Shown piece by piece: positions 1 to 64,000 of a DNA stretch of 64,000 bases. A program made the position numbers and the translations under genes. The stretch's first letter is position 1. Every line of letters begins with the position of its first letter. Origin of the DNA: Candidatus Latescibacterota bacterium (GTDB lineage Bacteria > Latescibacterota > UBA2968 > UBA8231); the NCBI GenBank assembly GCA_965208105.1, contig OZ242318.1, positions 3,712,001 through 3,776,000 of the forward strand. The letters run 5' to 3'. Under the pieces are notes generated by a model that saw only the letters and a list, made by a program, of their open reading frames with translations, had not been told where the DNA came from and searched no databases.

Positions 1-1483
1 GCCGTCGTCCAAGCCAGCCCAAAATGACGATGCCCTGATTCGCGGGGATGTAGATGGGAACGGAGAAGTGAATCAAACCGATGTCATTGCCTTCTTCCTG
101 AAACTTATCACGGGGCAGACGTTCAGCCTGCAGGCCAACATCAATGGCGACGAGAGTACCGACTGGATTGATCTGGCGCTGTTGGGAGCCTATGTGTATG
201 GCGGTCCGGACGCCGAAAATCCCTGGAACATCGGTCAGCCCATCGGCGATCCTCCTACGCAGCCGCCTACGCCTCCTCCAACACCTCCACCCACTCCACC
301 TCCCACACCGCCGCCAGACCCCTACCGCGATGGAAGCTCGATAGAACGGGCGATCATCGTGCCGGATCCCAACTACGTTTTCCAAGGGGAGCAGTTGGAA
401 GCCGGGCAGCAGATCTTCTATCGAGTGGACGTTCCCTCTACCGGGCGCCTGGTCGTCCACTCCGCGGGAAGCACCGATACCTACGGGACACTCATTTACA
501 GAAGCAACCGGGTGGATCGAAACGACGACGGCGGCTCGGGCAGAAACTTTCTGATGGATGTTTCCACCTATACCGGACCGCACTACGTCGCTGTAAGGGG
601 GTATAGCAATGTGGTCAGCGGCGCCTACGACCTCAACGTGGAATTCTTTCCATTCACCTCCGACCAGGCCTTCAACATCGAGCTCCGCTATGTGGCCCGG
701 TTTTCTGCTGAGGAAAAAGCGGAATTCCAGCGCGCCGCCTCCCATTGGGAGAGAATAATTCAGGCCGACGCGGAGGACATCTATTATTTCTCTGGGAACC
801 CTACGACGCTCTCCATAGAATGGTTCGGCTCCGACGTAACGATAGATGGCGTTATCGATGATCTGCTGGTTTTCGTGAACTGAGGCACGATAAACGGCGG
901 GGCGGCGTCCTCAGACCAGGGAATTTTCCGTGAAGATGAGAGCGGATTGCCTTTTTTGGGACTGGTCATGATGGGGGAGGTCGTCCTGGAGTCGGAGGAC
1001 CTGGCGGATGGAACCACCTACGACATATTCCTCCATGAATTAGCTCACACTATGGGCTTCGGATTGATGTGGGACCGCGGGAATTTACTGGCCAATCCGT
1101 CTTCTCGTTTGGCCGGCCGCGACACCCACTTCCGCGGATTCAATGCCGTGAGGGCGTTCGACCAGTCGGGCGGAGAGGACTATATCGGGGGGAAAGTGCC
1201 CGTGGAAAACAGCGCCGAGGCTCCCGGCCCCGGCAGCCGGGACCTCCATTGGAGAGAGTCTGTCTTTGGGGGCGAGGTAATGACCTGGATTCATCGGGGA
1301 GTGCGAGCCCCCCTGAGCAACATCACCCTGCAGTCCTTGTTCGATCTGGGCTATCTGGTGGACGCAAGCCTGGCCGATCCCTATGTGATTCCTGAAACCC
1401 CTGCATTGTCAGCCGGTGATTTTGACCCCGACAGACTCCAATGCACCCTTCACGGCCCGATTTTGATGCCGGGGGGACATTAA
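1..1483 (+). pseudogene. Secreted dockerin / Pro-rich linker / PPC / leishmanolysin-like (M8) zinc metallopeptidase; 5' end outside the window; interrupted by a single in-frame TGA at 881-883
   Basis: Frame 2 is open from the window edge (GDVDGNGEVNQTD dockerin loop). ORFs 68-883 and 947-1483 are the same frame separated by one TGA. HELAHTMGFG and HWRESVFGGEVMT are M8-like motifs. Confidence 0.75.
251..320 (+). repeat. Proline/threonine-rich linker repeat (PPT/PPPT)n
   Basis: PPTQPPTPPPTPPPTPPPTPPPDP between the dockerin and PPC domains. Confidence 0.85.
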
Positions 1484-1836
1484 GAGGGCACCACTCCTGT
1501 AACCTTGACAATTATAATGTGAAGATGAGAGCTGCCTTTGTAATCACATTGGCGTCTTCGGCAAGATTCCTGCCGGGTCAACTCCAGCCCCTTTTCTGAC
1601 AGGAAAAATAAATACAATAACTGTCAGGCGAAATCGAGCTTGTTTTAAATCACTCTACTTGGACTTGATCAAGGGGGCAAGGTCAGCCTCCGGGGCCAAG
1701 AAGCCATCCTGTCAACGAGAAGTAGGCTGGAAGTTATCCACTGGGATGGGCCCCACATGGCCCTGGTTCAAATTCAGAGGGTGATACCCCTCGTGGGGAC
1801 AGGTCATAATCCGAGGGAAGGGACGGGAAGTGCTCG

Positions 1837-4203
1837 TCAGGATTCTGTTTTCTCACCCAGGCGATACCCGACGCGGGGCTCGGTGAAAAGAAAGGTTGGG
1901 TTGGCGGCGTCGTCTCCCAGCTTGCGGCGGAGGTTTTTTACGGCGGCGCGCACCACCCGTGGATCGATGCTGCCCGGCCCCCAGACCGTTTGCAGCAATT
2001 GTTCGTGGGTTACTACCCATCCGGGGTGAACAGATAGCTCCGCCAACAGGCGATACTCGATGTCGGTCAATCGCACACGCTGCCCGGCCACCGTCACACA
2101 GCGTCCGGCGTAGTCGATGGTCAACTCTCCCAGCACATAGGGTTCCGTGGGATCTGTAATGCCGGATGCCGCCCGTTTGCGCAGAGTCGCCCGCATCCGG
2201 GCGGCCAGTTCCGTCTGTGAGAAGGGTTTGACCATGTAGTCGGCTGCCCCCGCATCGAAGGCCCGGGCGATCACCTCGTCCTGGCCATAGGCGGACAGGA
2301 AGATGACGGGCGCATTCGAGGTCTCGGAAAGGTCTTTCATCAGGTCTATCCCGTCGACGCCGGGCAGCACCAGATCCAGCAACACCAGGTGGGGATGGTG
2401 CTTCTCCATGAGGTGGGGCACATCCTTGGGGTCGGCGGTCACGATGGGAACATAGCCTGATTTGCGAAGGGCATCCCGTATGGTGCGCAGCGCCTGCGGG
2501 TCGTCGTCCACCACCAGGATGGGGGTTCGGTTCCGCTTCGTCGTCGCCCTGCGAGCAGTCCGAGGGAGATCTGAGGCGAGGGCATTCCCCTCCTCCTCGG
2601 CCAGGGGAAGGGTGAAGCTAACAAGAGTACCCTTACCCACGCCCTCGCTTTCCGCCCAAATGCGGCCTCCATGGGCCTCGACAATGCCCTTGCAGATGGC
2701 CAGGCCAAGGCCCCGCCCCTCCTCGCCACAGTCTTGGTCCGGTTCCACTCGCCGGGAAAACTTGCGGAAAAGGTGCGACAGGCGCTCGGCCGACACGCCT
2801 CGGCCCTGGTCGCCCACCGAGACGGCCACGTGGTCCCCCTCCCATACCGCGGCTATGCGGATTATGGTCGACTCGGGCGAGTGCCGGGCCGCGTTGCCCA
2901 GGAGGTTGCCGAGGACCTGCACGAGGCGCCGACGGTCCGCCATCACTCGAGGAAGATCCGGCGCCATCTCGATCTGCAGCGGATGCCGGTTCCCGCCACT
3001 CGAAAAGACCTTTCGGGCTTCGTCCACCAGATCGCCCACGGATTCCGGTTCGGGATGAATCAGCAGGGTGCCCGTTTCGATGCGGGCCACGTCCAGCAGG
3101 TCGTGGATCAGGCCCGTCATTCGGTCGGCCTGCTGATTGATGATGCGAAAGAACGGGATCGTCTCGGCCGGGCTCAGGTCGGTCGAGTTTCCCAGCACGG
3201 TGACGGCAGCGCCCTTGACAGCCGCCAGCGGGGTCCGCAGCTCGTGGCTGACCATGGCCAGAAACTCCGCCCGCAGCCGCTCCAGGTCTTCCAGGTGCGC
3301 CATGTCCTGCACGGTGACGACAAAGGACTCCAAGTCTCCATCCTCCGAGCGGATGGGGGTGGCGTTGACGAGGACGGTCATTTCGCGGCCGTCGGGGCCT
3401 TGGAGAAGGACCTCCTCGGTGCTCACCGCCTCCCCTGCTCTCAGAATATTGGATATGGGGTTTGTTCTCAAGGAGGTCTCCCTGCCGTCCTCCCGGCGGA
3501 TGTTCAGGACTTTCAACAGGGCCTCGACAGTCTGCCCTGGGGCGCGCAGGTACTCAAAGATCCGGAGCGCCTCCTTGTTGGTAGACCGAGGCAGGTCCTT
3601 CCCCCCATCGAAGACGACCACACCCACGGGGGAGATGTCGATCAGGGTCTCCAGGTCGGCCCGGGCCCTCTGCTCGTCCCGGTGTCTGCGGGCATTGGCG
3701 ATGACCAGCGCCGCCTGGGAGGCGAACATGGTCAGGATCTCCTCGTCTTCTTTTGTGAACGCCCTACCGGTCTCCTTGTTGGCAAGATAGATGTTGCCCC
3801 TGCACTCGTCTTGGTGGCGCAAGGGAGCGGCCAGGAAACAACTTACCTCCATGGGGGGCCGGAAGTCAGGGATACCCAGCATTCGGGTGTAGCGGGCAAA
3901 GTCCTTGACCCTCCGAGGGCTTGAAATGTTGCAAAAGTGCTCCCCTGGGGTCGTCTCCCATAATTTCTCGGCCTCCTGGTCCGACATGCCGGAGGCAATT
4001 AAGCCATCAACTTTCCCGGAATCGTCCAAGGTGGCAATCACGCCGTAGCGGGCGTCGGTCAGCGACCGGGCGCTGTCCAGGACCCCCTGCAACACCGTCT
4101 GCAGATCAAGGCTTTCGTTGATGCGCAGGCTCGCCTGGCTCAATCGCGACAGGCGTTGCCGAAGGGTCTTGATCTCTCGTGCCGTTGCCTCGGTTGGATG
4201 CAT
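1837..4203 (-). CDS. Cytoplasmic hybrid histidine kinase-response regulator (GAF-PAS-HisKA-HATPase-REC-OmpR-type wHTH)
   Basis: H-box VSHELRTPL, N-box NLLGNAARH, G-boxes DQGRG/GLGLAIC, REC VVDDD...LLDLVLP...KPF, KdpE-like C-terminus NLRRKLGDD...TEPRVGYRL; GGAGG-like RBS upstream. Confidence 0.92.
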   Translation of the reverse strand: MHPTEATAREIKTLRQRLSRLSQASLRINESLDLQTVLQGVLDSARSLTDARYGVIATLDDSGKVDGLIASGMSDQEAEKLWETTPGEHFCNISSPRRVKDFARYTRMLGIPDFRPPMEVSCFLAAPLRHQDECRGNIYLANKETGRAFTKEDEEILTMFASQAALVIANARRHRDEQRARADLETLIDISPVGVVVFDGGKDLPRSTNKEALRIFEYLRAPGQTVEALLKVLNIRREDGRETSLRTNPISNILRAGEAVSTEEVLLQGPDGREMTVLVNATPIRSEDGDLESFVVTVQDMAHLEDLERLRAEFLAMVSHELRTPLAAVKGAAVTVLGNSTDLSPAETIPFFRIINQQADRMTGLIHDLLDVARIETGTLLIHPEPESVGDLVDEARKVFSSGGNRHPLQIEMAPDLPRVMADRRRLVQVLGNLLGNAARHSPESTIIRIAAVWEGDHVAVSVGDQGRGVSAERLSHLFRKFSRRVEPDQDCGEEGRGLGLAICKGIVEAHGGRIWAESEGVGKGTLVSFTLPLAEEEGNALASDLPRTARRATTKRNRTPILVVDDDPQALRTIRDALRKSGYVPIVTADPKDVPHLMEKHHPHLVLLDLVLPGVDGIDLMKDLSETSNAPVIFLSAYGQDEVIARAFDAGAADYMVKPFSQTELAARMRATLRKRAASGITDPTEPYVLGELTIDYAGRCVTVAGQRVRLTDIEYRLLAELSVHPGWVVTHEQLLQTVWGPGSIDPRVVRAAVKNLRRKLGDDAANPTFLFTEPRVGYRLGEKTES

Positions 4204-4392
4204 GTCGCCCTCCTAAGGGGGTGATATGGCACTCCTCTATGTCTTCAAGAAATGCGCTTGGGAGCGGACCCATCCCCATATTTTCATAAAAAAATCATTA
4301 TAAGTCAAGGGATTTATCACGTATTCCTCATAAACGGATAGTATATTCCAAAAATTGTTTCTTCCGGATGAAGATCTTCAAAGGGAGTGAGC

Positions 4393-5720
4393 ATGATGAA
4401 GCGAATAATCGGTGTTCTCATGGTTCTGTGCTTGGCGCCCGGGATGCAGGCAGGAGCCGAGCCGCTGGTGGAGGGCCGGGTGCGGCTGGCCTCGGGCGAG
4501 CCGGCCGTCGGCGCCTCTGTGCGGCTCTTCGATTTGGCCGATTTGCGTAAGTGGGTCGGCGCCACCACCGATGAGGCGGGCTATTTCGCCCTGCCGTTGC
4601 GGGCCTTGCCGGGGGCGGCGGCCCTGCCGGAGCGCTTCGCGCTGGGGCCGAACTATCCCAATCCGTTCAACCCTTCCACCCTGATTCCCTACCAACTGCC
4701 GCTGGCGACCCACGTGCGGCTGGAGGTATTCAACGTCCTGGGGCAGCGGGTGGCGACGGTGGTGGACGGGGAGCAGTCGGCGGGTTTTCACACGGCGCGT
4801 TGGGACGCCACCGATGCGGCGGGTCGGGCGGCGGCGGCCGGGGTCTATCTCTACCGGCTGCAAGCCGGCGGGGAGAGCATAACCCGGCGCATGGTGTTGA
4901 TTGACGGGCAGGCCGGCCTGCCAAGGGCGTCGTCGGGCGGCTGGGCGCCGGCGGAGGCAGGCCCCCCGGAAACGGGCATCCCGGTCTATGGCTTGACCGT
5001 CTCCGGTGAAGGGCTGGTCCCCTACGTGGACCCGGGCTTCGGCCTGGAGGCTGGCAGGGGGCCGGTGGACCTGGTGGTCGAGGCCCGGGCTGACGGCCCG
5101 CCGGCGAAGGTGGCCACCGAGGGGACGGGCGGGATCCTGGGCGACGTCAACAACGACGGCCAGGTCACCATGGCCGACGCGCTGGTGGTGGTGATCCACC
5201 ATCTCGATGCAACGCTTGCCGCCCCCAACAACGGCGATATTTCGCTGGGCGACGTCAACGCAGACGGCCGCATCGATCTGACCGACGCGCTGCTCATCAT
5301 GACCTACAGCGTCAATCCGAACGATCCGACCTTGCCGGAGGGGATCGGGGGTCCGGTCGCGGAGGAGAGCCCTGCTCCGGATGGTGATTTGCGCTACCCG
5401 GAGGCGACGCCGGTCGCTGCCAACAGTCAGACGGCGGGTATGCTGGCGGGTGGGGAGACCGACTATTATCGCGTCACCCTCAGCGGCCCCGGCACCCTGG
5501 TGGCCTACACCACCGGCGGCACGGATACCTACGGGTACCTGGAGGATAACGCCGGCACGGTGCGGGACCAAAACGACGATGCGGTCAGGGGCAACCGCAA
5601 CTTCCGCGTATCGGCGGTCGTTACGGCCGGCACCTACTACGTCCGGGTCCGCGGTTTTGTTGCGTCCATCACCGGCGCCTATACCCTGCACGTAGAGTTC
5701 GAGCCGGGGGAAACGGTCGC
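4393..5720 (+). repeat. Copy 1 of a ~1.33-kb direct repeat (constant 5' head of the two secreted paralogues)
   Basis: Matches 8087-9414 (offset 3694) with about 12 substitutions counted by eye; identity ends at ...GAAACGGTCGC. Confidence 0.95.
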
Positions 5721-7431
5721 CTCCGACGATCGGGCGGCGCTGGTGGCGTTCTACGAGGCGACCGGCGGGGCTGACTGGGCCGATAGCCGCGGCTGGCTCA
5801 GCACCGCGCCCTTGGGCCAATGGCACGGCGTCGACACGGACACCGACGGCCGCGTTACTCATCTGATCCTCCGTGGTAACCAGTTGAGTGGAGCGATCCC
5901 GGTGGAGTTGGGCCAACTGACCAACTTGCAAGGGCTGAATCTCTCTGGTAACCAGTTGAGTGGAGCGATCCCGGTGGAGTTGGGTCAACTGACCAACTTG
6001 CAGTGGCTGTACCTCGAGGGTAACCAGTTGAGTGGAGCGATCCCGGTGGAGTTGGGTCAACTGACCAACTTGCAGTGGCTGTTCCTCGAGGGTAACCAGT
6101 TGAGTGGAGCGATCCCGGTGGAGTTGGGCCAACTGACCAACTTGCAAGGGCTGAATCTCTCTGGTAACCAGTTGAGTGGAGCGATCCCGGTGGAGTTGGG
6201 TCAACTGACCAACTTGCAGAGGCTGTACCTTGATGGTAACCAGTTGAGTGGAGCGATCCCGGTGGAGTTGGGTCAACTGACCAACTTGCAGGGGCTGTGG
6301 CTCTCTGGTAACCAGTTGAGTGGAGCGATCCCGGTGGAGTTGGGTCAACTGACCAACTTGCAACAGCTGTTTCTCTCTGGTAACCAGTTGAGTGGGTGCA
6401 TACCCGAGGGTTTGCGAGCGGTAGAGGACCATGACCTGGACCAGCTTGGGCTATCGCTGTGCACCACCACGCCCTCCCCTGATCGGGCGGCGCTGGTGGC
6501 GCTCTACGAGGCGGCCGGCGGCGCTGACTGGGCTGATAACGGCGGCTGGCTCAGCGACGCGCCCCTCGGCCAATGGCACGGCGTCGGCACGAACACCGCC
6601 GGTCGCGTTACTCATCTGCGCCTCTCTGGTAACCAGTTGAGTGGAGCGATACCGGTGGAGTTGGGTCAACTAACCAACTTGCAACAGCTATTCCTCTATG
6701 GTAACCAGTTGAGTGGAGAGATCCCGGTGGAGTTGGGTCAACTGACCAACTTGGAATGGCTGTATCTCTCTGGTAACCAGTTGAGTGGAGAGATCCCGGT
6801 GGAGTTGGGTCAACTGACCAACTTGCAGGGGCTGAATCTCTCTGGTAACCAGTTGAGTGGAGAGATCCCGGTGGAGTTGGGTCAACTGACCAACTTGCAA
6901 CAGCTGTTCCTCTCTGGTAACCAGTTGAGTGGAGCGATCCCGGTGGAGTTGGGTCAACTGACCAACTTGCAGGGGCTGAATCTCTCTGGTAACCAGTTGA
7001 GTGGAGAGATCCCGGTGGAGTTGGGTCAACTGACCAACTTGCAACAGCTGTTCCTCTCTGGTAACCAGTTGAGTGGGTGCATACCCGAGGGTTTGCGAGC
7101 GGTAGAGGACCATGACCTGGACCAGCTTGGGCTATCGCCGTGCACCGCCATTGATCCACCGCCGCCGACGGGCGACGCCTGTTTCGTCGGGCAGGAGTTG
7201 AGTCCTGGGCAGAGTTGCACCGTCGATATTCCCAATCTCCACGTCGGCAGCAATCGGTTCGAGGTACGCTCCGGTGGGTCTGGATGTTACGGCAGTATCT
7301 GCGCGGGCACGAGTATGGATCTCAATGGGTTTCAAGCCAGCAAAATTGCGGGCACGTCACGGTGGCTCATCGAAGCACTGCCCAGTACCGCCGGCCAGGC
7401 GAGTGCGAAGGTCTCCGCGGCAGGCTCCTGA
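4393..7431 (+). CDS. Secreted multidomain protein: signal peptide, FlgD/T9SS-CTD-like domain, dockerin, PPC, two leucine-rich-repeat blocks, small Cys-rich C-terminal domain
   Basis: Signal peptide MMKRIIGVLMVLCLA..AGA; LGPNYPNPFNPST; GDVNNDG/GDVNADG; 24-aa LRR LTNLQxLxLxGNQLSGxIPVELGQ; RBS GGAG. Confidence 0.92.
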   Translation: MMKRIIGVLMVLCLAPGMQAGAEPLVEGRVRLASGEPAVGASVRLFDLADLRKWVGATTDEAGYFALPLRALPGAAALPERFALGPNYPNPFNPSTLIPYQLPLATHVRLEVFNVLGQRVATVVDGEQSAGFHTARWDATDAAGRAAAAGVYLYRLQAGGESITRRMVLIDGQAGLPRASSGGWAPAEAGPPETGIPVYGLTVSGEGLVPYVDPGFGLEAGRGPVDLVVEARADGPPAKVATEGTGGILGDVNNDGQVTMADALVVVIHHLDATLAAPNNGDISLGDVNADGRIDLTDALLIMTYSVNPNDPTLPEGIGGPVAEESPAPDGDLRYPEATPVAANSQTAGMLAGGETDYYRVTLSGPGTLVAYTTGGTDTYGYLEDNAGTVRDQNDDAVRGNRNFRVSAVVTAGTYYVRVRGFVASITGAYTLHVEFEPGETVASDDRAALVAFYEATGGADWADSRGWLSTAPLGQWHGVDTDTDGRVTHLILRGNQLSGAIPVELGQLTNLQGLNLSGNQLSGAIPVELGQLTNLQWLYLEGNQLSGAIPVELGQLTNLQWLFLEGNQLSGAIPVELGQLTNLQGLNLSGNQLSGAIPVELGQLTNLQRLYLDGNQLSGAIPVELGQLTNLQGLWLSGNQLSGAIPVELGQLTNLQQLFLSGNQLSGCIPEGLRAVEDHDLDQLGLSLCTTTPSPDRAALVALYEAAGGADWADNGGWLSDAPLGQWHGVGTNTAGRVTHLRLSGNQLSGAIPVELGQLTNLQQLFLYGNQLSGEIPVELGQLTNLEWLYLSGNQLSGEIPVELGQLTNLQGLNLSGNQLSGEIPVELGQLTNLQQLFLSGNQLSGAIPVELGQLTNLQGLNLSGNQLSGEIPVELGQLTNLQQLFLSGNQLSGCIPEGLRAVEDHDLDQLGLSPCTAIDPPPPTGDACFVGQELSPGQSCTVDIPNLHVGSNRFEVRSGGSGCYGSICAGTSMDLNGFQASKIAGTSRWLIEALPSTAGQASAKVSAAGS
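5875..6378 (+). repeat. LRR block 1: seven tandem 72-bp coding repeats
   Basis: GGTAACCAGTTGAGTGG recurs at 5875, 5947, 6019, 6091, 6163, 6235, 6307, then the C-cap at 6379. Confidence 0.95.
6628..7059 (+). repeat. LRR block 2: six tandem 72-bp coding repeats
   Basis: Same unit at 6628, 6700, 6772, 6844, 6916, 6988, then the C-cap at 7060. Confidence 0.95.
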
Positions 7432-7444
7432 CGGCCGCTGGCTG

Positions 7445-7627
7445 CGGCGGCTGGCACCGCAGTCGGAGTAGTTGTACGGCGTCGGCACGAACACCGACGG
7501 TCGCGTTGACTATTTGAACCTCTCTGGTAACCAGTTGAGTGGGTGCATACCCGAGGGTTTGCGAGCGGTAGAAGACCATGACCTGGACCAGCTTGGGCTA
7601 TCGCCGTGCACCACCACGACCCCGTAG
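7445..7627 (+). pseudogene. Orphan LRR module remnant (degenerate N-cap fused directly to C-cap, no internal repeats)
   Basis: Translates to YGVGTNTDGRVDYLNLSGNQLSGCIPEGLRAVEDHDLDQLGLSPCTTTTP*; cap DNA nearly identical to 6373-6465 and 7054-7146; no start codon. Confidence 0.85.
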
Positions 7628-8086
7628 GGAACGGCACCGACCGTATGATCTTGTAGTTGCCATGAGGAACGGCTGTTGTGGCTGGTTGAAGAGTCGCCGC
7701 CGACCCGGCGGGCCAAGGGTCGGCGCGCCGCCTTGACCGGGTCCCCGAGGCCCCTTCGAGGTAGTCGACGTAGAACCCCCATGTCCCTATCCATGGCCCC
7801 CAAAGAGCCATCCTGCGCCTGGGATATCACCTCAAGCACACAACAGGGGCCGGGATAATGGGGAGAGTTGCGCCCTCACCTGGTTCGAGCTCCCTACCAC
7901 CGATCCGCAGACGCCCAGGGAGAGGTACACCCTGGGGTTGCTCCGTCGGGGATTGCTTTCACCCACACCCTTCGGAAAATAGGAAGGGGCTTCGTGCTGC
8001 CATCACTTTGCAGAAATCTCAGGACTGGCCCCGGTCAGTACAGTGCCATGACGAATCAAGGCTGACCCCATATATAAGGAGTAAGC

Positions 8087-9414
8087 ATGATGAGGCGAAT
8101 AATCGGCGTTCTCATGGTTCTGTGCTTGGTATCCGGGATGCAGGCAGGGGCCGAGCCCCTGGTGGAGGGCCGGGTGCGGCTGGCCTCGGGCGAGCCGGCC
8201 GTCGGCGCCTCTGTGCGGCTCTTCGATTTGGCCGATTTGCGTAAATGGGTCGGCGCCACCACCGATGAGGCGGGCTATTTCGCCCTGCCGTTGCGGGCCT
8301 TGCCGGGGGCGGCGGCCCTGCCGGAGCGCTTCGCGCTGGGGCCGAACTATCCCAATCCGTTCAACCCTTCCACCCTGATTCCCTACCAACTGCCGGTGGC
8401 GACCCACGTGCGGCTGGAGGTATTCAACGTCTTGGGGCAGCGGGTGGCGACGGTGGTGGACGGGGAGCAGTCGGCGGGTTTTCACACGGCGCGTTGGGAC
8501 GCCACCGATGCGGCGGGGCGGGCGGCGGCGGCCGGGGTCTATCTCTACCGGCTGCAAGCCGGCGGGGAGAGCATAACCCGGCGCATGGTGTTGATTGACG
8601 GGCAGGCCGGCCTGCCAAGGGCGTCGTCGGGCGGCTGGGCGCCGGCGGAGGCAGGCCCCCCGGAGACGGGCATCCCGGTCTATGGCTTGACCGTCTCCGG
8701 TGAAGGGCTGGTCCCCTACGTGGACCCGGGCTTCGGCCTGGAGGCTGGCAGGGGGCCGGTGGACCTGGTGGTCGAGGCCCGGGCTGACGGCCCGCCGGCG
8801 AAGGTGGCCACCGAGGGGACGGGCGGGATCCTGGGCGACGTCAACAACGACGGCCAGGTCACCATGGCCGACGCGCTGGTGGTGGTGATCCACCATCTCG
8901 ATGCAACGCTTGCCGCCCCCAACAACGGCGATATTTCGCTGGGCGACGTCAACGCAGACGGCCGCATCGATCTGACCGACGCGCTGCTCATCATGACCTA
9001 CAGCGTCAATCCGAACGATCCGACCTTGCCGGAGGGGATCGGGGGTCCGGTCGCGGAGGAGAGCCCTGCTCCGGATGGTGATTTGCGCTACCCGGAGGCG
9101 ACGCCGGTCGCTGCCAACAGTCAGACGGCGGGTATGCTGGCGGGTGGGGAGACCGACTATTATCGCGTCACCCTCAGCGGCCCCGGCACCCTGGTGGCCT
9201 ACACCACCGGCGGCACGGATACCTACGGGTACCTGGAGGATAACGCCGGCACGGTGCGGGACCAAAACGACGATGCGGTCAGGGGCAACCGCAACTTCCG
9301 CGTATCGGCGGTCGTTACGGCCGGCACCTACTACGTCCGGGTCCGCGGTTTTGTTGCGTCCATCACCGGCGCCTATACCCTGCACGTAGAGTTCGAGCCG
9401 GGGGAAACGGTCGC
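8087..9414 (+). repeat. Copy 2 of the ~1.33-kb direct repeat
   Basis: See 4393-5720. Confidence 0.95.
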
Positions 9415-11155
9415 TTCGCTGTCGCCCGACCCTTCGACGGCGACGTTTACCGACGACGGGGCCTGGCACCGGTTCACGGTGCAGGCCGGCGAGGCGGTGT
9501 CGGTGGTGGCCAACCCGGAGGGGACCACCCCGCGCCTGAAGATCACCACCCGCAGCGTCGGGAGCAACTTCTGCCCGGCTGAAGCCGAAGACGACGTCTC
9601 GCGCCGGGACGGCCAGGCCGTCTACCTAGCCGGGTGCGCCACCGGCACGGCCACGGTAGAGCTGCAGCGGCGATCCGACGGCACGGTCCTGAACACCTAC
9701 ACCTTCGAGGTGACCGGCAGCCCGGCGGACCTCATTGTGGAGTCGGTCTCGGTCAGCGACAACACCCTGACGCCGGGGCAATCCTTCACGCTGAGCGCTA
9801 CCGTGCGCAACCAGGGCACGGGCCGGTCGGCGGCGACCACGCTGCGCTGGTACCTCTCGTCAGACACGAGAATCACCACGCAGGATACGGAAGTAGGCAC
9901 CGACCCAGTGACCGCCTTGGGGGGTTCCCGTACCAGTGCCAAGTCGATCCGCCTGACCGCGCCGTCGAGCGAAGGCACCTGGTACTACGGAGCCTGCGTG
10001 GTCAGCGTCACGGGCGAAAGCGTCGGGAACAACTGCTCCCTTGGTGTAAGGGTGATCGTCAAGGAGTACGACAGGGAGGAGATTCTCGTCTTTACTGACC
10101 CACAGATATACAACGACAACGTGTTTGTCTTGCCCGTTACAGAGAACCTCGCCGCCGGCAGTTTGCCACTGAAGGACTACGCGGCGCGTTTCTACGAGAA
10201 CTTCGACGATGCCTTCGATTTCCTGATAATCGTCACCAATTTGCCCGAAGCAGAGAGACCAGTCAGCTATATCGGCAGATATTTGCATGTGAAGAACGAT
10301 GTACAAGGGATTGGTCTATCGATTTTTTCTGACAATAGTAATTGGGGGTCGGCGGGAAAACTCCAAGGTGTGATCGATTTTCCGATCTATTCGACATATT
10401 ACAAGCTCGGACGCTCGGTCTTGTTCGAGGGGCCGACCTTGCACGAACTGATGCATCGGTGGGCAAACTTCATCGTGCCACCATACGAAGCGGCTATTGG
10501 CGCTCATTGGGGATTCACCAGCGTCAACGGTATACTTGGCGGGTTTGATATCGCCAATCTGGTGGACCATGGCGGCGGCCAGTACACCGCCGGAGACATT
10601 GGTGTCAACTTTAATACTGTTGGATGGGGCAACACACGACCATACAGCCCTATCGAGTTGTACTTGGCAGGTCTCATACCCCCAGAGGAGGTCCCTGACT
10701 TCTTGGTTGCAGAGGAGGGACAGTGGCTGCGCGGCGCGGACGGTCTAATCATAGAGGCCGGCAATGGGGAGCCGATATTTACCGCAAGTCGGCTCAAGAC
10801 CTATACGATAGAGGACATCATCGCCGAGCATGGACGACGCGATCCCGACCATTCGCAAGCGCAGAAGGATTTTCGCGCGGCAGTCATTCTGCTGATCGAT
10901 AAGGACCACTTGCCGACCCGAGGTATCCTAGAGACGCTGAGCGACGATATATCCTGGTTCAGTCATGTGGGCAATGTTGGAATCCGCTGGAACGATCGCT
11001 ATCAAGCATACAATTTCTACGAAGCAACCGGTGGCAGAGGCACAATCACCATGGACGAGCTGTCACATTTCCAACGCCGCGGGGGGAGTGCAAAAAGGCT
11101 TGCGCCGAGTTCGTTCGGAACGCCCCCACCGCCCATCGTGGATCATTGGGATTGA
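8087..11155 (+). CDS. Secreted multidomain protein: same head as 4393-7431, then a Cys-containing beta domain, a CARDB-like domain and an HExxH zinc-metallopeptidase-like domain
   Basis: Head repeat; DLIVESVSVS..LTPGQSFTLSATVRNQG (CARDB-like); LHELMHRW...HWG; RBS AAGGAG. Confidence 0.9.
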   Translation: MMRRIIGVLMVLCLVSGMQAGAEPLVEGRVRLASGEPAVGASVRLFDLADLRKWVGATTDEAGYFALPLRALPGAAALPERFALGPNYPNPFNPSTLIPYQLPVATHVRLEVFNVLGQRVATVVDGEQSAGFHTARWDATDAAGRAAAAGVYLYRLQAGGESITRRMVLIDGQAGLPRASSGGWAPAEAGPPETGIPVYGLTVSGEGLVPYVDPGFGLEAGRGPVDLVVEARADGPPAKVATEGTGGILGDVNNDGQVTMADALVVVIHHLDATLAAPNNGDISLGDVNADGRIDLTDALLIMTYSVNPNDPTLPEGIGGPVAEESPAPDGDLRYPEATPVAANSQTAGMLAGGETDYYRVTLSGPGTLVAYTTGGTDTYGYLEDNAGTVRDQNDDAVRGNRNFRVSAVVTAGTYYVRVRGFVASITGAYTLHVEFEPGETVASLSPDPSTATFTDDGAWHRFTVQAGEAVSVVANPEGTTPRLKITTRSVGSNFCPAEAEDDVSRRDGQAVYLAGCATGTATVELQRRSDGTVLNTYTFEVTGSPADLIVESVSVSDNTLTPGQSFTLSATVRNQGTGRSAATTLRWYLSSDTRITTQDTEVGTDPVTALGGSRTSAKSIRLTAPSSEGTWYYGACVVSVTGESVGNNCSLGVRVIVKEYDREEILVFTDPQIYNDNVFVLPVTENLAAGSLPLKDYAARFYENFDDAFDFLIIVTNLPEAERPVSYIGRYLHVKNDVQGIGLSIFSDNSNWGSAGKLQGVIDFPIYSTYYKLGRSVLFEGPTLHELMHRWANFIVPPYEAAIGAHWGFTSVNGILGGFDIANLVDHGGGQYTAGDIGVNFNTVGWGNTRPYSPIELYLAGLIPPEEVPDFLVAEEGQWLRGADGLIIEAGNGEPIFTASRLKTYTIEDIIAEHGRRDPDHSQAQKDFRAAVILLIDKDHLPTRGILETLSDDISWFSHVGNVGIRWNDRYQAYNFYEATGGRGTITMDELSHFQRRGGSAKRLAPSSFGTPPPPIVDHWD

Positions 11156-11384
11156 CCGCGAGAATCTGGACGGAAGGCTGAGGGGGTATTGTGACTGAAT
11201 TGGCTAATAATCATGGCCGTTGGAGGATCAGGCTGAGCAGCTACGATCAGAAACAGTAGGGGTCTTTGTGTACCGGCTGGTGACGAGCGAAGCCGTGCAG
11301 ACACGCGAGCTTACCGTGCTGCGGTAGTGCGGCTCCCATGAGGACGCCGGAACAAGGAGAAAGCCCCACCCACGTCCGCAGACG

Positions 11385-11771
11385 CGAACATGTAGCCCGG
11401 CGCTGGATGTCGGTGATTACGGAAGACCTGCCGGACTATGAATTCACTCAGGGCTGGTCGGGTACGTGCAACGGTCAGTCGTTTGAAAATCTCCGCCGGG
11501 GAGTGGATGGACGACCTGCGGATCTATTCGGGTCGCACTGGAGGACTCCCGTACTCGATGGGGAAGTCATGTTGTCGTACGGGGGAGGGGGGCGCGCTGA
11601 GCTCGATCACGGTTCAGTCCCTGGCCGACCTGGGCTACGGCGTCGATGGCTCTCAAGCTGACCCATATACCCTACCCGGTGCCGGAGCTTTTGTGCGGAG
11701 CCGGTCTCCAGCGGGGGCCGATTCACGTGGTCGACCCGCAGGGGCGCATCGTCCGTACCCTGGGCGACTGA
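11385..11771 (+). pseudogene. Orphan, frameshifted and internally deleted leishmanolysin-like (M8) peptidase module
   Basis: Pieces in different frames (VARRWMSVITEDLPD, DDLRIY, SHWRTPVLDGEVM, LSSITVQSLADLGYGVD..ADPYTLP, PIHVVDPQGRIVRTLGD*) parallel the M8 domain at 660-1483; the HExxH core is missing. Confidence 0.8.
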
Positions 11772-11822
11772 AAGGTATGGCAGGGCGCCAATGAATTCGC
11801 GGAATAGGAGGTCAGCCGCGCC

Positions 11823-11945
11823 TTAGTGATTCTGCCTGAGCCAGTCCAGCAGGCGGCCCAATTGTCCCACCAAGTAAAGCGGCAGCGAGAGCAAGGTCAT
11901 TTCCACGCTCTGTCGCGTCCCGCTCACCTGGTGCTGGATGGAGTT
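11823..11945 (-). pseudogene. Possible C-terminal fragment of an AAA+/DUF4143-type ATPase
   Basis: Minus-strand frame ends VEMTLLSLPLYLVGQLGRLLDWLRQNH*, resembling the LLSLPxYL C-terminus of that family (from memory). Confidence 0.4.
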
Positions 11946-12458
11946 GCTGGGTGAGCAAACGGGTTGTAAAGAATGCCAAGGAAGCTATGTAGCGGTATTC
12001 GCAGCCCTGGCCGAACGCGATCCAAATGTAGGCGTTCCCTCGGTCGGGGAAGCCCAAGATGAGATCCTGACTGAATTCGATCTTCGCGACCTCACACGTG
12101 GTCTCCAAACGAATTCGAGGATGGGCGTCAGGCGCGTCAGCTCATCGCGGAATGGTTTCGGTATTACAACAAAGATCGGCCTCTTTCCAGCCTGGCGGGG
12201 AACCGGACGCCGATGGAGGCCTGCACAGGTCGCCAAGGGGCATGAACGCGGGAGAAACGAGGTGAAACCTTGGCCAAGGCCGGGTGGTCTATCCCCTCAA
12301 CCAGCAAAATGACCATCCTGCCAAGTCGGAAAGGAGACCTCAGAGAAATCCAGAAAAAGCAGGACAGGGCAGCAAATCAACCAAAATGAATCCACCTGGA
12401 TCATGCTGCCAAGCTGTCCAAAGAACGGGGGTCCGCCTCAAAAAGTGGGTCAAGGCTG

Positions 12459-12944
12459 TTATTTTTTCGGGCGGACATACCAGCCAAGGCACCGTTCGAT
12501 TTGAGGATCATACACAACCCCGTATTCCATTTGCTGCCATTCTCCCAATCCATTTTGGAACTTGATCTTATTGCCATAATATTTCAATTTGCCCAATCTC
12601 TTGTCTCCCCACACGAACTTTGGAAACCTGGATTCGTACCAGGCGTCAGTCCATTTGTGGTCGTAATCGGCATAGGATTCTACTATATCGCTGCACTGAA
12701 CATTTACGGCCCTTGAGTGCTTATCTCCCCAGCATTGCAGGTCCTGGCGGCAATTCTGATCCTCAGTCCTTGCTTTCTCCGCCTCTGTTAAATTGGGCTC
12801 AATGGCCTGGAAGTTTTTTAGAGTAGGTCGAACCTTCGAAGCACGTGGTGGGGGCTCTTCGTTGTCTCCTACCATTATTTCGATAGTGCACATTCCCATT
12901 AAAAGGCAGAGCACGGCTCCTACGACCATTAAAAATCCGCCCAT
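12459..12944 (-). CDS. Hypothetical membrane-anchored Cys-containing protein (low GC, mobile-element-like)
   Basis: AGGAGG RBS, N-terminal hydrophobic helix, motifs CRQDLQCWGDKH and KIKFQNGLGEW. Confidence 0.7.
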   Translation of the reverse strand: MGGFLMVVGAVLCLLMGMCTIEIMVGDNEEPPPRASKVRPTLKNFQAIEPNLTEAEKARTEDQNCRQDLQCWGDKHSRAVNVQCSDIVESYADYDHKWTDAWYESRFPKFVWGDKRLGKLKYYGNKIKFQNGLGEWQQMEYGVVYDPQIERCLGWYVRPKK

Positions 12945-12975
12945 ATTGATTTCCTCCTATTTGGTGTCTCCCTTT

Positions 12976-13524
12976 GTCGAAATTGGCGATCACCTAGTCG
13001 TGCGCAATCAGATGGCGCCCCTCGGCATGGTCGCAGAACCAACCCGCCTCCTCGATCATCTCCCCGCTATGGCTGACCAGGGTGTTGTCGATGGCGATCA
13101 CCCCCTGCGCTGAATAGCGCCTCGAGGAATGACCCTGCAACCAGGCCAAACGATGTTCGTTGAGTTGTTCCACATCCCACGGCACCTGAGTAATCCAGAG
13201 GTTCAGGCAGGATGGATCCGTGGTCTGGGCAAACTCGGCGTTGATCGCCGAAACGTTCTTGCGCTCGGCTACCATCAGCCCGGTCAGATATTCGGCAAAG
13301 TGCCAGCGCTCCGGGGTGTCGGCGAACATCCAGCCGAACTCGTCCACGGCTTGCTCGGCGATCGTAGGAAAGGCAATAATACCTGGCGTGAACCCCTCTT
13401 ACAGCGTCAGGGGACGGGCAAGGCGGGGGAGGCCCTGCCTGGCAAATATACTCATGCGGGCGGTATTTCTGCTACCGAAAATCTGGACTCATCGGCAGAA
13501 AAAACTCATTTTGCAAAAGTCCAA
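12976..13524 (-). mobile_element. IS701-family-like transposase remnant (5' part only)
   Basis: HFAEYLTGLMVAERKNVSAIN...GVIAIDNTL; start mutated to ACG near 13388; in-frame TAG at 12994-12996, then truncation; candidate terminal IR TTGGACTTTTGCAAAAT at 13508-13524. Confidence 0.7.
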
Positions 13525-13542
13525 AGGGAAGGGCGGCGCCGG

Positions 13543-13571
13543 TTGACAGGTAATTTCACATTCCATAGGTT
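13543..13571 (+). promoter_or_regulatory. Putative sigma70 promoter of the clpC operon
   Basis: TTGACA-17 nt-TAGGTT. Confidence 0.5.
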
Positions 13572-13661
13572 CAAAATCCGGAGGGACTGCTTGGTCTCTC
13601 CGGGTCGGTTTTCAACTCACGGGTCCTGCGTTCGGGGGCGGCTCTCAGGAGGAATTTCCGG

Positions 13662-16133
<2,472 letters not shown>

Positions 16134-16238
16134 GCGTCTGCTTCAGAGACGTGGTGATGGCAACGGAGTGGGGAACGGCAGCCGCTTCATCGTGCAGATG
16201 AGGCGGCTGTTTGAGTGATCTGAAACAAGAGGTGCCCT

Positions 16239-18524
16239 ATGAAATACCGGAATGGAATCGGAGCGGGACTGGTGCTGGCGCTCTTCATGTGCAGCGCCGG
16301 AGATGCCCAGAAGGTGGTCGAGGTCGAGGTGCGGGGCCACTACAAGAAGGTCGCCGAGTCCCTGATCCTGTCCACCCTGGGCCTGGCCCCGGGGGTCGAA
16401 CTCTCGCAGGAGAACGTTCAGGCGGCGGTGCGCGAGCTGCAGGGGCTGGACGTATTCGAGGACATCCAGATCTGGGGGGAGCAGGTCGGCGGTGGAATGA
16501 AGCTGATCGTCGTGGTGGAGGAGTATCCCACCATGGAGGGCATGCGCTTCAAGGGGCACAAGCATGTCAAGGAGAAGGACATGCGCGAGGCCCTGGGATT
16601 TGCCGACGGCCAGGTGATCGCCTCCAGGGACATCGCCCGTGGCCGCCAGAAGATCCTCGACCTCTACAAGGACAAGGGCTATCTGCGCGCCGAGGTCGTC
16701 GGCCGGCTCTTCGACGCCGATGAGGAAGGCAGGGTCTACCTGCAGTACGACATAGAGGAGGGCGAGAAGGTAAAAATCAGAAAGATCAACATTGTGAACA
16801 ACCAGGCCTTCAGCGCCGGCAAGATCAGGAAGCAGATGGACACCAAGGAGAAGCGCTGGTGGCGCAAGGGCGAGTTCAAGGCCGAGACCTTTGCCGAGGA
16901 CAAGGAGAAGATCCTGGCCTTCTACAAGAGCAAGGGCTACTACCAGGCCACCATCGTGGGCGACAGCGTCTATTTCGACAGCACCAGGAAGAACCTCTTC
17001 ATCGACATCGAGGTGGACGAGGGCGGCCAGTACCGCCTGGGGCAGGTCGCCTGGGAAGGCAATTCTCTCTTCGACAACGAGGTCCTGGCCGACCAGATCA
17101 AGCTCGATGAAGGCGACACCTACAAGTACTCGGCTCCTGAGCTGGCCTACCTCGTGCGCACCGCCTATCTCGACAAGGGGTACCTCGACACCGAGGTGAT
17201 TCCGGAGGAGAAGCTGCGCGCCGACTCGGTGGACGTGCACTTCCGCATCTTCGAGGGGGAGCCCTGGAAGATCAGGCGGATCAACATCCGGGGAAATACC
17301 AAGACCCGGGAGAAGGTGATCCGCCGCGAGCTGGAGCTGCGCCCCGGAGACATCTACAAGCAGAACCTGGTGCAGGAGAGCCAGCGCCGCATCTACATGC
17401 TGAACTTCTTCAAGGACGTGCAGATCCAGCCCCAGTTCAGCCCCGGCGAAGCGGAGCGCCTGGTGGACCTCAATTTTCAGGTGGAGGAGCAGCCCACGGG
17501 GCAGGCCTCGATGGGGGCGGGATACAGCGACCGCGACAAGCTGGTGGGTCAGATCGGCCTGCGCATACCCAACCTGCGCGGCATGGGGCAGAACCTCGAC
17601 TTCAACTGGGAGTTCGGACTGCGGCGCAAGCAGTTCCTCATCAGTTTCACCGAGCCCTGGCTCTTCAATACTCCTACCAGCCTCTACACGCGCCTCTACA
17701 CCCTCAACCAGCAGTACTTCGACTACTACAACCGCCGCTCCAACTCCCTGAACGTGCGCATAGGACGCCGGCTCAAGCGCCCCGCCTATTCCACCCTTTC
17801 GGTGGGCTACCGCCTGCAGTCCAACCGCTACACTGATTTCCAGGCCGGGTTCGACCCGGTTCTGCGCAGCACCGGACGCTACGCGGCGATCATGACCAGC
17901 AGCTTCGAGATGATCTACCAGCGCGACACCCGCGATCTCGCCCAGTTTCCCACCAGGGGCACCCTGTTCAGCTACAGGCCGGAACTGGCCACCTCCTTCG
18001 TGGCCGGCGACGTGGATTTCCACAGCCACGAGGTGAAAGTCAACTACTACCGCCCGAGCTGGTGGAAATTCGTTCTCAGCCTGGAAACCAAGGTGGCGGT
18101 GATCGACGGGTTTTCCAGCTACGACGACAGCCACCTCTCCTTCTTCGATCTCTACTCGCCCGGAGGCATCGACTGGTGGGACGGGCAGGTGCGCGGCTAT
18201 CCCGACCGCTCCCTCGGACCGCGCCAGGCCGGCTACCCCATCGGCGGGCGCTCGATGATGGTGTTGAATCTCGAATACCGCTTTCCCATAGCCGAGCAGC
18301 AGGTGCATGGCCTGCTCTTCGCCGACGCGGGCAATGCCTGGGAGGACACCATGGGGCTCAGCCTCACCGACCTGCGGCGCTCGGTGGGCTTCGGCTTCCG
18401 GGTCATGACCCCCATGCTGGGGATGATCGGCTTCGACTTCGGCTACGGATTCGACCGCAGGAAGGTGGACGGCAAGTCCCCCGGGTGGAGCACGCACTTT
18501 CAGTTCGGACCGCAATTCTACTAA
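16239..18524 (+). CDS. bamA: Outer-membrane protein assembly factor BamA
   Basis: Signal peptide, POTRA repeats, GNTKTREKVIRREL, VRGY motif, aromatic C-terminus. Confidence 0.95.
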   Translation: MKYRNGIGAGLVLALFMCSAGDAQKVVEVEVRGHYKKVAESLILSTLGLAPGVELSQENVQAAVRELQGLDVFEDIQIWGEQVGGGMKLIVVVEEYPTMEGMRFKGHKHVKEKDMREALGFADGQVIASRDIARGRQKILDLYKDKGYLRAEVVGRLFDADEEGRVYLQYDIEEGEKVKIRKINIVNNQAFSAGKIRKQMDTKEKRWWRKGEFKAETFAEDKEKILAFYKSKGYYQATIVGDSVYFDSTRKNLFIDIEVDEGGQYRLGQVAWEGNSLFDNEVLADQIKLDEGDTYKYSAPELAYLVRTAYLDKGYLDTEVIPEEKLRADSVDVHFRIFEGEPWKIRRINIRGNTKTREKVIRRELELRPGDIYKQNLVQESQRRIYMLNFFKDVQIQPQFSPGEAERLVDLNFQVEEQPTGQASMGAGYSDRDKLVGQIGLRIPNLRGMGQNLDFNWEFGLRRKQFLISFTEPWLFNTPTSLYTRLYTLNQQYFDYYNRRSNSLNVRIGRRLKRPAYSTLSVGYRLQSNRYTDFQAGFDPVLRSTGRYAAIMTSSFEMIYQRDTRDLAQFPTRGTLFSYRPELATSFVAGDVDFHSHEVKVNYYRPSWWKFVLSLETKVAVIDGFSSYDDSHLSFFDLYSPGGIDWWDGQVRGYPDRSLGPRQAGYPIGGRSMMVLNLEYRFPIAEQQVHGLLFADAGNAWEDTMGLSLTDLRRSVGFGFRVMTPMLGMIGFDFGYGFDRRKVDGKSPGWSTHFQFGPQFY

Positions 18525-18719
18525 GGCTCCGCGGGACGGACCGCGGCGCCCGCCGCGATGTCCGGACCGGATCCCTGAAACCCCTGGCGAAAATTCTCGC
18601 ACGGACGGGACCCTTCAGAACGGGGACCCCGGGATGGTCCTCCTCCCGGCTCCGGTGGCCGGGGCCGGGTTGGAAAGGAATCGCGGGCTCCCCTTTTTTG
18701 GTTTCGAAAAGGAGACACC

Positions 18720-19268
18720 ATGAAACGAACCGCCCTTTACCTCATGGCCCTGGCACTGGTCTTCCAGTCTGCCCCGGTGCAGGCCGAATTGAAGGTGGGC
18801 TACATCGATTCGGACGTGGTCAAGGACCGCCTGCCCGAGTTCAGAGAGTCCCAGCGCAAGCTCGATCAGCTGCTCCAGGAGTACGAGCGCGAATCCACCG
18901 ACCGCCAGAGCAAACTGGTCAAGCTGCAGCAGGATTTCCAGAGACAGGAGCTTCTGATGAGCGAAGCCCGAAGGGAGCAATTGCAGTCGGAGCTGGATGA
19001 GGAGATTCGCCTGCTGCAGGATTTCAACGTGCAGAAATTCGGGCCCGAAGGGGATTTGGTGCGCAAGAACATCGAACTGTCCGGACCCATTTTCGAGCAG
19101 GTCAACAGGGCGCTGCAGGCCATCGGCAGGGAGGACGGCTACGACTTCATCTTCGACGTCGCCGGCACCGGAGCGATCGTTTTCGTCGCCGAGGGGAAGT
19201 TCAATCTGACCGAGCGCCTATTGAGCCGTCTCGAGGAAGAACGCGAAGAACGGGAGAAGGGAAAATGA
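18720..19268 (+). CDS. skp: OmpH/Skp periplasmic chaperone
   Basis: Signal peptide, KVGYIDSD, coiled coil, GYDFIFD; follows bamA. Confidence 0.92.
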   Translation: MKRTALYLMALALVFQSAPVQAELKVGYIDSDVVKDRLPEFRESQRKLDQLLQEYERESTDRQSKLVKLQQDFQRQELLMSEARREQLQSELDEEIRLLQDFNVQKFGPEGDLVRKNIELSGPIFEQVNRALQAIGREDGYDFIFDVAGTGAIVFVAEGKFNLTERLLSRLEEEREEREKGK

Positions 19269-19717
19269 CGACTGCTGCGCCCCCCTATTCTGTGGAAGCC
19301 ATTAAGGAGGTTTTGCCCCACCGCCACCCCATGCTGCTGCTGGACCGGGTCGATGAGCTGGTGCCCGGGGAACGCATCGTTGCCTGCAAGAACGTGAGCG
19401 CCAACGAGCCATTCTTCCAGGGGCACTTCCCGACCTTCGCGGTCATGCCCGGGGTGCTGATCCTGGAGGCCCTGGCCCAGGCCGGAGCCTTCATGATGCT
19501 GAAGAGCTTCGACGATCCCTCCGGCAAGGTGCCGCTCTTCGCCGGGATCGACCGGGCGAGGTTCAGGAGGCAGGTGGTCCCGGGCGATCAGCTCCGGCTC
19601 GAGTTGAGCGTGCTGCGCCGGCGGGGAGCATCGTGCAAGCTTTCCGCCAAAGCCTTCGTGGGCGATGAGGTGGCCGCCGAGGCGGAGATTCTGGCCTTCG
19701 TCGGCGATGCCGCTTGA
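19265..19717 (+). CDS. fabZ: 3-hydroxyacyl-ACP dehydratase FabZ
   Basis: LPHRHPMLLLDRV, FFQGHFP..VMPGVLILEALAQ. Confidence 0.95.
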   Translation: MTTAAPPYSVEAIKEVLPHRHPMLLLDRVDELVPGERIVACKNVSANEPFFQGHFPTFAVMPGVLILEALAQAGAFMMLKSFDDPSGKVPLFAGIDRARFRRQVVPGDQLRLELSVLRRRGASCKLSAKAFVGDEVAAEAEILAFVGDAA

Positions 19718-19725
19718 AGGGCGCC

Positions 19726-20856
19726 TCAGGGTCTTCTGGGAAGGAAGAAGGCGAGCACGGCGGGACAGATGGACGACAGGGAAAGGTACTTGAGTGTCTG
19801 CGCCACCCCGATGTGGTCGGCGGCGTAGCCGATCAGGGGCAGGGTGAGGCTGGCCACCCCCCAGCTGAATCCCAGCGGCAGGCTGGAGGCCAGGCTCGAG
19901 TTGTCGGGGGAGAGTTCCTGTGCCATGGCCACCAGCACCGAGTTGGAGGCCATGATCATGCCGCCGCCGGCGACCAGAAAAAGGTATCCCATGGCTCCAT
20001 CGGCATGGACGTAGCCGTAGAGGGCCGGGGCGGCCAGGAAGATCGAGCCCCAGACCAGCGGCCTGGGGTCCACGCGGTCGGCCAGGTAGCCCACGATCAG
20101 ACTGCCGACAACTCCCGAGATATTGTAGACAGCCAGGGGGACCGCTCCCTCCACCAGGGAGAGGCCGCGCTCCCTGCCGAGCAAGGTCAGGTAGAAGGCG
20201 AATCCCATGGCGGTGATCGAGCGCAGGACCACCACCAGGGTTATCAGCAGGAGCGGAAGGGCCTTCGGCCCCAGGCTTGCCCACAGGGAAGTGGTCCTGC
20301 TGCGGCGGGCGCCGGGATTGTCCATGGGAATGAATTTGATCAGCAGGAAGGCGGTCACGAGTCCGGGCAGGGCGACAAACGGCAGGTGCTCCAGACCGAA
20401 CCGGGTGACGTAGTAGGAAGCCCAGAGAGGAGTCAGTCCCAGGCCCATGGTTCCGCCGAAGATGAAGAGGGCCAGGCCGAAGGAGCGGCGGTGGCCGCTC
20501 AGCTCACCGGCCATGGAAAAGGACTGTGGGTGAAAGGCGGATACGCCCAGGCCTGCCAGGGCGAGGACTAGGACGAGGACGGCGTAGTTCGGCGCAATGC
20601 CGAGGAGAGGGCTGAAGAGAGCCGCCAGGAGGGCGCCGGCGACGACGAGGTAGCGCCGGGACATGCGGTCCGCCCACAGGCCCATGAGGGGCTGGCTCAG
20701 GTTGCACAGGGAGGTGATGGTGCCGAGGAACCCGGCAAAGGCCAGACTCAGCCCGAGACGCTCGTTGACCAGGGGAAGCAGCGGGGCCAGAAGGGTGGCG
20801 TAGCTGTCGACGCAGAAGTGGGACAGGGTCGCCAGGAATAGACGGGATTTCTGCAT
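19726..20856 (-). CDS. MFS transporter (Fsr-like)
   Basis: About 12 hydrophobic helices; HFCVDSY, QPLMGLWADR, AFHPQ. Confidence 0.9.
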   Translation of the reverse strand: MQKSRLFLATLSHFCVDSYATLLAPLLPLVNERLGLSLAFAGFLGTITSLCNLSQPLMGLWADRMSRRYLVVAGALLAALFSPLLGIAPNYAVLVLVLALAGLGVSAFHPQSFSMAGELSGHRRSFGLALFIFGGTMGLGLTPLWASYYVTRFGLEHLPFVALPGLVTAFLLIKFIPMDNPGARRSRTTSLWASLGPKALPLLLITLVVVLRSITAMGFAFYLTLLGRERGLSLVEGAVPLAVYNISGVVGSLIVGYLADRVDPRPLVWGSIFLAAPALYGYVHADGAMGYLFLVAGGGMIMASNSVLVAMAQELSPDNSSLASSLPLGFSWGVASLTLPLIGYAADHIGVAQTLKYLSLSSICPAVLAFFLPRRP

Positions 20857-21009
20857 GGGGATCCGGTTGGGATGAAGCTGCCAGTGCGGTTCGGCCGGGA
20901 GCCGGGGCCGCCGTGGCGGTGCCGCGGGGCCTGAGGCGAGGACGGGTCTCTCGCGGGCCTCGGGTTGGTCCCCGATGCCCCATGCCGTGAAATTGGGCTC
21001 GACAAGGGA

Positions 21010-21076
21010 CGAGGCAGAGGACGGCAGAGCGCGGTTGGGTACCGGGCCCCCGGCCGCTCTTCCGTCCTCTGCCTCG
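21010..21076. terminator. Long GC-rich hairpin downstream of the FAH gene (terminator or processing stem)
   Basis: CGAGGCAGAGGACGG (21010-21024) pairs perfectly with CCGTCCTCTGCCTCG (21062-21076); no clear U-tract. Confidence 0.5.
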
Positions 21077-21099
21077 CAGTCGGTTATCCAGGCCCCGGT

Positions 21100-22077
21100 T
21101 TATTTCTTGCTGGCGGCCACCTTGTTGCGCAGTACGCCGATTTTGGAGATTTCGATTTCCACCCGGTCTTTGGGCTTCATGAACTCGCCCGTGGTGGCGC
21201 CGACCCCGGAGATGGTGCCCGTGCTGATGAGGTCGCCCGGCTCCAGGGTGATGATGGCCGAGATATACTCGATGATCATGGAGACCGGGTAGAGCATCTG
21301 GCCGGTGTTGTTGTGCTGGCGGCGCTCGCCGTTGATGAAGGTGCTGATATCCAGGGTCTGGGGGTCGGGGATCTCGTCGGTGGTGACGATCCAGGGGCCG
21401 TGCGGAGCGAAGGTGTCGAGCCACTTGCCGTTGAGCCAGTCGAACCATTTGTCCTGGTCGCGGCTGTCGGTGCGTTTCTTGATCAGCAGGTCGCGCTCGG
21501 AGACGTCGTTCATGATGGTGTAGCCGGCCACGTACCTGAGGGCGTCCTTGGCCTTCACCCCCTTGGCCTTGCGGCCGATCACCACGGCCAGTTCGCCTTC
21601 CCAGTCAATGGAGCGGGCGACCGGCGGGATCAGGATGCTGTCCTCGGGGTTGATCACCGTGGTGGTGGGGGGCTTCATGAACACCCGCGGTGTCTCCTTG
21701 TCCTGAATCTCCAATTTCCTGGTGCCGCCCTCCTCGATGTGGTCCTGGTAGTTGCCGGCAAGGCAGAAGACCTTGCGCGGGTTGGGGACCGGCGCTCTGA
21801 GTTTGACCCGGCTCACCAGGTGGGTGCGCCTGCCGTCGGCCCTGGGCTCGGACCCCAGGCGTTCCTCCTCCGCATTCGCCGCCTTTTTGGCCGCGGCAAT
21901 GCCCTTCCTGCCTGCTTCGAGCAGGGTGATCATGTCGGTGAAGAAGGGGTGAGGTCTGCGCTTCTCCCGGCGCGCCAGGGCGCGGTCGGCAGCTTTCAGA
22001 TCGACCACGATGCGGCCGTCGGCCACTACGGCGCCCACCGCTTCCTGCTTTTTGATGGCGTAGGTCGTAAGCTTCAT
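21100..22077 (-). CDS. Fumarylacetoacetate hydrolase family protein
   Basis: KVFCLAGNYQDH, DWEGELAVVIG, NDVSERD, TLEPGDLISTGT; start taken at MKLTTY with GGAGG RBS. Confidence 0.92.
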   Translation of the reverse strand: MKLTTYAIKKQEAVGAVVADGRIVVDLKAADRALARREKRRPHPFFTDMITLLEAGRKGIAAAKKAANAEEERLGSEPRADGRRTHLVSRVKLRAPVPNPRKVFCLAGNYQDHIEEGGTRKLEIQDKETPRVFMKPPTTTVINPEDSILIPPVARSIDWEGELAVVIGRKAKGVKAKDALRYVAGYTIMNDVSERDLLIKKRTDSRDQDKWFDWLNGKWLDTFAPHGPWIVTTDEIPDPQTLDISTFINGERRQHNNTGQMLYPVSMIIEYISAIITLEPGDLISTGTISGVGATTGEFMKPKDRVEIEISKIGVLRNKVAASKK

Positions 22078-22340
22078 TCGCTTCCTCCGGGGAAGGTCGT
22101 TGTTGGGGTGCAGTACTTTCCAGTACTTGCTGACAGTCGCTCTCTTGAGCACACTATTCTAAGCCAGGGGAATTGGCCTGTCAAATAATCGGCCACCCCG
22201 CTCGATAACGTCGCCGGCCGTCCGGGTTTCGTTCGGCAGCTGCCGCCCCGCAAGCCCGGAGTGCCGGCCGGATCCCTTCCCGGGACGCGGCTGAAAGGCT
22301 GCCCGGGGCCGGGGTCCCGTCGCCTGGAGGCACCTCCTGC

Positions 22341-22916
22341 ATGGCTGGAAAAATGAACTATTCCCTGCACGAGACCGCGTGCGTGGATGCGCCCTGCGAA
22401 ATCGGGGCGGGGACCAGGATCTGGCATTTTTCCCACATCATGTCCGGCGCGCGCATCGGCGAGAACTGCACCCTGGGCCAGAATGTCCACATCGGCCCCG
22501 GCGTGCGCATCGGCGACGGCTGCAAGATTCAGAACAATGTCTCGGTGTTCAGGGGGGTGACCATGGAGGACCGCGTGTTCTGCGGTCCCTCCGTGGTATT
22601 CACCAATGTGGTCAATCCACGCGCCTTCATCGAACGCAAGCACGAGTTTGAGCCCACCTTGGTCAGGGAAGGCGCCACCCTGGGCGCCAACTCCACCATC
22701 GTCTGCGGAGTCACCATCGGCGCCTATGCCCTCGTCGGCGCCGGCGCGGTGGTCACCGGCGACGTGCCGGACCATGCGCTGGTATACGGGGCTCCTGCCC
22801 GCCGGGAAGGATGGGTTTGCCGCTGCGGCGCCGTCCTGTCCGGGGAGCCTCTCGCCTGCCCGGACTGCGAGTGCCTCTACCGGCTCGACGCGCAGGGCCG
22901 CATCGTCCGGATTTGA
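22341..22916 (+). CDS. Hexapeptide-repeat sugar N-acetyltransferase (WbpD/WlbB-like)
   Basis: [35 protein letters not shown]-terminal CxC...CxxC. Confidence 0.9.
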
Positions 22917-23023
22917 GGCCATGCCCTGGTCCGGTGTCGAGGTGCCCGGGCCGGGATGGCGCGGCGCCGGAGGTCAGGGGTATTGGGGGACTAGCAGCCC
23001 GGATGGACTTTATCAACGGGCTG

Positions 23024-23677
23024 TTAGGGAAGGCCGAGGAACTTGTGGATGCGGCAGGATAGGCGCCAGCGGGGATGGCGGGTGAGGATTTCCCGGGCCT
23101 TGCGGAAGTATTGAGGCTCGGAGGATTCGGGCTGGAGATAGACGTGGTCGGCCAGCTCTTCCTGGACCCGGTCTTCGCGGAAGGACTTGCCGACTATGTA
23201 TTTCAATTCGGTGATGCGGACGAATCCATCGACGATGGGAAAGCGCTTTGGAGACACGGTCCAGTGGTCGATCAGGTCGAAGAGGCGTGGATCAGGCCGG
23301 GTGACCCCGTTGGTTTCAATGTGAAGCAGGTAGTCCATTTCCCTGAGCCGGCGGCACAGAGGTTCGATATTCTGGCCCAGTGGCTCGCCCCCCGTAAGGC
23401 AGACCCAGGGAGCGGGATGACCCTGGACCTCGGCGGTGATCTGATCCAGGTCCATCTCGGTGTAGTCGTCGAATTCGGTGTCGCAGAACTTGCAGCGGAG
23501 ATTGCATTTTGCCAGGCGGATGAAGATGGTGGGCTGGCCGACGCGCAGGCCCTCGCCTTCGATCGAGTAGAATATCTCGTTGACCTGCAGGAGTCGTCCG
23601 CCGGGGCGCCAGAGGGGACGGCGGTCGGGGATTTCGTCGGGGATTTCGCCGCTGCGAACGGAAGTGAGTGCTGTCAT
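23024..23677 (-). CDS. queE: 7-carboxy-7-deazaguanine synthase QueE (radical SAM)
   Basis: EIFYSIEGEG, CNLRCKFCDT, LTGGEP, IETNG, VSPK; adjacent to queC; start uncertain. Confidence 0.9.
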   Translation of the reverse strand: MTALTSVRSGEIPDEIPDRRPLWRPGGRLLQVNEIFYSIEGEGLRVGQPTIFIRLAKCNLRCKFCDTEFDDYTEMDLDQITAEVQGHPAPWVCLTGGEPLGQNIEPLCRRLREMDYLLHIETNGVTRPDPRLFDLIDHWTVSPKRFPIVDGFVRITELKYIVGKSFREDRVQEELADHVYLQPESSEPQYFRKAREILTRHPRWRLSCRIHKFLGLP

Positions 23678-23884
23678 CGAGGTCTTGTCGTCTGGTGCCG
23701 GCGTGATGGGCTGCGGTGGTCGGCGGCGAGGCGGGACCAGGTCCCCGGGACCTGGCGGGGGTCGGCCGCAAGCTCGGCCCCCGGGCCGGACTCCCGTGCC
23801 CATGGATGATCCGGTATGGGCGCTGGCCTCCGCGGCCCCGGACCAGCTCCCCCGGGTCTTGCGGAATTGCCACCGGGCGCAGGG

Positions 23885-24052
23885 CTAGTGTGCCGTCGCA
23901 GAGATAGGTTGACGCAATTGGGCCGCCGAGGCGCCAGGCTCACAAGGCGCCTGAGCAAGTCGTACCAGTGGTGTACGGCGAGTGAAGGCAACGCCGTGAG
24001 CCGGGATGGATCGGCGGAATAATGGCGACATATTTCTGCGACTGCACACTAG
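23885..24052. mobile_element. 168-bp palindromic MITE-like element with CTAG ends
   Basis: Left end CTAGTGTGCCGTCGCAGAGATAGGT versus reverse complement of right end CTAGTGTGCAGTCGCAGAAATATGT (22/25); inner arms also pair. Confidence 0.75.
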
Positions 24053-24077
24053 AAACAAAGGGGAAGCGGGAATCCGG

Positions 24078-24764
24078 TCAAGATTCCCCGCGCCAGGGGA
24101 CCTGGACCTCGTAGTCCAGCGGGTCGCGGACTTCGTTGGCGCGAAAGGCCGCGATGCGCTCGGCGCAGGCGTCACAGCGTCCGCAGGCCGGCCGCCGGCC
24201 CTGGTAGCAGGTGTGGGTGAGTTCGTAGGGCACCTCCAGTTCAAGACCCAGGGCGATGACCTCGGTCTTCCACTTCTCGACGAAGGGGGTGTGGACCTTG
24301 AAGGGAAGGGGTTGGGAGGCTCCCAGCCGCAGGGCTTGTTCCAGGATGTCGTAGAACTCCCGCCGGCAGTCCCTGTAGGCCTCGTGGTCGTCGCGCACGG
24401 GTGCGATGTAGAGGTCGTGAATGCCGCGGGTCTCGGCGTAGGCGGCGGCCGCGGTGACGAGGAGCATGTTGCGCATCGGGACGACCGTGCTGCCCTGGCG
24501 CCTGTCGAGGGCGGCCGGGACTTCGACCCGGGCATCGGTGAGAGGATTGCCGGCGATGGAGGTGAGGTCGAGCTTGATGACCTTGTGACCGCGGGCGCCG
24601 GCGCGGGCGCTCAGGCGGGCGGCGTATTCGAGCTCGATGCGGTGGCGCTGGTGGTAGTCGACGGAGATGGTGAAGATGTCGCCGGTGATGTGCTTTTTGA
24701 TCCACCACAGGCAGGTGGCCGAGTCCATGCCGCCGCTGAGTAGGAGGGCTGCGCTCGAGGACAT
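24078..24764 (-). CDS. queC: 7-cyano-7-deazaguanine synthase QueC
   Basis: LLSGGMDS, YHQRH, VPMRN, YRDCR, THTCY..CGRCDAC. Confidence 0.95.
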   Translation of the reverse strand: MSSSAALLLSGGMDSATCLWWIKKHITGDIFTISVDYHQRHRIELEYAARLSARAGARGHKVIKLDLTSIAGNPLTDARVEVPAALDRRQGSTVVPMRNMLLVTAAAAYAETRGIHDLYIAPVRDDHEAYRDCRREFYDILEQALRLGASQPLPFKVHTPFVEKWKTEVIALGLELEVPYELTHTCYQGRRPACGRCDACAERIAAFRANEVRDPLDYEVQVPWRGES

Positions 24765-24966
24765 GGTTATTGAATGCCCGGAAATAGATCGGGCTTGAAG
24801 TTGGATTGGTCTCTATATTAGTGTCTGGGAAAGGGGACGGCCCACAGGTGGTCCCCGGGTTGATGATAAGGCCCGCGGCAGGAGGAATCAAGGAAGAAGC
24901 CGCAAGGACGGGTCCCTCCACCGGGCCGGAGAAACGGGAAGTTCATCCACTTCCATTCGACAGCCG

Positions 24967-25680
24967 ATGACTGAGCAGATCAAGGTGGATCCTGTCCGGG
25001 ACGGTTCGGGGGGCAAGCCGAAACTGAGACCGCTGGTCAGGTTGCGCAGGACGATTACCGCGGGAATAACCATCATCGTTCCCCTGTGGATCACGGTTTT
25101 CGTGCTGGCGAAGCTCTTCAACTGGGCGGACGGCTTTTCCTCGCCCCTCATCAGGCAGTTCGTCGGCAAGCTCGGCTATCCCGACTTTCACATTCCCGGG
25201 CTGGGGTTCCTCCTCACCTTCGTCATTCTTTGGGTGGTGGGGGCATTCACCACAAATGTGGTGGGAAAGCGGGTGCTGCAGAACGCCCGGGAGGCCCTGG
25301 AACGGCTGCCGGTGGTGCGCACCATCTATACTCCCGTGCAGACCCTCATGGATACCATGACCTCCCCGCAGAAGGCTGGTTTCAAGAAGGTGGTCATGGT
25401 GGAATACCCGCGCAAAGGCACCTGGGCCCTTGGTTTTCTCGCCTGCGATGTTCCCCGGGAGGGGAATGACGGCGAGGCCTATAGCATCTTCGTACCCACG
25501 GCGCCCAACCCCACCACCGGTTTCATCCTGATCGTCTCCGGGGAGGAGATAAGGAACACCGACCTCAGCGTGGAGGCGGGGTTTCAACTGATGCTGTCGG
25601 GCGGGGTGGCGGTGCCCCCTTCCCTGACCATGCCGGCGGATTCCCCGGACGGTCAGCCTGCCGAACGCGGTCCCTCCTGA
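24967..25680 (+). CDS. DUF502 family membrane protein
   Basis: Two TM helices, RLPVVRTIY, VEYPRKG, FVPTAPNPTTGF. Confidence 0.9.
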   Translation: MTEQIKVDPVRDGSGGKPKLRPLVRLRRTITAGITIIVPLWITVFVLAKLFNWADGFSSPLIRQFVGKLGYPDFHIPGLGFLLTFVILWVVGAFTTNVVGKRVLQNAREALERLPVVRTIYTPVQTLMDTMTSPQKAGFKKVVMVEYPRKGTWALGFLACDVPREGNDGEAYSIFVPTAPNPTTGFILIVSGEEIRNTDLSVEAGFQLMLSGGVAVPPSLTMPADSPDGQPAERGPS

Positions 25681-25781
25681 AATACACCCTCCGGCCGCAA
25701 CCCGGGCCCGGTTGCGGCCTGGCCGCGCCCGGTCATGCGCCATCCCCCACCTGACCTGGAGGGGAAGGCGCGTCTCACAGC

Positions 25782-27374
25782 TCAGGCCCCGGGACCCTGC
25801 CGCCCCGGTCCCGCATCCTTGAGCTCGGGAGCATGGTCTTCGTACTGCGCGAAGTGCTCGTTGAAGAGGCGTACCAGGTCCTCGGCCCTGGCGTCGTAGG
25901 CTCGAAGGTCCTTCCAGGTGTCGCGCGGCCGCAGGACCGCCGGCGGGACGCCCGGGCATTCGATGGGGACCTCCAACCTGAAGACAGGATCCGCTGCGCA
26001 GGCGGCCTCGTCGAGGGCGCCGTCCAGAATGGCGGACACGATGGCGCGGGTGTGGGTAATGGAAATGCGCTTCCCCTCGCCGTATGATCCGCCGCTCCAG
26101 CCGGTGTTCACCAGCCAGCAGCGCGTTTCGTAGCGGCGCACCTTCTCGCCGAGTTGACGGGCGTAGAAAATGGGATGCAGGGCCATGAAGGGCGCCCCGA
26201 AACAGGGAGAGAAGGTGGCCTTCGGTTCCTTGATGCCGCGCTCGGTGCCCGCCACCTTGGCGGTGTAGCCCGAGATGAAGTGGTACATGGCCTGTTGGGG
26301 ATTGAGCCGGGCGACCGGGGGCAGCACCCCGAAGGCGTCGCAGGTGAGCATGATGAGGTGGTTGGGATGGGAACCGCGCCCTGCGGGACTGGCGTTGGGT
26401 ATGTAGCTCACGGGGTAGGAGGCGCGCGTGTTTTCGGTGAGGCTGTCGTCGTCGAGGTCCACCCTCCGCGTCTGCGGATCGACGACGACGTTCTCCAGGA
26501 TGGTGCCGAAGCGGCGGGTGGCGGCGTGAATCTCGGGCTCGGCCCGGGCGCTCAAACGGATGACCTTGGCATAGCATCCCCCCTCGAAATTGAATATCCC
26601 CGAATCGCTCCAGCCGTGCTCGTCGTCGCCGATCAGGACGCGCTCGGAACTGGCGGAGAGGGTAGTTTTGCCGGTGCCCGACAGGCCGAAGAAGAGGGCG
26701 GTCTCTCCCCCGGAGCCCTTGTTGGCCGAACAGTGCATGCTCAACACCCCCTGCTTGGGGAGGAGGTAGTTGAGGATGGAGAAGATGGCTTTTTTGAGCT
26801 CGCCGGCATAGCTGGTTCCACCAATGAGAATGAGCTTGCGATGGAAATGCACCAGGATGAATGTCTCGGAGCGGGTGTGGTCCTGCGCGGGGACGGCCTT
26901 GCAACCCGGTGCGTAGAGCACGTGCCAATCGGGTTCGAATGCGCCCGGGCGCCGGGGATCGGGTTCCTTGAGGAACATGTTCCGGGCGAAGAGACTGTGC
27001 CAGGCCAGTTCGGTGACGGCGCGGATGGAGAGGGAGTATTGCGGGTCGGTTCCGGCATGGCAGTCCTGAACGTAGAGATCGCGTCCGCGGAGGTAGGCCT
27101 GCAGGCGCGCCAGAATGGCGTCGAAGTGCTCCTCGGCGAACCCCCGGTTGACCTTGCCCCACCAGATGTCCTCCTCGGAGGAGGGCTCGCGCACGATGAA
27201 CTTGTCATCGGGGGAACGTCCCGTGTATTGTCCGGTATCGACTACCACCGGGCCGAGATGAGAGAGCGTCCCTTCTCCGCGGCGCACAATTTCTTCATAG
27301 AGGCGTGGTGTGGAATAATTGTGGTGAATTCGACCGAGGTTGTTCAGTCCTAGGCAGGTCAGGTCCAGGGACAT
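25782..27374 (-). CDS. pckA: Phosphoenolpyruvate carboxykinase (ATP)
   Basis: TGRSP, YAGELKK, GLSGTGKTTLS, LIGDDEHGW, NFEGGCYAK. Confidence 0.97.
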   Translation of the reverse strand: MSLDLTCLGLNNLGRIHHNYSTPRLYEEIVRRGEGTLSHLGPVVVDTGQYTGRSPDDKFIVREPSSEEDIWWGKVNRGFAEEHFDAILARLQAYLRGRDLYVQDCHAGTDPQYSLSIRAVTELAWHSLFARNMFLKEPDPRRPGAFEPDWHVLYAPGCKAVPAQDHTRSETFILVHFHRKLILIGGTSYAGELKKAIFSILNYLLPKQGVLSMHCSANKGSGGETALFFGLSGTGKTTLSASSERVLIGDDEHGWSDSGIFNFEGGCYAKVIRLSARAEPEIHAATRRFGTILENVVVDPQTRRVDLDDDSLTENTRASYPVSYIPNASPAGRGSHPNHLIMLTCDAFGVLPPVARLNPQQAMYHFISGYTAKVAGTERGIKEPKATFSPCFGAPFMALHPIFYARQLGEKVRRYETRCWLVNTGWSGGSYGEGKRISITHTRAIVSAILDGALDEAACAADPVFRLEVPIECPGVPPAVLRPRDTWKDLRAYDARAEDLVRLFNEHFAQYEDHAPELKDAGPGRQGPGA

Positions 27375-27505
27375 TGCACCCCCCTTCGGCGCGCAGAAAG
27401 GCGCGTAAAAACATAAAACGTATTGTATTTATTAGGCTTATTTTAACCAATGCGATATGGTTCGTCAATCGAAAAGTCAATAGAGGTTCGTCTTCACCAT
27501 GAGTG

Positions 27506-27559
27506 CGCCAAAATGGCAGCATGTGCCTGAGATGCTTCGGAGAGCATGTCAATTTGGCA
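27506..27559. promoter_or_regulatory. Two imperfect palindromes, candidate enhancer (UAS) sites for a sigma54 activator
   Basis: CGCCAAAATGGCA (27506-27518) and TGTCAATTTGGCA (27547-27559), 41 bp apart, 110-165 bp upstream of the -24 box. Confidence 0.45.
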
Positions 27560-27668
27560 TTTAATTTACTCGCTTGCTCCCTCCTCGTCTGAGCAGGAAT
27601 TGGAAAAATTTTCTTAACCCTAATATCAACAATAATTTATTATCCATTTCCGAAACTATGGAAGACGG

Positions 27669-27685
27669 TTGGCATCTTCTTTGCA
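27669..27685 (+). promoter_or_regulatory. Sigma54 (-24/-12) promoter of hsp20
   Basis: TTGGCATCTTCTTTGCA has exact GG-N10-GC spacing and matches TGGCAC-N5-TTGCW. Confidence 0.75.
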
Positions 27686-27762
27686 AGTATTGGGGGTGAG
27701 TAGTTGAGATTGCGGTCATGGTCCGCACAAACCCATCAAAACCTTTCAAGGAGGAAGTCAAC

Positions 27763-28212
27763 ATGGTAACCAGGACCTTTCTACCCACGGTTTTCGGAAC
27801 CTCGCTGCGGGCATTGAGCCCGAGGGAAGCCTTCAACCGCGAGGTCGGCCGCCTCTTCAACGGCAACTGGTACTCCGCATCGGACGAGTACCCGGCGCTG
27901 AACGTCAAGAGCGACGAGAACGAGGTGGCGGTATTGGCTGAGCTGCCGGGATTCGACCCCGGCGACATCGAAATTGCCGTCGAGGCCAACATCCTGACCC
28001 TGCGGGGTTCCCGCGAGGGCGAGGAGTTGAAGGAGGGGGAAGCCTACCATCGCCGCGAGCGCTGGAGCGGCCGGTTCGAAAGAGCCATTGCCCTGCCCTT
28101 CAAGGTGGACAGCGACAAGGTCGAGGCCGAGTTCCGCCAGGGCGAGCTGGCGATCAGGCTGCCGCGGGCGGAATCACACAAGCCCAGGAAGATAGCCATC
28201 AGGGCATCCTGA
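27763..28212 (+). CDS. Hsp20/alpha-crystallin small heat-shock protein
   Basis: YPALNV, AELPG, RRERWSGRFERAIALP, GELAIRLP; AGGAGG RBS before ATG 27763. Confidence 0.93.
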   Translation: MVTRTFLPTVFGTSLRALSPREAFNREVGRLFNGNWYSASDEYPALNVKSDENEVAVLAELPGFDPGDIEIAVEANILTLRGSREGEELKEGEAYHRRERWSGRFERAIALPFKVDSDKVEAEFRQGELAIRLPRAESHKPRKIAIRAS

Positions 28213-28254
28213 GGACCCCGCCATCCCCCTGGCGCTCGCCCGTCGAGCCAAGTG

Positions 28255-28296
28255 CGAATGCCCCTTGCACCTGCTGGTGCAAGGGGCATTCGTTTG
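28255..28296. terminator. Intrinsic terminator between convergent genes
   Basis: Perfect 17-bp stem CGAATGCCCCTTGCACC/GGTGCAAGGGGCATTCG, 4-nt loop, followed by TTTG. Confidence 0.75.
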
Positions 28297-28332
28297 TGGA
28301 TGGATTGGAGGTATTCCTGGCTGCTTGAGTCG

Positions 28333-29022
28333 TTAGTCGTTGGAGCTGCCTCGCAGGATGAGCAGGCGCAGAAGTTGCATCAGTGCCATGGCCGTGGCCG
28401 CCACGTAGGTGAGGGCGGCGGCGTTGAGGACCTTGCGCGCAAGGCGGCCTTCGTCGGCGGCCAGGTAGCGCCCGTCTACCAGCAGTCCCATGGCCCGTGA
28501 ACTGGCGTTGAACTCCACCGGCAGGGTGATGATCTGGAAGACCACGGCCGCTGCGAAGAACAGAATGCCGAGATCCATCAGGGCAGGGGCCTGAAAGAAG
28601 AAGCCGGCGAGAAGGAGGGGAAAGGCCAGGGTCGACCCCAGGTTGGCCACCGGCAGAATGGTGTGGCGCAGGTGAAGGGGGAAGTACCCGTAGGCGTGCT
28701 GGATGGCGTGTCCCACCTCGTGGGCGGCGATGGCGAGACCGGCCAGGTGGCGCCCGTGGTAGATCCCCGAGGACAGGCGCACAACCTTTTCGCGGGGGTC
28801 GTAGTGGTCCGAGAGATTGCCCCCCACCTCCTCGACGGCCACGTCGTGGATTCCGTTCTGCGAGAGAAGGCGGCGCGCCGTCTGGACTCCGGAAAGCCCC
28901 GACGAGGAGGCCACCTGGCTGAACCGGGAATAGGCTTTGCGCACCTTGAACTGGGCGTAGACGGCCAGGATGATACAGGGAACCAGCAAAACCATGGTTG
29001 GGTCCCAGAATGGAAAGAACAT
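28333..29022 (-). CDS. Membrane neutral zinc metallopeptidase (YugP-like)
   Basis: LSDHYDP, AAHEVGHAIQH, TLPVEFNASSRA, AAALTYVAA. Confidence 0.93.
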   Translation of the reverse strand: MFFPFWDPTMVLLVPCIILAVYAQFKVRKAYSRFSQVASSSGLSGVQTARRLLSQNGIHDVAVEEVGGNLSDHYDPREKVVRLSSGIYHGRHLAGLAIAAHEVGHAIQHAYGYFPLHLRHTILPVANLGSTLAFPLLLAGFFFQAPALMDLGILFFAAAVVFQIITLPVEFNASSRAMGLLVDGRYLAADEGRLARKVLNAAALTYVAATAMALMQLLRLLILRGSSND

Positions 29023-29276
29023 GAGGAACCTACCTCCTCAGGACGTTGTGGAATTGGGGTCGGGGCGATGGGCCTGGGGACGATTGAAAATATAATCATC
29101 CCGGACGAAATAGAAAGCCCTGCCCATGTCCCTGGGACGATGGAATCCAGGCCGCGGTTCCGCCCGGGCGCAAGGGAGGGGGGACCTGGCTGGGGGGAAT
29201 CAGGCCGGTCTTGCTGACAATCCGGTTCTAACAGAACTTAAAATGCGACGTTCACAGGTAACGGGAGGGAATGGCA

Positions 29277-30122
29277 ATGACCAGGTTCCAATGGATTGCC
29301 GCCGCATGGGCGTGTGGCGCGGTTTGCGCGGGGGCGGACGTCTACTACGTGGAGGAGGTCGTCAACTCCGGACTCGGGGCTTCCCGGAGTGGAGCGCGCA
29401 AGACCATCAACAAGGTCTACATCAAGGGGAAAGAGCAGAAGGTCGAGAGCACCATCGAGGCCGGCAAGGAGACCGCCCGCACCCTGCGCCAGCAGGGACA
29501 GTCCCTCGACACCAGCACCATCCTGAAGCTGGACGACGGTACCGTCTATAATATCGACCGGGTGGACCACACCTTCCGGCAGCAGAAGCTGCCCGCAGCC
29601 AAACCTGTGGCCGGCCGGCCGGCGCCCGCCCCCGGCGCTCCCGAGATCAACTTCAGAATCAAGGAGCTGCCCGATACCACCCGCGTCGCCGGCATTTTGT
29701 GCCGCCGCGTCGCCGCCGAGATGCGCGCCCGCTACTACAAGCCGGGCACCCGGAAGTTGCGCCAGGAGAACCGCTATCTCTACCAGGCATGGGTCGGCCG
29801 GGACTTCCCGGGATACGGGGAGATCAGGAGCTTTCAGGAGCTTCACCTGCGCACCACCTCCTACCCTCCCCTTATCAGCGGCAGTCTCGACCAGCTCAAA
29901 GGGCTTGTGGACGACTACGAAGATCTTGCCGCCGAGATCGACAAGAGCCGGGCGCTGGATGGTTTTGTCCTGGGTTCGACTCTCAAGGTCTACACCCGGG
30001 GCGCGGGAGGCAAGGAAAAGCAGATCTTCCAACTGTCGCGGAAGGTCAAATCGTTCTCCAACGACGCGCTGCCCGATTCCCTGTTCGAGATGGACAAAAC
30101 CCTCAGGCGGGTCAAGAATTAA
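29277..30122 (+). CDS. Secreted hypothetical protein (DUF4412-like)
   Basis: Signal peptide, TTRVAGILCRR, C-terminal LPDSLFE; GGAGG RBS; first gene of the tamB/tamA-like run. Confidence 0.7.
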   Translation: MTRFQWIAAAWACGAVCAGADVYYVEEVVNSGLGASRSGARKTINKVYIKGKEQKVESTIEAGKETARTLRQQGQSLDTSTILKLDDGTVYNIDRVDHTFRQQKLPAAKPVAGRPAPAPGAPEINFRIKELPDTTRVAGILCRRVAAEMRARYYKPGTRKLRQENRYLYQAWVGRDFPGYGEIRSFQELHLRTTSYPPLISGSLDQLKGLVDDYEDLAAEIDKSRALDGFVLGSTLKVYTRGAGGKEKQIFQLSRKVKSFSNDALPDSLFEMDKTLRRVKN

Positions 30123-30125
30123 GCC

Positions 30126-33100
30126 GTGCGCCGCACTTACCTCGTCCTCGCGGGACTGCTGCTCCCGCTCCTGATCGTCTGCGCCACTCCGCTGGGACCG
30201 CGGCTTCTCGGTGCTCAGCTCGAGAACCTCGCTCCCGGCTATGGATGGCGGCTCGAGATCGGCCGCGCGGGAGGCGCCCTTCTGGGCGAAGTTGCCCTGC
30301 AGCAGGTCAAGGTCGTCAATGCCGCCTCCGGGGTGGAGATCGAGGTGGACCGTCTCGAATGGACGCCGTGGTCCCACTCCGTCGAGTTGTTGCGCCCCCG
30401 CGTCCGCCTGCTCCCCGCAGCCGCTTCGGCGCCGGCCGATTCAGCGCCCGGCGATGCCGCATTCGCGGTGCTGCCCCTGGGTTACCTTCCCGAGCTGAGA
30501 ATCAGCCTGGGCCGCCTGGAATGGGAGAATCCGGACGGCAGCCGGCTGCAGGTGGATGACCTGGATCTACACTACGAGTCCATTGGCGATACCACCGGGG
30601 TGCTGACCCTTGACCAGGCCTGGTACCGGGTGGAGGAAGAGGGACGCCCGCGCATACAGCTGCTCCTGAAGGGCCGCCTTGTGCTCGGCCTGCAGGCGGT
30701 GGAGGTGGAGGAGCTTCATGCCACCCTGGAAACGGAGCTGGCGGACGCCGACCTGCGGGGGAGGGGCCGCTTGGGTCTGTCCGCTGGCATGCCGGTGGAA
30801 TTCTCGCTCGATTCGGCCATTCGCGCCGATACCCTCGCCGCCCGGGTGGAGGCCAGTCTCCGGGGAAGGCTTGAACCGAGGGAATTGCAGATACAGGTGG
30901 TGGGCGACGGCGTCCATCCGGACCTGGGCCCCGTGCACCTTGCCGCCGCCGCCAAGATGGATTCGGGGCAGGTGAGGATCGATTCGCTGCATCTGAGTTT
31001 TCTCGAGGCGGACCTTGGCGGCCGGGCTGCCTACCACTTGGCGGCGGACAGCCTGGAGGCCCGGCTGCGGCTCCGCGGCCTGGAGCTGCAGCGCATTCCC
31101 CGCCTTCCTCTATCAGGAAGTTTGGAGGGGAGTCTGCGCACGGCCCTGAATCTCGGGACAAAGCGCTACACCGCGGACCTGAAGCTGCTCGGCCGCGCCC
31201 TCGATCCGGCCGGTGCGCCGGTCCCCTTCGAGGTGAGCGGCGCTTATCGTCCGGACGGCAGCACCCGCATCGACCTGCGCTCCGGGCTCGGCCGCCTGGC
31301 GGCGGCGGGCTGGTCCGATCCCCGGGGGGGTTACGACCTCGATCTCGAGGGGGCAGTGGAGACCTCCAGGGTTCTCGGAGGCGCCGCCGACCCCGTCCTG
31401 GTGAGGGGCAGGGCGCGGCCGGACTCCCTGGAGCTGGACCTGGAGCTGGAGCGGCTGCCCTTCGAGACCCTGCCCGCCGGTCCGCTGCGCCTGCACCTGT
31501 TGCTGCGCCGGCAGCGTTTTCTCGACGCCGCCCTCGTGTTCGAGGAGAATCAGGCCAGATTGAACCTGACCGCGGACCTGGCGCAGGGGGAAATCGAAGG
31601 CTTCGACGGCGCCCTCATGCCCTTCGAGCTGAGCCGCTTCGCGCCCCGGCTGGAGGGCAGGGTGCTGGGACAGGTGGACGCGGCCGGCGGCCTCGACCCC
31701 GCCTCGGTGGAGCTGGCAGCCCGCTTCGATCTCGAGGAGGTGGCCTACGCCGGATGGCGCGCGGGGCCTCTGAAGCTTCACCTGGACTACCGCGACCGGC
31801 TCCTCGGCGCGCGCCTGCAGAGCTCGGCCTTCCTGGCCCGGGCAACCCTGGACGTCGACGGCCGCTTCCAGGGGAGCCTGGATGGCGGCGGAATCCTGCT
31901 CGAGAGCGGTCCCTCCGCTCCTGGGGAGGGGGAATCCAGCGGATCGGTGGCCTTGGGCGGCAGGCTGCAGTGGAGCGGCCATCTCGACCACCCCGACTCC
32001 CTGCAAGTGCGCGCGGACCTGGACCGGTTGCGCCTGGAGAAGGGGACCTGGTGGGTGAGCAGCGCCGAATCGCTGCGGGTGCGCTACGCCGGTGAGCGCG
32101 CCGAGATCGGGCGCCTGCAGCTGAACTCACCCCTGGGAAATCTGCGCATCGCCGGTGCGGGACGCCGCGACAGCCTGCAACTGGAGGCCGAGGTAACCTC
32201 CCTGACGCTGGAATCCCTGGTCCCCGGTCTGGAAGGAGAGGGCGGTGGGAGATTGAGCCTGGGCGGTACCCTGCAGAACCCGCAGGGCGGGGGCCGGATC
32301 GAATTTAATGGGGCGACTCTCAGCGGTAGGCCCGTGGGAGACCTGAGCCTGGACGTGCAACTGGCCGACAGCCTGGAACTGGGGGGCGAGCTGAACCAGG
32401 CGCAAGAGGCCGGACCGGAGCTGCGGCTGCGCTTTGCCCTTCCGGCCGCCGCCCTGTGGTCCGCGGCAGCCGATACCAGCAACCGCATGCACCTGGCCCT
32501 GGCCGCCCGCCACCTGGATCTCGGCGCGCTGCTCTCCCATGCGCTGTCAGATTCCGCCGGCGGCCTGCTCGCCATGGATGGAGATGTTTCGGCGCCTGCA
32601 GACCTTCTGACAGATCCCCTGCGGTGGCGCGATCTTGGCGGCCGGGTGAGGCTCGACCGGCTGGAGGTCGGGAAGGAGAACCTGCGGGCGACTCTCCCCG
32701 ACACCGGGACCGTCACCCTGAGGGAAGACCACATGATCCTGCGCGATATCGGCCTGGCCCTCGAGGTCTACGACCGCGGGCGCGAGGGGTTCCGCGCCGG
32801 AGGCCGGTTGGGCCTGGAAGGCCGGCTGCAGCCCGCGGGATCTTCCCTGCTGACCATGGGCCTGGAGGACCTGGACCTGGCCGTGCTCGAGGCCCTGGAG
32901 GTGGCAGACCTGCCGCCGGGACGCGCCGACCTGCAGGGACGGATGGCCGGCTCCCTGCGGGATCCTGAAATGGAGATGGATTGGGCCATTGCCCTGGAGG
33001 ACCTGGGGGACCTCGAGGGGCGCCTGGAGGCGAGGTCGAAGGAGGGGTCGGCCGACCTGGTCTGGATCACCACCATCGGCGACAGTCTGCGGGTCGGAAT

Positions 33101-34484
33101 CACCTTGCCCTGGGACCTGAATGCCGGCACCGCGGCCTGGGAACGGGGGACCATGCAGGCCCGCTCCTCGGGGTTGGACATGTTGGCCTTTCTCGACCTG
33201 TTCCCCGACCTGGACCACCTGGGCGGCCGTCTGAGTCTCGACCTGGAGGCCGGCAATTTCACCGACGCGGTGGAGGTGCGCGGCCGCATGGACATCGCCG
33301 GTCTGTCGCTGACCCTGCTCGATTCCCAGCCGAGGTACGTCTTCGAGCCCGGAAGCCTGGTATTCGATGGCCGCCGAGGTGTGTTGCAGGGGTTCGCCGG
33401 CAGCTCCCACCGGGGCAAGGGCCGCATCGCCTTGTCCGGCTTCGCCGAGATAGCTTCCCTCACCGACCTCGTCTACGAGTTGGATCTGGAAGCGGAGGAC
33501 ATTCCCTACAGCTACGACGACATCTTCGATGCACCGGGCGTGGAGCTGGACCTCGGTCTGGACGCCACCCGCACGGGGTCCCTGCTGTCGGGTCGCGTGC
33601 GGATGGACGGCGCCCGGGTGGAACCTGCCCTGATCGACCTCGGCGCCCCGCCCGTGCCGCCGCCCCCACCGGCGGTGCGCAATGATTTCTTCGAGCGCAT
33701 GGAGCTGGACGTCGAGGTCGACGTCCGCGACATGGATGTCGAGAACGAGCTCATGGACCTGGAGGTGGAGGGTAGGGCCACCGCCTACGGCACCTTCTTC
33801 AAGCCCAAATTCCAGGGCGAGATGCGGGTGGTGGAGGGCAAGGTGTTTCTCCTCAACCGCGCCTTCGACTTCCGCAAGGGGCGCATCAACCTGGACAAGC
33901 TGGTGCCGACCTACTCCATCCTCGATCTGGCCTACGATCCATTCCTGCTCAATCCCGAGGTGGATATCGAGGCGGTGACCCGGGTCGTTCCCGTGGATGA
34001 CGATGAGGCCGATGAGGAGGAATACGAAATCGTCTTCCAGTTGCGCGGCCCCGCCCTCGAGGTCGAGCCCAAGTTCGTGGCCGAAGGCCTCACCGACAAT
34101 CAGACACTCATGCTCCTGGCCTTCGGCTACCGCTCCGTCAGCACCCTCAGCGATGACAAGTACCAAGGAGCAAAGGACGCCCTCAAAACCACCGCCGGGC
34201 AGCTGCTGCTGAGCCCCCAGATAAAGAAGATCGGTCTGGACGAGTTCGAGATCCTTCCCTCGGGTACGGATCTGGGCACGGTGGGAATGATCTCGGTGAG
34301 CATGGGCAGGTACTTCAGGGGCCCGCTGCCCCTGTGGGTGCGCTACGAGGCGGCGACCAGCGAGCCGGCTTTGGGCCAGTTCAGCGTGGAACACAGGTTG
34401 AGGTCGTACCTGACCATCACGGCCACGGCCCACAGCAAGTACGAGCTCTACGGTCTTGGAGTCGGGCTCAAAAAGAAATTCTAG
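30126..34484 (+). CDS. tamB: Translocation/assembly module TamB-like protein
   Basis: N-terminal membrane anchor, long beta-rich body, DUF490-like C-terminus (LNPEVDIEA..GVGLKKKF); next to an Omp85 gene. Confidence 0.8.
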   Translation: MRRTYLVLAGLLLPLLIVCATPLGPRLLGAQLENLAPGYGWRLEIGRAGGALLGEVALQQVKVVNAASGVEIEVDRLEWTPWSHSVELLRPRVRLLPAAASAPADSAPGDAAFAVLPLGYLPELRISLGRLEWENPDGSRLQVDDLDLHYESIGDTTGVLTLDQAWYRVEEEGRPRIQLLLKGRLVLGLQAVEVEELHATLETELADADLRGRGRLGLSAGMPVEFSLDSAIRADTLAARVEASLRGRLEPRELQIQVVGDGVHPDLGPVHLAAAAKMDSGQVRIDSLHLSFLEADLGGRAAYHLAADSLEARLRLRGLELQRIPRLPLSGSLEGSLRTALNLGTKRYTADLKLLGRALDPAGAPVPFEVSGAYRPDGSTRIDLRSGLGRLAAAGWSDPRGGYDLDLEGAVETSRVLGGAADPVLVRGRARPDSLELDLELERLPFETLPAGPLRLHLLLRRQRFLDAALVFEENQARLNLTADLAQGEIEGFDGALMPFELSRFAPRLEGRVLGQVDAAGGLDPASVELAARFDLEEVAYAGWRAGPLKLHLDYRDRLLGARLQSSAFLARATLDVDGRFQGSLDGGGILLESGPSAPGEGESSGSVALGGRLQWSGHLDHPDSLQVRADLDRLRLEKGTWWVSSAESLRVRYAGERAEIGRLQLNSPLGNLRIAGAGRRDSLQLEAEVTSLTLESLVPGLEGEGGGRLSLGGTLQNPQGGGRIEFNGATLSGRPVGDLSLDVQLADSLELGGELNQAQEAGPELRLRFALPAAALWSAAADTSNRMHLALAARHLDLGALLSHALSDSAGGLLAMDGDVSAPADLLTDPLRWRDLGGRVRLDRLEVGKENLRATLPDTGTVTLREDHMILRDIGLALEVYDRGREGFRAGGRLGLEGRLQPAGSSLLTMGLEDLDLAVLEALEVADLPPGRADLQGRMAGSLRDPEMEMDWAIALEDLGDLEGRLEARSKEGSADLVWITTIGDSLRVGITLPWDLNAGTAAWERGTMQARSSGLDMLAFLDLFPDLDHLGGRLSLDLEAGNFTDAVEVRGRMDIAGLSLTLLDSQPRYVFEPGSLVFDGRRGVLQGFAGSSHRGKGRIALSGFAEIASLTDLVYELDLEAEDIPYSYDDIFDAPGVELDLGLDATRTGSLLSGRVRMDGARVEPALIDLGAPPVPPPPPAVRNDFFERMELDVEVDVRDMDVENELMDLEVEGRATAYGTFFKPKFQGEMRVVEGKVFLLNRAFDFRKGRINLDKLVPTYSILDLAYDPFLLNPEVDIEAVTRVVPVDDDEADEEEYEIVFQLRGPALEVEPKFVAEGLTDNQTLMLLAFGYRSVSTLSDDKYQGAKDALKTTAGQLLLSPQIKKIGLDEFEILPSGTDLGTVGMISVSMGRYFRGPLPLWVRYEAATSEPALGQFSVEHRLRSYLTITATAHSKYELYGLGVGLKKKF

Positions 34485-34514
34485 GGTATCGGCGCACATA
34501 TGACAGGAATATCT

Positions 34515-36644
34515 ATGTGGCGTGTTCTGGTGTTTGCCGTAGCGTGGACGGTGATGGAGATGGGTCAGGTCCTGGCCCTCCAGGAGGGACGGCGGGTCTC
34601 TCTGCGCCAGGCGGATGGCTCCCGGGTGGCTTCCATTCGCTTCCTGCATTTGAACAAAAAGCCCATCAAGAACAGCATCCTGCGCTCCGCCATGCAGACG
34701 CGGGCGGGGGAGCCGCTGCAGCGCCGTTTTCTGCGCAACGATCTGACGGTGATCGAGAACCTCTACCGCGGCAAGGGCTTCATGGGCGCCAAGGTGGTGG
34801 GCAAGACGTTGGAGCTGGACGACGAAGGGAAGTTGCACATCACCATCAAGATCGACAGCGGCGGCAAATGGAGAGTGGAGGCGGTGCGCCTGGCACTGGC
34901 GGACTCGGTTCTGGCGGGGTCCCTGCGGAAGGTGCTGTCGTCCGGACCTGGCAAGCTGTTCCTCTACGCCAAGGTGTTGCAGGACGAACGGGCCCTGCAG
35001 ACCCGGCTCAACAGCCAGGGCTACGCCCACGCCCGGGTGCGCAATCATCTCGAGCTGGACTCGCGAAGCCGCACGGCCAGGATTACCTACGAGGTCGATC
35101 CCGGCCCCAAGCTCTATTTCGGCGCCGTGCGCATCATCGGGGTTAAAGGAAACGAGGAAAGGGAGTTGTTGACCAATCCCGCCCTGGTGGGGCGCCAACT
35201 CACCTTCGACGAGGGCGACCTCTACGACCCGGAACACCTGCGGCAGAGCAGCAGCAACCTGGCGCGCACCGATCTCTTTCGCTCCATTGTCCTGAGCACC
35301 CCTGCCTCGGCGCTGCAGGACAGCCTGCAGTCGGTGGAGATTCGCCTGGAAGAGAAGAAGTACGTCCACCTCGGGGCGCAGTTCTCCCTCCAGAACACCG
35401 ACTCCCGCGTTGCCGCCAACGTGCAGCACGGAAACTGGCTGGGGCGCGGCGGCCGGCTGGGGTTCGACGCCAGCCTCGGGCAGCCGCTGCAGGGCGGCAA
35501 GGCCTTTCTGACCGAGCGCAATGTCTTCGATAGCGGCGCCGATTTGACCGTAGCGGCCGGACTCACCGAAGAGTGGGGCCAGACTCTGGTGCGGGCGGAC
35601 CCCGGGGATTCCCTCCAGTTCGAGCTGTTGACCACCAATGACTCCATCCTGGAGGGACTCCTGCTCTTTGCCGGGGAGGAGAGCACATCTGCGTACATCT
35701 CAGCCTCCAGCTACGACTTCCGCTCCATCGAGCGCCTGTGGAACTTCGACAGCGCCCTCTACAGGGCGTGGGAACCAGGCGGCGACCTGACCTATCAGCT
35801 CCACTTTTCGGTGGCCTGGGCCCAGTGGCGCCGCCGCCCCACCGGCGCCCACGTCACCTACAATCCGAGGGATGAATCCGGCGGTGGCGAAGGGTTCGAC
35901 GACGATGGACTCTTCGCTGACGACGATCCCTTCGGCGATGATGAGTCGCAGGAGGAGGCGGGGGACGGCGAGGAGCCCGCCGCCGGTGGACCCGATGAGG
36001 AGGACTCCTTCGTCGACTACGGCGATGAGGAAAAAATCCCTCTGGACCGGACCTGGCGGCGGATCCTGGCGGAGGAGTCGAGCACGATCAACCTTACCGC
36101 CGGCTTCGAGCGCGACACCCGCGACAACCAGATTGCCCCCACCCGCGGTTCCTTCCTGCGGCTGACCGGGCTCTACGCCATCCAGGTGGGTCGCCGTGCC
36201 ACCCGGGTGCTGGACGGGGATTTCGAGGCGCGCTACTACCGCCCGTGGGGTAGGTACCTGGTATGGGCCCAGGGCCTGCGCCTGGTGCAGGTGGCCTCGC
36301 TGCGCCCGGACCGGGCCTTGCCGGGGTCCTACTGGAAGGAGTTCGGCGGCGAGGGAAGCGTGCGCGGGGTGGAGCGCGACGGGATACAGGTGGCGGGCGG
36401 CGGCAGAGCGGGAATCAATTTGCGGAGCGAGGTGCGGCTCTACTGGCGGGATATGGGCGTGGTGGTGTTCTGGGACCGGGCCCAAGTATGGCGCCGCAAC
36501 GCGGACGTGGACCTGCGGAAAATGGTGGACGGTTACGGGATGGGGCTGCGCTACACCATGGGCATCCCCTTTCGCTTCGATCTGGGATCGAGCCGTGGCT
36601 TTAATGATAAAAGGTATTATTTTTCTATAGGGCAGGCATTCTAG
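34515..36644 (+). CDS. Omp85/TamA-family outer-membrane protein
   Basis: Signal peptide, about 3 POTRA domains, RDTRDNQIAPTRG, GGEGSVRG, C-terminal YFSIGQAF; alternative start 34500. Confidence 0.88.
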   Translation: MWRVLVFAVAWTVMEMGQVLALQEGRRVSLRQADGSRVASIRFLHLNKKPIKNSILRSAMQTRAGEPLQRRFLRNDLTVIENLYRGKGFMGAKVVGKTLELDDEGKLHITIKIDSGGKWRVEAVRLALADSVLAGSLRKVLSSGPGKLFLYAKVLQDERALQTRLNSQGYAHARVRNHLELDSRSRTARITYEVDPGPKLYFGAVRIIGVKGNEERELLTNPALVGRQLTFDEGDLYDPEHLRQSSSNLARTDLFRSIVLSTPASALQDSLQSVEIRLEEKKYVHLGAQFSLQNTDSRVAANVQHGNWLGRGGRLGFDASLGQPLQGGKAFLTERNVFDSGADLTVAAGLTEEWGQTLVRADPGDSLQFELLTTNDSILEGLLLFAGEESTSAYISASSYDFRSIERLWNFDSALYRAWEPGGDLTYQLHFSVAWAQWRRRPTGAHVTYNPRDESGGGEGFDDDGLFADDDPFGDDESQEEAGDGEEPAAGGPDEEDSFVDYGDEEKIPLDRTWRRILAEESSTINLTAGFERDTRDNQIAPTRGSFLRLTGLYAIQVGRRATRVLDGDFEARYYRPWGRYLVWAQGLRLVQVASLRPDRALPGSYWKEFGGEGSVRGVERDGIQVAGGGRAGINLRSEVRLYWRDMGVVVFWDRAQVWRRNADVDLRKMVDGYGMGLRYTMGIPFRFDLGSSRGFNDKRYYFSIGQAF

Positions 36645-36671
36645 GAATTGAGCCTTATCCGGAGGAGCGCT

Positions 36672-38540
36672 ATGCAGCACAGAGGGTTCCGCAGCAGCAT
36701 CACCACCCAGGGAAGGCGCATGGCCGGCGCCCGCGCCCTGTGGCGGGCGACGGGGATGAAGAAGGAAGATTTCCGCAAGCCCATCGTCGCCATCGCCAAT
36801 TCCTTCACCCAGTTCGTGCCCGGCCACGTGCACCTTCACCCCATCGGCCAGCGGGTGAAAGCGGTGATCGACGCCAGCGGCGGCTACGGGGTGGAATTCA
36901 ACACCATCGCCGTGGACGACGGCATCGCCATGGGCCACGACGGGATGCTCTACTCCCTGCCCAGCCGCGAGCTGATCGCCGACAGCGTCGAGTACATGGT
37001 CCAGGGCCACAAGGCCGACGCCCTGGTCTGCATCTCCAATTGCGACAAGATCACCCCGGGCATGCTCCTGGCCGCCCTGCGCCTGAACATCCCCACGGTC
37101 TTCGTCTCCGGCGGGCCCATGGAGGCCGGGCGCGCCAAGCTTGCCGGCGGTGAAGCCAAGCTCGATCTGATCGACTCCATGGTCGCCGCCGGGGACAGCA
37201 GCATAAGCGACGCCGAGGTCGAGAAATTCGAGGAATCGGCCTGTCCCACCTGCGGCTCGTGCTCCGGGATGTTCACCGCCAACAGCATGAACTGCCTCAA
37301 CGAGGCCATCGGCCTGGCGTTGCCGGGCAACGGTACGATTCTGGCCACGCACGCGCTGCGCTGGGAGCTCTTCGAGGCCGCCGCCAGGAGAATCGTGGAA
37401 ATGGCCAAGGCCTACTACCTGGAGGGCGACAGTTCGGTGCTGCCGCGCAGCATCGCCACCTTCGAGGCCTTCGAGAATGCCATGACTCTCGATATCGCCA
37501 TGGGAGGGTCGACCAATACGGTGCTGCACCTGCTGGCCATGGCCCGGGAGGCGGGAGTCGACTTCACCATGGCGGACATCGACCGCCTTTCGCGCCAGGT
37601 GCCCTGCATCTGCAAGGTGGCGCCGGCCACCAACCGCTTCCACGTGGAGGACGTGGCCCGGGCGGGGGGCATTCCCTCCATTCTCGGCGAGCTTCTGCGC
37701 GCCGGCAGAATCCACCCCCACGTGCGCACGGTGGCGGGCGATTCCCTGGGAGCGATGATCGCCGGCAACGACCTTCGCGGCGACCCGGACCAGATCACCG
37801 AGTTCGCCCGCAGGCGCGGCCTTGCCGCTCCCGGGAACGTGCGCACCAGGGAGGCCTTTGCGCAGGAGAGCTACTACCCCGATTCCGACCTTGATTCCGA
37901 AGCGGGCTGCATCCGCTCGGTGGAGCACGCCTACTCGAAGGACGGCGGTCTGGCCGTGCTGTTCGGCAATATCGCCACCGAGGGCTGCATCGTGAAGACC
38001 GCCGGGGTGGACGAATCCATCCTGGTGTTCGAGGGTCCGGCCCGGGTCTTCGAGTCGCAGGAGGCGGCCTGCGAGGGGATACTGGGGGACCGCGTCCGCG
38101 CCGGCGACGTGGTGGTAATTCGCTACGAAGGGCCCAAGGGAGGACCGGGGATGCAGGAGATGCTGTACCCCACCTCCTACATCAAGGCCAAGCACCTCGG
38201 TGCCGAGTGCGCCCTGCTGACCGACGGGCGCTTCAGCGGCGGGACGAGCGGGCTGTCCATCGGGCACGTGTCTCCCGAGGCGGCCGAGGGCGGCGCCATT
38301 GCCCTCATCGACGAGGGGGACCTGGTGCGGATAGACATACCCGGGCGCTCCATCGAGGTTGTCCTCCCGGAGGAGGAGCTGGAACGGCGGCGACAGAGGA
38401 TGGAAGCCATGGGTCCGGACGCATATCGGCCGCTCAAGCGCAAGCGCTACGTTTCGCAGGCCCTGCAGGCCTATGCCGCGCTGACCACCGGCGCCGCCCA
38501 GGGGGCGGTGCGCGACGTGGGACAGCTCGGGGGGCGATGA
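36672..38540 (+). CDS. ilvD: Dihydroxy-acid dehydratase
   Basis: [55 protein letters not shown]; GGAGG RBS. Confidence 0.97.
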
Positions 38541-38683
38541 GCCGGGACGGCGCAGCAGCGGCCGGTGCTCCGGCAGGCCGGAGCGGACCGCGGCCGCAGG
38601 GGAGGCAGGCCGGGCGCACCGCACGGAGGCCGCCGCGATCCTCCCTTCTCCAATTTCACCTTGCTTGACCGCGGCGAGGCCGA

Positions 38684-38712
38684 TTGACTCAGGGCGGAGT
38701 GACGGCTATATT
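38684..38712 (+). promoter_or_regulatory. Sigma70 promoter of ssrA
   Basis: TTGACT-17 nt-TATATT, 23 nt upstream of the mature tmRNA 5' end. Confidence 0.75.
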
Positions 38713-38735
38713 CTGTCCAGGACAAAGACAATCTT

Positions 38736-39093
38736 GGGGGCGATTGGATTCGACGTGGGTGGAGAAGCCAGGATTGCGTGCCGAGGTCCCCGGCACCTCG
38801 TAAAAAAGCGGGGAAATTATTAAACGCCAATAGCGATTACGCTCTGGCTGCCTGAGCGATCGGGTAGCCCGCCGGGGCCGGTGGAGCCTGTGACGGCGGT
38901 CCTGGTGTCATCTCTTTGCAGGCTAGCCGAGATCTCTTCGTTCAGGGGGGTTTCAGCGAAATCTACTGAACTGGTTCCCCGGAAATCCTGTCAGTCGGAG
39001 TTGCGGGGAACGAGACCAATAGACTGACTACGCACGTAGCAGATCCGGCGGAACCATTTGCGGACGCGGGTTCGATTCCCGCCGCCTCCACCA
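38736..39093 (+). ncRNA. ssrA: tmRNA; tag peptide (A)ANSDYALAA* at 38826-38855
   Basis: 5' GGGGGCG..GGATTCGAC; 3' T-arm GCGGGTTCGATTCCCGC and CGCCTCC-ACCA with a G3:U pair; tag ORF ending YALAA. Confidence 0.96.
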
Positions 39094-39391
39094 ATGAAAA
39101 TGTTTAACTTTCTGTTGAACTTTGAGTTGTGGAATGTAATATCAGGTAATTATCACTTTAATTACCATAATCGCATGTTGTAGCTCATGTTCGTACCCCG
39201 GCTGAGGTCTATGCCGGTTGTTCGTATAAACCTTCCCTGATCCCACCTTTCCAACGCTTCCCGTTCATCGATTTAGGTCATTCCAAAGGGCTTCGAGGAT
39301 CAATACCGGATCGGTTCTAGGGAACCTCGCGCGGATTGACGCCGTGCCAACACTCGGTGTCCAAGGTTCAACCAGGGTGCCTCGGCAGTTC

Positions 39392-40228
39392 TTACGGCAC
39401 CTCCGGATCGAACCATGGCGTCCAGTTACTCAGAGATAGGGCGCCATCGGCAACGAGGCTGGCGCCGTTGATGTACCTGGCTGCCGGCGAACACAGAAAC
39501 AACACAATTGCCGCAATCTCGTGGGGATCGGCCAGGCGGTGAGCGGGGATATCCTTTCGGGCGAGAGACTCGTAGTCGTCATAAGGCAGCTGGCCAAACT
39601 CTTCCTCTCGTAAGCCATCCGTAGCGACGAATCCCGGAGCGAGGGCGTTAACGGTGACGCCGTGACGGGCATAGTAGTAGGCCAGGGATTTGGTCAGGTT
39701 TTGTACCCCTGCTCGCGCTGCGCCGGAGTGAGCGAAAGGCGGCCCTCCGCGTTCGAGTGCGTAGATATGGACAATGTTGACGATACAGCCGAAACCGTTC
39801 TCAATCATGTGGGGTCCGAGGCGGCTGCACATGTTCCAGGTTCCATTGAGGTTCAGGTCGATGACGGCACGCCAACCGTTGTCGCTGATCTTCGAAGGAG
39901 GACCCGGGAATTGGCCACCCGCGTTGTTGATGAGGAAATCGACCGACCCGAACCGCTCCAGGGTCTTTTCCATCAGCGCGTCGACCGCTTCCGTTTCGCG
40001 GATGTTGGTAGGCACTGCCAGGCACTCGGCGCCAGCCTGGGCGATCTCCTTAGCGGTGGGATCCAGATTCTCTGCCTTGCGGCTGGCTATGACAACGTTG
40101 GCTCCGAATCGCGCAAAGGCGAGAACGATATGTCGGCCAATGCCGCGGCCTCCTCCGGTGACGAGCGCAGTTCGTCCGTTGAAGAGGTCGGGGGAAAAGA
40201 TGTCCAGGGGGGGCGATTCAACCTTCAT
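39392..40228 (-). CDS. Short-chain dehydrogenase/reductase (enoyl/dienoyl-CoA reductase-like)
   Basis: TGGGRGIG, INNAGGQF, HSGAARAGV, VNALAPG. Confidence 0.9.
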   Translation of the reverse strand: MKVESPPLDIFSPDLFNGRTALVTGGGRGIGRHIVLAFARFGANVVIASRKAENLDPTAKEIAQAGAECLAVPTNIRETEAVDALMEKTLERFGSVDFLINNAGGQFPGPPSKISDNGWRAVIDLNLNGTWNMCSRLGPHMIENGFGCIVNIVHIYALERGGPPFAHSGAARAGVQNLTKSLAYYYARHGVTVNALAPGFVATDGLREEEFGQLPYDDYESLARKDIPAHRLADPHEIAAIVLFLCSPAARYINGASLVADGALSLSNWTPWFDPEVP

Positions 40229-40465
40229 TTTCCCCACTCCCTTGCTCGCGCTTGTTTCGATTTTGAGTAATGCGCTGCGCCGTGCCTGGATCGAAGAACC
40301 CGCGAATGGTGGCCTCGGTATCGAGCTCGATGGCACCTTCGACATCCAGGTGGCAGGCGCGGTTGATCACTCTTTTTAGATCGCGAACGGCCCGTTCGGG
40401 CAGGGCGGCGATCCGCTGGCACGCTGCTTCGGCTTCGGTGAAAAGCTCCAATTCGGGCACGATGA
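40218..40465 (-). pseudogene. C-terminal fragment of an enoyl-CoA hydratase/isomerase family gene
   Basis: IVPELELFTEAEAACQRIAALPERAVRDLKRVIN resembles the crotonase C-terminus; N-terminal part absent. Confidence 0.6.
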
Positions 40466-40717
40466 GCTCACCTTTCTCATCAGGGTCTACGTCGATGAGT
40501 AGGCAACTCCGGTTTTCGTAGGGGGCCCGCCGGTGCCGAACCAAGCCGTGCAGCAGATCGTGGAGACGGGTGCGCGCCGCATCATCCGCTTTGCACGAAG
40601 CGCGGCCTGCTCGACCGACACCGCAGCCGATCCGCTCTCCGACGAGGAACCCGTGCGGGCGGCTTTGGCGTGTAGCTCGGAGATGTTCATTTTGGACCGC
40701 GGAATGGCATGGCAGAT

Positions 40718-42313
40718 CTACAGACTGAACGCGAACAGCGTCGCCTTGTACATCTCGATGCGAATCGCCAGCGAATCCGATAGCCGGGCGACGTTGTCAT
40801 TGCCTCTCCAGGTAACGACCCGTTCCAGCTCGTCTCCCTGGAGGACGTCGCAGTCGGCGAAGCTATAACCTTCGATTGCACTGAGGGAACCGGACAGGTG
40901 TGGTTTCGGCCCGACATGAGTGATGAGCTCGACCTTGACGAAGCCACCAGATTCCGTCTTGTAGTTTAGGCGCAGTTGTCTCGGTGGCTCGTTCGGGTCC
41001 TCGACGGGCGGAAAGCGATTGTGTATCGGCGCCGGGATGGCGTCGGGGCAGTCTGGCGGCGCTCGATAGAGGTCCTGGCGCAAGGTCAGCCTTCCGTCCC
41101 CTTTGCAACGGATTCCCGCGAGGCGATCCTTCTCCCACAAGGCGTAGCGAATGGGGAGATTCACGTGGGCACTGTCGTGTGCTAGCTTGCGGTCCGTGCC
41201 CCAGTAGGTGATGGCGTAGCGTCCGTCCGGCATTTCCAACAGCCCCGGGCCGGCGTCGAGTGCGGATCCGTAGCCTGCGCCTTCTGAATAGTTGTCAATG
41301 AGGTGGTGGTTGCGGTCCGGCCGCTCCCAGTTGAGGCCGTCGTGGCTGACTGCGAGCTGAATGTCCTTGGTCCCAGCCGACTGGGCGAACCGCGACAGGA
41401 ACATCAAGTGCAGATCGTTGCGGCCCGGATAACGAGTGTAGGCGTGATTATAGAAGGAGACGTCCGGCGGGTCGAGGGCGTCGTTCATTACGGCCAGCCG
41501 CTCCGGCTTAAAAGTGCAAAAGTCGTCGCTCTCGCAGCGGCCGGCGCAGCGCCTGCCGGCAACGTGAAAGCGGCAATAGCCGACGTATTTTCCGAGCACC
41601 TCGTCATAGAAGACGATGTTATCGCCGTCGACGAACTCCTCGAGGAGCGGTTCCTCCAGATCTGTCCAGTTGAATCCGTCGGGTGAGACGGCACCCATCA
41701 TGAAGGATTTCAACGTTCCCCACTCGCCTTCGAACTTCTCCCTGTTCCACTCCTGAAGGTGTATGTGATCCTGAATATCCGGGTTCTTCGGGCCGCCCAT
41801 GCGGGCCACGGCGTCCTTGTCCAGTTGCACCTCGACGTAGTTGCCATCGGCATCCGGCTCGCGCGCGTAGAAACCGCTCTTGCCTCTAATTGCCTTGAAA
41901 CGCTCCTCCGGCGGCGCCGATGGATCTTCGAACACGCGGCTGTACTTCGTGGACACGATGTTGTTCTTCGTCGACCCCTCGAACTCCACTGCCCCGAACT
42001 CCGGTTTAGTCCAGTTGTAGCCGTCTTCGCTTTCCGCCCGGCAAAGGCCTGCGGGCGTCTGGTAGTCGATGATGTATAGGCCATCCTTGATGTTGAAGGA
42101 GGTAACCGGTCCGCCTCCATCTTGTTCCCAGGGTCGATCCGGCGGCAGTATCGGCTCGCTCCTTTCCGCGGGCTGCGCCTCGATTTCGATTCCCATCGGC
42201 ACATCCCACGATTTCGATGTGCCGTCCTTGAATCCAATGTAACCGGCGTGAACGTACCACCAGTCGAGCAGCGGCCCCGTCGTCGGATTCCCAGTTGTCG
42301 GATCTGTTACCAT
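40718..42313 (-). CDS. Hypothetical beta-propeller glycoside-hydrolase-like protein
   Basis: Asp-box-like motifs SEDGYNW, SPDGFNW, SHDGLNW; C-terminal beta-sandwich; start at MVTDP with RBS. Confidence 0.7.
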   Translation of the reverse strand: MVTDPTTGNPTTGPLLDWWYVHAGYIGFKDGTSKSWDVPMGIEIEAQPAERSEPILPPDRPWEQDGGGPVTSFNIKDGLYIIDYQTPAGLCRAESEDGYNWTKPEFGAVEFEGSTKNNIVSTKYSRVFEDPSAPPEERFKAIRGKSGFYAREPDADGNYVEVQLDKDAVARMGGPKNPDIQDHIHLQEWNREKFEGEWGTLKSFMMGAVSPDGFNWTDLEEPLLEEFVDGDNIVFYDEVLGKYVGYCRFHVAGRRCAGRCESDDFCTFKPERLAVMNDALDPPDVSFYNHAYTRYPGRNDLHLMFLSRFAQSAGTKDIQLAVSHDGLNWERPDRNHHLIDNYSEGAGYGSALDAGPGLLEMPDGRYAITYWGTDRKLAHDSAHVNLPIRYALWEKDRLAGIRCKGDGRLTLRQDLYRAPPDCPDAIPAPIHNRFPPVEDPNEPPRQLRLNYKTESGGFVKVELITHVGPKPHLSGSLSAIEGYSFADCDVLQGDELERVVTWRGNDNVARLSDSLAIRIEMYKATLFAFSL

Positions 42314-42624
42314 GACGGATTTCCTCTCAAGCTGCGCCCGTCCGCCTTTTTCGCAGGCTCCATTCGAATTCACCAATACTCGCTACAACAAAACAGAGCT
42401 AAGTGACCAGGACGCGATTCGATCGCCTCGTCGTCGTTGATGATGATTTGGCGGCGTCGCCAAGGTGCTTGTCGTCGTTGTTCGTTCATCACATCTCCTT
42501 GCACCTCGCAGAAATGGTATGGATATTTAACGGCCGCATCAAGAGCAGAGGGCTAGGGATCGAACTCTGGAATACATGCGATCCTCAGTAGGGAGATCGC
42601 AGGTTGCGGAATCGGAGGTTGAGG

Positions 42625-43779
42625 ATGACGCTCCCAATAGCATTTGAGCTAGAGCGGTACACACATATTCCGGACATTTTTCCGGCAGACGATCACCGAA
42701 GCCCCGGTGTAAAGAGCCTGTTTTTTCAAAACGAAGAGTACTTGGCTAGGGAAACCCGCGTATTCGGGTGGATGGGAATGCCGTATCTGAGAGAAGGAGA
42801 CACCTGTCCGGCCATGGTTCTCGTGCACGGCGGCAGAGGGACCGCCTTCGACGAGTGGGTCAGGTTGTGGAATGGGAGAGGGTATGCGGCCATCGCCGTA
42901 GACCTCTGTGGTTGCGCACCGCGGATTCCCACTCCCCAAACCGGTATCAAGTACGACAGGCACGACTTCGCCGGACCGGAAGGTTGGGATGCGTCTTTCC
43001 AACAAATGCATCAAAAAACAGAAGACCAGTGGCAATTCCATGCCATTACCGCTCTCCTGCGCGCTCATACCATCATTGCCAACGCCGAGGGTGTCGATCC
43101 AGATCGAATCGGCATCACAGGCATCTCGTGGGGTGGATACCTGACCTGCCTGATGATGGGGATCGATCCCAGATACAAGGCGGCTATCCCCGTATACGGA
43201 TGTAGCTGCATGACCGACAGCATACGCCGGAGTATCAGCGGGCACCCCAGGCGACGGCAAGAAGAGATCGAAGAGTGGGGCAAGCGTTGGGATGCGATAC
43301 ACTATATCCCAAACGCGAGCATGCCTTCGCTGTGGATTACCGGAACTAATGATGGTGCTTATCCATTTGATTACTTCGCCAAGTCGTGTTCATGCGCGGC
43401 GGACCCGACGGTTTCCATGCGGGTTGAAATGCAGCACGGCCATGCCAATGGTTGGGCACCACACGAAATTCACCACTTCACCGACGCAATTTTTAGAGGG
43501 GGAGCGCCTCTGCCTCGGCATGTCGAAACGCGAGCAAACGCTGGGCGAATCGTCGCTCGGTTCGCGTCAGTGCGGCCCTTGATGGGCGCGGATTTCTGCT
43601 ATACGCGGGCTTCGGGCATGTGGACAGATCGGAAGTGGAACCAGGTCGCCGTCTCAGTCGAAGAGGAGGGAGCTCCTTATGAGGTGTCCGCCGAACTCCC
43701 GGCGGACACAACCGCGGCTTTCATAAATGTTTGGGACGACCGAGACTTGCTCGTCTCTTCAACTCATATCGAGCCATGA
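42625..43779 (+). CDS. Alpha/beta hydrolase (acetylxylan esterase/dienelactone hydrolase-like)
   Basis: VLVHGGRG, GITGISWGG nucleophile elbow, TGTND, HGH. Confidence 0.85.
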   Translation: MTLPIAFELERYTHIPDIFPADDHRSPGVKSLFFQNEEYLARETRVFGWMGMPYLREGDTCPAMVLVHGGRGTAFDEWVRLWNGRGYAAIAVDLCGCAPRIPTPQTGIKYDRHDFAGPEGWDASFQQMHQKTEDQWQFHAITALLRAHTIIANAEGVDPDRIGITGISWGGYLTCLMMGIDPRYKAAIPVYGCSCMTDSIRRSISGHPRRRQEEIEEWGKRWDAIHYIPNASMPSLWITGTNDGAYPFDYFAKSCSCAADPTVSMRVEMQHGHANGWAPHEIHHFTDAIFRGGAPLPRHVETRANAGRIVARFASVRPLMGADFCYTRASGMWTDRKWNQVAVSVEEEGAPYEVSAELPADTTAAFINVWDDRDLLVSSTHIEP

Positions 43780-44016
43780 CTGAAACAGTAATCCACAAAA
43801 GCCGACTGTTGGCCACGGCCACATCCTTCATCGATCTCACCAGAGAAAGGACCTGCTGCGTCGTCGATGGTTCACTGGAAGCCATGGCGGATCTCGAGAT
43901 GGTCGGGAAGGGCAAGCCAACCTTCGATTTCGCCGTACTTCCCAGACGCACAGCGCCACTTCGACAAAGCGACCCCAACAGGGGAGGTGACAAGTGGCTG
44001 CTGACCAAGTCGAGTC

Positions 44017-44359
44017 CCGGACCGTGTCAAGAGAAATGAGACACCTCGCGTGAATTTTACTGACGAATCTGGTCGCATTCGATGGTGTTATTTGGTTGGT
44101 TGATCCAGACTTCGCTGGGGACTTTTGGTGGTTGAGGTTTACCATTGACGAAGCGCTCGGGATGCCTGCTGTAAGCGTTATCCAGGACATGCTTCCGCAT
44201 CGCTTGGAGTTCATTGGTCAGGCCATGGTGCACGGCGTCGGGGGTGAGAAACCCCAGGCCGCTGCGACGGTGATCGGTGTTGTACCAGGCGAAGAAGTTT
44301 CGACAGTAAGTCTGTGCGTCCTCGGGGCAACAGAAGCGACCCGGGTACGCCGAGCGGTA
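44017..44359 (-). mobile_element. IS3-family transposase 3' fragment with terminal inverted repeat
   Basis: YPGRF..FFAWYNTDHRRSGLGFLTP..HPERFV..P.PP.VP.EVWIN; IR-like CCGGACCGTGTCAAGAGAAATGAGACAC at 44017-44044. Confidence 0.75.
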
Positions 44360-44364
44360 ATCGC

Positions 44365-47300
44365 ATGATGTCTTCCCGCCGCGGAAAACCGCCCCTTCCG
44401 GGCTCAACCTCCGGTCTTTTTCTCAGCTCCCCCCACGCCGACCAGGTATCCACCCTGAAGCGCCTGATCGACTCGGTGCGCCAGGGGGATCCCCTGTCTC
44501 CCCTGACGGTGGTGGGACCATCCATCTACGCCAACCTGGCCCTGCGCCGCGCCCTGGGGCGCTCGGGATTCGCCAACCTCAGGTTCTGGTTGCTTCCCTG
44601 GATTTCCGAGTCCCTGGGGGCCCCATCCCTCGCCGCCCGCGGGCGCCGGCCGCTGACCTCGATTATTGAAAGCGCCTCCCTGCGGGCGGCTCTTGCCACG
44701 GGCTCCGGTGTCCTCTCCGAGCTGCGCTCTCACCCTTCGTCCATCCGCAGCCTCCGCAACACCTTCCGCCAGATCCGCCATGCCGGCGACGGGGCCCTGG
44801 ACCGCCTGGGCGGCCGCGGCCGGCTGCAGCGGGAGGTGGTCGAGCTCTACCGGAGGTTCCGGCGCCGGACCCGGGACTACTACGACTCGGAGGACCTTGC
44901 CCGTGCCGCCGCCGCGGCGGTTGACGGAGGGATTGCCCCGGCGCTGGCCGACCTGGGGTTCGTCCTGTTCTATTCAATCCGGTCTTTGAGCCCGGGGGAA
45001 CGGGCCCTGGTTCAGTCCCTGGCGCAGAGGGGTGGCTGCGCAGTGATCCTGGGTCTGAGCGGCGACCCCGAGGCCGATGAACCATTGGCGAGCCTGGCCG
45101 ACGACCTTTCATCCTTTCTCGGCAGCCCGGAGCGCCTGGGAGCGGCCGGCGGCGGCCACCACCCGGCCCCAGCCGGGGCAGGCAGGCGGCTCCTCGTAGC
45201 CCCGGACCCCCACGAGGAGGTCCGGTGGGTGATCAGGCAGTTGGCCCGGCGGGCGGAGGAGGGAATGCCCTTCCACCGCATGGCGGTGCTCTACGGAGCC
45301 AGGTCACCCTACGCGGCCCTGGTAAGAGAGGAGCTGGAGCTCGCCCATATCCCGGCATCCGGACCCGACTCCACGCCCCTTTCCAGGTCTGCCGCCGGCA
45401 GGACACTCGAAGGTCTCCTGGATCTGTGCGGCAGCGATTTCAAGCGCGGCGAGGTTATGGCTTGGCTCATGGGCTGTCCGCTGCGCCTGCCCGGCGGGCA
45501 GGACGACGGCCGCTTCAGTCCCAGCCAATGGGACGCCCTGTCGAGGAAGGCCGGGGTCGTCAGCGAAGTCTCCCAGTGGACCGAGCGCCTGGGACGCTAC
45601 GCCGGGGACCTCCGGCGCTCCTCCGCCGCCTCGAGGCGGAGGGAGGAAATCTCTCCGGCACAGGAGTCCCTGATGAAGAGGGAGGCGGGGGCCGCCATGG
45701 GTCTGGCCCGGTTCGTGAAATCCCTGGAGGCGGATCTCAGCCCCCCAGGAGCCGGATCCTCAGGGGGCCTCTCCTGGGAAGACTACTCCCGGTGGGGAAA
45801 CGATTTGCTGGACCGCTACCTGGCGAGCTCAGACCGGTTGCCAGAACAGGAGCAGACAGCCCTGGAAAAAATCAGGGAAATCCTGGAGGGGATTGCCGCG
45901 GCCGGGGAGGTTCATCCCGCCCCGACCCTGGACCTCTTCAAGCAGGCCGTTTCCGATGAATTGCGGGCGCCGGTGGGCCGCTCCGGACCGACCGGGCAGG
46001 GGGTGTTCGTGGGAGGCATTGCCTCCTCGGCCGGTATGAGCTTCGACTTCATCCAGGTGGTGGGAATGATCGACGGAGCGGTGCCCTCCCGTGCCGGCGA
46101 CGATCCGCTGCTCCCCGACCGGGAGCGGCAGGCCGCAGGCGGACCGGCGGTGGGGCTCCCTCTGCAGCAGGAGAGGCTGGCCGAGGAAAGGCTGGTCTTC
46201 CAATCCGCTCTCTCCTCGGCTCCCGAGGTCGTCCTCTCCTTTCCCCGCGCCGACCCGGCGGCGCAGCGCGCCTGTCAGCCTTCACCATGGTTCACCGAAC
46301 AGGCCTCGGCCCTCGAGGGATCGGGGCTTCACACCTCCGGCCTGTGGTCCCTCGACCGGCGCGAATGGCTCACGGTCCTGCGGTCGATGGAGGATTTCCA
46401 GCACCCGGGCGCCGCTGCCGCCCCGGCCGATCTCCACGACTACGATCTTCAATGGCTGTGGCGCTGGAAGCAAGCCGGAAGGGAAACGCGGGACCATCCC
46501 CTGGCAAAATCAGGCCTCCTGAGGAGAACCCTGGAGCTCGGCGTCGGCAGGTACGCCAGCGGGAATTTCACCGAATGGGACGGCAATGTCTCAGGCGCGG
46601 CGGAGAAGGCGATGTTGGCCGGGAGATTGGAGGAATCCCCCCTGTCTCCCACCAGCCTGGAGCAATGGGCGGTCTGCCCCTTTCGCTACTTCATGAGCCA
46701 TGTGCTGGGCATCGGCGGCATGGAAGATCCGGAGGAGGTCTATTCCATCACCCCGCTGGACAGGGGCGCGCTGGTGCACGAGATCCTGCAGAAGTTCCTC
46801 GCCGGGGTGATCGAAGACGGCGACCTGCCCGGGCCCGAAGAGGGGTGGAGCGCCAGGCACCGCCGCACCCTGGAGCGGGCCGCCGAAGCCGGCTTCAGCC
46901 AGGCCGAGGCCGAGGGCAGGACGGGGCGGGCATTGATGTGGAACCTGGATAAGCAGAACATCCTCGACGACCTGCACGGCTTTCTGGAGGAGGACTCGAC
47001 CCTTCGCCAGCGGTTCGGAATCTCTCCCGCCCACCTGGAGGCCAGCTTCGGCATGGGCGGCGGTTCCTGGCCATCACCGGAGCTGAAGCTAGGCGGGCAT
47101 GAATCCCTCCGCTTCCGGGGCTACATCGACCGGGTGGACGCCGACGAGGCCGGCGCGCAACTGCTGGTCATGGACTACAAGACCGGAACCAAGGCGGCCT
47201 ACACCGGCCTGGGTGACGATCCCATAAACAAGGGCAGGAATCTCCAGTTGGCGGTCTACTCCCTGGCGGCACGCAATGCGCTGGGGTCCGGTGCCAGGGT

Positions 47301-47607
47301 GCAGGCCGCATACTGGTTCGTCACCGGCCCCGGCGGATTCGCCCTCCTACCCGAAGAGCCGGTGGACATTTCCGACGCCGACACCCTGGAGCGCCTGAAG
47401 GAGGGCGTCGCCGTCATCGCTGCCGGCATCGGGAGCGGCCTGTTTCCGGCAAACCCCGGAGCGCCCGGATGGGAAGGCTTCGGAAACTGCCGCCACTGCG
47501 AGTTCGACACCTTGTGCCCTTCGCGCCGGGATGCCCTGTGGGCCAGGAAGAAGGACCATCCCCTCCTGGCCCCATACCTCGGATTGTCGGGGGAGGATTC
47601 GGGGTGA
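44365..47607 (+). CDS. AddB-like inactive helicase / PD-(D/E)XK nuclease with Fe-S cysteines
   Basis: SPTSLEQWAVCPFRY, RGYIDRVD..MDYKTG..QLAVY, CRHCEFDTLC; overlaps the addA-like start (GTGA). Confidence 0.88.
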   Translation: MMSSRRGKPPLPGSTSGLFLSSPHADQVSTLKRLIDSVRQGDPLSPLTVVGPSIYANLALRRALGRSGFANLRFWLLPWISESLGAPSLAARGRRPLTSIIESASLRAALATGSGVLSELRSHPSSIRSLRNTFRQIRHAGDGALDRLGGRGRLQREVVELYRRFRRRTRDYYDSEDLARAAAAAVDGGIAPALADLGFVLFYSIRSLSPGERALVQSLAQRGGCAVILGLSGDPEADEPLASLADDLSSFLGSPERLGAAGGGHHPAPAGAGRRLLVAPDPHEEVRWVIRQLARRAEEGMPFHRMAVLYGARSPYAALVREELELAHIPASGPDSTPLSRSAAGRTLEGLLDLCGSDFKRGEVMAWLMGCPLRLPGGQDDGRFSPSQWDALSRKAGVVSEVSQWTERLGRYAGDLRRSSAASRRREEISPAQESLMKREAGAAMGLARFVKSLEADLSPPGAGSSGGLSWEDYSRWGNDLLDRYLASSDRLPEQEQTALEKIREILEGIAAAGEVHPAPTLDLFKQAVSDELRAPVGRSGPTGQGVFVGGIASSAGMSFDFIQVVGMIDGAVPSRAGDDPLLPDRERQAAGGPAVGLPLQQERLAEERLVFQSALSSAPEVVLSFPRADPAAQRACQPSPWFTEQASALEGSGLHTSGLWSLDRREWLTVLRSMEDFQHPGAAAAPADLHDYDLQWLWRWKQAGRETRDHPLAKSGLLRRTLELGVGRYASGNFTEWDGNVSGAAEKAMLAGRLEESPLSPTSLEQWAVCPFRYFMSHVLGIGGMEDPEEVYSITPLDRGALVHEILQKFLAGVIEDGDLPGPEEGWSARHRRTLERAAEAGFSQAEAEGRTGRALMWNLDKQNILDDLHGFLEEDSTLRQRFGISPAHLEASFGMGGGSWPSPELKLGGHESLRFRGYIDRVDADEAGAQLLVMDYKTGTKAAYTGLGDDPINKGRNLQLAVYSLAARNALGSGARVQAAYWFVTGPGGFALLPEEPVDISDADTLERLKEGVAVIAAGIGSGLFPANPGAPGWEGFGNCRHCEFDTLCPSRRDALWARKKDHPLLAPYLGLSGEDSG

Positions 47608-50600
47608 GCGCCGTCTTCGCACCCCGGGACGAGGAGGTGCGCCGGCGCATCCGCCGGTCCCTGGAGGAGTCCCTGTTCGTCGAGGCCGGCGCCGGCACCG
47701 GCAAGACCGCCAGCCTGGTCGACCGGGTGCTGACCCTGGTCACTTCAGGTACGGCCACCCTCGACAGGATCGCGGTCATCACCTTCACCGAGGCCGCCGC
47801 GGTGGAGCTGCGCGACCGCATCCGCGAGAGGCTGGAGAAGCCTGGCACCGGCCTGAGCCCGGAAGAGGAAGACCGGATTGCCCGCGCCCTCGGCGATCTC
47901 GACAGGGCCGCCATCCAGACCCTGCACGGCTTCGCCGCCTCGATCCTGAGAGAGCGCCCGCTGGAAGCGGGACTGCCTCCGGTTTTCGATACCCTCGACC
48001 CCATCCAGGGCGACCTGGATTTCGAGGAGGCCTGGACGGAATGGGTGGACCGGGCCCTGGATGCGCCCGAGCTCACGGATTGCCTCTCGCTGGCCTTCTC
48101 CCTGGGCCTGACCCTGGCCCAAATCCGCAAGGTGGCCACGGCCTTCCACGAAAACTACGACAGGTTGGAGACTGCCGGCTTCCCCGGCTCTCCCATGCCT
48201 CCGCCGTCCGCCGTTTCCGGACTGAAGGATTCCGCACCCGAGCTCGAGCGGCTGTGCCGGTACTCGAAGATAGGGGCTGGCGACCTGCTCTATGGCCACG
48301 TTCGGGGGCTGCTGCGCTCGATCCGCAGGTTCGGCGAGGCGGATCCCGGCTCGACCTCCGCCTACCGCCGGCTCCAGAGGATCTCCATCCGGCAAAGCCG
48401 CGGCAGGCAAGCGGATTGGGACCTGGATCCGGTAACCGAGGTCAACGCATGCAAGCGCCTCAAGGAGCTGCTCAAGGACCTGGATACTGCCGCCGGGGAG
48501 GAGCTCGACCGGGTCCGGGGCTCCGCCATCACCGGGATTCTACGTGCCCTGAGAAAGTTTGCGCTGGACTCCGCCCAGCGCCGCAGGTCCAGCGGGGTTG
48601 CGGGCTTCCACGACCTGCTGGTCTGGGCCCGGAACCTGCTTCGTGACGACCTCGAAGTGCGGGACCACTTCCGCCGCCGCTACTCCCACCTGCTGATGGA
48701 CGAGGCCCAGGACACCGACCCCATCCAGGCCGAGATCGCCATGTTCATCGCCGAGGACGACCCGGGCAACCGCGCCGAAGACCGGCCCCGGCACTGGGGC
48801 GAGGTGACCCCCCGGGCCGGAAAACTGTTCGTCGTCGGCGATCCCAAGCAGAGCATCTACCGCTTCCGCCGCGCCGACGTAACCCAGATGGCTGAACTGC
48901 AGCACCGGATGGGAGGTGAGACCCTCCACCTGCAGCAGAACTTCCGTTCCCAGCGGCCGCTGTTGGAGTGGGTCAACGCCGTGTTCGAGCCCTGGATGGG
49001 GCAGGGATTCCGGCAGGCGCGCTACGTGAGCCTCCAACCCCGGTGGGAGGCGGCCACGGACCACCCGGCAAAGCCCGGGGTCTGGTCCCTGGGTGGCCCG
49101 ACGGACGGCAGCCTCGACGAGGTCAGGAAAGCAGAGGCGGAGACCATCGCAGGACTCCTGAGAACAATGGCCGTGGACCAGTGGCAGGTGCTGGATCAGG
49201 AGGCGACCGCGGCAGCGGGCGCCGAGCGCTACCGCGGCGCAACCTTTTCCGACATCTGCATCCTCATGCCGCGGCGCACCGGTCTCAGAACCCTGGAGCA
49301 GGCCATGGAGGAGGCAGACATCCCGTTCAGGCTGGAGGGGGCGTCTCTCGTCTTTGCCACCCAGGAGATCCGCGATCTGCTCAACTGCCTGAAGGCCATC
49401 GACGATCCGGCCGACCAGGTGGCCACCGTGGCGGCGCTGCGCTCTCCCGCCTTCGCCTGCTCCGACGTCGATCTGCTGCGCTTCACCGAGGCCGGGGGGA
49501 AGTTCGAATACCTGGGCGAGCCCCGGTCGAAGGCGGGGGATTCGGGAGGCCCCGTCAGGGAAGCCATGGGCGTGCTGCGCCGGTTTCACCTGCAGCGGAT
49601 GTGGGTGTCCCCGCCCGCCCTGATCGACCGCTTCATCCGGGACCGGTTGCTGATGCAGGCAGCCGTCGACCATCCCCGCACCCGGGAGCAGTGGCGCAGG
49701 TACCGCTTCATGGTGGACCAGGCCCGCGCCTTCACCGAGGCCGGAGGAGACTCGCTGCGAGCCTTCCTGCAATGGATGGAGCGCCAGGCATCGGAGGGGG
49801 CCCGGGTAAACGAGTCTCCCGCGCCCGAGGCCGACGAGGAGGCGGTGCGCATCATGACCGTCCACGGGGCCAAGGGGCTCGAGTTTCCCATCGTCCTGCT
49901 CATGGGTCTGAATGCGGCCGGTCGGGCGTCGCCAGGAGAGGTGTTGTTTGACCGAGAGAACAATGGGATGGAAGTTTGCGCAGGCCCCGGGAGGCGGAAA
50001 TTCGCCACCCCGGGCTACGATGCCCAGGCCGAGCGGGAGAAACGGCTGGCCGAGGACGAACACGTCAGGCTGCTCTACGTCGCCGCCACCCGGGCCCGGG
50101 ACCACCTGGTGTTGAGCATGTGCCGCCGCACCTCGGACAGGGATGATACGGACGCGGGGAAGATAGCGGCGATTCTCGATGGACAGGACGACCTCTGGAG
50201 AGAGGCGCCGGCAGGCGAGGCAGTTGCTCCCCCGGACAGGGGCGCACCCGGGCCCGGGGATCACCTCCGCCGGGCAAAGGACCTTGCCCGAGCCGGCGGT
50301 ACCCCCTCCGGACTCACCCTGCGGGACCGGCAGGACTGGATCGAGCGCCGGGTGCGGCTGCTGCGGGACCGCAGCAGGCCCGTTTCCGTCGCCGCCACCG
50401 GGCTCGCACGGGAGTTGCGCGAGGAACTCCTCGCCGGGGAGCCCTGGAAGCGCGGGCGCGGAGGCACTTCCATCGGCCGCGCCGTTCACGCGGCGCTCCA
50501 GAGCATCGACCTGTCCACCGGCGCCGCCATCGACGAGACCGCTCGCGTCAAGGCGGCGGCGGAGGGAATCCCGCGGCGCTGGTCCAAGGTTGCGGAACTG

Positions 50601-51020
50601 GTGCGGACGGCGGTACGCAGCCCTGCCGTGGGCAGGGCGATGGCGGCCCCGAGGTTCTGGCGCGAGGTGCCCGTGGCAATCCCGGTGGGCGAAGGGGTGC
50701 TGGAGGGTTTCGTCGATTTGCTGTTCGAGGAGGAGGGGGGCCTGGTCCTGGTGGACTACAAGACCGACACCGTCGACTCCGAGCACCTTGAAGGTGCGAA
50801 GCAAAGGTACCGGCTGCAGGGAGGGGCCTACGCCCTGGCTCTTCGCAAGGCAACCGGCATGCCGGTGAAGGAGGTAATCTTTCTCTTCCTCCACGCCGAT
50901 CACCCCGAGACCATGACCGACGTGGACGAAATGAGCGCCGACGCCGAGGCAAGGGCGAGGCAGTACCTCGAGGGCGGGGAGGGGGACCTGCCCGGTTCAT
51001 ACTTTGGTGAGGCCGGGTAG
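47604..51020 (+). CDS. AddA-like UvrD helicase-nuclease
   Basis: EAGAGTGKT, TFTEAAA, DEAQDT, VGDPKQSIYRFR, MTVHGAKGLEF, LYVAATRARD, C-terminal GFVDL..VDYKTD. Confidence 0.92.
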   Translation: MSAVFAPRDEEVRRRIRRSLEESLFVEAGAGTGKTASLVDRVLTLVTSGTATLDRIAVITFTEAAAVELRDRIRERLEKPGTGLSPEEEDRIARALGDLDRAAIQTLHGFAASILRERPLEAGLPPVFDTLDPIQGDLDFEEAWTEWVDRALDAPELTDCLSLAFSLGLTLAQIRKVATAFHENYDRLETAGFPGSPMPPPSAVSGLKDSAPELERLCRYSKIGAGDLLYGHVRGLLRSIRRFGEADPGSTSAYRRLQRISIRQSRGRQADWDLDPVTEVNACKRLKELLKDLDTAAGEELDRVRGSAITGILRALRKFALDSAQRRRSSGVAGFHDLLVWARNLLRDDLEVRDHFRRRYSHLLMDEAQDTDPIQAEIAMFIAEDDPGNRAEDRPRHWGEVTPRAGKLFVVGDPKQSIYRFRRADVTQMAELQHRMGGETLHLQQNFRSQRPLLEWVNAVFEPWMGQGFRQARYVSLQPRWEAATDHPAKPGVWSLGGPTDGSLDEVRKAEAETIAGLLRTMAVDQWQVLDQEATAAAGAERYRGATFSDICILMPRRTGLRTLEQAMEEADIPFRLEGASLVFATQEIRDLLNCLKAIDDPADQVATVAALRSPAFACSDVDLLRFTEAGGKFEYLGEPRSKAGDSGGPVREAMGVLRRFHLQRMWVSPPALIDRFIRDRLLMQAAVDHPRTREQWRRYRFMVDQARAFTEAGGDSLRAFLQWMERQASEGARVNESPAPEADEEAVRIMTVHGAKGLEFPIVLLMGLNAAGRASPGEVLFDRENNGMEVCAGPGRRKFATPGYDAQAEREKRLAEDEHVRLLYVAATRARDHLVLSMCRRTSDRDDTDAGKIAAILDGQDDLWREAPAGEAVAPPDRGAPGPGDHLRRAKDLARAGGTPSGLTLRDRQDWIERRVRLLRDRSRPVSVAATGLARELREELLAGEPWKRGRGGTSIGRAVHAALQSIDLSTGAAIDETARVKAAAEGIPRRWSKVAELVRTAVRSPAVGRAMAAPRFWREVPVAIPVGEGVLEGFVDLLFEEEGGLVLVDYKTDTVDSEHLEGAKQRYRLQGGAYALALRKATGMPVKEVIFLFLHADHPETMTDVDEMSADAEARARQYLEGGEGDLPGSYFGEAG

Positions 51021-51051
51021 GGCGGTTTCCGGAAAATTCAGCAGGCCCGCT

Positions 51052-52893
51052 CTAGTCGTCGTCTTCGCGCTCGCTGAGCAGTTCGCCGCGCTGCAGGCGC
51101 TCCGCATTCTGGGTGGACCAGAGGATGTTCTTCATCACCTTCTGGGCGGTGATGTAGCGGGTGGCCGCCAGCAGATGGACCCGCTTTTCCTCAGGATCGG
51201 TGCTCAGGTCGTAGTGCCGGAAGGCGGCTTCGAGCACCTGAAACATGTGCAGCTCGGCGTCTTCGCGGAGCATGACGTGGGCAAGAGCGTGGCGCAGTCT
51301 CGTGATGTCCCGGCCCTCCTCGAGATACTGGCTGACCAGGAGTTCGGCCTCGAAGACCTTCTGAAAATCGGCCAGTTCACCCAGGCGCCCGAGCATGGCC
51401 TCATCCGAGGCGAAGTCCTCGCCGATGCGCTGGCCGTGCTGCGGCACGCGGGCTGCGGGCATGTTGAGCCAGCGCAGGTAGGTCATAAAGACGGCGCCGT
51501 GGAAGATGGCGCGCAGCAGCGCCTTGCTGGAAGCGTAGTGGAAGGCGCGGTAGAGGGCGTGGGCGTAGGAGTAGATGTTGGCTACGTCGTGCCAGTCTCC
51601 CTCGTTTTTCAGGTGGAAGCGCAGGGTGCGGACAGCGCCGGCGTAGGTCATGGCGCGGCAGATCTCGGTGGGGGGGACGCCGGCGCGCAGGGCTTCCTCG
51701 ATGCGGGCGATGATCGGCGCGAAGTCGTCGCCGAGCATGACCTGGGCGAATTCGGAGATTTCGAGGGAGGCATGGTTGCGCCGGTTCTCCTCCCAGATTT
51801 CGTCCAGGCGCGAGAAGGTATCCTCCAGCGCGGGCAGGCTGTCGGCCCAGCGCGAGGTTTCCTCGTGGCGGGTGCGGCTCACCAGGTCGACGACGATGGG
51901 GCGCAGGATTTCGTGGCCTCCCTGCCATTGGACGTAGTCCAGGGCTTCGAACATTTTGTTGGCGAAGTCGAGGGCGTGGCCGTCGCCGGTGAAGTAGAAG
52001 TCGGTGGCGGCGGTGAAGACGAAGTCGGCGAGGATGTCCCGGCCGCAGTCGCGGTCGCGCAGGGTGAGGAGGATGCGCTCGGCGGCGCCGTGGTGGCGCT
52101 GGTCCACGAAGGTGCGGAACCAGCGCTTCAAGGTCTCCAGGTCCTGGTCGGCCTCGGTGCGGGGGAAGGGAAACCGCTGGCGCCGCGAGGAGCCCGAGGT
52201 GCGCGCGGCGATCTGGCTCAGGCCGTGGACCAGGAAGAGGTTCTGGTCCTCCGGGGCGATGTCGTCCCAGAGATTCGCCGCCAGGGTGAGTATGGCCAGG
52301 CCCGAGGACCATCCCTCGCTGGTCTTGTGCGCACCGTAGTAGATCCCCTGCTGAATGATTTCCCGCGGCGTGGCGCCGGTCTGGCGCAGGGCGGCGACCG
52401 CCTTGGCGATGAGGAAGGAGCTGCGGTCCTTCAGCCCCTGTTCGAGGGCGCGCTTGCCGCGGGCGACCAGCCGCCTCCTGGCGTCCTCCCTTTCGCCCGG
52501 CGGGATGCCGACCCAGGCATGGCCGTCGTCGCGGACCTCCACCGGGAAGGCCCTGAGGTCGTCGCCCGAGGTCAGCAGGCAGCCTCCGGTCTTGAGGTCG
52601 AATTCCCAGTGGTGCCAGTGGCAGATCAGAACCCCGTCGCGGATGCTGCCCTTGGACATGGGGTAGCCCATGTGAGGGCAGCGGTTGTCGACCGCCTGCA
52701 ACTCCCCCTTGTAGAGAAAAACGGCAAGGTGGGTGCCGTCGACGGTGAAGGGCCTGCCCTCGCCTTCGGTGAACTCGGCGGCGGGGGCAAGGCGGTGGTA
52801 GACGCAGCTCGAAGAATCCAGGTCAGGGGGTGAGGAGCCTTCGAATTGCCGGTGCGCGGCGCTCTTCTCTTCGACGCCGGGGATCGTGGACAA
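51052..52893 (-). CDS. Rieske [2Fe-2S] domain fused to a large His-rich helical region
   Basis: NRCPHMG...CHWHHWEFD; TTG start at 52893 after AAGGAGG. Confidence 0.85.
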   Translation of the reverse strand: MSTIPGVEEKSAAHRQFEGSSPPDLDSSSCVYHRLAPAAEFTEGEGRPFTVDGTHLAVFLYKGELQAVDNRCPHMGYPMSKGSIRDGVLICHWHHWEFDLKTGGCLLTSGDDLRAFPVEVRDDGHAWVGIPPGEREDARRRLVARGKRALEQGLKDRSSFLIAKAVAALRQTGATPREIIQQGIYYGAHKTSEGWSSGLAILTLAANLWDDIAPEDQNLFLVHGLSQIAARTSGSSRRQRFPFPRTEADQDLETLKRWFRTFVDQRHHGAAERILLTLRDRDCGRDILADFVFTAATDFYFTGDGHALDFANKMFEALDYVQWQGGHEILRPIVVDLVSRTRHEETSRWADSLPALEDTFSRLDEIWEENRRNHASLEISEFAQVMLGDDFAPIIARIEEALRAGVPPTEICRAMTYAGAVRTLRFHLKNEGDWHDVANIYSYAHALYRAFHYASSKALLRAIFHGAVFMTYLRWLNMPAARVPQHGQRIGEDFASDEAMLGRLGELADFQKVFEAELLVSQYLEEGRDITRLRHALAHVMLREDAELHMFQVLEAAFRHYDLSTDPEEKRVHLLAATRYITAQKVMKNILWSTQNAERLQRGELLSEREDDD

Positions 52894-53055
52894 GACGCTG
52901 CCTCCTTGGGGGAGTGGACCGCACTTTGACCCGTCAATATACTCAACCGCGGTATGCGGCGCTATCTGCCGGTAGCGGCCGGGGGCTTGTCCATCGGATC
53001 GAAGTGGAACAAATTCAATCCCCGGGCGTTTCGGAATAAAGGAAGGAAACAGGTT

Positions 53056-53520
53056 ATGACGAGATTGAAGGAGATGGTACCATTGCTGGCGGCTGCCGTC
53101 CTCTGCGGCGGTCTGCTGGCCGAGGAGGCCGCCGCCCGCGGCAAGCGCGTGGCCCAGGTCCCCAACGGCTCCGCCTTCAGTTGCAACACCTGCCACACCA
53201 GGGGTGGCGGTTCGCCGCTCAACCCCTTCGGCATCGAGATCGCCGCCAACTTCCTCACTACCGCCGGGGCCGCCGGCGACGTGCGCTGGGGTCCGGAGCT
53301 GGCGGCCCTGGACTCGGACGGCGACGGGGCGTCGAACGGCGCCGAGTTGGGCGATCCGCAGGGTGCCTGGGCGGCCGGCGACTCCGGTTCGGAGGGGGAA
53401 GACCAGGCCATGGTATTCAACCCCGGGGACCAGGCCAGCACTCCTCCTGCCCCGGTTCAGGAGACCACAGTCGTGAGCACGGCCTGGGCCCGGATCAAGC
53501 GCATGGTAGGCGCCGAATGA
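53056..53520 (+). CDS. Secreted temptin-like protein with CxxCH motif
   Basis: Signal peptide; VPNG..CNTCH..GGG.PLNPFG..W..L..DSDGDGASNGAELGDP..W. Confidence 0.8.
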   Translation: MTRLKEMVPLLAAAVLCGGLLAEEAAARGKRVAQVPNGSAFSCNTCHTRGGGSPLNPFGIEIAANFLTTAGAAGDVRWGPELAALDSDGDGASNGAELGDPQGAWAAGDSGSEGEDQAMVFNPGDQASTPPAPVQETTVVSTAWARIKRMVGAE

Positions 53521-53616
53521 TGGACGCCCCTCAGGGAAGACCCTGAACCTTTCTCTGCGGCCAGAATCCGGCCGCTTCACCGGTTGACTGCACCGACCAG
53601 GGCGGGAATGGCTGCC

Positions 53617-55287
53617 TCATCTCGCCCCGCGCCGGCGCAACATGTCCGCCACCTCTCCGTGCCCCCGGCGCTGAGCCCAGGCCAGCGGCCGCGCCCAGTC
53701 CTCGCCGGCCCCGTTTGGGTCGGCTCTGTTCTCCAGAAGCAGCTCGACGAGCCGCGGCCGGCCGGCGCGCGCCGCCATGCCCAGCGGCGTCGAGCGGTCC
53801 GCCTCCTCGACGGCGTTGATATCCGCACCGTGTTCGAGAAACATGCTCAGCAGCTCCCCGGCCTCAGCCAGGTCACGGTGGTCAACGCAGACGTCGTGCA
53901 GCGGGGTGCGCCGATGCCAGTCGGGCAGGTTCGGATCGAGTCCGTGCTCCAGCAACTGCCGGGTCATGTGAGGCACGTTGTAGAGATACCCCTTGCACTC
54001 GGTGAGCACCTCGGGCATGGGGAACCGGCGCCGCAGCAGCATGCTCAGAATGGCCTCGTGGGCAACGGTGCTTTCCTTTCTGCGCAGCTTGCGATTGCAG
54101 CCGCTGACGACCGCGGTGTAAGGCGTCGTCAGGAACTCGGACTTCTCGGCCGAGAACGGATCTTCACAGTAGTTCAGGATCACCGCCAGGGTCTGGAGGT
54201 CGCCGCGCTGGGCGAAGTCCCAGGCCGTCACCGGTCGGCCTCCGTGACCGTAGAGCAATCCCCGCATCGCATCGGAGGAGGCCTGGATCGCCGGCGTCCC
54301 CGACGAGTCGACGCCTCCGTTGGGGTCCGCCCCTGCTTCCAGCAGCCAGCGCGCCATTTCCACGTCGTCCTTCACCGCGGCCGCCATCAGGGCGAAGCCG
54401 TGGGGGCACTGGCGTCCTTCGGGCAGGATCGGATCGGCGCCGCGGTCGAGAAGGTAGCGCACCATCTCCCGGTGACCCCGCTCCGCGGCGGCCGAAAGCG
54501 GCCGCTTCTGCAACCCTTCCCCTTCATTGGCCGCGGCCGGGTCCGCTTCGACGAATGCGCGCAATGCGCCGTGGTCGCCGCGCGCCGCCGCCAGGGCCGG
54601 GCTGTCGGCGGCTCCCGCGTCGAGCAGCATCTGCAACAGCGCTGCGCCGCCCTCGTCAGAGCCCCAGTACTGGTTCTTCCAGAAGGCGTAGTGGGCGGCG
54701 CGAAAGCCGCGGTGATCCACCGCGTCCACGTCGATCCCGTCCGCCAGCAGCATAGCCACCGTGTCGCCGTCGCCGCCGAGTGCCGCCAGGTGCAGGGCGG
54801 TCCTCCCCTGCCTGTCGCGGTGCTCGGCTATTCCCGGGACCGCGGCCAGCAGCTGCGCGACCTCGCCGCGGTCCCGGGCTTCCACCGCCCGGAGCAGACG
54901 CAGGTCGGAACTTTCTGCCGCCGGGCCCAGGGAAGCGCGCAGATAGGCGGCGATTCCGTCGTGTCCGCGGTCGTCAGCCATCTGGATGAGGTCGGAGACC
55001 TCGTCGAACGGGTAGGCTTCCCACAGCACCCGGGTTGCATCAAGGCTGCCCTCGCGGACCGCGAAGTTGAGCGGCGGCGTATACCAGAACTCGAGGCGGG
55101 GGCAGTCCGGGTCTTTTTTCAGGAGGTCGCCGATGGTCTGCGCGTCGTTGCGGATGGCGGCGCAGACAAGGTCCCAGTAGAGGCGGCCCTTTTCAGTATC
55201 GACGCACCACCTGGGGCGGTGGATGGCGTCGATCTTCTCCTTCGCGCTGCGGCTTCTGGAATCGGATCCTGGAGAATTCATCGTCAT
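53617..55287 (-). CDS. Ankyrin-repeat protein
   Basis: Repeated G.T.LH.AA..G..E.V..LL..GAD motifs (GRTALHLAA, RPLSAAA, RTPLH, STPLGMAA). Confidence 0.9.
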   Translation of the reverse strand: MTMNSPGSDSRSRSAKEKIDAIHRPRWCVDTEKGRLYWDLVCAAIRNDAQTIGDLLKKDPDCPRLEFWYTPPLNFAVREGSLDATRVLWEAYPFDEVSDLIQMADDRGHDGIAAYLRASLGPAAESSDLRLLRAVEARDRGEVAQLLAAVPGIAEHRDRQGRTALHLAALGGDGDTVAMLLADGIDVDAVDHRGFRAAHYAFWKNQYWGSDEGGAALLQMLLDAGAADSPALAAARGDHGALRAFVEADPAAANEGEGLQKRPLSAAAERGHREMVRYLLDRGADPILPEGRQCPHGFALMAAAVKDDVEMARWLLEAGADPNGGVDSSGTPAIQASSDAMRGLLYGHGGRPVTAWDFAQRGDLQTLAVILNYCEDPFSAEKSEFLTTPYTAVVSGCNRKLRRKESTVAHEAILSMLLRRRFPMPEVLTECKGYLYNVPHMTRQLLEHGLDPNLPDWHRRTPLHDVCVDHRDLAEAGELLSMFLEHGADINAVEEADRSTPLGMAARAGRPRLVELLLENRADPNGAGEDWARPLAWAQRRGHGEVADMLRRRGAR

Positions 55288-55562
55288 ACCCTCTGAGAAA
55301 ATCGCTCTCAACACAACCCGGTGCTGCCGGAATGGTGCTTCAATGAACGACCTTTTTCCGGGTCCTGCAAGCTCGCGGACCCCAATGGGCATGCGCGCCG
55401 CCGGGCAGGTGCCGGGAGAGAGGTGGCGATTGCCACTGTTCAGGGGGATAGGTACCTTGGAGCCGGAAGTATCGACCGGTGAATTTTGTCTGAGACAATG
55501 GTTAGGATGAACGCTGATATCTACCATGCGGTTTCGCCAGATTGACAAGAAGGAGTACAGCT

Positions 55563-56381
55563 ATGGAATCTTCGAAGATTGCCTTTGTGAGGGACCGGGA
55601 TGGGCTCTTCGATATCTTTTTGATGAATCCGGACGGAACAAATCAGACCAACATTACACGCACCCCGGAATGGGATAAGGACCATCCGCATTGGTCTCCC
55701 GACGGCACGCGCATCGCCTACTGTGACCGGCGCCATGGCAAAGGGGAAATTTACGTGATCAACGCCGATGGGAGCGAACCCAGGAGGCTGACCCACAACT
55801 CAGCCCCCGACCTTCGTTCTCACTGGTCGCCGGACGGACGGACGATTGTCTTTTGCACGGACCGTCACGACAACGTCGAGATCTATGCCATGAACAGCGA
55901 CGGTTCCAACCAGAGAAACCTGACCAATCATCCGGCGTATGATTTGGAATCGACCTTTTCGCCTGATGGCTCCAGGATTGCCTTCACTACGGACCGCGAC
56001 GGCCCGTCGCAAATCTACGTGATGAATCCCGATGGCAGCGGGCAAAAGCGGTTGCACGTTTCTCAGGGCAACGATCAGGACCCTGACTGGTCACCGGACG
56101 GCAGGTGGATTGCCTTCAACTCGGACCGAGATGGCAATAGATCGCAGCTCTACGTCATGAAAGCGGATGGGTCGGGTCCCAGGCGCCTCACCAACGTCGA
56201 GGGCGGCGGCATTGGGGAACCCTCATGGTCACCAGATGGCTCGGCGATCAGCTTTACGGGCGACTGGGAAGGCCGCCAGCAAATCTACCGTATTGATATC
56301 GACGGCGAGAACCTGATCAATCTCTCAAATAGCTCGACGAATGATTTTGCCGGTGATTGGGGACCAGCGATCAAAGCCTGA
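55563..56381 (+). CDS. TolB-like PD40 beta-propeller protein
   Basis: Repeated WSPDG..IAF..DRDG..IYVMN.DGS; AAGGAG RBS. Confidence 0.9.
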   Translation: MESSKIAFVRDRDGLFDIFLMNPDGTNQTNITRTPEWDKDHPHWSPDGTRIAYCDRRHGKGEIYVINADGSEPRRLTHNSAPDLRSHWSPDGRTIVFCTDRHDNVEIYAMNSDGSNQRNLTNHPAYDLESTFSPDGSRIAFTTDRDGPSQIYVMNPDGSGQKRLHVSQGNDQDPDWSPDGRWIAFNSDRDGNRSQLYVMKADGSGPRRLTNVEGGGIGEPSWSPDGSAISFTGDWEGRQQIYRIDIDGENLINLSNSSTNDFAGDWGPAIKA

Positions 56382-56384
56382 ACC

Positions 56385-57158
56385 ATGCAAATGAACAAAC
56401 GGATCGCCGTTGCGGTTGTGGTGCTGTCGCTCCTTCGTGCCAGCCAGGCGGAGGAAGCAGCGTCGACTTCCGCGATCACCAAGGAGACGTTCTGGCAGGA
56501 GACCAGGGCACTCGTGCCGATCCAGGTTGTCCTCCCTCCTGACTACGATGCGGAAGAGCACCGAACCATGGTGATGGTGCTGCATGGTTACGCCAACTCC
56601 GTGGAAAAATTCCAGGGGCCGGCCGAGCGGTTGGCCGCTGCCGGATTCGTGGCGGTCCTGCCCGAGTCGCCGTATGCGTTCGCCTCGGAGTGGGGGCTCG
56701 GTTACGACTGGACCCTCTATAACAGGGGTGACGCCGCCTTGCATGAAAGAGCCAGGCGATTGATGGTTACTGAGACTCTGCCGGCTATCGCAAGCGAGGT
56801 AATGCGGCGCTACGGGATCGCTGATGTGTACGTACTTGGATTCTCCCAGGGCGCCCGCATGGCAGTGCAAAGCTGCATATACGCCAGCGAGTTGTTCAAA
56901 GGGGCGATCACCTTCGGATTGTCGGAATACCAGCCTGCATGGTTCGACCAATCCGCCCTGGAATCTGCCCGCCGTATTCCTATTCTGCTCTTTCACGGAG
57001 AGCAGGACGAGTGGGCATCAGTCGACATTTCAAAGCGAGCCCGCGATCATCTTGCCGCCGAGGGGTTCCAGGTGAGCCTTCGCCTCTTCCCTGGTGGGCA
57101 CGCAGTACCAGGCGACCAGTTGGATTATGTTGCACAGTGGACCCGCGACAATGAGTGA
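56385..57158 (+). CDS. Secreted alpha/beta hydrolase (phospholipase/carboxylesterase)
   Basis: LHGYA, GFSQGA, HGEQDE, FPGGH. Confidence 0.88.
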   Translation: MQMNKRIAVAVVVLSLLRASQAEEAASTSAITKETFWQETRALVPIQVVLPPDYDAEEHRTMVMVLHGYANSVEKFQGPAERLAAAGFVAVLPESPYAFASEWGLGYDWTLYNRGDAALHERARRLMVTETLPAIASEVMRRYGIADVYVLGFSQGARMAVQSCIYASELFKGAITFGLSEYQPAWFDQSALESARRIPILLFHGEQDEWASVDISKRARDHLAAEGFQVSLRLFPGGHAVPGDQLDYVAQWTRDNE

Positions 57159-57594
57159 TAGGCGATTTCGCATCCGGCAGGCAGAAACGTCTGAAATCCA
57201 GGAAAAGTGCGGGAATTTGGTCCCCGAGATCCCGCTGACGCACAAATTTCGAGCCAGAATCTCGGACAGGTCGGTCACAAATTTTGTCGCCGAGATGGAG
57301 AGCAAGGTCATTGCCTTCGTTGTCGGTTATGGTGAGGAGAGCGGCTGCTTCTATATCTATCTTTTCGGTGTCGAACCAAACTACAGAAACCAGGGCGTGG
57401 GGCAGGGTCTGCTCAGGCACGTCGAGCGGTGGGCAGAAAAAAGCGAATACAATGGCATGGCTGTTCAATCGAGAAATAAATTCCCCGACATGCTGCGTCT
57501 ATTGATCAGGAATAAATATAAGATCGTGGCATTCTTTAACCGCGGGCACTGCGATACCAGCCCGATCCGCTTCGAGAAGAAATGGTGTTCGTGA
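57151..57594 (+). CDS. GNAT family N-acetyltransferase
   Basis: VEPNYRNQGVGQGLL acetyl-CoA motif. Confidence 0.85.
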   Translation: MSDRRFRIRQAETSEIQEKCGNLVPEIPLTHKFRARISDRSVTNFVAEMESKVIAFVVGYGEESGCFYIYLFGVEPNYRNQGVGQGLLRHVERWAEKSEYNGMAVQSRNKFPDMLRLLIRNKYKIVAFFNRGHCDTSPIRFEKKWCS

Positions 57595-57720
57595 GCACAT
57601 GGACTTCTTCACCAAACACAGCGGCGTTGCGTCTGGACGGAATGACAAGCAGGTCTTCGGGAACCTCTTGGGATTCGAGACCTGAGACAATGGAATAGTA
57701 TCGTCAGTACATCAAATGCG

Positions 57721-58500
57721 ATGAATCAGGATTTAAAGCGCTACGACCGATTTGGTTGGGACTATGAGCATTTCAATCCTCTTGCCGAGGAGGAGGTGAA
57801 TTGGCATGTCAGGTTCGCACGTAAAACCGGTGGACCAGTACTTGGCTTGGCTTGCGGGACGGCGCGGCTGCTTATGGAAATTGCGCGGGACGGTTTCACT
57901 GTGGATGGTATTGACTTGTCAGAGGGCATGTTGGAATTGGCAACCCGGAAGATCGAGAAGCTGCCAGCCGGAATCGACGCGCTGATCCAACTGCACTGCA
58001 TGGACATGGCCGACTTTCAGCTTCCCCGAGCTTACGGTCTGATTTTGATTGCTGACAACTCATTCAGGGAACTCAGGACTGAACGAGAACGACGATCTTG
58101 TCTGGGGTGCGTGGAGAGACATCTCCGATCGGACGGAATACTTCTGGTAACCGAACGTCGATTTGATCCTGACAGATTTGGGGTTGAATCGACGGGTGAC
58201 TCCTGGTCTGAATCCATTCCTCATCCGCTGATGGACGCACAGGTTCAGCGTAAGGTGAAGGCGGAACTATCAGAGGACGGGGACTGGATACGGGGTTCGA
58301 TGATCTACAGGATAATTAGCGCTGACGAAACTGAGACCATTGAAGATTGTTTCTTTACCGCGCCCGTGATGCACTACAATGAATATTTCTCGCTGTTTGC
58401 AGAGGTGGGTTTCTCGGTTAAATCCTATGTAGATTACCAGGAACGGGAAGAGGATGGAAGAAGTCCGATTCTCTGCTTTGTGTGCGAAAAGGCTGGATGA
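57721..58500 (+). CDS. Class I SAM-dependent methyltransferase
   Basis: VLGLACGTAR, GIDLSEGML, MDMADFQL. Confidence 0.85.
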   Translation: MNQDLKRYDRFGWDYEHFNPLAEEEVNWHVRFARKTGGPVLGLACGTARLLMEIARDGFTVDGIDLSEGMLELATRKIEKLPAGIDALIQLHCMDMADFQLPRAYGLILIADNSFRELRTERERRSCLGCVERHLRSDGILLVTERRFDPDRFGVESTGDSWSESIPHPLMDAQVQRKVKAELSEDGDWIRGSMIYRIISADETETIEDCFFTAPVMHYNEYFSLFAEVGFSVKSYVDYQEREEDGRSPILCFVCEKAG

Positions 58501-58621
58501 GGGAGACCGGATAGACACATATGAAACGCCTGAAAGTTAGCAGTCTGTTAATGTTGACCGAAATCGACCGGGTTCCCTGCTTGCTCATCCTTTTTGATAA
58601 ACTTGGTGTTTGAGTCTGAAT

Positions 58622-59419
58622 ATGAACCGCATGCATGAAGCCAACCGCCGGCTGTGGAATGATCGGGCCGATATCTGGGAAGAACGAAGCAATCGAGAAG
58701 ATCGGTGGCATCGGTGCCACAAAGATCCTGATCTGGCCTTCGAAGGTGGCGCTCTTCAACTGATTCAGGAAGTTTCCGGGGGGATTAGCGACAAGAAGGT
58801 GTGTGTGATCGGCAGCGGCGACAACATGGCGGCGTTCGCCCTTGCAGGGATGGGTGCCCAGGTTACGTCGACGGACATCTCGGAAGAGCGTTTAGCCACG
58901 GCATAGCGCAGAGCCGAGCAGCTAGGTTTGTCCATTGCATTCCTTCGATCGGATGCTGCCTGCCAGGAATCGCTGGCCGATTCGAGCTTCGACCTCGTAT
59001 GCTCGACCAACGGCTTTTTTGTGTGGGTCGCCGACCTCGAAGCGGTTTTCGGTGAAGTCGCGCGAATTCTCCAACCAGGTGGCTCTTACGTGTATTTCGA
59101 TGTCCACCCCTTTCAGCGTCCCTGGAAGGACCGGGCGATGCCGGTTGAAATGGAAAAGCCATACTGGTCCATAGGGCCATTTCAGTCGCAAAATTGTGAC
59201 TCTTATGAATTCAACTGGACCTTGGCCGACCTCTTGAACCCAATGGCTGCGGCGGGCCTCATGTTGGTCAAGCTCTTGGAGAGTCCGGCTCGCGACACGC
59301 GGTATTGGCAGGGGTCTTCTCCTTGCGACGCCGTTGACGAAATCTCATTGGAGTGGACCGAAAATCCCCGGGCAGGACTCCCCGTATGGCTTGCGGTAGC
59401 GGCGCGCAAGGTAGTTTAG
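58622..59419 (+). pseudogene. Class I SAM-dependent methyltransferase with in-frame TAG at 58904-58906
   Basis: ORFs 58610-58906 and 58928-59419 are in the same frame; CVIGSGD, TDISEERL, FDLV, ARILQPGG. Confidence 0.8.
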
Positions 59420-59560
59420 GGGAGAAATTGAAGCCTCATGGATTCCACTCGTGAACCGGAGGAAATCATTTTTGACCGGATGGCCGAGCGTAATGGAATG
59501 GTATCGTGAGACCTTAGCCGCCATGCAAGTCAGAATCAGAGACGGAGAATACAGCTTCTT

Positions 59561-60073
59561 GTGTCCAGAGTATTCAGAAATGCCCATTCCGATGATGTGA
59601 GGGGTATCGCCGAAGTCCATGTTCGTTCCTGGCAGGCTGCTTATCGAGGACAGGTCCCTGATTCGTATCTCGAAGGGCTGTCGGTTGCGAAACGGGAGTT
59701 GATGTGGACTGAAATTCTAAAGGATCAGGTGCGTGGTGTTCTGGTAGCAGAAGATGAGGCGAAAATCGTTGGATTTTCGAGCTTTGGCCCAGTCCGGGAT
59801 AAAGAAGAAATCAGACCTCTGACTGGAGAGATTTATTCGATCTACGTACTGGAAGCATTCTGGAATCTCCGGATCGGCAGAACACTGATGAAAGACTCTT
59901 TGACAGCTCTGGAGAGAGATGGCTTTAGCTCTGTAAAAGTCTGGGTCCTGGAAACCAATCAAAGAGCTATATCCTTCTACGAGAAATTTGGATTCAAGAC
60001 CGATGGTTTGAGAAAAACTGAAAAGCGAGAAGATTTCGAACTGCGAGAGATTCGGTACGGCATGTTCCTTTGA
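59561..60073 (+). CDS. GNAT family N-acetyltransferase
   Basis: IAEVHVRSWQAAY, EIYSIYV, WVLETNQRAISFYEKFGF. Confidence 0.9.
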   Translation: MSRVFRNAHSDDVRGIAEVHVRSWQAAYRGQVPDSYLEGLSVAKRELMWTEILKDQVRGVLVAEDEAKIVGFSSFGPVRDKEEIRPLTGEIYSIYVLEAFWNLRIGRTLMKDSLTALERDGFSSVKVWVLETNQRAISFYEKFGFKTDGLRKTEKREDFELREIRYGMFL

Positions 60074-60077
60074 AGAA

Positions 60078-60180
60078 ATCTGACGCCGACGCCGCACCAC
60101 GTGGCGTCTTTATGATAGAAAGAGCACGGCGGGACACTGGCTCTCTGGGCTACGGGTTAGCGCATTTGAAACGTTATCGG
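60078..60180 (+). other. Degenerate attC-like site
   Basis: ATCTGAC (one change from RYYTAAC) just after the stop codon, GCCGACGCCG, inner hairpin, then GGGTTAG..AAACGTTAT. Confidence 0.35.
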
Positions 60181-60207
60181 CAACGGCAATGAGAGGACTT
60201 TGTCGAG

Positions 60208-60549
60208 ATGATGTTCAGGATTCGAAGATATCAGGTCGTTCCAGGCAAGACAAAGGCGTTCAACGACTTCTTCCTGACGAGACTGTTCCCCGTTCAGAAA
60301 AGGTACGGAGCCCGTCTCGTCGGCAGGTTCCAAACAGAGGATGGCCTCCAGATCATCGCGGTATGGGCTTACCAGAGTTTCGACCAATACAAAGAGGTGC
60401 AGAGCTTGGCCGCCGAGGATGCCGATTCGATTGCGGCTCGAGAGTATCGACGAAAGGAGTTGGATCCTCTCTTCACGGAGACGGATGAGTCCTTTATGAA
60501 TTCGACGGTACCAATGGCATTGACGGAACTCTCTCACTTGGATGCGTAA
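60208..60549 (+). CDS. NIPSNAP family protein
   Basis: IRRYQVVPGK..F..YGARLVG..WAYQSF; GAGAGGA RBS. Confidence 0.8.
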   Translation: MMFRIRRYQVVPGKTKAFNDFFLTRLFPVQKRYGARLVGRFQTEDGLQIIAVWAYQSFDQYKEVQSLAAEDADSIAAREYRRKELDPLFTETDESFMNSTVPMALTELSHLDA

Positions 60550-60752
60550 GTGCAAGAACTGGCTTCAACTCCCAAAGTATGCGATGACCTGCAGAATTGG
60601 GGCAGCTCAGGTCTCGGGTGAGGCGAGTTTGCCGCAGACCGAGGCCGTCAACGCGTCAGTCCCGAATTCAAATTGGAATCGGCAGATAGAGCTCTCCCGG
60701 CATCCATCAAATGGATCAAGCAAATGGCTTCTGACGGATCGATGGTGAATTG

Positions 60753-61247
60753 ATGAATAAATCTCCCGTGCAAAAGGCTTATGCAGTAATCATCAGGTCT
60801 GATCATGATGAGGGATGCAAATTGCTGGTCCTCGAGCTCAAATCCGTAGAGTACGAATTCTATCGTCTTCCCGGGGGAAATGTCGAGGCAGATGAAACGC
60901 CTCTTCAAGCGGCGTATCGTGAAACCCATGAAGAGTCTGGGATCAAGAATCTTCAATTTATCCGCAAGATAGGTACGACCAGGTACTTCAAACCGTTCAT
61001 CCAGTCGGAAGTAGAAAGGACGGATTACCTTTTTGAAGGTGATTCAGGTTTACCTGACAAATGGGAGTGGATTGGAACGGTGGGTTCCGAGGCCGGTGCC
61101 GTTTTCGCTTTTTCCTGGATCTCCCCCAGTTCAATAGCGAGGGTGGATCCGGAACTGCGGACCTTTTTGACGCCGGACCACATTCCGGAGTTGTTCGGCG
61201 GTCATACGGATGGTGCGGAGCATGGACTATTCGTCAAAGGAGGGTAG
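60753..61247 (+). CDS. NUDIX hydrolase
   Basis: Nudix box GGNVEADETPLQAAYRETHEESG. Confidence 0.9.
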   Translation: MNKSPVQKAYAVIIRSDHDEGCKLLVLELKSVEYEFYRLPGGNVEADETPLQAAYRETHEESGIKNLQFIRKIGTTRYFKPFIQSEVERTDYLFEGDSGLPDKWEWIGTVGSEAGAVFAFSWISPSSIARVDPELRTFLTPDHIPELFGGHTDGAEHGLFVKGG

Positions 61248-61992
61248 CAGCTATTTCGCGGCAATCGCGGATTCCTATGATCGGCTCCAGCCCGTCCTGA
61301 GTCCTCCCTACAGCAAGGGTCTGGAGATGATTGTGGAGCTGATCCCCTTTGATCCGGACGATGCGTTCGAGTTCGTGGAGCTCGGCTGCGGCACGGCGGA
61401 ACCGACGGCGAGAGTTCTGGATCGTTTCCGAAATGCCACCGGGACCTGCGTTGACAGCGAGCCGGAGATGCTGTCCCTGGCCAGGAAGAAACTCGGACCT
61501 CATTCAGACCGAGCCGAAGTTTTGGAAGCGGACATGGCCGGTTGTGACATCCGCGAGTGCGACCTGGTTCTATCGGCAAAGGCCGTTCATCACCTTTCTC
61601 CGTCCTGCCTGCCCGGGCTCTTTGCCCGGATCGCTGGCGCGCTCCGGCCCGGCGGAGGCTTCATCCTGTACGACGCGATGGCCATCGGACCCTCCTCGGG
61701 ACCAGGCAGCCGGTCGCTGTCATCGCGCTTTCGCAGGCTTCATCTCCAACGGGCAGTTGCCTCGGGAATGGCAACGCAGGAGGAGATCGATGCCAGGCAG
61801 GAGTACAAGGGAAGGATGAAGGCCGCAGGGAAGGATGTCGAATACGAACACAGGACGGAAGACCTGATCGGCGCCATGGCTCAAGCCGGATTTGACGAGG
61901 TTGCGGTGGTCTGGCGCATGTTCGCCGACACGATCCTGCTGGCATTCACACCGGAGGCAGAAGCTTCAGCTGCCGACGGCCGGTGTTGTTGA
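61222..61992 (+). CDS. Class I SAM-dependent methyltransferase
   Basis: VELGCGT, VDSEPEML, AVHHL, LRPGG. Confidence 0.88.
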   Translation: MDYSSKEGSSYFAAIADSYDRLQPVLSPPYSKGLEMIVELIPFDPDDAFEFVELGCGTAEPTARVLDRFRNATGTCVDSEPEMLSLARKKLGPHSDRAEVLEADMAGCDIRECDLVLSAKAVHHLSPSCLPGLFARIAGALRPGGGFILYDAMAIGPSSGPGSRSLSSRFRRLHLQRAVASGMATQEEIDARQEYKGRMKAAGKDVEYEHRTEDLIGAMAQAGFDEVAVVWRMFADTILLAFTPEAEASAADGRCC

Positions 61993-62078
61993 CCTGTCCA
62001 CCAGCCTGAGGTGTTCAAGGCTTATCCCACCTACCTATCAGTTTTCGAGAACCGACGAAACGCAAGGCAGATCTATCG

Positions 62079-63035
62079 ATGAAGGCTGTTTCTATTTCTC
62101 AGGCGCTGGAGACAGGTGATTTGGCCTCGGTACGGCGCGCCCCGAAGGCCGACAGCCACTGCCATTGTTACTTCGCTACCCGGATCGAGAACGTCGAGCG
62201 CTGGCTGGGGCACTCGCTGGAAAGACCGGCTACTCCCATGCGGGGGCTGCGGGGAATGCTGAGCTACTCCTCCAGGGCCCTGGATCCCTACATCAACTCC
62301 CTGGCCGGGTTTAAATTCACCGCGGAGTCCGCTGTGGCCGATGCAGTCGAAGATGGTATCCGGCGGCTGGAGATGAGCTTCGATGTGCGCGCGACCGGCC
62401 ATTTCGAAACGGGGTTTGCCGGTTTCACTTCCTTCATCCGGCAATTGGTGGAAAGCCATCGCGGCCGCATTGATCTGAGGCCGGAGCTGGGAATCGCACG
62501 AGAAAGCCTCGGCAGCGCGGAAATCGAAAACAGCGTCCGCGAGGGGATCGACTCCGGCCTGTTCAGGTCGATCGACATCTACGGTGAGGAAGACGCCTGT
62601 CCTCTCGAGATGGTACGTGGGCTTTACGCGCGGGCTCGATTATCCGGGATGAAGCTGAAGGCACACGTGGGAGAATTTGAAGGAGCGGAACGGATCCGGG
62701 AAACGGCTGAAGTGCTAGAACTGGATGAAATACAACACGGAATTGCGGCCGCCGAATCCGCCGAGGTCATGGAGTGGTTGGCAGAAAACAGGATCCGGCT
62801 GCATATCTGCCCTTCGAGCAACGTTATGCTGGGCGCAACCCCCAGTTTAGCGGACCATCCCATTCGCGAATTGTTCGACTGCGGTGTTGAGGTGACGGTA
62901 AATACGGACGATCTTATGATCTTCGGGCAGAGTGTCTCCCAGGAATACATGAACCTGTTCAGGGCGGGGGTTTTCAGCGCCGACGAGCTCGAGAGTATAC
63001 GAGCCGCATCGCTCGGAGAATCGCGTCCTGATTGA
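62079..63035 (+). CDS. Adenosine deaminase-family amidohydrolase
   Basis: PKADSHCH, KAHVGE, IQHG, CPSSN, NTDD. Confidence 0.88.
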   Translation: MKAVSISQALETGDLASVRRAPKADSHCHCYFATRIENVERWLGHSLERPATPMRGLRGMLSYSSRALDPYINSLAGFKFTAESAVADAVEDGIRRLEMSFDVRATGHFETGFAGFTSFIRQLVESHRGRIDLRPELGIARESLGSAEIENSVREGIDSGLFRSIDIYGEEDACPLEMVRGLYARARLSGMKLKAHVGEFEGAERIRETAEVLELDEIQHGIAAAESAEVMEWLAENRIRLHICPSSNVMLGATPSLADHPIRELFDCGVEVTVNTDDLMIFGQSVSQEYMNLFRAGVFSADELESIRAASLGESRPD

Positions 63036-63096
63036 TCCTTTGCAGCTTCTCCAAAAAGCCGATTGACGCCGAGTTGTCTTCAGGAGAATTACCGCG

Positions 63097-63765
63097 TTGC
63101 GGTCGAATGATGAAATGCCACAGGACATAAGGATCTGCTTTGTCGGCGATTCCTTCGTCAACGGCACGGGAGACGAGACGGCTCTCGGGTGGGCGGGCCG
63201 CCTTTGCGCAATGGCCAATTCGGGCGATTCAATCGTCAACTGTTACAACCTTGGCATCCGGCGGGATACGAGCAAAGACATAATGCTGCGCTGGGAGCGG
63301 GAATGCGCCCGCCGACTGCCCGATTCCTGCGATGGCCGCATTGTCCTCTCATGCGGCGCCAACGACATGGCCATGGAGGACGGGAAACTTCGGGTCGAAC
63401 CCGCCGAATCCTGCGCCAACGTCAGATCGATTCTGCGCCGCTCAAGGAAATACACCGTGCTCATGGTGGGTCCGCCTCCTGTCCTCGATGGCGAACAGAA
63501 TGGAAGAATCGGGGATCTATCGCGTGCTTTTTCCCGCGAGACAGAAGCTCTCGGAGTCCCGTACATCGACCTCTTTTGCGCTCTTCGCGCGGACGAGGCC
63601 TATCGGCGGGAGGTGGCGAATAACGACGGCGCCCATCCCCGGAGTCAGGGATATTCCAGGATGGCAAATATCATAGCTTCGTCGCCGAGATGGTGGTTCC
63701 CTCGTACTAAAAGCGAGCCAGGGAAGAAGAGAATTTCGCCTACAGCGCCAGGAGAGGTCCAATGA
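63097..63765 (+). CDS. GDSL/SGNH hydrolase
   Basis: FVGDSFVNG, NLGIRR, GAND, DGAHP; alternative start 63115. Confidence 0.9.
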   Translation: MRSNDEMPQDIRICFVGDSFVNGTGDETALGWAGRLCAMANSGDSIVNCYNLGIRRDTSKDIMLRWERECARRLPDSCDGRIVLSCGANDMAMEDGKLRVEPAESCANVRSILRRSRKYTVLMVGPPPVLDGEQNGRIGDLSRAFSRETEALGVPYIDLFCALRADEAYRREVANNDGAHPRSQGYSRMANIIASSPRWWFPRTKSEPGKKRISPTAPGEVQ

Positions 63766-64000
63766 GCAAAAAAGAGTTTTGGGATATTGCCCACCGAGGA
63801 GGAGAGGCCTACGCACCCGAGAACACAATGGCCGCATTCAAGCTAACCATGGAATACGGCATTGGCTGGATCGAAACGGACGTGCGGCGGACCAGAGACA
63901 ATCAGCTTGTTCTACTGCACGACGAGCTGGTCGACCGCACTACCGATGGCAGCGGCTCGGTTCACGACTTCTCGCTGGTCGACCTCAGGAATCTCGACGC
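63762..64000 (+). CDS. Glycerophosphodiester phosphodiesterase family protein (runs off the window)
   Basis: MSKKEFWDIAHRGGEAYAPENTMAAF..IETDV..LHD..VDRTT; not in the ORF track because it has no stop in the window. Confidence 0.88.
   Translation, partial: MSKKEFWDIAHRGGEAYAPENTMAAFKLTMEYGIGWIETDVRRTRDNQLVLLHDELVDRTTDGSGSVHDFSLVDLRNLD

What the first reader, a model, noticed from the sequence alone, without database searches (positions are those of the whole stretch)
4381..11771. Candidate domain-swapping surface-protein system: constant secreted head, exchangeable C-terminal modules, displaced orphan modules
Seen: two tandem genes share ~1.33 kb of >99% identical 5' DNA (signal peptide, sorting-like domain, dockerin, PPC). 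Identity ends sharply at EFEPGETVAS (5720/9414), after which one gene encodes LRR arrays and the other CARDB plus an HExxH peptidase. Each gene is followed by a start-less, decayed C-terminal module (LRR caps at 7445-7627, M8 peptidase at 11385-11771). A third, divergent gene (1-1483) has the same dockerin-PPC-effector layout. Known: polymorphic toxin loci (Rhs, CDI, Maf) show this constant-N/variable-C plus orphan arrangement. Inference: this is an analogous diversification system for binding and protease modules, with no immunity genes, in which new tips displace old ones downstream.
Basis: partly seen in the sequence, partly recalled or inferred. Interest (0 to 1): 0.82.

Follow-up and report, generated by a model that had tools for sequence, protein, structure and literature searches.

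The report
Shared-head secreted proteins with swapped tails
Two neighbouring genes of a probable Gemmatimonadota bacterium carry an almost identical export-and-anchoring front half joined to quite different binding or protease back halves, with dead fragments of older back halves left behind them, which shows recent cut-and-paste evolution in a very large, undescribed family of secreted proteins.

Summary
Positions 4384-5720 and 8078-9414 differ at 13 of 1337 bases, and identity stops within one codon. The tails are LRR arrays in gene 1 and CARDB plus an unnamed HExxH domain in gene 2. Start-less LRR and M8-like fragments follow the two genes.

The shared "head" is not local. At least 2622 database proteins carry it N-terminally, joined to many kinds of tail. 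The few that a source names are from Gemmatimonadota.

Gene 2 is a chimera. Its tail type is otherwise found with its own head, which lacks the PPC domain (0 of 9 homologues have one there). The joint lies in a three-residue linker.

In gene 1 a small terminal domain ("Z") has cut the former LRR end off the reading frame.

My best reading is recombination-driven domain shuffling among modular paralogues, with later gene conversion between the two heads. The genetic layout resembles a polymorphic-toxin locus, but I found no toxin, no immunity gene, and one orphan is clearly dead.

Whether orphans are reused, and whether other genomes show them, could not be tested. My only genome scan returned generic sorting domains, and no reads were available.

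Interest is moderate. I class it as a new variant of a known kind.

The parts
2..1483 (+). Divergent family member (gene 0), cut at its 5' end by the window start: dockerin, PPC-like stretch, M8-like tail with HELAH. Interrupted by an in-frame TGA at 881-883.
   Evidence: Dockerin_1 23.4 bits. Head residues 238-440 match 2-652 at 27% identity, E 1e-14. Peptidase_M8 only E 0.23. The stop was read as X. Translation.
4384..5720 (+). Head copy 1 (ribosome-binding site plus codons 1-443 of gene 1): signal peptide, CarboxypepD_reg-like domain, internal T9SS-type/FlgD-Ig sandwich (about 4654-4896), small beta domain, dockerin (5137-5307), PPC (5458-5655).
   Evidence: The AlphaFold model shows separate domains (pLDDT 68, pTM 0.35).
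4393..7431 (+). Gene 1: head, then two plant-type LRR modules (5721-6474 and 6475-7155, 72-nt repeat period), then the Z tip.
   Evidence: ORF. The database protein P0003 starts at this ATG. Repeats. Pfam.
7156..7475 (+). Z-tip segment: a roughly 70-aa Cys-containing terminal domain (about 7171-7383) plus its own C-terminal extension. The extension is frameshifted near 7425 and carries a TAG at 7469-7471.
   Evidence: 136 representative proteins match at E<=1e-3, often at their exact C-terminus. P0243 is 84% identical and continues through the extension. No Pfam match over these residues.
7476..7627 (+). Orphan 1: the collapsed former LRR end (tail of an N-cap, one repeat, C-cap, stop). It has no start codon.
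   Evidence: 91% identical to 6578-6644 and 97-98% identical to the C-caps at 6373-6474 and 7053-7150. P0008 and P0016, the nearest heads, end exactly at this point.
8078..9414 (+). Head copy 2.
8087..11155 (+). Gene 2: head, unnamed beta module 'g2mod' (9422-9724), CARDB (9725-10000), and domain X (about 10085-11152) with HELMH at 10442-10456.
11377..11768 (+). Orphan 2: decayed 3' end of an M8-like-tailed family member. It has at least 4 frame changes, lacks about 100 internal residues (where the HExxH would be expected; not verified), and reaches the natural C-terminus.
   Evidence: blastx against P0013, P0043, P0076, P0120 and others. Translations. 50% identity to gene 0 residues 428-469.
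12105..12213 (+). Remnant of a transposase integrase core (rve_3), read through stops.
   Evidence: Pfam rve_3, E 1.5e-6, 28.3 bits against a cut-off of 26.5.

Best explanation
The locus holds members of a very large, unnamed family of Sec-exported modular proteins, probably of Gemmatimonadota.

Each member has a roughly 440-aa N-terminal head: signal peptide, CarboxypepD_reg-like domain, a T9SS-type sorting sandwich that here sits internally, a small beta domain, a type I dockerin and PPC. I infer that the head is a common export and surface-docking platform. It carries interchangeable tails: two kinds of LRR, CARDB, beta-propellers, an M8-like peptidase, the HExxH domain X and the small terminal domain Z. 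I infer that the tails supply ligand binding or hydrolysis.

Shown:
- Gene 2 is a chimera of a gene-1-type head (PPC included) and a g2mod-CARDB-X tail.
- The joint lies in a short V-A-S linker.
- The two heads have exchanged sequence since then, because the last 749 bp are identical.
- In gene 1 a 320-bp Z segment lies between LRR module 2 and a former LRR end.
- An older M8-like end lies dead behind gene 2.

Inferred:
- These are products of ordinary illegitimate (microhomology) and homologous recombination among paralogous modular genes.
- The likeliest route is replacement of tails on resident heads, which strands the old 3' ends.
- Gene conversion between the tandem heads followed.
- The orphans are by-products, not a maintained store.
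- The locus is unstable. The 98%-identical C-cap repeats (7053-7150 and 7519-7616) could delete Z, and the 1.3-kb head repeats could delete or amplify 3694 bp.
For: Family size and layout:
- 2622 proteins matched the head at E<=1e-3 among 8000 scored.
- Of the 118 listed hits other than the window's own, 117 start the match within their first 45 residues.
- The match ends after PPC in 90 of the 118 and after the dockerin in 28.

Gene 2 is a chimera:
- 0 of 9 homologues with a g2mod-CARDB-X tail have PPC between dockerin and g2mod. Their linker runs straight into the same LSPDPS start. Pfam finds no PPC in P0146.
- Gene 2's g2mod is 67-79% identical to eight of them, but its head is only 59-61% identical. 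Among those eight, head and g2mod identities track each other (for example 92/92, 86/98, 60/69).
- Gene 2's head is closest (76% and 72%) to P0008 and P0016, which are head-PPC-plant-LRR proteins.

Junction and conversion.

Z is a real, recurrent terminal domain.

Orphan 1 ends as P0008 and P0016 end and is 97-98% identical to the resident C-caps.

M8-like is the last module in 12 of the 12 head proteins that have it, and orphan 2 runs to that natural end.

Several paralogues inferred to share one contig have heads 86-96% identical with different tails.

Composition is mosaic. GC3 is 0.84 in the head, 0.92 in g2mod, 0.63 in X and 0.73 in LRR, against 0.89-0.90 in clpB and bamA.

No intergenic ORF has a Pfam hit or looks coding.
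Against: - Which piece moved is unresolved. If the head was copied onto gene 2, orphan 2 needs a separate deletion. If the tail was pasted in, the start of identity right at the ribosome-binding site, with unrelated upstream DNA, is unexplained.
- No genomic locus of any relative was obtained, so I do not know how common orphans are.
- No reads were available, so assembly and population variation are unchecked.
- 'Same contig' for paralogues is inferred only from equal contig lengths.
- Heads from other contigs are almost as similar (91-93%) as heads within the 7.3-Mb contig (89-96%). Concerted evolution at family level is therefore not shown.
- Head function is inferred from domain names only. 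No cohesin gene lies in the window.
- The T9SS-type domain is not at the C-terminus, where such signals normally sit.
Confidence: 0.55

Rival explanations
1. The locus is a maintained diversification system like Rhs, CDI or Maf. The head is the fixed delivery part, tips are exchanged by recombination, and the downstream start-less tips are a reusable reserve.
For: - The constant-head, variable-tail layout is family-wide.
- Two stranded former ends lie in one 7.4-kb locus.
- Orphan 1 keeps a roughly 100-bp handle that is 97-98% identical to the expressed gene. The 522-bp, 95%-identical handle of the Salmonella rhs orphan is the comparison (PMC3967940, passages read).
- Both orphan module types occur fused to heads elsewhere.
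- Breakpoints recur at the PPC end in 14 of 21 pairs.
Against: - Orphan 2 has at least 4 frame changes, an internal deletion and no homology to either gene.
- Orphan 1 would contribute only a stop codon, not a new function.
- There is no toxin domain. The best hint for X is PT-TG at E 0.086, below the cut-off.
- There is no immunity-like ORF.
- Head and tail are co-inherited among eight gene-2-type homologues.
- No further module copies lie elsewhere in the 64-kb window.
Confidence: 0.2
2. Only the head moved. Gene 2 always stood here with its own head, which was overwritten from gene 1 and then homogenised by gene conversion. The two orphans are unrelated debris from deletions, possibly transposon-mediated.
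For: - The identity gradient runs about 10% divergent in the first 81 bp, 1% in the next 507 bp and 0% in the last 749 bp. That fits repeated conversion tracts ending where homology ends.
- An rve_3 remnant lies about 340 bp beyond orphan 2.
- The DNA upstream of the two genes is unrelated.
Against: - Gene-2-type heads are only about 60% identical in protein to this head. That is poor substrate for homologous conversion.
- The copied tract carries a PPC that has no counterpart in the recipient type.
- Two same-strand, family-type 3' ends lying directly behind the two genes would be coincidence.
Confidence: 0.15
3. The tandem near-identical heads, or the head-to-tail joint of gene 2, are an assembly artefact.
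For: The source appears to be a metagenome-style assembly. Each of the two proteins is seen in a single contig only, and 749 bp are exactly identical.
Against: - The two copies differ at 13 positions and have four distinct flanks.
- A false joint at 9414 would need shared sequence there, and only about 5-7 bases are shared.
- The reading frame, the linker and the downstream module are intact and match homologues residue for residue.
Confidence: 0.05

Closest known systems
Rhs / CDI / Maf polymorphic toxin loci with orphan toxin fragments
   Same: A conserved N-terminal delivery part joined to a variable C-terminal part. Start-less displaced 3' fragments lie downstream on the same strand. One orphan keeps a short, highly identical handle. 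(PMC3967940: abstract, introduction and results passages read.)
   Different: The tails are binding repeats or putative peptidases, not recognised toxins. There are no immunity genes. One orphan is dead and has no handle. The head shares no domain with Rhs, CdiA or MafB. Reuse of orphans is not shown.
TANFOR-domain polymorphic toxins of Bacteroidetes
   Same: Large proteins of the FCB group with a shared N-terminal domain, variable C-terminal parts and a link to T9SS. (PMC7073777: only the search listing and the start of the abstract were seen.)
   Different: No TANFOR domain was found by Pfam. No toxin or immunity pair is present. Here the T9SS-type domain is inside the N-terminal head.
Dockerin-bearing modular enzymes of cellulosome-type systems (recalled from general knowledge, not from a call)
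   Same: One common docking module is combined with many different functional modules in paralogous secreted proteins. The dockerin passes the Pfam cut-off in both genes.
   Different: The dockerin is in the N-terminal half and embedded in a five-domain head. No cohesin gene lies in the window. The tails are mostly binding modules rather than glycoside hydrolases. The phylum is Gemmatimonadota.
T9SS cargo proteins with a type A C-terminal sorting domain (TIGR04183)
   Same: Residues 90-170 pass the TIGR04183 cut-off. They are 30-55% identical to such domains in 79 loci of FCB-group genomes. T9SS may occur in Gemmatimonadetes (PMC11285876, introduction passage).
   Different: In 78 of those 79 loci the domain ends one codon before the stop. 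Here about 840 residues follow it.
Silent-cassette antigenic variation (pilE/pilS, vlsE and the like; recalled, not from a call)
   Same: An expressed gene lies next to start-less partial copies that share short identical stretches with it.
   Different: There is only one short LRR fragment with such identity. There is no array of cassettes and no evidence of switching.

Membership tests
Polymorphic toxin system (Rhs/CDI/Maf type) | Conserved N-terminal region with a sharply variable C-terminal region among paralogues or strains | tested here: met
   99% identity up to 5720/9414, unrelated after. Holds family-wide.
Polymorphic toxin system (Rhs/CDI/Maf type) | The C-terminal domain is a toxin | tested here: not met
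   Tails are LRR, CARDB, Z and X. No toxin family was found in Pfam or NCBIfam. PT-TG is only E 0.086. X has no PDB fold match, so a toxic activity of X is not strictly excluded.
Polymorphic toxin system (Rhs/CDI/Maf type) | A cognate immunity gene directly downstream of each tip | tested here: not met
   0 of 12 intergenic ORFs in 7215-8244 and 10965-12565 had a Pfam hit. None of the 11 checked for composition showed the coding pattern of this genome. Immunity proteins are often unannotated, so this is strong but not absolute.
Polymorphic toxin system (Rhs/CDI/Maf type) | Orphans carry part of the conserved region, which allows recombination with the main gene | tested here: inconclusive
   Orphan 1 shares about 100 bp at 97-98% with the LRR C-caps, not with the head. 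Orphan 2 shares nothing with genes 1 or 2.
T9SS type A cargo | The sorting domain lies at the extreme C-terminus | tested here: not met
   The domain lies at residues 90-170 of 1014 and 88-168 of 1022. It is C-terminal in 78 of 79 comparison loci.
Cohesin-dockerin assemblies | A type I dockerin module | tested here: met
   Dockerin_1 at 34.7 and 35.8 bits against a cut-off of 22.9. A two-helix segment is present in the model.
Cohesin-dockerin assemblies | A cohesin-bearing partner in the same genome | not testable with these tools
   None of the 33 further window ORFs scanned has one. The rest of the genome was not available.
Peptidase M8 (leishmanolysin) | A match to the family profile above its cut-off, with the HExxH site | tested here: inconclusive
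   Gene 0 tail: E 0.23, 10.5 bits against 21, with HELAH present. Homologue P0050 passes (26.6 bits) and is 33% identical to the gene 0 tail. P0076 and P0120 do not reach E 1e-3. Orphan 2 lacks about 100 internal residues where the motif would be expected; I did not locate the motif in the homologues.
Zinc metallopeptidase (zincin), for domain X | HExxH on a helix plus a zincin fold | tested here: inconclusive
   H, E and H are invariant in 25 of 25 aligned sequences. The motif lies in helix 144-153 of the model. There is no Pfam or PDB-sequence hit, and the best PDB fold match has E 0.76.

The most novel reading that the evidence does not exclude
Gemmatimonadota may run a toxin-free counterpart of polymorphic toxin loci. 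In this reading a lineage-specific head serves both as the export and docking platform and as the recombination handle. Its sorting sandwich would have been moved from the C-terminus to the N-terminal part. Binding or protease tips would be swapped in and out at fixed linkers. Stranded tips would stay usable for a while through short identical handles, so that populations carry alternative surface proteins.
Probability: 0.15. Interest if true: 0.8.

Novelty: new variant of a known kind. Interest (0 to 1): 0.55.

Why it matters
If the reading is right, a little-studied phylum holds thousands of secreted proteins built on one undescribed N-terminal platform. This locus would catch the shuffling almost in the act: a dated chimera, a fresh tip insertion and two stranded ends.

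That gives a concrete handle on three questions:
- how modular surface proteins diversify outside pathogens;
- what the head binds, and whether an internal T9SS-type domain still sorts;
- whether orphan fragments, known from toxin loci, are a general by-product of tail replacement.

Three unnamed domains (X, Z and g2mod) are also defined well enough here to be curated.

Tried and rejected
Searches that led nowhere:
- My only genome-contig scan was built on the generic motif NYPNPFNP. It returned 79 loci of ordinary C-terminal sorting domains. None holds a dockerin, PPC, X, CARDB, M8-like or Z match, and one (L009) holds only LRR. The loci of relatives therefore stayed unseen.
- The listing of cluster members could not be run because the database was switched off. 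The taxon rests on the 5 homologues that carry a source name, all Gemmatimonadota or Gemmatimonadaceae.
- The two ESM Atlas searches gave only sub-threshold leads (0.89 and 0.76).
- PDB sequence searches of X and of the gene 0 tail found nothing significant (E 0.62 and 0.41).
- The PDB fold search of X found nothing.
- The promoter and terminator scan was no better than shuffles (2 against 2.4, and 8 against 6.9).

Ideas I rejected:
- The two orphans are halves of one LRR-M8-like tail split by insertion of gene 2. The LRR of head-LRR-M8-like proteins is a different, internalin-like type, and orphan 1 ends with its own stop.
- 7424-7475 is an LRR N-cap remnant. It matches the extension after Z in P0243.
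- The C-terminal 99 residues of gene 1 are read-through junk. They form a recurrent domain.

Inconclusive:
- Concerted evolution at family level.

Literature:
- Searches found no paper describing this head family. One search returned 0 papers. One search returned one 2008 protease survey, seen in the listing only.

Full report
**1. The observation**

An ungapped comparison at an offset of 3694 shows that 4384-5720 equals 8078-9414 apart from 13 mismatches in 1337 bp. All 13 lie in 4389-4971, and the last 749 bp are identical. The chance of that placement under uniform scatter is 2.3e-5. Per-window identity falls from 100% to 30% within one 50-bp step at 5720/9414.

At the joint both genes still encode V-A-S. 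The A and S codons differ (GCC TCC against GCT TCG), so the DNA breakpoint lies at ...GTCGC. Upstream, identity starts only about 9 bp before the ATG, at the ribosome-binding site. The DNA before that is unrelated.

Gene 1 is 4393-7431 and gene 2 is 8087-11155. The database holds both exactly, each from a single contig of 4,846,116 bp.

**2. Domains**

Both heads contain:
- a hydrophobic N-terminal signal-like segment (judged from the sequence and from helix 6-15 of the model);
- a partial CarboxypepD_reg match;
- a FlgD_ig / TIGR04183 T9SS type A sorting domain at residues about 90-170 (44.6 and 43.3 bits, cut-off 23);
- Dockerin_1 (34.7 and 35.8 bits, cut-off 22.9);
- PPC.

An AlphaFold model of the head built on a 25-sequence alignment shows five separate folded units joined by low-confidence linkers (pLDDT 68, pTM 0.35).

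Gene 1 continues with two plant-type LRR modules. Each has an N-cap, 72-nt repeats and a C-cap. It ends with a 99-residue stretch.

Gene 2 continues with an unnamed roughly 100-residue module (g2mod), CARDB (E 4e-9) and a roughly 360-residue domain that I call X. For X:
- HExxH is invariant in 25 of 25 aligned sequences;
- the motif lies on a helix of the model (pLDDT 71, pTM 0.77);
- there is no Pfam or PDB-sequence match;
- the best PDB fold match has E 0.76.

'Peptidase' is therefore a reasonable guess, not a result.

**3. The head is a family trait, not a local repeat**

A search with residues 1-447 found 2622 proteins at E<=1e-3 among 8000 scored. Of the 118 listed hits other than the window's own:
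- 117 have the match starting within their first 45 residues;
- the match ends after PPC in 90 and after the dockerin in 28.

By local comparison with modules taken from this window, I classed the 119 head-bearing proteins of a 121-protein set. That set is the 120 listed hits, which include the window's two genes, plus my own translation of gene 1. The tails are:

| Tail | Proteins |
|---|---|
| CARDB | 47 |
| LRR | 6 |
| LRR + CARDB | 4 |
| LRR + M8-like | 5 |
| LRR + CARDB + M8-like | 5 |
| M8-like | 2 |
| LRR + Z | 2 |
| CARDB + X + g2mod | 1 |
| None of these (by precomputed Pfam, mostly beta-propellers, FGE-sulfatase and others) | 47 |

Domain X is itself widespread: 604 proteins at E<=1e-3 among 6070 candidates. 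Of the 120 listed, 40 have the N-terminal part of the head and 80 do not. Two carry the sorting-type domain at their C-terminus instead.

All five listed X homologues that a source names are called Gemmatimonadota, Gemmatimonadetes or Gemmatimonadaceae proteins. That is my only basis for the taxon. The cluster look-up that might have added names was unavailable.

**4. Gene 2 is a chimera**

Nine proteins share gene 2's g2mod-CARDB-X tail. None of the nine has PPC between dockerin and g2mod. In the eight that I aligned, the dockerin linker (...GIGEPVA..AS) runs directly into the same LSPDPS... start. Pfam finds no PPC in P0146.

Among eight of them, head identity and g2mod identity rise and fall together (92/92, 86/98, 75/84, 60/69 and so on). 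That points to co-inheritance. Gene 2's g2mod is 67-79% identical to them, yet its head is only 59-61% identical.

The head is instead closest to P0008 (76%) and P0016 (72%), with dockerins 87-89% identical. Both are head-PPC-plant-LRR proteins like gene 1. In P0016 the PPC is followed by ..LVAS before the LRR N-cap.

So a gene-1-type head, PPC included, has been joined to a gene-2-type tail inside a short V-A-S linker that both parents probably possessed. I infer microhomology there.

The divergence gradient is about 10% in the first 81 bp, 1% in the next 507 bp and 0% in the last 749 bp. This indicates later exchange between the two heads, that is, gene conversion running up to the point where homology ends.

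**5. The end of gene 1 and orphan 1**

The last 99 residues of gene 1 are not junk. 136 representative proteins match at E<=1e-3, 61 of them at E<=1e-10. They match a roughly 70-residue core that is very often the exact C-terminus. It follows LRR, CARDB or PPC in other proteins, including head-bearing ones (P0271, and P0243 with a dockerin).

P0243 is 84% identical and continues for about 20 more residues. The window has the same extension in another reading frame at 7424-7470, with a TAG. This stretch therefore belongs to the Z segment and not to an LRR cap.

DNA identity to the LRR array resumes at 7476:
- 91% to 6578-6644;
- then 97-98% to both C-caps.

It then runs into a stop five codons after the cap. 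P0008 and P0016 end at exactly this point.

A 320-bp Z segment, bringing its own end, therefore sits where an N-cap should be, and it has cut a former LRR end off the reading frame. The two C-caps at 7053-7150 and 7519-7616 are 98%-identical direct repeats 466 bp apart. Recombination between them would remove Z. This is a prediction, not an observation.

**6. Orphan 2**

blastx of 11100-13200 against the collected proteins aligns 11377-11768, in pieces on all three forward frames, to the M8-like module of head-LRR-M8-like proteins. For example:
- P0076 residues 721-770, then 877-928;
- P0013 residues 1457-1487 of 1487;
- P0043 residues 1316-1339 of 1339.

The fragment thus starts about 20 residues into the module, lacks about 100 internal residues (where the HExxH would be expected), changes frame at least four times and reaches the natural end. 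It is 50% identical to gene 0 residues 428-469 and has no similarity to gene 2's own tail.

M8-like is the last module in 12 of the 12 head proteins that have it. One of them, P0050, passes the Pfam M8 cut-off (26.6 bits against 21). P0076 and P0120 do not reach E 1e-3.

An integrase-core (rve_3) remnant lies at 12105-12213.

**7. Which piece moved**

Two routes fit the chimera.

- Route (a): a tail segment (g2mod-CARDB-X plus 221 bp of 3' flank) replaced the interior of a resident head-PPC-...-M8-like gene. This explains the PPC, the sharp joint and orphan 2 in one event. It parallels the Z insertion in gene 1.
- Route (b): the head was copied from gene 1 over gene 2's own head. This explains the unrelated upstream DNA. 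But it needs recombination between heads that are only about 60% identical in protein, a tract that carries an extra domain, and a separate deletion to create orphan 2.

I favour (a), but the data do not decide. Both are ordinary recombination.

**8. Comparison with polymorphic toxin loci**

Passages of PMC3967940 describe rhs orphans as follows:
- they resemble displaced fragments of full-length genes;
- they usually lack translation start signals;
- they often retain part of the conserved region (522 bp at 95% in Salmonella);
- they are linked to immunity genes and can be re-expressed by recombination.

Here the layout and the stranded ends are alike, and orphan 1 keeps a short handle. The differences are these:
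- no tail is a recognised toxin;
- no immunity-like ORF exists (0 of 12 intergenic ORFs with a Pfam hit, and none of the 11 checked for composition looks coding);
- orphan 2 is dead;
- fusing orphan 1 back would add only a stop codon.

The locus therefore resembles such systems in how the genes evolve. It is not a member of them.

**9. Family-level recombination**

Seven listed paralogues share a contig length of 7,335,155 bp, so I infer one genome. Their heads are 89-96% identical. In 14 of 21 pairs the high-identity block stops at residues 422-436, the end of PPC. In the other 7 pairs it continues because the tails are alike.

Five further same-length pairs have heads of 86-96%. Other same-length pairs are only 56-61%.

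However, heads from other contigs are nearly as close (91-93%). This may be one clade with a recently expanded head rather than homogenisation within a genome. I count family-level concerted evolution as not shown.

**10. Context and limits**

The rest of the window is chromosomal housekeeping: Clp ATPase, BamA, Skp, FabZ-like, TamA/TamB-like, PEPCK, IlvD and AddAB-like. It also holds an ankyrin-repeat protein and a PD40 propeller. There is no cohesin, and the family modules I searched with (head, both tails, gene 0) have no further copy.

The following were not tested:
- the genome outside the window;
- loci of relatives;
- reads;
- the closed contig collections.

It did show that the sorting-type domain is C-terminal in 78 of 79 other FCB-group loci.

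Five literature searches found no description of this head family.

Noticed in passing
window 4654-4896 and 8348-8590; loci L001-L079: The T9SS type A sorting domain of the head is internal, with about 840 residues following it. In 78 of 79 fetched loci from other FCB-group genomes the homologous domain ends one codon before the stop, with a median of 762 open codons upstream. Two X-domain proteins (P0173, P0223) carry it at the C-terminus. The head may have arisen by fusion of a small sorted protein to a dockerin protein.
   Followed up: partly
window 881-883: An in-frame TGA interrupts gene 0 between its PPC-like part and its M8-like tail. It could mark a pseudogene, a sequencing error or read-through. 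I did not resolve which.
   Followed up: no
window 10007-11155, compared with 4393-5724 and 13662-18524: Composition is mosaic inside single genes. GC3 is 0.63 in domain X (down to 0.42 near 10250), 0.73 in the LRR tail and 0.69 in Z. It is 0.84 in the head, 0.92 in g2mod, 0.85 in CARDB and 0.89-0.90 in clpB and bamA. This suggests that the modules have different origins or ages.
   Followed up: partly
window 7171-7383; proteins P0241-P0375: Z is an unnamed Cys-containing domain of about 70 residues with 136 representative hits. It occurs at N-termini after a signal peptide, internally (3 copies in P0241) and very often as the exact C-terminus. Many hits are short proteins (60-200 aa) that consist of little else. 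These could be contig-end fragments or stranded tips.
   Followed up: partly
window 10085-11152; proteins P0122-P0125: Domain X (HExxH) has no Pfam family and no PDB fold match. It occurs twice within single proteins, alternating with LRR blocks in some of them (P0122-P0125).
   Followed up: partly
window 12105-12213: A remnant of a transposase integrase core (rve_3) lies about 340 bp downstream of orphan 2. It is followed by about 900 bp of lower-GC DNA (0.53-0.56) with no recognisable gene.
   Followed up: partly
window 7053-7150 and 7519-7616: Direct repeats, 98% identical and 466 bp apart, flank the Z tip. Recombination between them would restore a gene that ends like P0008 and P0016.
   Followed up: no
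window 53617-55548 (-) and 55542-56381 (+): A 643-aa ankyrin-repeat protein lies next to a PD40 beta-propeller protein. Together with the plant-type LRR these are eukaryote-like repeat proteins, which may point to a host-associated lifestyle.
   Followed up: no
window 1837-4203 (-): A hybrid GAF-PAS histidine kinase with a receiver and a Trans_reg_C output domain is transcribed divergently from gene 1, across an AT-rich 180-bp spacer. It is a possible local regulator.
   Followed up: no
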